Positions 1-32,000 of a stretch of 32,000 nucleotides of DNA are shown here, piece after piece. The position numbers and the translations under genes are program-made. The first letter of the stretch is position 1; every line of letters begins with the position of its first letter. The notes beneath the pieces were generated by a model. It saw nothing but the letters and a program-made list of their open reading frames with translations. It did not search any database and was not told the DNA's origin. The DNA is from an uncultured Chloroflexia bacterium (GTDB taxonomy: Bacteria; Chloroflexota; Ktedonobacteria; Ktedonobacterales; JADMIN01). The stretch lies in assembly GCA_963718915.1 (NCBI GenBank), contig CAVRAI010000010.1:9974-41973 (forward strand), written 5' to 3'.

Positions 1-303
1 CTTGAAGCGCGTCATCGGCTCCTGGAAGAAGGGTAATTCACGCGCGTGCGCGAGATGGAGCAAGGCGTCGAACTCGCTTCTCTCCTTGAACGTGATGCCG
101 AAGTGGCGCGGGTACACCTGTGGATCGCGATCATAGTCGTCTGTGAGGTGACACACCACCTGATCGCCGAAGAAATCCAGGGTGATACGGTCTGAATAGC
201 GACGCGCCAGCTTGCAGCCGAGCCTCGTCACATAGAAGTCGAAGGCGGCATCGAGGTCGCCGCAGGGGATGGCAAGGTGAAAGACATTATGGATATCGCG
301 CAT
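1..303 (-). CDS. VOC-fold (glyoxalase/bleomycin-resistance/dioxygenase family) protein; C-terminal part lies outside the window
   Basis: Absent from the ORF track because it runs off the window. Manual reverse translation from the ATG at 303-301 gives MRDIHNVFHLAIPCGDLDAAFDFYVTRLGCKLARRYSDRITLDFFGDQVVCHL... The HLAIP..DL..A..FY N-terminus is typical of VOC-fold proteins. AAAGG lies about 10 nt upstream. Confidence 0.55.
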   Translation of the reverse strand, partial: MRDIHNVFHLAIPCGDLDAAFDFYVTRLGCKLARRYSDRITLDFFGDQVVCHLTDDYDRDPQVYPRHFGITFKERSEFDALLHLAHARELPFFQEPMTRFK

Positions 304-337
304 GGTCAGGGACACCTTTCTCGCTAGCTCTCAGGGT

Positions 338-1120
338 TTATTGCTCGACTGTCTCGAAGGTCAGCAAGGTGTCGGAGCGCAGGCCAAGCCGGAGTGTTTC
401 CAGCGCGATGGCGTCTGCGAAGGGGATGTTGGCAAGGTTGACATCACATCCCAGCCGCCGGATAAACGTGGCTTGCAGCGACTTATTGGGCGCCTCGAAG
501 ATCAGCGTGTTGCTGTCGATGCCGGATTCCACAATCTCCTCGATCAGCCCGTAGCGTAGCGTGCCATCGGGGCGACAGATGCCGCTTGTCCCGCTCTCAC
601 GCGCTTCGAGCAAGACGCGCGTGGCGCCCGCCTCGATATCCTGGCGAATGAAGGTGATCCACATCGCGGGCGAGAGCAGCTGTGACTGTTCGCTATCCTT
701 GTAGCCAACCTCGCTCAAGACGCGAAACTCAGCGGCAAAGTCCGCGATGACCTGCGCCTTATCCTGATTGCTGAGGTCAATCGTGCCATTGGAGACCTCG
801 ACATAGCGGCAGCCAAAGCGTCTGCAGTAGGCGTAGTACGCGCCAAGTTTGCGCTGCTGATAGAACTTCTCGAAGAGGGTGCCGCCGAAGAAATAGTCAA
901 CTCCGTGCCGCTGCAGAGCGCTAATCTTACGCTCCAACTGGTCGGTGATGACCGAGGTGCCCCAGCCAAATTTGACGAGGTCAATCAATGGCGCGGCGCT
1001 CTCGATCACGTCTTCAAAATACTGCATGGGCAACCCTGGATCGATCAGGATGCTCATACCGCGCGCCCGTGGCTTGACACTGCGCTCAGGCAGCGTGAGT
1101 CCCGTCACTTGCATGTTCAT
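338..1120 (-). CDS. comA: (2R)-phospho-3-sulfolactate synthase (ComA family)
   Basis: Taken from ORF 338..1267 and trimmed to the ATG at 1120 (MNMQVTGL...), which follows AGAGGAGAAG. The string KPRARGMSILIDPGLP...IDLVKFGWGTSVI...FFGGTLFEKF matches the family pattern as I recall it. The upstream 49 codons of the track ORF are Arg-rich and have no RBS. Confidence 0.8.
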   Translation of the reverse strand: MNMQVTGLTLPERSVKPRARGMSILIDPGLPMQYFEDVIESAAPLIDLVKFGWGTSVITDQLERKISALQRHGVDYFFGGTLFEKFYQQRKLGAYYAYCRRFGCRYVEVSNGTIDLSNQDKAQVIADFAAEFRVLSEVGYKDSEQSQLLSPAMWITFIRQDIEAGATRVLLEARESGTSGICRPDGTLRYGLIEEIVESGIDSNTLIFEAPNKSLQATFIRRLGCDVNLANIPFADAIALETLRLGLRSDTLLTFETVEQ

Positions 1121-1354
1121 CTTCTCCTCTATAAGCCCTGGGGTACGCTGGCCTGCTATGCTCGATATGCTTTGACATATGCGACCGACGCCATCGCCGG
1201 GGTATGTGTTGTTCTGTAGACGCGCTCTGATGCGCCTGAGGTGAGCATATGCCCTGCGGCTGTTCATTCCCTGTCACTGGCTGAATAAATGCTGAATTAT
1301 GGCGTTGGCTCCGTGGTTTTCCAGGCTCCCTCTCCAGTTATCTATTGCGCCCTC

Positions 1355-1383
1355 TTGTCTTGTGTGTAACTCGCTGCGATAAT
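1355..1383 (+). promoter_or_regulatory. Candidate sigma70-type promoter for the pentapeptide-repeat gene
   Basis: TTGTCT (1355-1360), a 17-nt spacer, then GATAAT (1378-1383), about 70 nt upstream of the ATG at 1455. Confidence 0.4.
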
Positions 1384-1454
1384 AGGCTCAGCAACTGACA
1401 GGTAGGTTTACCCGCCTGCACCTAAGAACCACCGTCCAGCGATGGGAGACCGCC

Positions 1455-3062
1455 ATGCATGATGACGCCAGCCAGTCAACGAGCCAGCCATCTGTGACGA
1501 TCTCACGTCTCGCAGAGCAAAGTACCTGCCCGCATCCTGAGGCAGTTGGCGTGCGCTGGGGCGACCCTATCAGCGACGAGCGGAAGAGTGAACTGCAGGG
1601 CTACCTCGACCGCTGGCAGGCGGAAACTGACCACGGCGAGCGCAAAGGGCCGTTTGACGATATATCCCTCAGTGGAGCTGATGTCACCTGGCTGGCGGAG
1701 CAGAGTGGATGGGATGAGTACGAACGTGTGCCCAATCTGCATCTGGAAGGTGCGAACCTCGCCGAGATTCATCTGGAGGGGGCCAAGATTCGTGCGGTTC
1801 ACCTGGAAGGGGGATATCTCCATGAAGCCCACCTGGAAGGCGCAGGTCTCAGCGAGGCTCATCTGAAAGGCGCAAATCTCACAGAAGCCCACCTGGAGCG
1901 CGCGTACCTGCTTCAGGCTCATCTAGAAGGGGCGAACCTTAACTCGACTCATCTGAAAGGCACAAATCTCCGCGAAGCTCATCTGGAGCAGGCCGATCTT
2001 TATCAGGCTCATCTTGAGGGAGCCTTTCTCTACGCAGCCCATATGGAGAGCGCGTACCTCCGCGAAGCTCATTTGGAGGGCGCGCGCCTCAATGCGGCTC
2101 AACTGACCGACGCCAATCTCAGCCGGGCTTACCTTGAAAACGCCAGCCTCAGCGAGGCCCACCTGGAGCGCGCGAACCTTACTCGAACTAATATGAAAGG
2201 GGCAAACTTCTTCCAGGCTCATCTGGAATACGCCGACCTTCTCGAAGCCCGCTTAGAAGGCGTGATCCTCAACCGAGCCCACCTGGAGAGCGCCAATCTC
2301 AGCGAGGCCCACTTGGAAGGCGCGCTCGTCGAGGCTCATTTGGAAAGATCGGCTCTCTTCGGTGCTCATTTGGAGGGCGCTAACTTCACTGGGGCCTGGT
2401 TTGATAGTAAGACCCTGCTCAATGAGGCTACACTCGACCGAAAGACCTGCCTCGGCGATATTCAGTGGGGTGGCGTGGGCGCGGTCAACCTGACGCAGAT
2501 TGACTGGAAACAGGTATCTACGCTGGGTGATGAACAGGGCGTGGGCATCCGGTCTTCCATTGAAGACCATGAAGGCGCAGTGCGCGCCTACCGCCAGCTT
2601 GCCGCCCAGTTCCGCGCTCAGGGCATGAGCGAGATGGCCGACCGTTTTGCCGAACGCGCCCAGATTCGCCAGCGCAAACTGCTTTTCCGCCAGATGCTCG
2701 CAGACTGGCGCCGTCCCTGGCGACTTCCTGGCGATCTGCTGCGCTGGCTCTTCTCCTGGTTTCTGACGCTACTCGCAGGCTACGGCTATCATCCCGGCCG
2801 CAGTGTCTTCTGGTATCTACTCACTATCATCGGATTCACTGCACTTTACAGCCGATTCGGCATCATTGACGGGCATGCTTTCAATATCACCGAAGCCGTT
2901 GTCTTCAGTCTAACATCGTTTCACGGGCGCGGCTTCTTCCCTGGCGGCCTCCCACTCGACGACCCCGTGACCGTCATCGCGGCGGGCGAGGCCATTATCG
3001 GCCTGCTCATCGAGATCAGCTTCATCGCCACCTTCACCCAGCGCTTCTTTGGCTCGAAGTGA
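1455..3062 (+). CDS. Pentapeptide-repeat protein with a C-terminal multi-TM, K-channel-pore-like domain
   Basis: 535-aa ORF. GGGAG lies 6 nt before the ATG. About 22 consecutive decapeptide units of type (E/Q)AHLEGANLx, followed by predicted TM helices (LLRWLFSWFLTLLAGYG, VFWYLLTIIGFTALY, VTVIAAGEAIIGLLIEISFIATF) flanking AVVFSLTSFHGRGFF. Confidence 0.85.
   Translation: MHDDASQSTSQPSVTISRLAEQSTCPHPEAVGVRWGDPISDERKSELQGYLDRWQAETDHGERKGPFDDISLSGADVTWLAEQSGWDEYERVPNLHLEGANLAEIHLEGAKIRAVHLEGGYLHEAHLEGAGLSEAHLKGANLTEAHLERAYLLQAHLEGANLNSTHLKGTNLREAHLEQADLYQAHLEGAFLYAAHMESAYLREAHLEGARLNAAQLTDANLSRAYLENASLSEAHLERANLTRTNMKGANFFQAHLEYADLLEARLEGVILNRAHLESANLSEAHLEGALVEAHLERSALFGAHLEGANFTGAWFDSKTLLNEATLDRKTCLGDIQWGGVGAVNLTQIDWKQVSTLGDEQGVGIRSSIEDHEGAVRAYRQLAAQFRAQGMSEMADRFAERAQIRQRKLLFRQMLADWRRPWRLPGDLLRWLFSWFLTLLAGYGYHPGRSVFWYLLTIIGFTALYSRFGIIDGHAFNITEAVVFSLTSFHGRGFFPGGLPLDDPVTVIAAGEAIIGLLIEISFIATFTQRFFGSK
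1734..2408 (+). repeat. Coding tandem array with 30-bp (10-codon) periodicity; double pentapeptide units
   Basis: Read directly: NLHLEGANLA EIHLEGAKIR AVHLEGGYLH EAHLEGAGLS ... GAHLEGANFT. One unit (EAHLEGALV, near 2300-2330) has 9 residues instead of 10. Confidence 0.9.
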
Positions 3063-3074
3063 ACGCACAACAGC

Positions 3075-3116
3075 CCAGGATTAGCCGCAGGTCTTCAGCC
3101 TGCGGCACGCTCGCCT
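3075..3116 (-). repeat. Hairpin repeat family 1, copy A
   Basis: ccaggattagCCGCAGGtcttcaGCCTGCGGcacgctcgcc. Its reverse complement reads ggcgagcgtg-CCGCAGGC-TGAAGA-CCTGCGG-CTAATCCTGG. Lies 13 nt after the stop codon at 3062. Confidence 0.85.
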
Positions 3117-3159
3117 ATCACTATCTTTGCCCTCGTTGACCCTATCTCGTCATAGAGGA

Positions 3160-3199
3160 GGGATTAGAACCGCCACGGCCCCATGCGGTATAATCCTGA
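3160..3199 (+). repeat. Hairpin repeat family 1, degenerate copy A' (extended palindrome GGATTAG...TAATCC)
   Basis: gGGATTAGaaCCGCcacggccccatGCGGtaTAATCCTGA. It has the same ...GCGG-(C)TAATCCTGA tail as copies B and C. It contains a perfect TATAAT (3189-3194) that could serve as the -10 for the gene starting at 3274. Confidence 0.5.
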
Positions 3200-3273
3200 G
3201 GCGTAGCAGTGGCATCAACGGCTATCATCCAACCGCCAATCCTGTGTCCCATGCGGACAGCAATAGAGGTGTT

Positions 3274-4263
3274 ATGCTCAGTCTCCCTCCGGCCCTGTTT
3301 CTCGTCATGCTCGAACTGACCGTCGGGTCATTTGTCAGTCTCTATTTTCTGGATGTGCGCGGCGATACCAGCCGGGGATTCGTCCTCTTTCAGGGCGTGC
3401 TCTATGTCATCTTCGCCGTGCTGACCCTGCTTGCCATGAACGCCTTCGCCTCGCCCGCCATCGTGCATGGGCGCGGACTCGACGAGTCATGGCTCGACGC
3501 GCAGGGGCCGTTGATGGTCGCCTTCCTGCTGCTGATGATCCCGTGGAATATTTTGCTCTGGCTCGACCGCCAGCCACGTCCGGCGCGCGGTAAAGCCGCC
3601 CGCGAGGCCGCGCCAGCGCGTCCAACACGCCTGCGGCTGGCCCGGTTCGCGACCGGAGCACTCGCCGCGCTGGCCGGAGCCGCGACGCTCTTTGTCGTCG
3701 GCATGGCCTATCGCACGCTCGCCTCCAGCCGCCTGGATGGCGCGTTCGTCGTCGCGACCTTCCTGCTGGGCGGCATCGCCCTCGGCGGCGTCATGACCGC
3801 GATGCTGCTGGGCCACTGGTATCTCAACACCCCCACCGCATCGGGCAAGCCGCTGGAGTTCGCCACCATCATCACCGTGGCGGCGCTGGCCCTGGAATTG
3901 CTCTTCACGCTGGTCATCGGGCCAAGCACCGCGCATTCGACGCTCAAAACCGTTCCCGTCTCACCCGGCACCCAGATCACCACTAACGGGAATGGTGTTG
4001 TCATTACCACGCCGACCGTTGCGCCGGGGCAGACCGCGCCCGACACAACGCAGGTACGCGAGGCTCCGCTGAGTACTGGCGCGATGTTTGGGCTGCAATT
4101 CATCATGGGCTTCCTCGCGCCACTGGCGCTCGGTGGGGTCGCGCTCTGGCTGGCGCGCGGGCGCTCGTTCCAGTCGGCCACCGGCATGTTATATCTGTGC
4201 GTCTCGTTCATCTTCATTGGCGAGATATTGGGGCGCGGCCTGCTGCTGCTGCCCGTGTTCTAG
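3274..4263 (+). CDS. Polytopic membrane protein, function unknown
   Basis: ORF 3127..4263 trimmed to the ATG at 3274 (MLSLPPALFLVMLELTVGSF...), preceded by AGAGGTG. Several hydrophobic segments, an Arg/Pro/Ala-rich loop and a Thr/Pro-rich loop. I recognise no motif. Confidence 0.6.
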   Translation: MLSLPPALFLVMLELTVGSFVSLYFLDVRGDTSRGFVLFQGVLYVIFAVLTLLAMNAFASPAIVHGRGLDESWLDAQGPLMVAFLLLMIPWNILLWLDRQPRPARGKAAREAAPARPTRLRLARFATGALAALAGAATLFVVGMAYRTLASSRLDGAFVVATFLLGGIALGGVMTAMLLGHWYLNTPTASGKPLEFATIITVAALALELLFTLVIGPSTAHSTLKTVPVSPGTQITTNGNGVVITTPTVAPGQTAPDTTQVREAPLSTGAMFGLQFIMGFLAPLALGGVALWLARGRSFQSATGMLYLCVSFIFIGEILGRGLLLLPVF

Positions 4264-4324
4264 CGGTCGCGGCTGGCGCATCGAAGTGTGGCGCGGCGTC
4301 TGCGACAGAGAGGGGTCATCTGAC

Positions 4325-5683
4325 ATGGCGGGCGAACAGGCGATCAACCCCAAGATATTCGGCGCCTACGATGTGCGCGGCATCTACCCCGAGACGATTG
4401 ATGAGGACGCCGCCTATCGCATCGGGCGCGCTTTCGTGCGGTATCTCGGCGCGTCGGCGGTCGCCGTTGGGCGCGATATGCGCGTCTCCTCGCCAGCGCT
4501 GGCGAGCGCGGTCATCCATGGCATCACCGATCAGGGCGCCGACGCGATTGACCTGGGGATGACCACCACCGACGAGTTATATTTCGCCGTCGGCAAGTTC
4601 GGCTATCCCGCTGGCGTCATGGTGACGGCCTCGCACAACCCGAAGCAGTACAACGGGCTGAAGATGTGTCGCGAGGAGGCCATCGCCATCAGCTCCGAGA
4701 CGGGCGGCAACGCGATTCGCGATCTGGCGCTGGCGGGCAATCCCCCCGAGCCTGCGCGCAAGGGGCAGGTGATCCAGCGCGATGTGACCGACGACTACGT
4801 GCGCCATGTCCTCTCGTTCATCGATGTGGCGAAGGTGCGCCCGCTCAAAATCGCGGTGGATGCGGGCAACGGCATGGCGGGGATGATTGTACCCAAGGTC
4901 TTCGCGCAGTTGCCTTGCGAACTGATTCCGCTCTATTTCGAGCTGGATGGCACATTCCCGAACCATCCCGCCAGCCCCATCGAGCCGGAGAATACGGCGG
5001 TGCTGCGCGCGCTCGTGCCTGAGCAGCACTGCGATATGGGGATCGCCTTCGACGGCGACGCCGACCGGATGTTCCTGGTGGATGAGCAGGGGAAGCTGCT
5101 TGGCGGCGATATGGTGACGGCGCTGGTGGCGCAGAGTCTGCTACGCACGCATCGGGGCGCGACGATTCTCTACAACCTGATCAACTCGCGATCCGTACCA
5201 GAATTGATCGAGCGCGATGGTGGCCGTGCGGTGCGCACGCGCGTCGGACATTCGTTCATCAAGGCGCAGATGCGCCAGGAGAACGCGATCTTCGGCGGCG
5301 AGCATTCCGGCCACTTCTATTTCCGTGATAACTGGTACGCCGACTCCGGCCTGATCGCGTTTCTGGTGGTGCTGGAGCTGATCAGCGAGAGCGGCAAGAC
5401 GGTCTCGGAACTGGTGCGGGCGGTGGACCATCGCTTTCGGAGCGGCGAGATCAATACAGAGGTCGCGGACCAGCAGGAGCGCATGCGGGCCATCGAGGCG
5501 CACTACGTCGCCAAGGGCGGGCAGGTGGACTTCCTGGATGGCATCACGGTCTCGTTCCCGACGTGGTGGTTCAACGTGCGCCCGTCGAATACCGAGCCGC
5601 TGCTGCGCCTGAATCTGGAGGCGGATACCGCTGATGAGATGGCGGAACGGCGCGATGAGGTGTTACAGTTGATTCGAGAGTGA
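4325..5683 (+). CDS. Phosphomannomutase/phosphoglucomutase (alpha-D-phosphohexomutase superfamily)
   Basis: ORF 4088..5683 trimmed to the ATG at 4325 (MAGEQAINPKIFGAYDVRG), preceded by GAGAGGGG. Motifs: TASHNPKQYNGLK (phosphoserine loop), FDGDADR (metal site), GGEHSGH (sugar loop), RPSNTEPLLR (phosphate loop). Confidence 0.9.
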   Translation: MAGEQAINPKIFGAYDVRGIYPETIDEDAAYRIGRAFVRYLGASAVAVGRDMRVSSPALASAVIHGITDQGADAIDLGMTTTDELYFAVGKFGYPAGVMVTASHNPKQYNGLKMCREEAIAISSETGGNAIRDLALAGNPPEPARKGQVIQRDVTDDYVRHVLSFIDVAKVRPLKIAVDAGNGMAGMIVPKVFAQLPCELIPLYFELDGTFPNHPASPIEPENTAVLRALVPEQHCDMGIAFDGDADRMFLVDEQGKLLGGDMVTALVAQSLLRTHRGATILYNLINSRSVPELIERDGGRAVRTRVGHSFIKAQMRQENAIFGGEHSGHFYFRDNWYADSGLIAFLVVLELISESGKTVSELVRAVDHRFRSGEINTEVADQQERMRAIEAHYVAKGGQVDFLDGITVSFPTWWFNVRPSNTEPLLRLNLEADTADEMAERRDEVLQLIRE

Positions 5684-5724
5684 TACTCGTCTCAGTGGTT
5701 CAGGTTGCATGTGGCGCATCGTGA

Positions 5725-5759
5725 GGAAGTTGTCAGGCAACGTTCCCTCCTGAAGGAGG
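5725..5759 (+). promoter_or_regulatory. Two adjacent hairpins in the manB-pspA spacer; the second pairs the pspA Shine-Dalgarno sequence
   Basis: Hairpin 1: GGAAGTTG-tcagg-CAAC(g)TTCC (5725-5746). Hairpin 2: CCTCC-tgaa-GGAGG (5746-5759), where GGAGG is the only SD upstream of the pspA start. Confidence 0.4.
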
Positions 5760-5766
5760 TTTGGCG

Positions 5767-6534
5767 GTGGGCGTATTCTCCCGATTCACAAACTACATCA
5801 AGACGGTGATGAGCTCGTTCCTGGATCGCGCGGAAGATCCAGGGCAGACGCTCGACTACTCCTATGAGAAGCAGCTCGAACAGCTACAGAATCTGCGCCG
5901 GAGCATCGCGGACGTAGTGACGAACGAGAAGCGGCTCGAATTGCAACAGGCGCAGTTGAATCAGCAGATCGATAAGCTGGACGGTCAGGCCCGCCAGGCC
6001 ATGACGATGAACCGCGAAGACCTGGCGCGACTGGCTCTGGAGCGCAAACAGGGCTTGCAGGTGCAGATCGGCCAGTTTGGCACACAGATCGAGCAGCTCA
6101 AGGCGCAACAGGCGAAGTTCGTGGAGATGGAACAGCGTCTCAATACGAGGGTGGAGGCTTTCCGCACGCAGAAGGAGATGGTGAAGGCGCAGTACGGCGC
6201 GGCTCAGGCGCAGGTGAAGATCCAGGAGGCGGCGACGGGTATCTCCGAGGAGATGTCGGACGTGAACCTGGCGGTGCAGCGCGCGCAGGACAAGGTGTTG
6301 CAGATGCAGGCGCGCGCCAGTGCGCTGGACGAGCTGACCGAGTCGGGCACGCTGGCCGAGATTGGCCCAGGCGCGGTCGATCCGCTGGACCGCCAGCTTC
6401 AGCAACTCTCGACTCAGTCTGAGGTAGACCGCCAGCTTGCCGAGTTGAAGGCGCAGATGCAGTTGCCAGCGGGCCAGCAGGACCAGCAGAATCAGGCCCA
6501 GCTTCCGCCGCCGCCGATGCAGACCAACGATTAA
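5767..6534 (+). CDS. pspA: PspA/IM30 (Vipp1) family membrane-stress protein
   Basis: The track ORF starts at TTG 5761. I prefer GTG 5767, 7 nt after GAAGGAGG. The N-terminus (M)GVFSRFTNYIKTVMSSFLDRAEDPGQTLDYSYEKQLEQLQNLRR is followed by a long coiled-coil, typical of PspA. Q/P-rich tail. Confidence 0.85.
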   Translation: MGVFSRFTNYIKTVMSSFLDRAEDPGQTLDYSYEKQLEQLQNLRRSIADVVTNEKRLELQQAQLNQQIDKLDGQARQAMTMNREDLARLALERKQGLQVQIGQFGTQIEQLKAQQAKFVEMEQRLNTRVEAFRTQKEMVKAQYGAAQAQVKIQEAATGISEEMSDVNLAVQRAQDKVLQMQARASALDELTESGTLAEIGPGAVDPLDRQLQQLSTQSEVDRQLAELKAQMQLPAGQQDQQNQAQLPPPPMQTND

Positions 6535-6546
6535 GGAGGCTATCTC

Positions 6547-6861
6547 ATGCCCGTGATCGTACGCATCATGACGGAGAATCAGTATCGCCTCACCGATGAG
6601 GACGCCGCTGCGATGGACCGGATGGACGACCCGTTGCACGCGGCCATCGAGAGTGGCGATGAGCAGACCTTCGCGGCGGCGCTGGAGAAGGTGGTCGACT
6701 TCGTGCGCGAGAAGGGCACGGTGATTCCGGTGGAGGAGGTCGTTCCCTCGGACGTGATTGTTCCCGCGCCAGACATGACAGTTGCCGAGGCCCGACAATA
6801 TCTGCGGAAGGGCGATGAGGCGGTCGCCGCCGAAGCCGCATCGGGCGACGCCACAGAGTAG
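6547..6861 (+). CDS. Small acidic protein coupled to pspA; resembles what I recall as the PspA-associated PspAA family
   Basis: 104 aa. AAGGAGG lies 7 nt upstream, and the gene starts 12 nt after the pspA stop. MPVIVRIMTENQYRLTDEDAAAMDRMDDPLHAAIESGDEQTFAAALEKVVDFVREKG... The family name is from memory and has not been searched. Confidence 0.55.
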   Translation: MPVIVRIMTENQYRLTDEDAAAMDRMDDPLHAAIESGDEQTFAAALEKVVDFVREKGTVIPVEEVVPSDVIVPAPDMTVAEARQYLRKGDEAVAAEAASGDATE

Positions 6862-6881
6862 CCCGCACAGACACAAAGCAT

Positions 6882-6912
6882 CCCCTCACCGATTATGGTG
6901 GGGGGATTTCTC
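6882..6912 (+). terminator. Intrinsic-terminator-like hairpin after the pspA operon
   Basis: CCCCTCACC-gattat-GGTGGGGGG forms 9 bp including one U-G pair. It is followed by ATTTCTCTGTG, 20 nt after the stop codon. Confidence 0.55.
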
Positions 6913-6981
6913 TGTGCCCAATGGCCGACTTTGAGCAAACCGTTTGAAAGAATGATCTGGAGAGCCTGGGCTGTTCTGGGT

Positions 6982-7020
6982 GGAGCGTGCCACAGGCTGA
7001 AGCCCTGCGGCTAATCCTGA
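6982..7020 (+). repeat. Hairpin repeat family 1, copy B (stem partly decayed)
   Basis: ggagcgtgCCACAGGCtgaaGCCCTGCGGCTAATCCTGA, between convergent genes. Confidence 0.75.
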
Positions 7021-7035
7021 CAGGTACTGACGGCC

Positions 7036-7561
7036 CTACGACCCCCAGATGGAGGGTAGGTGATGGCTGCCCAGGCCAACGGCCAACTCACCGCCATGGT
7101 GGAAGTCGTGCCGGAGCACATGCATGATAATCTCCTGGCGCGTGCTTGGGCCAAAGATTTTGCGCTCTCTCTCCGTCAAGGCAGCCGGTGGGTTGAACAC
7201 GTATTCTAGGTCGGCGACAGTATAGCGGGAAAGAACCCCTTCGATCATGCCCCAGGTGGCGTTCAGTCCGGCAACCAGCTCGTCGGCTGAATGCACTGCC
7301 TTGACCTTCTTCTTCTTCCTCCCAGTGCATGAAGGCGGCTACCTCAGGACTTGCCTCGCCCATCCACAGATCGAACCACCAGATCCGGTCGTTGAGGATG
7401 TGCTGGACGAGCATCCCAATCGGCCAGTGCGTGGACGCGACCGGCAGGGCCAGTTGCTCAGGTGTCAGCGGCGCGACGACGTTGAGCAGGTCGCGCTGAA
7501 AGCTATCCCAACCTTTGTAGACTTGACTGAGCGAGAGCGACTGTTCCGTCACGTGTATCAT
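7036..7561 (-). pseudogene. DinB-family (DinB_2-like four-helix bundle) gene interrupted by a 1-nt frameshift
   Basis: Two overlapping track ORFs in different frames. ORF 7088..7561 carries the N-terminal half ...THWPIGMLVQHILNDRIWWFDLWMG...FMHWEEEE. ORF 7036..7296 carries the C-terminal half ...HSADELVAGLNATWGMIEGVL...IIMHVLRHDFHHGGELAV. The frames meet at the (CTT)4 / (GAA)4 run at 7306-7317. The true start may be GTG 7552 rather than ATG 7561. Confidence 0.6.
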
Positions 7562-7654
7562 CCCCCTTGCTTCTCATTCGACGCCATCACTCACGGCGGC
7601 TTGCCCAGTATGGCATGAAGAAGGCGAGCAAAGCTTCTTCTATCTTGCGCTTTC

Positions 7655-8653
7655 CTACTCGCTCCACCCCGCAGCCAGTCGTAGCAGGGTCTCACGATTG
7701 TCGGCCAGCCAGTCCTCGCGCCAGAGGGTCTGCTCAATGCGCTGCCTGAGAAAGTCGGCGGAGTCCAGCCCCTGTATGTAGCGCGTCATCCGATGGAGAA
7801 GTGAGCTTATGCTGCGCACCTGAAGCAGGGTGGGAAGCGCGGCTATCTCATCGTCGGTGAGGTGAATCTGGCTGGTGTAGCCCGTGCCCAGGGCGTTGAT
7901 GAGCGGCCATTCCTGACCGCTGCCGAGCAGTTCGATGGGCCACCAGCTGAGAGCAACGACAAGATCGAGGGCGCGCAGGTCGTACGTGCAGAATTCAAAG
8001 TCGAGCACCGCCGTCACAGTGGTTGCTTCCATCAGGATATTCGATGGTGCGTAGTCGCTGTGAACCATCTGGCAGGGCAGGGTCGCATAGAGCATCGGAA
8101 GCTCCGCATTGAGGCCATGATACAGGTCAGCGATCCGCTCTATCGCCGCCGCATCGCTGGTGAGCGTTGCCAGCGTCGTGATGGGGTCAGCCAGTGCTGG
8201 ATAGCGCCGCGTGAGATCGCCGAGCGGCGCGGGCATCCGGTCTCGCGGCAATGTGAGCGCGGCCAGCGCCTGGTCGAGTTGGCCGAGCGCCACAGCAGCC
8301 CCGAAGGCAGCCGCAGTATCCTGCCGGTCGGGATGGCCTCCCAATAGCCAGGGAAAGAGTGTGGCCATTTGACTACGCTGTTCGGCATCTGAAATCTCGA
8401 TATGGTAGTGACCAGCAGCGGTGGCGATGGGCGCTGGGATGGCAAAAGGCAGTCCCATATTTTGCAACGCGAGGAGGATCTGGAATTCCGCATCCAGGCG
8501 GGTGGCGTCCGCGTGATTGCGGTAGATACGCAAAACATATCGCCCACTGTCTGCGTCTACCAGATAGACGACATTGTTGGCCCCGCGCGTGAGCAGGGTC
8601 ATCCGCTGGGGAGCCAATGCTGGCCACGCGCCAACAAGCGCCGCGACATCCAT
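7655..8653 (-). CDS. Phosphotransferase-family kinase (APH / homoserine-kinase type II-like fold)
   Basis: ORF 7655..8782 trimmed to the ATG at 8653 (MDVAALVGAW...). Contains GANNVVYLV..RYVLRIY (nucleotide-binding lobe), MVHSDYAPSNILM (HxDxxxxN catalytic loop) and VLDFEF (DFG-like). Confidence 0.75.
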   Translation of the reverse strand: MDVAALVGAWPALAPQRMTLLTRGANNVVYLVDADSGRYVLRIYRNHADATRLDAEFQILLALQNMGLPFAIPAPIATAAGHYHIEISDAEQRSQMATLFPWLLGGHPDRQDTAAAFGAAVALGQLDQALAALTLPRDRMPAPLGDLTRRYPALADPITTLATLTSDAAAIERIADLYHGLNAELPMLYATLPCQMVHSDYAPSNILMEATTVTAVLDFEFCTYDLRALDLVVALSWWPIELLGSGQEWPLINALGTGYTSQIHLTDDEIAALPTLLQVRSISSLLHRMTRYIQGLDSADFLRQRIEQTLWREDWLADNRETLLRLAAGWSE

Positions 8654-8696
8654 AGCTGAAAACTCCGTACGTTCAATACATGGCAGGGTTGATCTG

Positions 8697-9155
8697 ATGG
8701 AAGAGAACGCGGTGATCGCTACGCGAGGCCGACGACGCAGGATACCACGGCGGCTCGTTGTGTTGCTGGTCGCGCTGCTCATCGTGGCGGCGGGCGTCTG
8801 GGTCGCGTTTCAGCCGCGCGTGGCGAACCACTTCAGTTATGCGCTGCCGGGTAGGGATGGCCTGCCGACCTACATCTATGCGCATGGGCGGCGCTACCAT
8901 TCGCTTCAGGTATGCGCCGGAGACGACTGGTGTCAGCGGGATCGCCTACAGCAGCTTATCCCGCGTTGCTACACGCAGGCCGATTTACAGGCGATGCATA
9001 TTTGGCCACTGGCACAGGTGAGCACGATGCTCACGCTGTTTGGCGCGCCGCAGCCTATTCTCTCGCCTCCGGGTGAGAGTGGCGTGATGCAATCGTTCGT
9101 GATGGCCGACGGCCCGGACTGCTATGTCATGTATGGGATGGAAGGCGGCATGTAG
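8697..9155 (+). CDS. Hypothetical N-terminally anchored protein with four Cys
   Basis: ORF 8574..9155 trimmed to the ATG at 8697 (MEENAVIATRGRRRRIPRRLVVLLVALLIVAAGVWV...). Arg-rich segment plus one TM helix, then a roughly 110-aa domain. No motif recognised. Confidence 0.5.
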   Translation: MEENAVIATRGRRRRIPRRLVVLLVALLIVAAGVWVAFQPRVANHFSYALPGRDGLPTYIYAHGRRYHSLQVCAGDDWCQRDRLQQLIPRCYTQADLQAMHIWPLAQVSTMLTLFGAPQPILSPPGESGVMQSFVMADGPDCYVMYGMEGGM

Positions 9156-9167
9156 CGGTCAATCGGT

Positions 9168-10379
9168 TTATGGATAGCTGGCAGCGCGTAAGTCCTGGTT
9201 GGTCCATGCCCAGAGGACACCATCGCCGGGGCCGGGATAGTAGCGGATCGCGGCGGACGATCCAGGAGCGGGGCCAAGCGATTGCCATGACTGAGCGCCG
9301 GGCGCCAGGCGATATTCCCACTCCGTCGCGGGGTCGTTAGGGCTATTGGAGGTTGCCAGAATCGCCCCATCGTCGGCGAGCGCGAAGACATCCGTTGGCG
9401 AGACGAACGTGCCTTTCACATTGGTGAATGACAGATTAAGCGCTGGGGCAGACTGCCAGGTCTGGCCGCCGTCTATCGAACATGCGAGTGTATTGGGCAG
9501 CGGGTTTTTGAGGTTCAGGTCATCATCATTGGCGACACACAGATGCCATGGCGTATCAGTTACAGGCGCCTGCACGACGGTTTCCGCGCTGGGCATGGCC
9601 AAATACGGAACAGCGATCTTTGCCCAGTGCACGCCAGCATCGGCGCTCGACCAGAAGACACTGGCATCTTTCACAAGTAGCGCGCCGTTCACCGGATTCA
9701 GCCAGAAGTCATTGCTATCAAAGCCACTGAAGTCCCCAATGCCCTGTAAGATCGGGCGCCAGGTGCGCATCTGATCGTTGCTGACCACTAGCTCGGGAAC
9801 TTCCTCGTCCTGCTGACCGTGAACGACGCGCAGGTAGCCATAGATGACGCCCGCAAGCGTGGAGAACTGGAAGGCCAGATAAGGCTGCTGCTTTGAGAGT
9901 TGACGCCAGGCGCTTCCACCGTCGAACGTCACGTAGCTGGTGTATAAGCTTACGGGAGGCGACGCGCCCAGCTTGGCCGCGACCACAGCCACTACGGCAG
10001 TATTTGGCTGGAGGCCATCCACAGTTGGATAGCATTGGTTTGTTCCCATGGACACCGAGATGTCGCCAACATGCGTCCAGTGCGCGGCGCGGTCTCGTGT
10101 GACCCAAACCGCAACGCGCGAACTGCCATTCGCCATACACATATAGGCGATATCGCCATCACCTGGCGCGACGGTGACAACACCCTCTGGATAGCTGACG
10201 ACGCCATCACCTGGGTAGGTCACGGCGTGCCAGGTGAGCGGAAGGCTGCTGGATGGGGTGTGGGTCACGGTCGCATGGGCGCTCGGATTCGTGGCCGCTG
10301 ACTGGCCACACGCCGCTATGAGTAGCAGCGGAAACGCGAGGGCGGGAAACGCGAACAGCTTGTGGCGTGGCCGGTTCAT
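9168..10379 (-). CDS. Lipoprotein with Asp-box (BNR) repeats; predicted beta-propeller
   Basis: ORF 9168..10478 trimmed to the ATG at 10379, preceded by GGAAGGAG. Signal peptide with lipobox LLLIAAC. Five Asp-box-like motifs: TRDRAAHW, TFDGGSAW, SNDQMRTW, SADAGVHW, SIDGGQTW. Confidence 0.7.
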   Translation of the reverse strand: MNRPRHKLFAFPALAFPLLLIAACGQSAATNPSAHATVTHTPSSSLPLTWHAVTYPGDGVVSYPEGVVTVAPGDGDIAYMCMANGSSRVAVWVTRDRAAHWTHVGDISVSMGTNQCYPTVDGLQPNTAVVAVVAAKLGASPPVSLYTSYVTFDGGSAWRQLSKQQPYLAFQFSTLAGVIYGYLRVVHGQQDEEVPELVVSNDQMRTWRPILQGIGDFSGFDSNDFWLNPVNGALLVKDASVFWSSADAGVHWAKIAVPYLAMPSAETVVQAPVTDTPWHLCVANDDDLNLKNPLPNTLACSIDGGQTWQSAPALNLSFTNVKGTFVSPTDVFALADDGAILATSNSPNDPATEWEYRLAPGAQSWQSLGPAPGSSAAIRYYPGPGDGVLWAWTNQDLRAASYP

Positions 10380-10559
10380 TGCCTCGCTCCTTCCAGGAGA
10401 GAAGCCAGGCGTATCGGTTATTGTTACCCGACGGTTTGGGTTGGCTTCTACCTGTATTAGACGAAAGACGCGGGCCATCTGTGCATGATGCTAATCGCTG
10501 TCTTTTGGGAGGAGGGCGCTATTCATTGCCCGAACGTTGCGCCTGGACGACCAATGCCA

Positions 10560-11144
10560 CTAGATGGGCACTTCCCAGACGGGGAACCAGCGCTCCAGCT
10601 CCGGCTCGACGGGCAGTTCTTTGCCGATGGCGGCGTTCAGTCGCATCTCCTCGGCGTTGTCGCGTCGGCGCTGGGGATCGTTGATATCGGTTTCGGGGAC
10701 GAACGGATAGAAGTAGCCGCGCTTGTAGTTGTACATCCAGTAGACTTCGTGGCCCTTCTCATCCTTGAAGGCGAACATCGCGAACATCAGCATGCTGCCA
10801 TAGCCCTTCGAGAGCAGCGTCTCGCTGGCGACGTGCAGTGTGGTGACGAGCGCCTGGAAGTCTTTGCCGCTGAAGATAAACCAGCGATAGTTGAACTTAT
10901 CCTCGAAGGGCTTGATGCTCAGTTGATCGTCGCGGCTCGTCAGTTCGAGCAGTTGCTCCAGTTCCTTCTGGATATCTTTGAACGGGCCAGATGCGACACC
11001 CTTGAAGCAGATCGCCGCGTTGCCAGTTGGCGTCAGGTGCTGGTCGGTTTCGAGCGTCAGTTGCGCCGTGGACATGGCGAACAGCCGCTCCGGGCCAACC
11101 GGAACCGGCTTTTGGCGACCGAACAGTGTGTCGAAGAAGCCCAT
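10560..11144 (-). CDS. Conserved soluble protein downstream of htpX; resembles what I recall as the PspA-associated PspAB family
   Basis: 194 aa. GGAGA lies 7 nt upstream of the ATG at 11144. MGFFDTLFGRQKPVPVGPERLFAMSTAQLTLE... has a balanced composition, unlike the antisense ORF 10485..11147. The family name is from memory. Confidence 0.65.
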   Translation of the reverse strand: MGFFDTLFGRQKPVPVGPERLFAMSTAQLTLETDQHLTPTGNAAICFKGVASGPFKDIQKELEQLLELTSRDDQLSIKPFEDKFNYRWFIFSGKDFQALVTTLHVASETLLSKGYGSMLMFAMFAFKDEKGHEVYWMYNYKRGYFYPFVPETDINDPQRRRDNAEEMRLNAAIGKELPVEPELERWFPVWEVPI

Positions 11145-11241
11145 TGATATATCTCCAATGTATGCGTGCCGATAGTGATGTTAGTGTATAACATGGCGAA
11201 GAATGGGGCCAACGGGCGTCTTTTGCCTACTGGGCGACGCT

Positions 11242-11282
11242 CGCCGTAGCCTGAAGGCTACGGCTAATCCTGATCCACTCGT
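11242..11282 (+). repeat. Hairpin repeat family 1, copy C (intact)
   Basis: ggcgacgctcgCCGTAGCC-tgaa-GGCTACGG-CTAATCCTGA. Perfect 8-bp stem (11253-11260 / 11265-11272). Confidence 0.9.
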
Positions 11283-11369
11283 GTTCGCCTTCTACAAGCA
11301 AAGAAGCTCAACGCACGAGACTAGCCGCACTCTACGGGCCGCTGGCGCTACGCTCGCGCGCCTGCGGGC

Positions 11370-11400
11370 TTCAGCCTGCGGCCTGCTCGCCTCACAGTCA
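11370..11400 (-). repeat. Hairpin repeat family 1, copy D (no CTAAT tail)
   Basis: CCTGCGGGC-ttca-GCCTGCGG-cctgctcgcc. 8 bp including two G-U pairs. The head motif gctcgcc is conserved. Confidence 0.7.
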
Positions 11401-11414
11401 AACCTCGCCATTCC

Positions 11415-11489
11415 GATCCGCTCGATCCGCTGCCGATCCGCTGCCGATCCGCTGCCGATCCGCTGCCGATCCGCTGCCGATCCGCTGCC
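11415..11489. repeat. Tandem repeat: 11-bp unit GATCCGCTGCC, 6 perfect copies plus one truncated copy
   Basis: Perfect copies at 11424, 11435, 11446, 11457, 11468 and 11479, preceded by gatccgctc (11415-11423). The array ends 7 nt from the htpX stop codon (11497-11499). An 11-bp period is not a multiple of 3. Confidence 0.95.
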
Positions 11490-11496
11490 ATTGCCA

Positions 11497-12459
11497 TTAC
11501 AGATTGCGCGCGCTCTCCATCTGCTGCTGCATCTCCTGCAACTGCGCCAGTCGCTTCTCCAGCGAGGGGTGTGTCGAGAAGAGCGTCGCCAGCGAATCGC
11601 CCTTGAGCGCGGGCACGATGAACAATGCATTGACCGCTGTCGCCTGCCGGAAGTCTTTCGCCGGAATACGGTTACCTTCGATGGTGCCGCTAATGCGCAT
11701 CAGCGCCGAGGCCAGATGCTCTGGTGCGCCGGTAATCAGCGCCGAGCCGCGGTCAGCCGCCAGTTCGCGATAGCGCGAGAGTGCGCGGATCAGGATGAAG
11801 CTGATGACATACGTGACGACCGACGCCAGAATCGCGATCAGCACGATCATGCCGCCGTTGTCGTTGTTGCCACCGCCACGACGCCCATAGCCACCGCCCA
11901 TGCCGCCAAACATCGCGGACCACATGAAGCTACGCACCAGCAGCGCGGCGATCATCGAGAAGAACGTCGCAATCGTCATCACCAGCATGTCGCGGTTGAT
12001 GATGTGTGTCAACTCGTGCGCGACCACCGCCTCGATCTCTGGCTGTGACAGCCCACTGCCCTGCATGAGGCCGGTCGTGATGGCAACCACAGCATGATTG
12101 GCGTCGCGTCCCGTGGCGAAGGCGTTCGGAATCGAAGTCTCGACGATAGCAATCTTCGGCTTGGGCAGATTGGCCTGCGCCGCCAGCCGACCGATCATAT
12201 CGTGAAGCTGTGGCGCCTGCTGTTCATCGACAAATTGCGCCTTCATCGAAGAAAGCGCGATCTTATCGGAGAAGAACAGCTGGAAGCCAGCAATCAATAG
12301 CGCGCCGATAATAAGCAGCGGCCAGGGTATGTGAACCACAAATCCCAGGACACCGACGAAGGCGACGTAAACCAATCCCAGCAGAAACATGGTCAGCACC
12401 ATGCGTGCCGCTAACCCGGCGTCTGGCTTATACCAGCGTGGTTTTCCCTGCGTTGCCAT
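11497..12459 (-). CDS. htpX: HtpX-type M48 zinc metalloprotease
   Basis: ORF 11497..12465 starts at TTG. I prefer the ATG at 12459, 8 nt after GAGGAG. Contains two N-terminal TM helices, NAFATG, the HELTHIINRD (HExxH) motif, a Gly-rich insert and a C-terminal STHPSLEKRLAQL. Confidence 0.9.
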   Translation of the reverse strand: MATQGKPRWYKPDAGLAARMVLTMFLLGLVYVAFVGVLGFVVHIPWPLLIIGALLIAGFQLFFSDKIALSSMKAQFVDEQQAPQLHDMIGRLAAQANLPKPKIAIVETSIPNAFATGRDANHAVVAITTGLMQGSGLSQPEIEAVVAHELTHIINRDMLVMTIATFFSMIAALLVRSFMWSAMFGGMGGGYGRRGGGNNDNGGMIVLIAILASVVTYVISFILIRALSRYRELAADRGSALITGAPEHLASALMRISGTIEGNRIPAKDFRQATAVNALFIVPALKGDSLATLFSTHPSLEKRLAQLQEMQQQMESARNL

Positions 12460-12725
12460 GCTCAAAGCTCCTCAGCGACTCATGCCTCCAAGGCGCACTC
12501 GCTGTATGTGTTCGCGACAGAATCCAGTGCGCGCCAGCAATCCATCCGCGATCCTGCCCCCTGCTGGCGCACACACTCATCAGGTATACGCTTCAGTCCG
12601 GTCACGAGTAGCATAGCGCAATAGCCATGCCCAGTCCAGTTTATCGCGATTGGATGAGAAGGTTCCAATCTCCCGGCGAATCTTGTCTTCGAGGCTTATT
12701 GTTTATTGCTGAAAGGAAGGATTAC

Positions 12726-13607
12726 ATGTCCAAATCGATTCGTTTTGGTGTTGTCAGCAGTGGGGCGCCTTCGCACGATGAGTGGGTCGCGCTGGCGCGC
12801 CGGGTGGAGGCGCTTGGCTATTCCAGCCTGCTGATGCCAGATCGCCTGATGACGTCGTTGGCTCCGTGGACAGCACTGGCGACTGCCGCCGCCGCGACCA
12901 CTACGCTGCGTATCGGCAGCCATGTCTTCGCCAACGATTATCGCCATCCCGTTATCCTGGCGCACGAGGCTGCGACGCTGGATGTGCTCTCGAATGGTCG
13001 CTTTGAGCTGGGACTTGGCGCGGGCGTTGGCCAACCCGACTACGACCAGATGGGGCTGCCGTTCGATAGCCCCGGCGTGCGGGTCAGTCGAGTGGCGGAG
13101 GCGCTGCGGATCATCAAACTGTACTTTACCGGGGATGTCGTCAACTTCAGCGGCGCGCATTATACGGTTACTGGCCTGCGCGGCCAGCCTAGACCGGTTC
13201 AGCAGCCACACCCGCCCATCTTCATCGGCAGCTCGGGCAGGCGCATGCTGACCCTCGCCGCGCGCGAGGCGAACAGCATTGGCCCGGAAGTCTGGCCAGC
13301 GCGACCAGGAGAAACCAGAGTCGATGTGTCGCGAGAGGACAAAGTGGAATGGATTCGCGAGGCTGCCGGGGAACGATTCGACCAGTTAGAGCTCTGCCAG
13401 ACGATCTTTGACATCGTGATAACAGATAGTCCTAGCCCGGCTGTGCAGCCACGCTGGTCATCCATGCCGCCACGGGAAATGACCACCGAACAGGCGATCA
13501 CGTACCTGCGCGACCAATACGAGCGTGTCGGCTTCTCATATTTCCACGCATCTGAGTCGCAACTGGAAAATCTCGCGCCTGTCGTCGCCCACCTGGCTAC
13601 CTCATAA
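12726..13607 (+). CDS. Luciferase-like monooxygenase (LLM) class, probably F420-dependent oxidoreductase
   Basis: ORF 12627..13607 trimmed to the ATG at 12726, preceded by GAAAGGAAGG. MSKSIRFGVV...GYSSLLMPDRL...LRIGSHVFANDYRHPVILAHEAATLDVLSNGRFELGLGAG... is an LLM-type TIM-barrel pattern. Confidence 0.75.
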   Translation: MSKSIRFGVVSSGAPSHDEWVALARRVEALGYSSLLMPDRLMTSLAPWTALATAAAATTTLRIGSHVFANDYRHPVILAHEAATLDVLSNGRFELGLGAGVGQPDYDQMGLPFDSPGVRVSRVAEALRIIKLYFTGDVVNFSGAHYTVTGLRGQPRPVQQPHPPIFIGSSGRRMLTLAAREANSIGPEVWPARPGETRVDVSREDKVEWIREAAGERFDQLELCQTIFDIVITDSPSPAVQPRWSSMPPREMTTEQAITYLRDQYERVGFSYFHASESQLENLAPVVAHLATS

Positions 13608-13645
13608 GGTGAAGCGCAACCGCCAGGGCAACGGACAACGAAAAA

Positions 13646-13673
13646 GCCACCGGAAGTATCGGACTCCGGTGGC
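13646..13673. terminator. Hairpin between convergent genes (possible bidirectional terminator)
   Basis: aaaaaGCCACCGGA-agtatcggac-TCCGGTGGC. 9-bp stem with an A-run on the 5' side. Confidence 0.45.
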
Positions 13674-13681
13674 CTCGCGCG

Positions 13682-14029
13682 CTAGTCTTTGTTCTGGCGC
13701 TCTTTCTCTTTCAGCGCTTTGTAATACTGACGCGACCGCGGATGGCGCTCGCTATCCTCGTAGGCTGGCCGCACGTCGTCGTCGCTGGGTTTTCGCCCCT
13801 CCAGGCCGTCAATGATTTCTTGCAGGTCATTATAGATGGCGTAATTATCAATTGCTTCGCGCTGGCGCAGGAGGTGGCGCAGCATCATCATCTGGGAGAA
13901 TGAGGTCGAGCTGTTCCGCTCGGATTCGGCGCGTTTGATGAATTTATCGACCAGGTCAATCGAGTCTTCGTTTGCGCCATTCTGTTCGAGTTGCTCGCGG
14001 ATGGCCTCTAACTGTTCGTATGCATTCAT
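13682..14029 (-). CDS. Hypothetical small helical, charged protein
   Basis: ORF 13682..14131 trimmed to the ATG at 14029, preceded by GGGAGCGAGGAAG. MNAYEQLEAIREQLEQNGANEDSIDLVDKFIKRAESE... No motif recognised. More AT-rich than its neighbours. Confidence 0.55.
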   Translation of the reverse strand: MNAYEQLEAIREQLEQNGANEDSIDLVDKFIKRAESERNSSTSFSQMMMLRHLLRQREAIDNYAIYNDLQEIIDGLEGRKPSDDDVRPAYEDSERHPRSRQYYKALKEKERQNKD

Positions 14030-14101
14030 CGCTTCCTCGCTCCCTTCAGGCGTACTCTCGTGTGTCTGGCACAGAATGCGCGATGGGCATTCCAGCAAGT
14101 C

Positions 14102-14131
14102 ATTATATCGCATAGAAAAAAACGGTGTCAT
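14102..14131 (-). promoter_or_regulatory. Candidate sigma70-type promoter for the gene 13682..14029
   Basis: On the minus strand: ATGACA, an 18-nt spacer, then TATAAT. On the plus strand these read tgtcat (14126-14131) and attata (14102-14107). Confidence 0.5.
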
Positions 14132-14136
14132 GCCGA

Positions 14137-14182
14137 CGTGCCATTATCGTGCCATTATCGTGCCAACGCTCTGCCATAGCGC
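14137..14182 (+). promoter_or_regulatory. Phased direct repeats: TGCCA x4 at exactly 11-bp spacing
   Basis: cGTGCCATTAT cGTGCCATTAT cGTGCCAACGC tcTGCCATAGC. TGCCA starts at 14139, 14150, 14161 and 14172. The array lies between divergent genes and abuts the -35 of the minus-strand promoter. Confidence 0.55.
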
Positions 14183-14258
14183 GCATGGTATGCTCTGTGT
14201 AGCGTAAGCGGCGTCGGCGTGGAATACGTTGCCTGAAGAACAGGATAGGAGGCGTCAG

Positions 14259-14591
14259 GTGTTCTATCGCCGCGACCGCCCGGCGTCGCTCGCCGTGACG
14301 GTGATCCTCTTGATGCTCTGGCTCCTGCTGGCGGTCTATCTCATCACCCATCCCGATTTGGTCAGTATCATCGTGCTGGTGGTCACCGCGCTCTTCGCCG
14401 GATTCGCCGTCTTCGTCTCGTTTGTGGTACGGCGGGCGGAGAGTGAGCAGCCCGACGACCTCACCTACATGCCATCCAGAGATATGGCCAACGGCCACCA
14501 TCGCGTCATCCCAATGGCTGATGACACGCAGAACACCGATGCGAACACGATGCAACGGGAGATTCCAGACGAGGGAGGCGATACCCCATGA
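14259..14591 (+). CDS. Small two-TM membrane protein with an acidic tail
   Basis: The track ORF starts at 14229. I prefer GTG 14259, 6 nt after AGGAGG. (M)FYRRDRPASLAVTVILLMLWLLLAVYLITHPDLVSIIVLVVTALFAGFAVFVSFVV... Its stop overlaps the next gene's start (ATGA, 14588-14591). Confidence 0.6.
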   Translation: MFYRRDRPASLAVTVILLMLWLLLAVYLITHPDLVSIIVLVVTALFAGFAVFVSFVVRRAESEQPDDLTYMPSRDMANGHHRVIPMADDTQNTDANTMQREIPDEGGDTP

Positions 14592-15778
14592 GCGATGCCG
14601 CGCCACGCATGTACGGAACCGAGCGCCAGATGCAGATCTATCTGGCGGGCATGCAGGGACAACGCCCAACGACGCCGATGACCTACGAGCAACTGGAGGA
14701 GCAGGCGCGCCAGCGGCTGAGCGCTGAGGCGTTCGGCTACGTGGCGGGCGGCGCGGGCGGCGAGGAGACTATGCGGGCCAATCGCGCGGCGTTCGAGCGC
14801 TGGCAGATTGTCCCACGCATGCTGCGGGACGTCAGCCAGCGCGATCTGCGGGTACAGGTGCTGGGAGCGTCCATGCCCGCGCCGGTGATGCTCGCGCCCA
14901 TCGGGGTGCAGTCTATCGTCCATCCCGAGGCGGAGGTGGCGGTTGCGCGGGCGGCGGCCTCGATTGGTGTGCCGTTCATCCTCAGCACGGCATCCTCGAA
15001 GACGATGGAAGAGGTGGCCCAGGCGGCGGACGCGGCGGGCACTGCGCCGCGCTGGTACCAGCTCTACTGGGGGCGCGATCCCGAGTTGACGGCGAGCTTT
15101 CTCAGCCGTGCCGAAAAGGCGGGCTATAGCGCCATCGTCGTGACGCTCGATACGCCGATACTGAGCTGGCGCGAGCGCGATATCTCGCTGGCCTACCTGC
15201 CCTTCCTGCTGGGCGAGGGCATCGCCAACTATCTGAGCGATCCGGTCTTCCGCGCCTCGCTGCCCCAGCCGCCAGAAGATAATCCGCAGGCGGCGGTGAT
15301 GCGCTTCGTCCAGGTATTCTCTAACCCCACGCTGACCTGGGACGATTTGAAGTTCTTGCGCGAGCATACCAGCCTGCCATTGCTGCTCAAAGGCATCCTG
15401 CACCCTGAGGACGCCAGCCGGGCGCTGGATGCTGGCGCGGCGGGCATCATCGTCTCGAATCATGGTGGCCGCCAGGTGGATGGCGCGATTCCCGCGCTCG
15501 ACGCGCTGCCAGGTGTCGTCGCGGCGGTGCGGGGGCGCGCGCCGGTGCTCTTCGATAGCGGCATCCGGCGCGGGGCCGATGTCTTCCGCGCGGTGGCGCT
15601 GGGGGCGAGTGCGGTGCTGCTGGGGCGTCCCTACATGTGGGGGCTGACGCTCGGCGGCGAGGCGGGTGTGCGCGATGTCGTGCTCAATACGCTGGCCGAC
15701 CTCGACCTGACGCTGGCGCTCAGCGGCTACACCTCCTGCGCGCAACTGACGCCGGAGGCGCTACGGCGCGCGGAGTAA
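14588..15778 (+). CDS. FMN-dependent alpha-hydroxy-acid oxidising enzyme (lactate 2-monooxygenase / lactate oxidase-like)
   Basis: 396 aa. ...RQMQIYLAGMQGQRP...YVAGGAGGEETMRANRAAFERWQIVPRML...WYQLYW...VVTLDTP...GIIVSNHGGRQVDG...DSGIRRGADVFRAVALGA. This is the classic glycolate-oxidase-fold pattern. Confidence 0.85.
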   Translation: MSDAAPRMYGTERQMQIYLAGMQGQRPTTPMTYEQLEEQARQRLSAEAFGYVAGGAGGEETMRANRAAFERWQIVPRMLRDVSQRDLRVQVLGASMPAPVMLAPIGVQSIVHPEAEVAVARAAASIGVPFILSTASSKTMEEVAQAADAAGTAPRWYQLYWGRDPELTASFLSRAEKAGYSAIVVTLDTPILSWRERDISLAYLPFLLGEGIANYLSDPVFRASLPQPPEDNPQAAVMRFVQVFSNPTLTWDDLKFLREHTSLPLLLKGILHPEDASRALDAGAAGIIVSNHGGRQVDGAIPALDALPGVVAAVRGRAPVLFDSGIRRGADVFRAVALGASAVLLGRPYMWGLTLGGEAGVRDVVLNTLADLDLTLALSGYTSCAQLTPEALRRAE

Positions 15779-15785
15779 GCTGGGC

Positions 15786-15830
15786 GGGCGAGGCAGACCG
15801 TAGCGTAAACGCTACGGCTAATTTCCGCGA
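15786..15830 (+). repeat. Hairpin repeat family 1, copy E (intact)
   Basis: ggcgaggcagaCCGTAGCG-taaa-CGCTACGG-CTAATTTCCGCGA. Begins 8 nt after the stop at 15778, between convergent genes. Confidence 0.9.
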
Positions 15831-15837
15831 TGCGCAA

Positions 15838-16797
15838 TCAGTGTCGCTCATCGGTATCGCCAAAGGTCACGGGTGGGATATCCAAGGCGGCGCAGACGCG
15901 CGCCGTATCGGCATGGTGCGCCGCGGTGGGGCGGGCGTATTCGAGGCACCAGAGCAACTGATAGATCGGGCGGCGCTTGGGGTAGTCCGCTGCGATGGGT
16001 TGGGATGCGGTGTAGCCCTCGCGGAAGCCGTCGCCCATCATGTCGCGCCAAAGCTCCAGTCGCGCGATATCTGACTCCGAACAGCCCGCCCACGCGCTGC
16101 CGAAGTCGAGCACCGCTGAGATGCGCCAGTCGTCGTCCGGTTCGTCGCCCGGAACAAGCAGCAGGTTGTTGGGGTTCAGGTCTTCATGCGTCAGCCGTGG
16201 CTCGGCGAGGTTCGCGAAGTCGCTGGCGTGCGCCTGAAGCACCGCAGCGAAGAGGTCGGCGTGCGCGGGATTGGCGATACGCCTTCGCGCGCGGGCTACG
16301 AGGGCATCCAAACTCCCCTCTCCTCGCAGGAGAGGGGTTGGGGGTGAGGTTCTGTCCTCCTCCACCTCGCCAAATTGTGGGTAGCGCAGGCTGTGCAGCG
16401 CTGCGGTGGCCTCGCCCAACTGGCGGAAGATGTCGTAGCGGGCGTGCGGCGACATGCGCTTCAACCCGTCTCGCCAGGCCATCCCCGGCGCGTGCGCCAT
16501 CATCAGGTAGCGCCAGGGGAAACGCTGGCACGAGTCTTCCACCGCCAGCGCCTCGCAGACCGGAACGGGTGTCTCGCGGGCAACCCGCTGCTGGATGGCG
16601 GCCTCGCGCGAGAAACAGGTCGTCGATGTGGCGTCCGCCAGCTTCAAGACGATCACCCGCGCCGGGAAGACTAGCGTGGCAAAGACCACCGCGTGGTCGT
16701 CCCCATGCGTGACCGGATGCCACGCCAGCACGCGGCACTTCTGGCCAAAGACCTCGCGCGCCAGGGCCTCGATATCGTCGCGTGCCAGTTCGGGCAT
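15838..16797 (-). CDS. Phosphotransferase-family kinase (APH-like), carrying an in-frame repeat-element insertion
   Basis: ORF 15838..16815 starts at TTG. ATG 16797 (MPELARDDIEAL...) is preferred, but the start is uncertain. Contains THEDLNPNNLLL (catalytic loop) and VLDFGSA (DFG). Residues TSPPTPLLRGEGS are encoded by the repeat at 16313-16350. Confidence 0.75.
   Translation of the reverse strand: MPELARDDIEALAREVFGQKCRVLAWHPVTHGDDHAVVFATLVFPARVIVLKLADATSTTCFSREAAIQQRVARETPVPVCEALAVEDSCQRFPWRYLMMAHAPGMAWRDGLKRMSPHARYDIFRQLGEATAALHSLRYPQFGEVEEDRTSPPTPLLRGEGSLDALVARARRRIANPAHADLFAAVLQAHASDFANLAEPRLTHEDLNPNNLLLVPGDEPDDDWRISAVLDFGSAWAGCSESDIARLELWRDMMGDGFREGYTASQPIAADYPKRRPIYQLLWCLEYARPTAAHHADTARVCAALDIPPVTFGDTDERH
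16313..16350. repeat. Hairpin repeat family 2, copy 1 (inside a CDS)
   Basis: CTCCCCTCTCC-tcgca-GGAGAGGGG-TTGGGGGTGAGGT. 9-bp GC-rich stem (16315-16323 / 16329-16337). Confidence 0.85.
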
Positions 16798-16828
16798 ATC
16801 GGCCTGCTCTCTCAACCGTCAACGATCA

Positions 16829-18223
16829 CTAATCCAGCGGCAACACCCACGAGAGGCGCGCGGGGAAGAGCGCCTCCAGCAGCGGGCGCACAGCATCGTT
16901 CACCCATATATCAGGATAGATCGCCTGCAATGCTGCCAGGCTATGATGGCCAAAGAGCAGTTGCAAAAAGACCAGCGGCGGGAATGCGGCGTTGCCAGCG
17001 TCCCACGCGCTCGGCGCCCATGCTTCGGCGGATGTAAGGCGGCCCGCCGCGAAGACCAGCCGCAGGCCGCCGCGATAGAAGCTCAATTTCACCTCACCCG
17101 TGTAGCCCACGACGATGCTGCCAGCCAGCCGCCGCTCCAGCGCTGGCATGATATGTGTGACGAACGCGGGTAGATCGGCGACGCGGACGTACCAGGCATA
17201 CGGCGGCAACGCCAGAACTGGCGCTGAGGGAGGCAGCGCGTCATAGGCGGGATGCGCGCGGCCAAGTCCCAGCCCAATCACGGTGGCAGGCTGCGTGCGC
17301 GGGTGGGGCGCGCGCATGACAGAAGCCTGAGCGGCGAGCGCCCGCAGCACCGACGGCAGCACGGCGGTCATCGCCACACCCTCGTCGACGGCCAGCCCGC
17401 GCAGGCCAAATTGACTGCCATAGCGCGCGCGTGCGGTGAGCACGTAGCCGACGACGCGGCCGTCGCCGCCTAGGATGACCTGTGTCAGCCAGTTCTCATC
17501 GGTCTCCGGGTGCATGCCCGCGATGACCCAGCGCCAGGTGGCTTCGTCTATCACGGCGGAGACGAGGGCAAGCACGCGGTCGTGGTCATAGAGCGCCATG
17601 ACGCGCGGCAGGTCATCCGGTGTGGCGGCTCGCAGGGTATATGGCTCGGTTGTGTCCGCCGCCAGCGAGGGAATGGCGCCAATCGCGATTCTCCGGCTTC
17701 CGCCGAGGTCGAGCGCGTATTCATAGCCAAACTGGCGGTAGTAGTAGTAGATGCCGGTGATGCCGACGGCCAGATCCCCGCGCGCATCGCAACGGGCGTG
17801 CAGCAGCTCGAAGATAGCGCGAATCAGCCCGCGATTGCGATAGGCCAATTTGGTCGCCACCGCCTCGGGGCGGCCCACGGGGAAGGTGATACCGTCATAC
17901 TCCCACGTCTGGCGCATCAGCACAGCGCCCGCGACGATCTCGCCCGTCGCGGTATCCTCCACCAGCGCGAAATCGCCCGGCCCGGCGAGCGGATGCCTGC
18001 CGCTCATCAAGTCTTCGACCCAGTGGCCAAACCAGATATTCGGCGGATCGCTTTCTTCATCGCGGAAAGCCTCGGCGCTGAGCCGCGCCAATCCCTCGAC
18101 GTCCTTTTCAGTAGACCAGCGCAGGAGCAGTCCGCCATCCAGCGCGCGTCGATATGCGGGGGCCGCAAGCGCCACCTTCGACTCGCTTGCCACCGTCGAT
18201 GTTAGTAATGACCCAGAAGACAC
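16829..18223 (-). CDS. GNAT-family N-acetyltransferase with an Eis-like three-domain architecture
   Basis: 464 aa with a GTG start. The N-terminal GNAT has the acetyl-CoA motif AYRNRGLIRAIF. A second GNAT-like segment begins LRAATPDDLPRVMALYD. The C-terminal roughly 100 aa resembles the SCP2-like tail of Eis proteins as I recall them. The stop lies 13-31 nt upstream of the kinase start, which implies an operon. Confidence 0.65.
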   Translation of the reverse strand: MSSGSLLTSTVASESKVALAAPAYRRALDGGLLLRWSTEKDVEGLARLSAEAFRDEESDPPNIWFGHWVEDLMSGRHPLAGPGDFALVEDTATGEIVAGAVLMRQTWEYDGITFPVGRPEAVATKLAYRNRGLIRAIFELLHARCDARGDLAVGITGIYYYYRQFGYEYALDLGGSRRIAIGAIPSLAADTTEPYTLRAATPDDLPRVMALYDHDRVLALVSAVIDEATWRWVIAGMHPETDENWLTQVILGGDGRVVGYVLTARARYGSQFGLRGLAVDEGVAMTAVLPSVLRALAAQASVMRAPHPRTQPATVIGLGLGRAHPAYDALPPSAPVLALPPYAWYVRVADLPAFVTHIMPALERRLAGSIVVGYTGEVKLSFYRGGLRLVFAAGRLTSAEAWAPSAWDAGNAAFPPLVFLQLLFGHHSLAALQAIYPDIWVNDAVRPLLEALFPARLSWVLPLD

Positions 18224-18339
18224 AAATCCAATCCTTTTCTTCCCCGTTCCATCCCAGACACGGCTTCAGTATGCCATATTGGCTGAGCCGCCTGTCTGGG
18301 GATTTCTGCCGGAAAAGATGGCAGCGGCGCGCCAGGCAA

Positions 18340-18368
18340 TTGCGGGCGGCTGTATGTGCGACTATACT
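18340..18368 (+). promoter_or_regulatory. Candidate sigma70-type promoter for the CPBP gene
   Basis: TTGCGG (18340-18345), a 17-nt spacer, then TATACT (18363-18368), 40 nt upstream of the TTG start at 18408. Confidence 0.45.
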
Positions 18369-18407
18369 AGAAAGCAGGCGGCTGAACGGTGAAAGGAGTC
18401 AGGTACG

Positions 18408-19295
18408 TTGTCCTCGTCATTGCCCGCTTCATCCCCTTTACGTCCGTCACGAGCCGTGGGCTGGCGGGGTGTGACGCTTATCACGATACTCTTTCTCGCG
18501 CTGCTCCTTGGCTTGTTCGCTCTAGAGTGGCGCGCGCCCTATGATCTGTTCAGGGCGATCAGTCGGCTGAGCGGAGGCGTGCTCCCGCTGACGTTCCTGT
18601 TCTACGTAGTGACACTCGCTGTCATGCTGCTGGTGATGTTTGGCATTCAGCGTCTGAAGCCAGCGGATATTGGCCTCGTGTGGGCGAACGTGTATGGAGG
18701 CGTACTCACCTATCTCGCGATATGGGTCGGTTACCAGATACTCCTGGCGGGGCTGAGCATCGTGAGCGGGGGACACATCAGACTCGAAACGATGTGGAGC
18801 ACGGCAGCGGATTATCCGTTGATCGCAGGCAGATTTATTACCTATGTTTTTGGCACGGCGCTCACCGAGGAGATCATCTTTCGTGGCTACCTGTTGCCGC
18901 AGTGCTGGCTCGCGCTACGCACTATAGGGCGTCCGTGGCCACGCCTTGGGCTGGCGTTGCTCATCTCGCAGGGCATCTTCGCGCTGGTTCATATTCCCGC
19001 TACACTCTTGCAAGGCGCCAGCATTGGGGATCTCCTGATCCATCTGGTGTCTCTCTTTGTGCTGGGTGTCCTCCTGGCGCTGGTCTATCTGCAAACCCGC
19101 AACCTCTTTGTCGTGGTCGCCATCCACAGCCTCTCAGACTGGCCGATGCCGCTCTTCCATCAATCGGTTCTGGGCGATCTCAGCCTGTTATCCTTCGTCG
19201 CACTTGTCGCTGTGCTGTTGCTATGGCCCATTATTACCCGCCAGTCAGGGCTGAGGGAGATGGCGCAAGCGTTTCGCGCGGGCAAGAGCGCCTGA
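18408..19295 (+). CDS. CPBP-family intramembrane glutamic endopeptidase (CAAX protease / Abi family)
   Basis: TTG start 9 nt after AAAGGAG. Polytopic. Motifs: TEEIIFRGYLL (EExxxR), FALVHIP (FxxxH), IHSLSDW (HxxxD/N). Confidence 0.85.
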   Translation: MSSSLPASSPLRPSRAVGWRGVTLITILFLALLLGLFALEWRAPYDLFRAISRLSGGVLPLTFLFYVVTLAVMLLVMFGIQRLKPADIGLVWANVYGGVLTYLAIWVGYQILLAGLSIVSGGHIRLETMWSTAADYPLIAGRFITYVFGTALTEEIIFRGYLLPQCWLALRTIGRPWPRLGLALLISQGIFALVHIPATLLQGASIGDLLIHLVSLFVLGVLLALVYLQTRNLFVVVAIHSLSDWPMPLFHQSVLGDLSLLSFVALVAVLLLWPIITRQSGLREMAQAFRAGKSA

Positions 19296-19368
19296 TGCGG
19301 TCCAGTCCGGTGGGGGCGGCTGGCGGCTGAAGCAGTTTTGCTTTTTACGCCGAACATCGGACGAAGTG

Positions 19369-19415
19369 GCGGGCGCGGCAGGCCGTAGCGTGAACGCTAC
19401 GGCGAATAGGCGGAT
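19369..19415 (+). repeat. Hairpin repeat family 1, copy F (intact; CGAAT-tail subtype)
   Basis: ggcgcggcagGCCGTAGCG-tgaa-CGCTACGGC-GAATAGGCGG. Perfect 9-bp stem. Confidence 0.9.
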
Positions 19416-19533
19416 GCCTTGGGGCGGAAATTCGCCGTGGCCTTCAGGCCCTGGTTGGTTCACCCCAACCCACTGTTTGGGGGAAATCTCTAACTACATC
19501 ACGCGCCTGGGCTGTTTGCTGGTCCTGGCGAGG

Positions 19534-19562
19534 GTGCGGCGCTTGCGCGATCCCGCTATACT
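19534..19562 (+). promoter_or_regulatory. Candidate promoter of a short leader or small RNA upstream of argC
   Basis: GTGCGG (19534-19539), a 17-nt spacer, then TATACT (19557-19562). This is the same architecture as the CPBP promoter candidate. Confidence 0.4.
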
Positions 19563-19627
19563 GTAAGCGACAAGGGCAATGGCTGCAACGAAGCGACCGG
19601 AGCGCACACACTGATCGTGTCCCTGAA

Positions 19628-19663
19628 TCCCGCGCGAGGCGTGCGTGGGCGGGGACTTTTTTT
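19628..19663 (+). terminator. Terminator/attenuator-like GC hairpin followed by T7, 39 nt upstream of argC
   Basis: TCCCGC...GCGGGGA (imperfect stem, one bulge) followed by CTTTTTTTG (seven Ts, 19657-19663). A T7 run is conspicuous in this GC-rich sequence. Confidence 0.4.
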
Positions 19664-19701
19664 GCGCCCTTCCCCGGCATTTAGAATAAGCAGGCGAGAC
19701 G

Positions 19702-20733
19702 ATGGCATTATCTTCTTCACGGATTCCGGTGGCGGTGGTCAACGGCACTGGATATGGCGGCGGCGAGCTATTACGACTGCTGCGCCGCCACCCGATGTTT
19801 GAGCTTGTCGAGGTGACGGCACGCTCGGATGCAGGTCAGCGCATCGGCGATGTCTTTCCACATTTGGGACACATGGAGCGCACCTTCGGCGAGGACGTAA
19901 CGCGGGCGGAGCTGGTCTTCGTCGCCCTGCCAGATGACGCCGCCATCGAGTGCGTTCCTGAGTATCTGCGCGCGGGCCGACGGGTAGTGGACCTCTCGGC
20001 GGGCTTCCGGTTGCGCGAGCGGGCGCTCTATCCGCGCTGGTACGGCTACGAGCATCCAGCGCCCGCACTGTTGGAGTCGGCGGTCTATGGGCTGGCCGAG
20101 TGGGCGCGCGACGAACTGCCCAATGCTCAACTCGTCGCGGTACCGGGCTGCTATCCGACGGCTGCGCTCCTGCCACTGCTGCCGCTGCTGGCCGCCAATA
20201 TGATCGAGCCTGATGTGATTGTGGATGCCAAGTCGGGCGTGAGCGGAGCGGGGCGCACGCTGCGCCTGAGCAGCCACTTCAGCGAGGTGAACGAGGACGT
20301 GAGCGCCTATGGACTGGGCGGCCATCGCCACCTGCCCGAGATTCGCCAGCAGCTCGAACGCGCCGCCGATACGCCTGTGCGGCTGACTTTCACGCCGCAT
20401 CTCGTGCCGATGACGCGCGGCATCCTGGCGACCAGCTACGCGACTCCGCGCCCCGGTGTGACGCTCGACGACGCGCGCGCCGCGCTGGAAAGCGCCTACC
20501 TTGGCTCACCGTTCGTGTGGGTGATGGAGCAGCCGCCACACACGAAGTGGACGCTCGGTGGGAACCTCTGTTACATCACGCCCGCGTGGGACACCGAGAG
20601 CGAGCGGCTGATTCTGGTAAGCGCAATCGATAATCTGGTGAAGGGCGCGGCGGGCCAGGCGATTCAGTGCGCCAATCTGATGTATGGACTGGACGAGGCG
20701 GTAGGATTGCCGCGCGAAGGAGTGTACCCCTGA
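19702..20733 (+). CDS. argC: N-acetyl-gamma-glutamyl-phosphate reductase
   Basis: 343 aa. VAVVNGTGYGGGELLRLL (NAD(P)-binding N-terminus), PGCYPTAALL (active-site Cys), typical C-terminal NLVKGAAGQA. Confidence 0.93.
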   Translation: MALSSSRIPVAVVNGTGYGGGELLRLLRRHPMFELVEVTARSDAGQRIGDVFPHLGHMERTFGEDVTRAELVFVALPDDAAIECVPEYLRAGRRVVDLSAGFRLRERALYPRWYGYEHPAPALLESAVYGLAEWARDELPNAQLVAVPGCYPTAALLPLLPLLAANMIEPDVIVDAKSGVSGAGRTLRLSSHFSEVNEDVSAYGLGGHRHLPEIRQQLERAADTPVRLTFTPHLVPMTRGILATSYATPRPGVTLDDARAALESAYLGSPFVWVMEQPPHTKWTLGGNLCYITPAWDTESERLILVSAIDNLVKGAAGQAIQCANLMYGLDEAVGLPREGVYP

Positions 20734-21617
20734 TGGCGGACGCGATAGCAAGTGTGGGTGAGCTGGCGGCTGCCAGCCAGGTTGCGCGACACGCCGTCAT
20801 CGCGCAGGTGCTGCGTGAGGCGCAACCGTACATCGAGACGCTGCGGGGGCGGACGCTGGTCATCAAGCTGGGCGGCAGCACGCTCGACAATCAACGCGAC
20901 GCGCTCGAAGATATCGTCTGGCTGCGCGGATTGGGCGCGCACCCGGTGCTGGTGCATGGCGGCGGGCCAGAGATCAACGACTGGCTGGAGCGGGTGGGCC
21001 TGCCGCGACGATTCGAGCGCGGCCTGCGCGTAACCGACGCCGCGACGCTCGATGTCGTGCGGATGGTGCTTGCGGGCAAGGTGAACGGCGACCTGGTGCG
21101 GCTGCTCGTGAGCCTGGGCGGCAGGGCCATCGGTCTCTCTGGCATCGACGGCGGCCTGCTTCATGCGCGCCAGATTGCGGCTGACCTGGGCTATGTTGGC
21201 GCGGTCACCAGTGTGGACGCCGGGGTCATTACGGCGTTGAGCGCGGCTGGCTTCATCCCGGTTATCGCGCCCATCGCGCTGGGGGATGACAATACGGTGC
21301 TGAATGTCAACGCCGATGACGCCGCCGCCGATCTGGCTCGCGGCCTGAGCGCCACCAAGCTGCTCTATCTGAGCGACGTTCCTGGCGTCCTGGATGCGCA
21401 GGGCAGACTGCTCTCGGTGCTGACCGACCATGAGGTGCGGGCGTTGATCGATCAGGACGTGATCTCCGGCGGGATGATCCCGAAGGCGGAGGCGGCGCTG
21501 CGGGCGCTGGAGACGACCGAGCGCGTCCACATCGTCGATGGCCGCGAGCCACACGTGCTGATCCGCGAGCTTTTCACGCACGAAGGCGCGGGCACGATGA
21601 TCCAGCGGGCGCGATAG
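20733..21617 (+). CDS. argB: Acetylglutamate kinase
   Basis: ORF 20667..21617 trimmed to the ATG at 20733, which overlaps the argC stop (TGATG) and follows GAAGGAG. Motifs: LVIKLGGS, VLVHGGGPEIN, NVNADDAAADLA, GGMIPK. Confidence 0.93.
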   Translation: MADAIASVGELAAASQVARHAVIAQVLREAQPYIETLRGRTLVIKLGGSTLDNQRDALEDIVWLRGLGAHPVLVHGGGPEINDWLERVGLPRRFERGLRVTDAATLDVVRMVLAGKVNGDLVRLLVSLGGRAIGLSGIDGGLLHARQIAADLGYVGAVTSVDAGVITALSAAGFIPVIAPIALGDDNTVLNVNADDAAADLARGLSATKLLYLSDVPGVLDAQGRLLSVLTDHEVRALIDQDVISGGMIPKAEAALRALETTERVHIVDGREPHVLIRELFTHEGAGTMIQRAR

Positions 21618-21685
21618 GCGGCGCGCCGAAATGTCTTTCGCGCCACACAACTGGTGCAATTCCGCGGTCGCGCCTGCCCAGACCT

Positions 21686-21713
21686 TTCAATGGAGACGAA
21701 TATCGCGTACTAT
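21686..21713 (+). promoter_or_regulatory. Candidate promoter for the DUF4157 gene
   Basis: TTCAAT (21686-21691), a 16-nt spacer, then TACTAT (21708-21713), about 70 nt upstream of the ATG at 21786. Confidence 0.3.
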
Positions 21714-21785
21714 TGCGTATAACTGGCTGCACATAAGACGGGACCTCTGATGCGCTAGCAGCGCGAGTGAATTGAGGGCGTCAGG

Positions 21786-23474
21786 ATGAGCAATTACGCG
21801 CATACACGGGCACGCACACACCGCACGTCGGCAGCGGCATTGGACGATGAGAAGAGCCGCGTGGCCCTGCGCCCTTCCACGCGCGACCAGACGGGGAGCG
21901 ATGACGCCTCCCTAACCCCTGAGAATGCCTCTCCGGCCAATGCCGCGCTCAATGATCCGAGCTATAACTTTGGCCAGATTGCCGTTCAGCCCGCGCCAGC
22001 AATGGAGCCGCAGACGAAGCTGCGTGTCAGCCAGCCGGGCGATGCCCACGAGCAAGAGGCGGACCAGGTGGCCGACGCGGTGCTGCGCCTGCCCGCCACT
22101 GAGACAGCGAGCTCGGGTGGCGATACCGCCGCGCACACGACGACCAGCCAATCGGGCGCGCAAGAGGCTATTCCTGGCAGCGACGGCCAGCCGCTCGATG
22201 CGGCGACGCGCGCCTATATGGAGCCGCGCTTCGGCCACGACTTCGGCCACGTCCGCGTCCATTCCGACGAGCAGTCGGCGCTGGCGGCGGCGGACTACCA
22301 TGCGCGGGCGTATACCGTCGGCAGCGACATCGTCTTTGGCGCGCAGGAGTATGAGCCTACCACTACTGCCGGGCAGCATCTGCTGGCGCACGAGCTGACC
22401 CACGTTGTCCAGCAAGGGAGCGATACGAAGGCCGCCGAGACAGTGCAGCGCGAACCGGTAGAAGCTGCCGTTCCCGATGTTTCCGTGGCGACCGGAAAAA
22501 AGGTGGCGCCAGATCGGATGAACGATGAGGAACTGGCCGAGGGCGTCCTGCACAAGTTGCATGGCATCCTTGGGGCATGGAAAACCGCCCTCAACAACTT
22601 CTACGTCGTCCTGGTAAGTTCGTCAGATAAGGAAACCAGGCCCAATCTTCCGGGTGTGCTGCTGGACTTTCTTCGTGAGGAGGCGATAGGCGAGATCATC
22701 AAATATGTCCCGCTGCAGATGGGGAGAGCCTATAAGTTGCTGACCAGTCTAGGAACAGAAGATAAACGGGCGCAGGCGGCGCAAGACTCGGCAAAACTGC
22801 GCGATTTTGTGGTTTCTCACGCATCGGCTATTGGGGATATGGAAACTGCGGTGGAGAACAGCTGGAGTGACTTTAAGGCCAGCGTTCGCCTGACCGCTGA
22901 GGCGATGAATGAAGGCGAACAGCCTACCGCCACCGGCAAGAAGGGCAAGGGCAAGTGGGGTGTTGAGACGTCCTCACCAGCAACCAAAGTGTTCGATGAT
23001 TACTCGATGATGCGCATGGCGTTGCTCAATACCTACGAGGCGTTAGATATACAGGCGGGCTTCGCAACCGCCGCCAACCTATTCCGACTGTTGAGTGAGG
23101 AATGGATCCGGGGAACTATGGTCAAGGAAGGGTGGGACATGCGGCACGCACGGATCGTCATCCATCTGAACAAAGACTACTCCGTGAAGGATGCGCATAT
23201 CGAAGGAGCGGGCGGCACGAAGATCGCTGAACAACTCGTTAAAGACGCAGCGACGCACAATCTGGACGGCGTTGACCTGTACAACATGAATGTACGGAAG
23301 GAAGTGCAATACTTTGGCCACGACAGCGGCTATCCCAGCGCCTACGTCTACCTCGACGAGGAGAACCACATTCGCGATGCGATGCGCGATGACGAGGGCA
23401 CAGCCGCACTCTGGGCATATATCAGAAACAACGGGGCCAGGGCACTCATGGCTAAGAAGATGGATAGCGACTGA
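21786..23474 (+). CDS. DUF4157-domain (HExxH zincin-like) protein with an uncharacterised C-terminal domain
   Basis: 562 aa with GAGGG upstream. Disordered N-terminus, then SQPGDAHEQEADQVADAVLR and GQPLDAATRAYMEPRFGHDFGHVRVHSDEQSALAAADYHARAYTVGSDIVFGAQEYEPTTTAGQHLLAHELTHVVQQG. This matches the DUF4157 signature as I know it. Residues ~225-562 match nothing I recognise. Confidence 0.85.
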   Translation: MSNYAHTRARTHRTSAAALDDEKSRVALRPSTRDQTGSDDASLTPENASPANAALNDPSYNFGQIAVQPAPAMEPQTKLRVSQPGDAHEQEADQVADAVLRLPATETASSGGDTAAHTTTSQSGAQEAIPGSDGQPLDAATRAYMEPRFGHDFGHVRVHSDEQSALAAADYHARAYTVGSDIVFGAQEYEPTTTAGQHLLAHELTHVVQQGSDTKAAETVQREPVEAAVPDVSVATGKKVAPDRMNDEELAEGVLHKLHGILGAWKTALNNFYVVLVSSSDKETRPNLPGVLLDFLREEAIGEIIKYVPLQMGRAYKLLTSLGTEDKRAQAAQDSAKLRDFVVSHASAIGDMETAVENSWSDFKASVRLTAEAMNEGEQPTATGKKGKGKWGVETSSPATKVFDDYSMMRMALLNTYEALDIQAGFATAANLFRLLSEEWIRGTMVKEGWDMRHARIVIHLNKDYSVKDAHIEGAGGTKIAEQLVKDAATHNLDGVDLYNMNVRKEVQYFGHDSGYPSAYVYLDEENHIRDAMRDDEGTAALWAYIRNNGARALMAKKMDSD

Positions 23475-23498
23475 GATGCTAGGGTATCCCGTGGGCCG

Positions 23499-25259
23499 CT
23501 ACCGTGTCGCTACCATATCCATCCTATCTAATTCAGCAACCTCAAGCGTCTCGGCTTTCTCCTCAGCAGTGGGCGCGGTGGCGATTGGCCGGGCGCGGCG
23601 GTGCTGCCTGCGCGAAACGAGCGCGCGCACGGCGAGGGCCGTCCAGACGCTCAGGACCATCGGCAGGAACCAGAACGCGATGCTGGAAGGGAATCCCTGG
23701 ATCAGCGTGAGCAGGCTCTGCGGTGTTTCGCCATTCCTGAGGGGGACGGCCCCGCCGCTGCTGATGAGCGGCCAGTAGAGGTCGGTCAGCGGGAAGGGCA
23801 GATAGGTGTGATAGATGCGCACGCCGAGCGCGACGAAGAGGAAGGATATCGCCACCCCATAGACAAGCGAGACGGCGAACGCGACGCGCAGCCAGCGGCG
23901 CGGATGATCCACCACCCAGGCGAGCGCCAGACAGGCAAAGGGCAGCATCGGCACCAGCAGTCGCGGGCCGGGCAGGTTCTCGCCCGCCATCGGCAGGAAG
24001 TACGATGAGATCGCCAGTGGATAGAGCACGACCACTGCCAGTGAGACCAGCGCCTCAGGCGTGCCGGGCGCCTGAATCGTTGCCCAGATCCGTCTCAGCC
24101 CGCGCCTGAGTGCCGACGATGCCAACGATGCTGACGAGGTGGCGCCTGTGGATACTGTGGCGGTTGCGCGATAGCCCCGGCGCAGCCAGCGCAGCAGACC
24201 CAGCGGCACGAGCAGCAGGAATGGCGACTCCATCAGCAGCCCGCGCGGGAAAGTCAGCGTTGACCAGAGACTATCCAGGTGCGGTGTGGTTATGCCAAAG
24301 AACCCGTCGTGCTGCCCGGAGAACGAAGGATCACTGACATAGGCGTAACTGAGATGAAGCGGGCTGCCAAAGGCAAACCAGTTATACCATCCCAGCAGCA
24401 GCACGCTCGGTATCAGGCCAACGATGAACGCGCCGGTCATCAGGATGCGCTGTCGTGGGAAGACCAGCCAGATATAGGCGAACAGCACGACAACAATCAC
24501 CCCGACGGGATACTCGCTGATGACCGCCAGGCCCAGCAGCATGCCAGACAGAATCACCCATAAACCGGCGTTCTCTTTCTCGCGGGCGCGGTAGAGCAGA
24601 TAGAAGCCGATGAAGGCAAGACCGCCGCCGAAGGCATGGCTGAAGAAGGTCGTCGAGAAAGGGTAGGCCAGCGTACCTAGCGCAAAGGCCCCCGCCACCA
24701 CCATCGGCAGTGGAGTGGACGCCAGCGAGGGGCGCAGGTGCGCGACAAAACGGCGCAGCGCCACCGCAGCCATAATGGCGACCGGCAGCACCGTCAATGC
24801 GTTCAGGTAGGCGATCTGCTGGGTCAGAGTAAACTGTGTCGTGTTGTCGATGTTGGCGATGTGACTGAGCAGCCAGAGCAGCGGCGTCGCCAGCAGCGAG
24901 AGGCCGAGCGAGCGCGGCGAATACCAATGCCCCTGGTAGTAGCTTACGTCGATGGTATTGCCCGCGTGGATATCGATGATCGCCGTACTATGCGCCAGCG
25001 CATAGACCATGTCATAACGGCTGAGTGTGTTGGTACCGGCAGGTGTCAGATAAAAGACATAGCACAGCGTGAGCAGACCGGCAAAGGCACGGTCACTCTG
25101 GTATAGTCGCGCAAGTATCTGTGGTATTGTCCCCCAGATTTGCCGCAATCGTGTCCTGGATATCGGGGCAGACGCGACGGTTCGTACGGCGGGACCCAGT
25201 GACGTTATATAGGTCAACCAGCGCTCGCCCGCCGTTCTTTTCATTTCCTGGCTACGCAT
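23499..25259 (-). CDS. Large polytopic membrane protein, GT-C-fold (ArnT/PMT_2-like) glycosyltransferase candidate
   Basis: The track ORF 23499..25307 starts at GTG. Alternative ATG starts are at 25259 and 25244. More than 10 hydrophobic segments. The first loop, RYDMVYALAH...DVSYYQGHWYSPRSLG, parallels the DExxY...Y.EKPPL loop of GT-C enzymes only loosely. Confidence 0.55.
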   Translation of the reverse strand: MRSQEMKRTAGERWLTYITSLGPAVRTVASAPISRTRLRQIWGTIPQILARLYQSDRAFAGLLTLCYVFYLTPAGTNTLSRYDMVYALAHSTAIIDIHAGNTIDVSYYQGHWYSPRSLGLSLLATPLLWLLSHIANIDNTTQFTLTQQIAYLNALTVLPVAIMAAVALRRFVAHLRPSLASTPLPMVVAGAFALGTLAYPFSTTFFSHAFGGGLAFIGFYLLYRAREKENAGLWVILSGMLLGLAVISEYPVGVIVVVLFAYIWLVFPRQRILMTGAFIVGLIPSVLLLGWYNWFAFGSPLHLSYAYVSDPSFSGQHDGFFGITTPHLDSLWSTLTFPRGLLMESPFLLLVPLGLLRWLRRGYRATATVSTGATSSASLASSALRRGLRRIWATIQAPGTPEALVSLAVVVLYPLAISSYFLPMAGENLPGPRLLVPMLPFACLALAWVVDHPRRWLRVAFAVSLVYGVAISFLFVALGVRIYHTYLPFPLTDLYWPLISSGGAVPLRNGETPQSLLTLIQGFPSSIAFWFLPMVLSVWTALAVRALVSRRQHRRARPIATAPTAEEKAETLEVAELDRMDMVATR

Positions 25260-25268
25260 ATATCCGTT

Positions 25269-25298
25269 AGTATACCGGGCACAATGGCCTCTCGCCAA
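25269..25298 (-). promoter_or_regulatory. Candidate promoter for the GT-C-like gene
   Basis: On the minus strand: TTGGCG, an 18-nt spacer, then TATACT. On the plus strand these read cgccaa (25293-25298) and agtata (25269-25274). The -10 ends 9 nt before the ATG at 25259. Confidence 0.45.
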
Positions 25299-25337
25299 CA
25301 CACTCACCGTAAACGGCAGGCATTGTTTCAGGTTGTT

Positions 25338-26231
25338 TCAATTTGCATGTTCCGCGCCAGAGAAGGTCATGCCAGCCACGGCGGTGTGCGCCAGCAGACG
25401 CGCTCCCGTGCGCCAGAGAACATTGTGCCGAGCATCATCGCTCCAGCCATCCAGGTTGAAGAAGTCCGCAAGCCACCGATCAGGCGGAATGAACGGATAG
25501 TCCGAGCCAAACAGGAACTTCCCGTTCAGACGTCCGGCGGCCTCTTTGAGGAGCGCGGGTGGGATGTATTTTGGCGACCAGCCGGAAAGGTCGTTGTAGA
25601 CGTTCGGTTTATGCTGCAAGATGGCGATCATCTCCTGTTCCCACGGCCAGGAGGGATGCGCGCCAATGATCGTCAGGTCCGGCACATCCGCGGCCAGACT
25701 ATCCAGATGGATAGGCCGCATGGTCTCCAGCTTGACGGCCCCACCGCCGGGCATGTTGGCGCCCAGGCCGGATGTGCCTGTATGGAAGAGCGCCGGGATG
25801 CCGAGCGCGGCGATGCGCTCGAAGAGTGGGCGGAATTGCGGATCGTCAGGATAGAAGTTCTGAATGCCGGGATGAAACTTTGCTCCGGAAAGGCCCAGGT
25901 CTTTGACCGCCCGCTCGATCTCCTCGATGGCGCGGTCGCCTTTGAGTGGATCGACGCTGGCGAAACCGACGAATTGCTGTGGATAGCGGCGAACGATCTC
26001 GGCCACGGTATCATTGCGCAGCGGCTTCTGGCCGGTAGCCGTCTCGGCGTCCCAGGCCAACAGCACCCCCACGATGTCTTGCCCAGCGTAGTAATCGGCA
26101 ATCTCTTCGATATCGCGGAGCGTGACCTCCTTGTGGAAGTACTGCTCGACGGCAGCGCGATATTTCCCGATCGCGCCATCCATAAACTCGGCAATGGGCA
26201 AATGCACGTGGAAGTCTATCGCGCGGGGCAT
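25338..26231 (-). CDS. Amidohydrolase-2 family metal-dependent hydrolase (TIM barrel)
   Basis: 297 aa. GAGGAGG lies 7 nt upstream. N-terminal IDFHVHL (HxH metal site), internal FHPG and LFHTG, C-terminal FGSDYPF. Confidence 0.85.
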   Translation of the reverse strand: MPRAIDFHVHLPIAEFMDGAIGKYRAAVEQYFHKEVTLRDIEEIADYYAGQDIVGVLLAWDAETATGQKPLRNDTVAEIVRRYPQQFVGFASVDPLKGDRAIEEIERAVKDLGLSGAKFHPGIQNFYPDDPQFRPLFERIAALGIPALFHTGTSGLGANMPGGGAVKLETMRPIHLDSLAADVPDLTIIGAHPSWPWEQEMIAILQHKPNVYNDLSGWSPKYIPPALLKEAAGRLNGKFLFGSDYPFIPPDRWLADFFNLDGWSDDARHNVLWRTGARLLAHTAVAGMTFSGAEHAN

Positions 26232-26413
26232 CGGCCGACCTCCTCACCGCTTTACTACTACTCGAAAGCAATAGCATTCCTCCATGAGAATCACATGAGA
26301 TAGTACATCAGAGAATACGTCCCTGTAGCGAGCATCCTCTCAGGCTCATCTCAGCTTTCTCACTACTATACCACGCGAAGCGCGAGCAGACAGGCGTCGG
26401 TCGGGCTATCGGT

Positions 26414-26443
26414 TTGCCGCGCCGAGGGTGGCAGACATATACT
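26414..26443 (+). promoter_or_regulatory. Candidate promoter for recG
   Basis: TTGCCG (26414-26419), an 18-nt spacer, then TATACT (26438-26443), 49 nt upstream of GTG 26492. Confidence 0.4.
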
Positions 26444-26491
26444 GTTGAGGCGGCGCTGGGCATTTCGCGGCGCACAGAATGAGGCAGTAGC

Positions 26492-29188
26492 GTGCAGGAG
26501 ACTCCGGCGAGGACGGGAAAACAGCCCGATAACGCGCGCCAGTTGATCGAACGGGCGCGGCACATTCTGACTCACGAGCAGCGGAGCGGCCATCAGGACA
26601 ACGTCGTCAGGCCCGGCGGCATCGAGGCGTTTATCGAGCGCTGGGGCACGCAGATGCACGCCGCCCGCGACCGTGGGGAGATCGCCGCGCCGCCCGCTGG
26701 CGCCACGGGACGATTCCCTGAAGTCGCGATCCTGCACCTGCTAACGGGCTATCGCACGCTCGACCCAATGCAGCGCGCCGCCAAGATTCGCGCGGCGCTG
26801 GCGCTGCTCGACGCCTTCGATACGCCAGCTATGCCCAATGCCTCCGCCCATCCTCGCCCAGCCACCGCGCCTACAGCCAGCCCCCGGCCCAGCCGCGAGG
26901 CGCCCCGCTTCGGCCAGCCAGCCAATGGCCACGCCGCCAGACGTCCGACGGCCTCCGCGCCAGAGGAAAACTGGCCACTGGCGAAACCACTTCCCCCACC
27001 ACCCGTTTTGCCCGCCGAGCGTCCGCGTCTGGCTACGCCACCACGCGAGCCGCGTCCCGAGGACGAGTATCTGCTCCAGGCGGCGGTGACGGCCGTGCCA
27101 GGGGTCGGCTCGACCCAGGAGACGCGCCTGGCGCGGCTGGGCATCCAGACGGTGCGTGATCTGCTCTTCGACTTCCCGCGCGAGCACCACGATTACAGTA
27201 CGCTGCAGAAAATCGGCCAGCTGCCCTTCGATCAGGTCTCTACCACACTTGGGCTGATCTGGGAGGTCGAGAACAAACGCACGAAGAATGGCCGCACCCG
27301 CACGGTCGCCCGCGTCTCCGATGAGACGGGCGCGGTCTACGCCACCTGGTTCAATCAGCCCTATCTGCTCAAGCAACTCCCCCGTGGCGCGCATATCGTC
27401 ATGACCGGCACGAAGCAGCGTTTCGGCAACCGCGTCGAATTCGCGGTGAAGAGCCACGAGTTGCCGGAGCAGGGCGATCTGATCAACACCGGGCGGCTGG
27501 TGCCCGTCTATGCGCTGACCGAAGGGTTGAGTCCGAAGGTGATGCGGCGCTTCACTAAATGGGTGGTGGATCGCTGCGCGCCGTTCGTGCCCGAACATCT
27601 GCCGCCGGAGGTGCGCTCGCGGGCGAAGCTGATGCCGCTGCCCGATGCGGTGGCGGAGATGCATTATCCGCAGAATGGCGGGTTGCTGGCGGAGGCGCGA
27701 CGGCGGCTGGCGTTCGATGAACTTTTCCTCATCCAGCTTGGGATGCTCACCCGTCGGGCCAACTGGAAGGATGGGCCGCCTGCTCCCGCGATGCCCGTGC
27801 CCGAGTCGCTGCTCTTCGCCGATGCGCCCGCGCAGGAGACTGTCGCCGCCAATAATCCGGGCGGAGGACTCTGGCCGCTGACGGCAAGTTGCTTCGAGAC
27901 GACGCTGCCCTTCAGCCTGACGGGCGCACAGAAGCGCACCATTCGCGAGATTCTGGCTGATATGCGCAAGACACAGCCGATGAGCCGCCTCCTGCAGGGT
28001 GATGTCGGCTCCGGCAAGACGGTCGTGGCCGCCGCCGCGCTGCTGGCCGCCGCCGCCAATGGCTACCAGGGCGCGCTCCTCGCGCCAACCGAGATCCTGG
28101 CCGAGCAGCACTATCGCGGCCTGAGCGCGCTCCTCGCGCCGTTTGGGCTGCATGTAGTAATGCTGACGGGCAGCCAGCGCGCCAAAGAGCGCAATGCCGC
28201 TCGCGACGCGCTGGCCAATGGACAGGCAGCCGTGGCCGTCGGCACGCACGCGCTGATCCAGGAGGGCGTCTCGTTCGCGAAGTTGGGGCTGGCGGTAGTG
28301 GACGAACAGCACCGCTTCGGCGTGGAGCAGCGCGACGCCCTGCGCCAGAAGGGCTACAATCCCCATATGCTGGTGATGACCGCGACGCCGATCCCGCGCA
28401 CGCTCGCCCTCACGCTCTACGGCGATCTGGATGTCTCAGTGCTCGACGAGATGCCCGCCGGACGCCAGCCAATCATTACTCGCTGGCGCTCAGGCACCCA
28501 GCGGCAGGAGGCGTACGCGCTGGTGGCGCAGGAGGTCGCGGAGGGTCGGCAGGCCTACATCATCTGCCCGCTGGTCGAGGAGTCGGAGACGCTGGAGGCG
28601 AAGGCGGCGACGCAGGAGTACGAGCGGCTGCGGACGCAGGTGTTTCCTGACTTGCGGCTGGGACTGGTTCATGGGCAGATGCGCCCGGCGGAGAAAGACC
28701 GCGTGATGCGCGCCTTCCGCGACGGCGCGGTGGATGTGCTGGTGGCGACCTCGGTGGTGGAGGTTGGCGTCGATGTGCCGAACGCGACAGTGATGCTGAT
28801 CGAGGATGCCGACCGCTTCGGCCTCTCGCAACTGCACCAGTTCCGGGGGCGTGTCGGGCGCGGGAGCCAGCAGTCATACTGCTACCTCTTGAGCCAGGAG
28901 GCTGGCATGGCGGCGCGCGAACGGTTGGCGGTGCTGGAACAGACATCCGATGGCTTCGCGCTGGCCGACGCGGATTTACGACTGCGCGGCCCCGGCGACT
29001 TCTTTGGCACGCGGCAGAGCGGTCTGCCGGAGCTGAAGGTGGCGACGATGGCCGATACGCCGCTGCTGGCGGTCGCCCGCGAGACGGCGGAGTGGCTCTG
29101 GGAAGACGATCCGTATCTGCGCGCGCTCGAACATGCGCCTCTGCGCGAGCGTGTCTTTCTCTTCTGGAGCAACTTCGCCGCGCATTAG
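26492..29188 (+). CDS. recG: ATP-dependent DNA helicase RecG with a roughly 195-aa N-terminal extension
   Basis: 898 aa with a GTG start after GAGG. Wedge region VPGVGSTQETRLARLGIQTVRDLLFDFPREHHDY, GDVGSGKT (Walker A), VDEQHRFG (motif II), MTATPIPRTL, QLHQFRGRVGRG (motif VI). The exact start is uncertain. Confidence 0.9.
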   Translation: MQETPARTGKQPDNARQLIERARHILTHEQRSGHQDNVVRPGGIEAFIERWGTQMHAARDRGEIAAPPAGATGRFPEVAILHLLTGYRTLDPMQRAAKIRAALALLDAFDTPAMPNASAHPRPATAPTASPRPSREAPRFGQPANGHAARRPTASAPEENWPLAKPLPPPPVLPAERPRLATPPREPRPEDEYLLQAAVTAVPGVGSTQETRLARLGIQTVRDLLFDFPREHHDYSTLQKIGQLPFDQVSTTLGLIWEVENKRTKNGRTRTVARVSDETGAVYATWFNQPYLLKQLPRGAHIVMTGTKQRFGNRVEFAVKSHELPEQGDLINTGRLVPVYALTEGLSPKVMRRFTKWVVDRCAPFVPEHLPPEVRSRAKLMPLPDAVAEMHYPQNGGLLAEARRRLAFDELFLIQLGMLTRRANWKDGPPAPAMPVPESLLFADAPAQETVAANNPGGGLWPLTASCFETTLPFSLTGAQKRTIREILADMRKTQPMSRLLQGDVGSGKTVVAAAALLAAAANGYQGALLAPTEILAEQHYRGLSALLAPFGLHVVMLTGSQRAKERNAARDALANGQAAVAVGTHALIQEGVSFAKLGLAVVDEQHRFGVEQRDALRQKGYNPHMLVMTATPIPRTLALTLYGDLDVSVLDEMPAGRQPIITRWRSGTQRQEAYALVAQEVAEGRQAYIICPLVEESETLEAKAATQEYERLRTQVFPDLRLGLVHGQMRPAEKDRVMRAFRDGAVDVLVATSVVEVGVDVPNATVMLIEDADRFGLSQLHQFRGRVGRGSQQSYCYLLSQEAGMAARERLAVLEQTSDGFALADADLRLRGPGDFFGTRQSGLPELKVATMADTPLLAVARETAEWLWEDDPYLRALEHAPLRERVFLFWSNFAAH

Positions 29189-29313
29189 GCGGGCTGGCGG
29201 TTTATGCCGTTTTAAGAGCGTGTTTGGAAGCCCGCAGGCATGGCATGAGAGCCAGGTGAGCCTGGTCGTCCAGATCCCTCAGGGCGCGGTTCCATCGTCG
29301 ACTGTCAGCCTGT

Positions 29314-30180
29314 TTACGGTGCTGCGGCGCCGACGAGCAGCTCGCAAGGTGACTCGAACCCATCTTGGCCCTCGAGCTGCGTCAGTGCTTGTTGGACCTC
29401 CTGCCAGGTCGCCTCTCGCTCGGCTTCGGAGACCCCGGCCAGCATCTCCTGGAGCGCACCGTAGGACTCCTGCTCGAAGCGCACGCACTCGGCGGCGTCA
29501 GCGAGACGGAGGGGCGCCTGGATGACGCGAATCTGCACATCTCGGAACCCAGCCTGCTGAAACGCACCCTCCATCAGCTCCTGGTTGCCCAGGCTGAACG
29601 GACCGGGGCTGCCTGGCGGAGGGGGTGGCGACTGCGTGCGTCTGCGGATGATCGCGATGGGGATCGCGAAGAATGGGTTCGCTTGGGGCGTCGTGAAACT
29701 GGCGAGGACGACCCGCCCACCGGGTTTGAGAACCCGCCGAATCTCTACGAGCGCCCGCTTTCGGTCCGGGAAGTAGATCAGGCCCAGCCGCGAAAGCGCC
29801 GCATCGAACGACACATCCGGCAGGTCCAGGCGCTCGCCATCCATGATCCGCGCCTCAAAGCGCGCGGCATCCAGACCTCGGGCCTGCGCGTTCTCGAACG
29901 CCAGACGCACCAGGTTCGCCGAGATGTCCGTGCTCAGGACGTACCCGGTCGCACCGATCCGAGTCGCCGCAGTGAGTGCGGGCTCCCCCGACCCTCCGGC
30001 GACATCGAGCACGCGGCTGCCCGGGCCGATGCGCGCCAGCTCCAGCATGGCCTCAGTGACAGGCGTCCACCAGCGTTCTAGCGTCGGGCTCCAGCGGTTC
30101 CAGGCTGCTGCAACACGCTCCCATTGCTGGCGGGTCGATTCCTTGTACGCGACCGGATCGAAGTTGGGAGGTGTCGTCAT
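29314..30180 (-). CDS. Class I SAM-dependent methyltransferase
   Basis: ORF 29314..30456 trimmed to the ATG at 30180 (MTTPPNFDPVAYKE...), preceded by GGAAGGAA. Motif I is VLDVAGGSGEPAL. The upstream 92 codons of the track ORF cover repeat elements. Confidence 0.8.
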   Translation of the reverse strand: MTTPPNFDPVAYKESTRQQWERVAAAWNRWSPTLERWWTPVTEAMLELARIGPGSRVLDVAGGSGEPALTAATRIGATGYVLSTDISANLVRLAFENAQARGLDAARFEARIMDGERLDLPDVSFDAALSRLGLIYFPDRKRALVEIRRVLKPGGRVVLASFTTPQANPFFAIPIAIIRRRTQSPPPPPGSPGPFSLGNQELMEGAFQQAGFRDVQIRVIQAPLRLADAAECVRFEQESYGALQEMLAGVSEAEREATWQEVQQALTQLEGQDGFESPCELLVGAAAP

Positions 30181-30392
30181 CGTCGTTCCTTCCGGTTGCA
30201 GGCAGGCAGCATCGTCAGGCGTAGTATAGCCAGGCTGCCCTGCCACGTCAAGCGCCTCCCGCCAGCTCCAGCTGGTTACCACAAGGCGCAAGAAAATAGG
30301 AGGGACCGATCTCCGGCCTGCGCTAGCGGTCTGCTGAGGGACGCTTGCCAGAGCCTGCCAACGCATTGCTCCGCCCCTCCCGTCGCATGCGC

Positions 30393-30429
30393 CCATTCGC
30401 CGTAGCGTTGACGCGACGGCCTGCTCACC
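30393..30429 (-). repeat. Hairpin repeat family 1, copy G (CGAAT-tail subtype)
   Basis: Plus strand: ccattcgCCGTAGCG-ttga-CGCGACGG-cctgctcacc. 7 of 8 stem pairs hold. Tail and head match copy F in the opposite orientation. Confidence 0.75.
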
Positions 30430-30570
30430 CCACCGCACAGCCCCTGTCCCTCGCACATGCTAGAACGCCATCAACCGCGCCTCAACGGCCTCGCATTGCT
30501 TGGCCGCGACGTCCGCCTGCCCGGACTGGCTAAACCTGCTGTCTGGCCATCTATGTCATGGCGCGCCCAT

Positions 30571-30612
30571 CCCAGAATTAGCCGCAGGGCTTCATCCCTT
30601 GTCCAGCGTTCC
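30571..30612 (-). repeat. Hairpin repeat family 1, copy H (stem decayed)
   Basis: Plus strand: cccagaATTAGCCGCAGGGCttcatCCCTTGTCCagcgttcc. Its reverse complement ends ...GCCCTGCGG-CTAATTCTGG. Confidence 0.7.
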
Positions 30613-30659
30613 CCGTCTTCGCTCTAGCGCGAAATTGCCAACTCATGTACACTGGGGGA

Positions 30660-30686
30660 GCCAGCCGTGCAGGTTGGCGGATTTTT
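30660..30686 (+). terminator. Terminator-like hairpin plus T5 inside the 5' region of the gene starting at 30739
   Basis: GCCAGCC-gtgca-GGTTGGC forms 7 bp with one G-U pair, followed by GGATTTTT. Confidence 0.3.
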
Positions 30687-30738
30687 CGGCGAGGCATCGT
30701 GCGGCAAATAGCCAGGAGTGGTGAAAGGGAGCGGGCAG

Positions 30739-31923
30739 ATGAGTGATGCGCAGGGGGTCTCGGCGCAGGACGACACAGCGCCTATAGCGGCGAATCCGTC
30801 AGCGGCGTCATCAAAGGTGGAGCGCGCTTCGAGCGGTCGGCTGATCCGCCTGCTGGCGACGGTTGGCGCGCTTGTCTTCGCGTATGGCGCGTGGCTGCCC
30901 TGGGCCATCATCGCGGCTGCTCTCGGCGAGAGGCAGAGTTCGCCGGAGCTTGTTGACCCAAACATTGCCTTTACATCGCATCTGGTGAATCTGGGGAGCC
31001 TCGCGCCAACAGCGTTCGAGGTAGCGGCGTTCTCGGTGCTTGGCCTGCTGCTCGCGCCGCTGCTCTGGCGGCCCGCCGATTCGCTGCTCGGCGCGATTGC
31101 CACGCACATCTTCGGGCTATGGCTGATCTTCGCCACAGTTTTCGTCATCGCGTTTGGCCTATCGCCGCTCGTCTCTGGCACGCCGCAGCCGTTAATACCT
31201 AGCACAGGGCTTCTCGCCAACAGCATAACCATCACTGGCCATCTCGCCCTCGGCTTCTGGGTGGCGGCGGCGGCGCTGATTCCGATGTGGATCGCGGTCA
31301 TTGGTCTGCTAATTGGTGAGTGGCGCAGACACGCTTTCTGGCACCTCCCCGGCAATGACGAGGACAGGCCCCGCTCGATCATCCAGCTCCCCGGCGCGGG
31401 TGTGCTGAATCTTGGCCTCATCATCTGGGCGTTCGGGTTCCTGTCGGCGGGCTGGGCTGCGGTCAATTGCAGTCAGACGCCGCTGCTCCTCGGCAGTTGC
31501 CGGGGTGTTTCCGGCCCCAGCGCGCTCTTCGCTGGACTCGCGCAGGCGACTGGAAATGTCGTCGTTACCTCGGCCAACGACCCAAATATGCTGCTCTTCC
31601 TCGACCCGAATATCGCTCAGAACGCGATTGGCATCCTGCTGGGCATTGGCGCGGCGATGATCTTCATTGGCGTCTGGCTGCGCGCCGTGACCCGCACGTT
31701 CTGCGTCTGGACGACGCTCTGGCTGATAGCGGCGGTCGCGCTCGTCGGGCTGGCAAATTCGGGCGTCGGCGCCATCATCGCGCACCCCACACGCTATGGG
31801 CTATCCGCCGGAACCTGGACCGCGCAGGTAGGTGTCTTTATCACACTGATCGGATTGATCATCGCGCTGGTGGGCCTGACCACGCTCTCGGCCACCGCCC
31901 TGCTGCGCAGGAATGTGGAGTAG
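30739..31923 (+). CDS. Polytopic membrane protein, function unknown
   Basis: ORF 30718..31923 trimmed to the ATG at 30739, 8 nt after AAGGGAG. About 10 hydrophobic segments. No motif recognised. Confidence 0.6.
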   Translation: MSDAQGVSAQDDTAPIAANPSAASSKVERASSGRLIRLLATVGALVFAYGAWLPWAIIAAALGERQSSPELVDPNIAFTSHLVNLGSLAPTAFEVAAFSVLGLLLAPLLWRPADSLLGAIATHIFGLWLIFATVFVIAFGLSPLVSGTPQPLIPSTGLLANSITITGHLALGFWVAAAALIPMWIAVIGLLIGEWRRHAFWHLPGNDEDRPRSIIQLPGAGVLNLGLIIWAFGFLSAGWAAVNCSQTPLLLGSCRGVSGPSALFAGLAQATGNVVVTSANDPNMLLFLDPNIAQNAIGILLGIGAAMIFIGVWLRAVTRTFCVWTTLWLIAAVALVGLANSGVGAIIAHPTRYGLSAGTWTAQVGVFITLIGLIIALVGLTTLSATALLRRNVE

Positions 31924-31956
31924 GCAGCTCCCTCCCGACATGGGTGGCGCATCTGG

Positions 31957-31999
31957 CTCCCCTCTCTCTGTCGGAGAGGGGATGGGGGGGTGAGGTCCG
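31957..31999. repeat. Hairpin repeat family 2, copy 2 (intergenic, at the window edge)
   Basis: CTCCCCTCTCtctgtcGGAGAGGGGATGGGGGGGTGAGGTC. Same arms and same GGGGGTGAGGT tail as 16313-16350. Confidence 0.85.

Positions 32000-32000: not shown

Follow-up and report, generated by a model that had tools for sequence, protein, structure and literature searches.

We provide evidence that the product of a DUF4157 gene fixed beside the arginine-biosynthesis genes of Ktedonobacterales is probably an orphan effector, carried as cargo by a contractile injection system (CIS) whose own genes lie elsewhere in the genome. The gene lies within a window of 32 kb, the whole stretch of DNA that we analyzed, and its C-terminal domain (CTD) belongs to a rare, so far undescribed and unannotated protein family that genomic context ties to CIS clusters. 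At the argB locus, alleles of this gene have been replaced under purifying selection. Payload activity is the main gap in this field, since the C-termini of most predicted DUF4157-type CIS cargos lack annotation. One putative payload family is delimited here (~200 clusters; its confident model has no counterpart among solved structures), and an orphan copy at a fixed housekeeping locus exchanges its payload among old allele types (four or more), without an immunity gene. If confirmed, this would be a tractable case for the drivers of cargo diversification, especially in the poorly understood Chloroflexota/Streptomyces-like CIS lineage, and would supply engineered injection systems with a new effector domain.

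Domain architecture of the DUF4157 protein

The gene is a complete ORF from the ORF list (21786..23474, + strand) that begins with ATG and encodes 562 aa, and intact orthologues are present on 13 Ktedonobacterales contigs. Pfam and our CTD model place an N-terminal region, DUF4157, and the CTD in that order. The N-terminal region (aa 1-135; 21786..22190, +) is acidic and of low complexity, and its composition, from which alone disorder was judged, is of the disorder type (GRAVY -0.80; 61% disorder-promoting and 2% aromatic residues). This putative loading signal evolves fast, with 40-77% identity among orthologues versus 86-98% for ArgB. It holds PGDAHEQEADQVA (aa 84-96; 22035..22073, +), a motif often found ahead of the domain in DUF4157 proteins, and a matching motif occurs in the N-termini of many members of the CTD family; our literature search on the N-terminal "IGNQAV" motif found nothing.

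The PF13699 eCIS_core domain (formerly DUF4157) covers aa 136-212 (22191..22421, +). It matches profile positions 1-77 of 79 with E=4.3e-32 and 110.5 bits, against a gathering cutoff of 22 bits, and is 70-91% identical among orthologues. Further DUF4157 motifs lie at aa 145-159 (MEPRFGHDFGHVRVH) and aa 199-210 (LLAHELTHVVQQ), and the domain includes HELTH (aa 202-206; 22389..22403, +), an HExxH motif of the zinc-metallopeptidase type. The ORF, the DUF4157 motifs, and HExxH had all been read correctly in a preliminary description made from the sequence, and the PF13699 profile check that it named was strongly positive. Beyond the domain, a VQREP linker (22443..22457, +) marks both the junction at which CTDs are replaced and the position of a step in GC content. 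The 562-aa protein has no signal peptide or known trafficking domain. An ORF at 23290-23778 that overlaps the 3' end of the gene was dismissed as a shadow ORF; its GC2 exceeds its GC1, and it is antisense to the neighboring membrane-protein gene.

A rare C-terminal domain family

Residues ~225-562 returned no match in Pfam, NCBIfam, PADLOC, PHROGs, or the sequences of the PDB, as the preliminary impression of an unrecognized C-terminus had suggested; a weak PDB-search match of the protein to RNA polymerase subunit L (E=0.03) was set aside as chance. An AF2 model of the CTD (mf64da2ff8c15; pLDDT 87.5) consists of a long helical bundle and a small alpha/beta head. The helical subdomain (aa ~247-443; 22524..23114, +; model CTD residues 8-204) is built of long helices and is the most variable part between CTD types; here type A shares 32-39% identity with the B types. 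The alpha/beta subdomain (aa ~444-562; 23115..23471, +; model CTD residues 205-322), made of strands and helices, is 53-68% identical between types and contains a conserved GGxKIAEQL (AGGTKIAEQL in the window protein); G476, G477, K479, and A481 are invariant in the CTD, and E325, R339, D340, and E482 are among its conserved residues. Foldseek searches with two CTD models against the PDB, plus BFVD, gave a best E of ~0.1 and a query-normalized TM of at most 0.26. The top matches (ABC exporters, BAR domains, designed bundles) are generic long-helix proteins, and we read no function from them. The structural comparison proposed earlier yielded a confident model and no match. Profile and structure searches detected no catalytic signature or toxin fold in the CTD, which also lacks a second HExxH. 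That the CTD shows neither a catalytic signature nor a fold match was counted against the cargo reading.

A CTD profile search of 1.84 billion proteins recovered ~200 cluster representatives, a small number beside the more than 8000 relatives of the sheath, patchily distributed over Chloroflexota, Bacteroidota, Proteobacteria, and Actinomycetota. The CTD sits at the C-terminal end of almost every full-length match, and PF13699 precedes it in 40 of 99 full-length members. At least two members without DUF4157 begin with a hydrophobic, signal-peptide-like N-terminus, and PG_binding_1 or LysM is found in single members of the family. No CIS genes occur within 10 kb of the DUF4157-less members P0008 and P0011 or those at loci L014-L019. 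Because of these DUF4157-less members without nearby CIS genes, some of them with a signal-peptide-like N-terminus, PG_binding_1, or LysM, we do not regard the CTD as exclusive to CIS. The lack of CIS genes within 10 kb of members without DUF4157 was likewise weighed against the cargo reading.

Homologues in CIS clusters

All four informative members that combine DUF4157 with the CTD outside the Ktedonobacterales argB locus adjoin or sit within CIS clusters; a further member, P0083, was left out of this count since its contig is too short. Residence of homologues inside CIS clusters, one of the features by which eCIS-associated toxins (EATs) are recognized, was found for P0016, P0074, P0172, and P0171. 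P0016 (Mangrovibacterium) and P0074 lie directly 3' of CIS_TMP and AAA genes, and P0074 is followed by the gene for a second, larger DUF4157 protein. P0172 is flanked on one side by WHD-AAA/Pvc16_N and on the other by sheath, gp19 tube, CIS_tube, and VgrG genes, while P0171 adjoins AAA, Pvc16_N, and other DUF4157 genes. A 115-aa ORF after P0016 was considered as an immunity or chaperone gene and rejected; it has no counterpart in the window or at the other loci.

P0172, from a Chloroflexota CIS cluster, shares 42.6% identity with the window protein across aa 132-550 (E=4e-103). The sheath of its cluster is 69-73% identical to sheaths recorded under Ktedonobacterales, Ktedonobacteraceae, and Thermogemmatispora, some of them from MAGs. 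CIS have been documented in the class Ktedonobacteria (PMC12998442; supplement of PMC8213781), and the odds ratio of DUF4157 for eCIS loci is 2614 (PMC8213781).

The argB locus

On 13 of 13 related contigs the gene order is argC-argB, the DUF4157 gene, and convergent genes for a membrane protein and an amidohydrolase, with recG farther downstream where the contig extends so far. The conserved 5' flank is argB (acetylglutamate kinase; 20667..21617, +), which carries PF00696 in the orthologous loci and is 86-98% identical. The conserved 3' flank is the convergent gene of a 602-aa membrane protein (23499..25307, -), 72-95% identical among relatives, whose identity tracks genome background and not CTD type. 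Described earlier as glycosyltransferase-like, this protein has no family match in Pfam, NCBIfam, PADLOC, or PHROGs; a dN/dS of 1.40 for the membrane protein (window versus L009) was discarded as a coordinate or frame artefact. The stable, order-wide synteny beside arginine-biosynthesis genes is unusual for an accessory effector and was counted against the cargo reading.

The spacer between the two convergent genes (23475..23498) is indeed 24 bp, as had been reported, and leaves no room for a co-directional immunity gene. The preliminary statement that an adjacent immunity gene is lacking holds, given this distance and a convergent gene that does not co-vary with the CTD. No terminator-like site was found in the spacer, promoter and terminator searches around the gene gave nothing above shuffled expectation, and Rfam and tRNA scans of the 32-kb window were empty. 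The scan of window ORFs, which reached 21.8 kb upstream and 8.5 kb downstream, found no CIS genes (sheath, tube, baseplate, spike, CIS_TMP, Pvc16, AAA+) and no secretion genes, in agreement with the earlier inspection, and in the 32-kb window the gene is not within ~10 genes of a CIS operon. [quoted passage not shown]

Exchange of C-terminal domains between alleles

Orthologous loci, sought in metagenomes also with the N-terminal 224 aa as the query, reveal four deeply diverged CTD types at a single Ktedonobacterales locus, in backgrounds whose ArgB proteins are 95-98% identical. Within one species-level group, CTD types are only 37-52% identical. L004 and L023, for example, are 93% identical up to the VQREP linker and 51% after it. 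Nucleotide identity of the window gene to other alleles collapses between ~22380 and 22460 and returns to ~90% just inside the downstream convergent gene. Between the window and L003, dS is 1.2-1.6 in the CTD versus 0.25-0.33 in the flanks (4-5x), and CTD dN/dS is 0.11-0.13; in segments with estimable dS, dN/dS of the gene is 0.1-0.4. The variability anticipated by the preliminary description is real: alleles exchange their CTDs, and the junction lies where the DUF4157 region ends. These replacements probably occurred through homologous recombination between old allele types, at least four in number, for which the DUF4157-coding region and the downstream gene would serve as conserved recombination arms. 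The four CTD allele types are members of one homologous family, not unrelated toxin domains. At the argB site of L001, a tandem DUF4157 paralogue carries an unrelated CTD, which has no relative among the fetched loci.

The fixity of this site invites the explanation that the gene is a resident non-effector, a zinc metallopeptidase of the DUF4157 type that serves the cell envelope or development, with a CTD of regulatory or structural function, and is held in place as part of the core genome. Occupation of the same site on all 13 contigs, purifying selection (dN/dS ~0.1-0.3), the intact HExxH, and the absence of an immunity gene would all suit such a protein. It would not be expected, however, to evolve far faster than its neighbors (aa 1-135 against ArgB, as given above), to have its CTD swapped within one species-level group for types as distant as those described, to receive an extra paralogue with a different CTD, as inserted in L001, or to carry a CTD from a family so rare and so patchy across phyla. 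We consider this explanation quite unlikely.

The same allelic pattern recalls the Rhs, CDI, and WXG/LXG polymorphic toxins, which share with the window gene a conserved N-terminal part, a sharp junction, and a variable CTD. Allele exchange by recombination and a tandem paralogue with a different CTD (L001) are further likenesses between polymorphic toxin systems and the argB locus. Unlike those toxins, the window gene has no adjacent immunity gene and none of their known trafficking domains, and its alternative CTDs have diverged within one family instead of being unrelated folds. A conserved N-terminal part joined sharply to alternative CTDs was found here, and a downstream immunity gene that co-varies with the CTD was not; our literature search for polymorphic toxins in Ktedonobacteria found nothing. 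The gene might then encode a polymorphic toxin or secreted effector delivered without a CIS in inter-strain competition, its cognate immunity gene being elsewhere or absent. Such a role would be consistent with discordant allele types in which the N-terminal part is conserved and the CTD varies sharply, with family members in which signal-peptide-like N-termini, PG_binding_1, or LysM replace DUF4157, and with a window free of CIS genes. We nonetheless judge it unlikely: the protein lacks a signal peptide or known trafficking domain, DUF4157 is highly specific to CIS (PMC8213781), no immunity ORF fits into the 24 bp before the convergent gene, the four allele types form one homologous CTD family, and full-length homologues lie within CIS clusters.

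A compositional step inside the gene

GC content falls from 0.671 in codons 1-224 to 0.554 in codons 225-562 (a step of 0.117), and GC3 is 0.772 in the N-terminal part and 0.669 in the CTD. The 32-kb window has no larger step than this one, at 22457-22472; only 0.16% of the window junctions tested reach its size, all of them within 22400-22600, and the CTD is the lowest-GC 1-kb stretch of the window. The hand counts of G+C on which the preliminary description had based an intragenic switch (44/60, 33/60, 31/60, 34/60, and 39/60) were reproduced exactly, and the switch itself is real.

The description had taken this switch as the sign of a foreign cassette, an interpretation that our data do not sustain. 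The step is kept in 10 of 10 orthologues, in every CTD type and in distant genomes (N-terminal part 0.66-0.69, C-terminal part 0.54-0.58). Amino-acid content under host codon usage predicts a GC content of 0.658 for the N-terminal part and 0.584 for the CTD, or ~63% of the step. The residual of the CTD after this prediction (GC -0.030, GC3 -0.077) falls inside the spread of native window genes (e.g., those at 1455, 9168, and 12627). The GC step is therefore no evidence of foreign DNA. That the low-GC C-terminal half was recently gained, as a swapped-in cassette not yet adapted to host composition, is very improbable, even though the window's largest step falls at a domain junction, the CTD has the lower GC3, and the 4-5x excess of CTD dS over the flanks between the window and L003 implies an allele with a separate history. 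Recent import is strongly disfavored because a near-identical step recurs in every orthologue and every allele type. The predicted values and the native-gene spread tell against it as well, and type A is old within the lineage, since its counterpart in L001, the most distant genome, is 76-78% identical. A striking GC step inside a gene can, then, be a stable property of a domain instead of the mark of recent transfer. The preliminary description had set against its own reading a gene of conserved synteny, uniform composition, and housekeeping fold; the full-length gene is syntenic across the order, but its composition is non-uniform and its fold is not a housekeeping one.

Comparison with known CIS cargos

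Cgo1 and Cgo2 of AlgoCIS are tube-lumen cargos with a DUF4157 architecture (PMC8894135; 10.64898/2026.05.27.728243), and their N-terminal domain (NTD) is required for loading (10.64898/2026.05.27.728243). The window protein resembles them in its succession of an NTD (disordered in Cgo1/Cgo2, of disorder-type composition here), a central DUF4157, and a variable CTD, and in its size (562 aa versus 498 aa for Cgo1). P0016 and P0074 occupy the equivalent operon position, after the tape-measure and AAA+ genes, and P0074 with the larger DUF4157 protein that follows it resembles the Cgo1/Cgo2 pair. The window gene differs in lying outside any CIS operon, and its CTD lacks the second HExxH reported for that of Cgo1 (PMC8894135). 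A Bacteroidota-seeded profile search, the reach of which is limited by a word-based prefilter, returned no Algoriphagus protein. The effector-like reading of the preliminary description, a DUF4157 protein with a variable payload, gains from this shared architecture and from the homologues in CIS clusters.

If the window protein is a CIS cargo, aa 1-~135 would act as the loading signal, by analogy with Cgo1/Cgo2. DUF4157/eCIS_core, with its HExxH, may tether or process the cargo at the spike, the tube initiator, or the AAA+ loading apparatus, and the ~320-residue CTD would be the payload freed on sheath contraction. Tube-lumen location and loading have been demonstrated for Cgo1/Cgo2; for the window protein we infer them, as we do the delivery, target, and biochemical activity of the putative cargo. 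Its domain identity, the CTD family, the CIS context of homologues, and the replacement of alleles are observed. Toxicity of the CTD is purely an assumption.

The Streptomyces CIS lineage is phylogenetically closest to the CIS of Chloroflexota (PMC12998442), and Streptomyces DUF4157 proteins bind proteins of the spike complex (PMC11126660; 10.1101/2025.11.06.686954). Tme/BN159_7576 (PMC11126660) and SLIV_17110/Sle2 (10.1101/2025.11.06.686954) are DUF4157 proteins of this related lineage; the hosts, too, are mycelial and sporulating, and Sle1, the partner effector, has no identified immunity partner. Unlike the 562-aa window protein, Tme exceeds 2000 aa and has tape-measure-like and nuclease regions, and SLIV_17110 is a small adaptor whose gene belongs to the cluster; the window CTD has been reported in neither. 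The Chloroflexota CIS lineage is similar to the cytoplasmic CIS of Streptomyces, and for this reason the payload may be directed at the mycelium of the producer itself, with a role in, e.g., regulated cell death or development; the missing immunity gene would fit such self-directed action. A more specific and doubtful proposal is that the CTD represents an effector family with a new fold, belonging to a Chloroflexota-type, Streptomyces-like, possibly cytoplasmic CIS, and that the argB locus has long maintained at least four CTD types as a balanced polymorphism without an immunity gene, in which CTD type would set self- or kin-directed specificity. Were this true, the process could be, for instance, regulated cell death mediated by the CIS, lysis during development, or kin discrimination by a mycelial bacterium, and the CTD would not be a classical antibacterial toxin.

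EATs (PMC8213781, PMC11297309) likewise carry DUF4157 upstream of a variable, usually unannotated CTD, and immunity genes are often absent from them, as from the window gene. Most of them (~88%) lie within ten genes of an eCIS operon, whereas the window gene lies among housekeeping genes, and we found no description for EATs of strain-to-strain CTD variation at a fixed locus. Among predicted DUF4157 EATs, 983 of 1130 have no other annotated domain (PMC8213781; PMC11297309).

A PF13699 protein with an unrecognized C-terminal domain

The putative effector gene (window 21786-23474, + strand) encodes a 562-aa protein whose residues 136 to 212 match Pfam PF13699 (E=4.3e-32), formerly DUF4157 and eCIS_core in current naming. 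All of the DUF4157 hallmark motifs reported in the preliminary description are present, namely PGDAHEQEADQVA (aa 84-96), MEPRFGHDFGHVRVH (aa 145-159), and LLAHELTHVVQQ (aa 199-210, with HELTH inside at aa 202-206), and the profile match marks the protein as a bona fide member of the family. Its N-terminal region (NTD; aa 1-135) is acidic and of low complexity (GRAVY -0.80, 61% disorder-promoting and 2% aromatic residues). The C-terminal domain (CTD; aa ~225-562) had been described as unrecognized, which holds both for its sequence, with zero matches in five databases (Pfam, NCBIfam, PADLOC, PHROGs, and PDB sequences), and for the fold of its predicted model, for which Foldseek matched nothing in PDB or BFVD. 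DUF4157 proteins with unannotated C termini are already known to be common, as 983 of 1130 predicted DUF4157 toxins associated with extracellular contractile injection systems (EATs) carry no annotated domain besides DUF4157 (PMC11297309). New here are the delimitation of the CTD family, a predicted fold unmatched in those two structure databases, and the exchange of at least four CTD alleles at a single housekeeping-flanked locus with no immunity gene.

A TVQREP linker sits at the CTD junction (window 22443-22457), and in P0011 and P0013, which lack DUF4157, the same CTD comes after motifs of similar form (VQRDP and LQRAP); such a linker could serve in processing or as an anchor for recombination. 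The extreme C terminus of CTD-family proteins (e.g., P0008 to P0013, P0016, and P0172) is a conserved ...GLPxTKxLTGD tail, degenerate in the window protein (...AKKMDSD, window 23436-23471).

The GC step within the gene

GC content falls from 0.671 over codons 1 to 224 to 0.554 over codons 225 to 562, and it falls at every codon position (GC1, 0.714 to 0.601; GC2, 0.527 to 0.393; GC3, 0.772 to 0.669). The intragenic switch noticed earlier from hand counts, which were exact on recount, is thus real and is the largest step of the entire window, a size that 0.16% of junctions attain, every one of them within 22400-22600. Its reading as a mark of foreign DNA did not survive. Under an expectation built from amino-acid sequence and the codon usage of 19 other window genes, amino acids alone predict GC of 0.658 and 0.584 for the two parts, accounting for ~63% of the step, and the CTD residuals (GC, -0.030; GC3, -0.077) lie within the native-gene spread. 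The same step (N-terminal, 0.66 to 0.69; C-terminal, 0.54 to 0.58) recurs in 10 of 10 orthologues examined, irrespective of CTD type or genome distance. Because of this prediction, these residuals, and this recurrence, we regard the step as a stable domain property; the same evidence contradicts the idea that GC flags a recently acquired foreign cassette, an idea we consider highly improbable.

Exchange of CTD alleles at a fixed locus

The effector gene occupies the same site on 13 Ktedonobacterales contigs (all relatives compared are metagenome contigs or metagenome-assembled genomes [MAGs]), in the order argC-argB, effector gene, and convergent membrane-protein and amidohydrolase genes, with recG further on where the contig extends. 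Among the closest genomes, ArgB is 95 to 98%, the membrane protein 89 to 95%, and the amidohydrolase 97 to 100% identical; the CTD nonetheless comes in four types. Type A is found in the window and contigs L003 and L001 (76 to 78% within-type identity), type B1 in L004 and L011 (94%), type B2 in L005, L009, L010, L012, L013, L022, and L023 (71 to 98%), and type C in L024 as a single member, 51% identical to the stand-alone protein P0008 and 49% to P0016. Between types, CTD identity is 37 to 52%.

These types are discordant with the flanking genes: type A also occurs in the most distant genome, L001 (ArgB, 87%), and A, B1, B2, or C CTDs occur in near-identical backgrounds. L004 and L023 share 93% identity as far as the VQREP linker and 51% beyond it, and nucleotide identity to other alleles, 90 to 97% in argB, drops at ~22380-22460 and is ~90% again shortly after the convergent gene is entered. 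Comparing the window with L003 gives dS of 0.25 to 0.33 in the flanks and 1.2 to 1.6 in the CTD, the latter values being rough because dS of >1 is near saturation, with a CTD dN/dS of 0.11 to 0.13. By the discordant types, the identity drop, and the high CTD dS with low dN/dS, the CTD alleles are thus old and functional and have been moved by recombination, rather than being merely fast-evolving. The swapped payload of the preliminary description thus stands insofar as the CTD is exchanged among four types and falls insofar as the GC step was taken as its sign. A paralogue of the kind it had suggested seeking, with the same N terminus and another C terminus, lies in a relative's locus: an extra tandem DUF4157 gene (L001:1149-3437, 762 aa) between argB and the orthologue P0002 encodes the same NTD and DUF4157 domain and an unrelated C terminus (~550 aa) with no Pfam or PHROG match and no relative in the loci compared. 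A housekeeping role as a resident metallopeptidase would suit the synteny of the locus but sits poorly with the allele replacement, the rapidly diverging NTD, and the rarity of the family, and we judge it quite unlikely.

One IS605-type OrfB/TnpB gene (Cas12f1-like_TNB) separates argB from the effector gene in L004 as an insertion (L004:1781-2983), and another adjoins the amidohydrolase gene in L003 (L003:7060-8239); mobile elements therefore visit the locus.

The CTD family

Among 5.8 billion proteins, a word-indexed search returned only 13 CTD relatives; scanning 1.84 billion cluster representatives exhaustively with a profile yielded 200 matches at E<=1e-3 (125 at E<=1e-10), and the CTD forms the C-terminal end of nearly all full-length matches. 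N-terminal PF13699 is present in 40 of 99 full-length members, a ...QRxxGNxA... start in ~19 further members (a crude motif count), a hydrophobic, signal-peptide-like N-terminal segment in at least two, and PG_binding_1 or LysM in single members. Genome matches come from Chloroflexota (Ktedonobacterales and others) and, elsewhere, from Rubrivivax, Caldimonas, Rhodospirillales, Acetobacteraceae, Solirubrobacteraceae, and Mangrovibacterium. Residues A268, F272, E325, A332, and W440 are nearly invariant in the 99-member alignment, F341 and G477 are conserved in a 95-sequence alignment, and SAxLRDF and GGxKIAEQL motifs are conserved in closer relatives; none of these points to a known catalytic site. 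The CTD family is genuine, rare, and associated with DUF4157. The other N-terminal partners of the CTD would suit a polymorphic toxin independent of contractile injection systems (CIS), but DUF4157 is CIS-specific, and the window protein has neither an export signal nor the adjacent immunity gene by which polymorphic toxins are recognized; we find this reading unlikely.

In a Rubrivivax MAG (L016:2682-10936), a 615-aa CTD-family protein without DUF4157 comes after an ECF sigma factor, a TPR-repeat Ser/Thr kinase, and an OmpA-like protein of 977 aa, which may represent a different delivery or regulatory setting for the domain.

Contractile injection systems and the proposed role

Two homologues, P0016 (Mangrovibacterium, 516 aa) and P0074 (510 aa), are encoded immediately after CIS tape-measure (PF19268 for P0016) and AAA+ genes, P0074 being followed by a second DUF4157 protein (1753 aa). 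P0172 (522 aa) has Pvc16_N/WHD-AAA on one side and, on the other, one more DUF4157 gene, the sheath gene, a pair of gp19 tube genes, CIS_tube, and a VgrG-like spike, and P0171 (523 aa) adjoins AAA, Pvc16_N, and DUF4157 genes. Given these neighborhoods, CIS linkage holds for four of four informative members that carry DUF4157 and lie outside the argB locus, a small sample from which P0083 was left out for its short contig. Around CTD-family members without DUF4157 (P0008, P0011, and loci L014 to L019), no CIS gene was seen within 10 kb. Identity between P0172 and the window protein is 42.6% over DUF4157 and the entire CTD (E=4e-103), and the sheath of its cluster is 69 to 73% identical to sheaths from records naming Ktedonobacterales, Ktedonobacteraceae, Thermogemmatispora, and Roseiflexaceae. 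CIS have been reported from class Ktedonobacteria, and published work relates this Chloroflexota lineage to cytoplasmic CIS in Streptomyces (PMC12998442; supplement of PMC8213781).

The window protein is probably an orphan CIS cargo. Its domain order matches those of EATs and of the AlgoCIS cargos Cgo1 and Cgo2, whereas the operon proximity by which EATs are recognized is lacking. Cgo1 differs in that a second HExxH is reported in its CTD and none occurs in the window CTD; a Bacteroidota-seeded, word-prefiltered search returned no Algoriphagus match. As to loading, delivery, target, and activity, we infer that the NTD would direct loading with DUF4157 as an accessory, by analogy with Cgo1/Cgo2 (preprint 10.64898/2026.05.27.728243; PMC8894135), that DUF4157 may contact the spike complex, by analogy with Streptomyces DUF4157 proteins (PMC11126660; 10.1101/2025.11.06.686954), and that the CTD would be the payload. 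Chloroflexota CIS have been proposed to fire inside the cell (PMC12998442); if so, a self-directed role would be compatible with the missing immunity gene.

A complete Chloroflexota-type CIS cluster (L104:7291-21569) carries three DUF4157 proteins (522, 717, and 657 aa), of which the third is flanked by the tube genes and the tube-initiator gene, and a sheath with >8000 relatives at E<=1e-30. Overlapping the 3' end of the CIS-embedded P0016 gene is a 115-aa ORF (L020:11514-11861), after which come genes for a patatin and a GerE regulator; this ORF, which has no counterpart in the window, might be an immunity or chaperone gene.

Surroundings in the window

As first described, no CIS or secretion-system genes occur among the scanned window ORFs, which are ordinary metabolic, stress, and repair genes (including ComA, a pentapeptide protein, PGM, PspA, PspAB, an M48 peptidase, argC, argB, amidohydrolase, and recG) and a few with no Pfam match, as is the case for four ORFs (3127-4263, 13682-14131, 14229-14591, and 30718-31923). 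The 24-bp gap between the effector gene's end and the convergent gene was also confirmed; the latter (23499-25307, - strand) encodes a 602-aa multi-pass membrane protein for which neither Pfam, NCBIfam, PADLOC, nor PDB gave a match, so that the glycosyltransferase-like label of the preliminary description finds no support. Its identity does not covary with CTD type. This protein is 72 to 95% conserved within Ktedonobacterales and has a locally variable patch (~24024-24165), likewise independent of the effector's CTD type. A phage-shock-type neighborhood (5761-12465) comprises PspA/IM30 (5761-6534), PspA-associated protein B (10560-11144), and the M48 peptidase (11497-12465).
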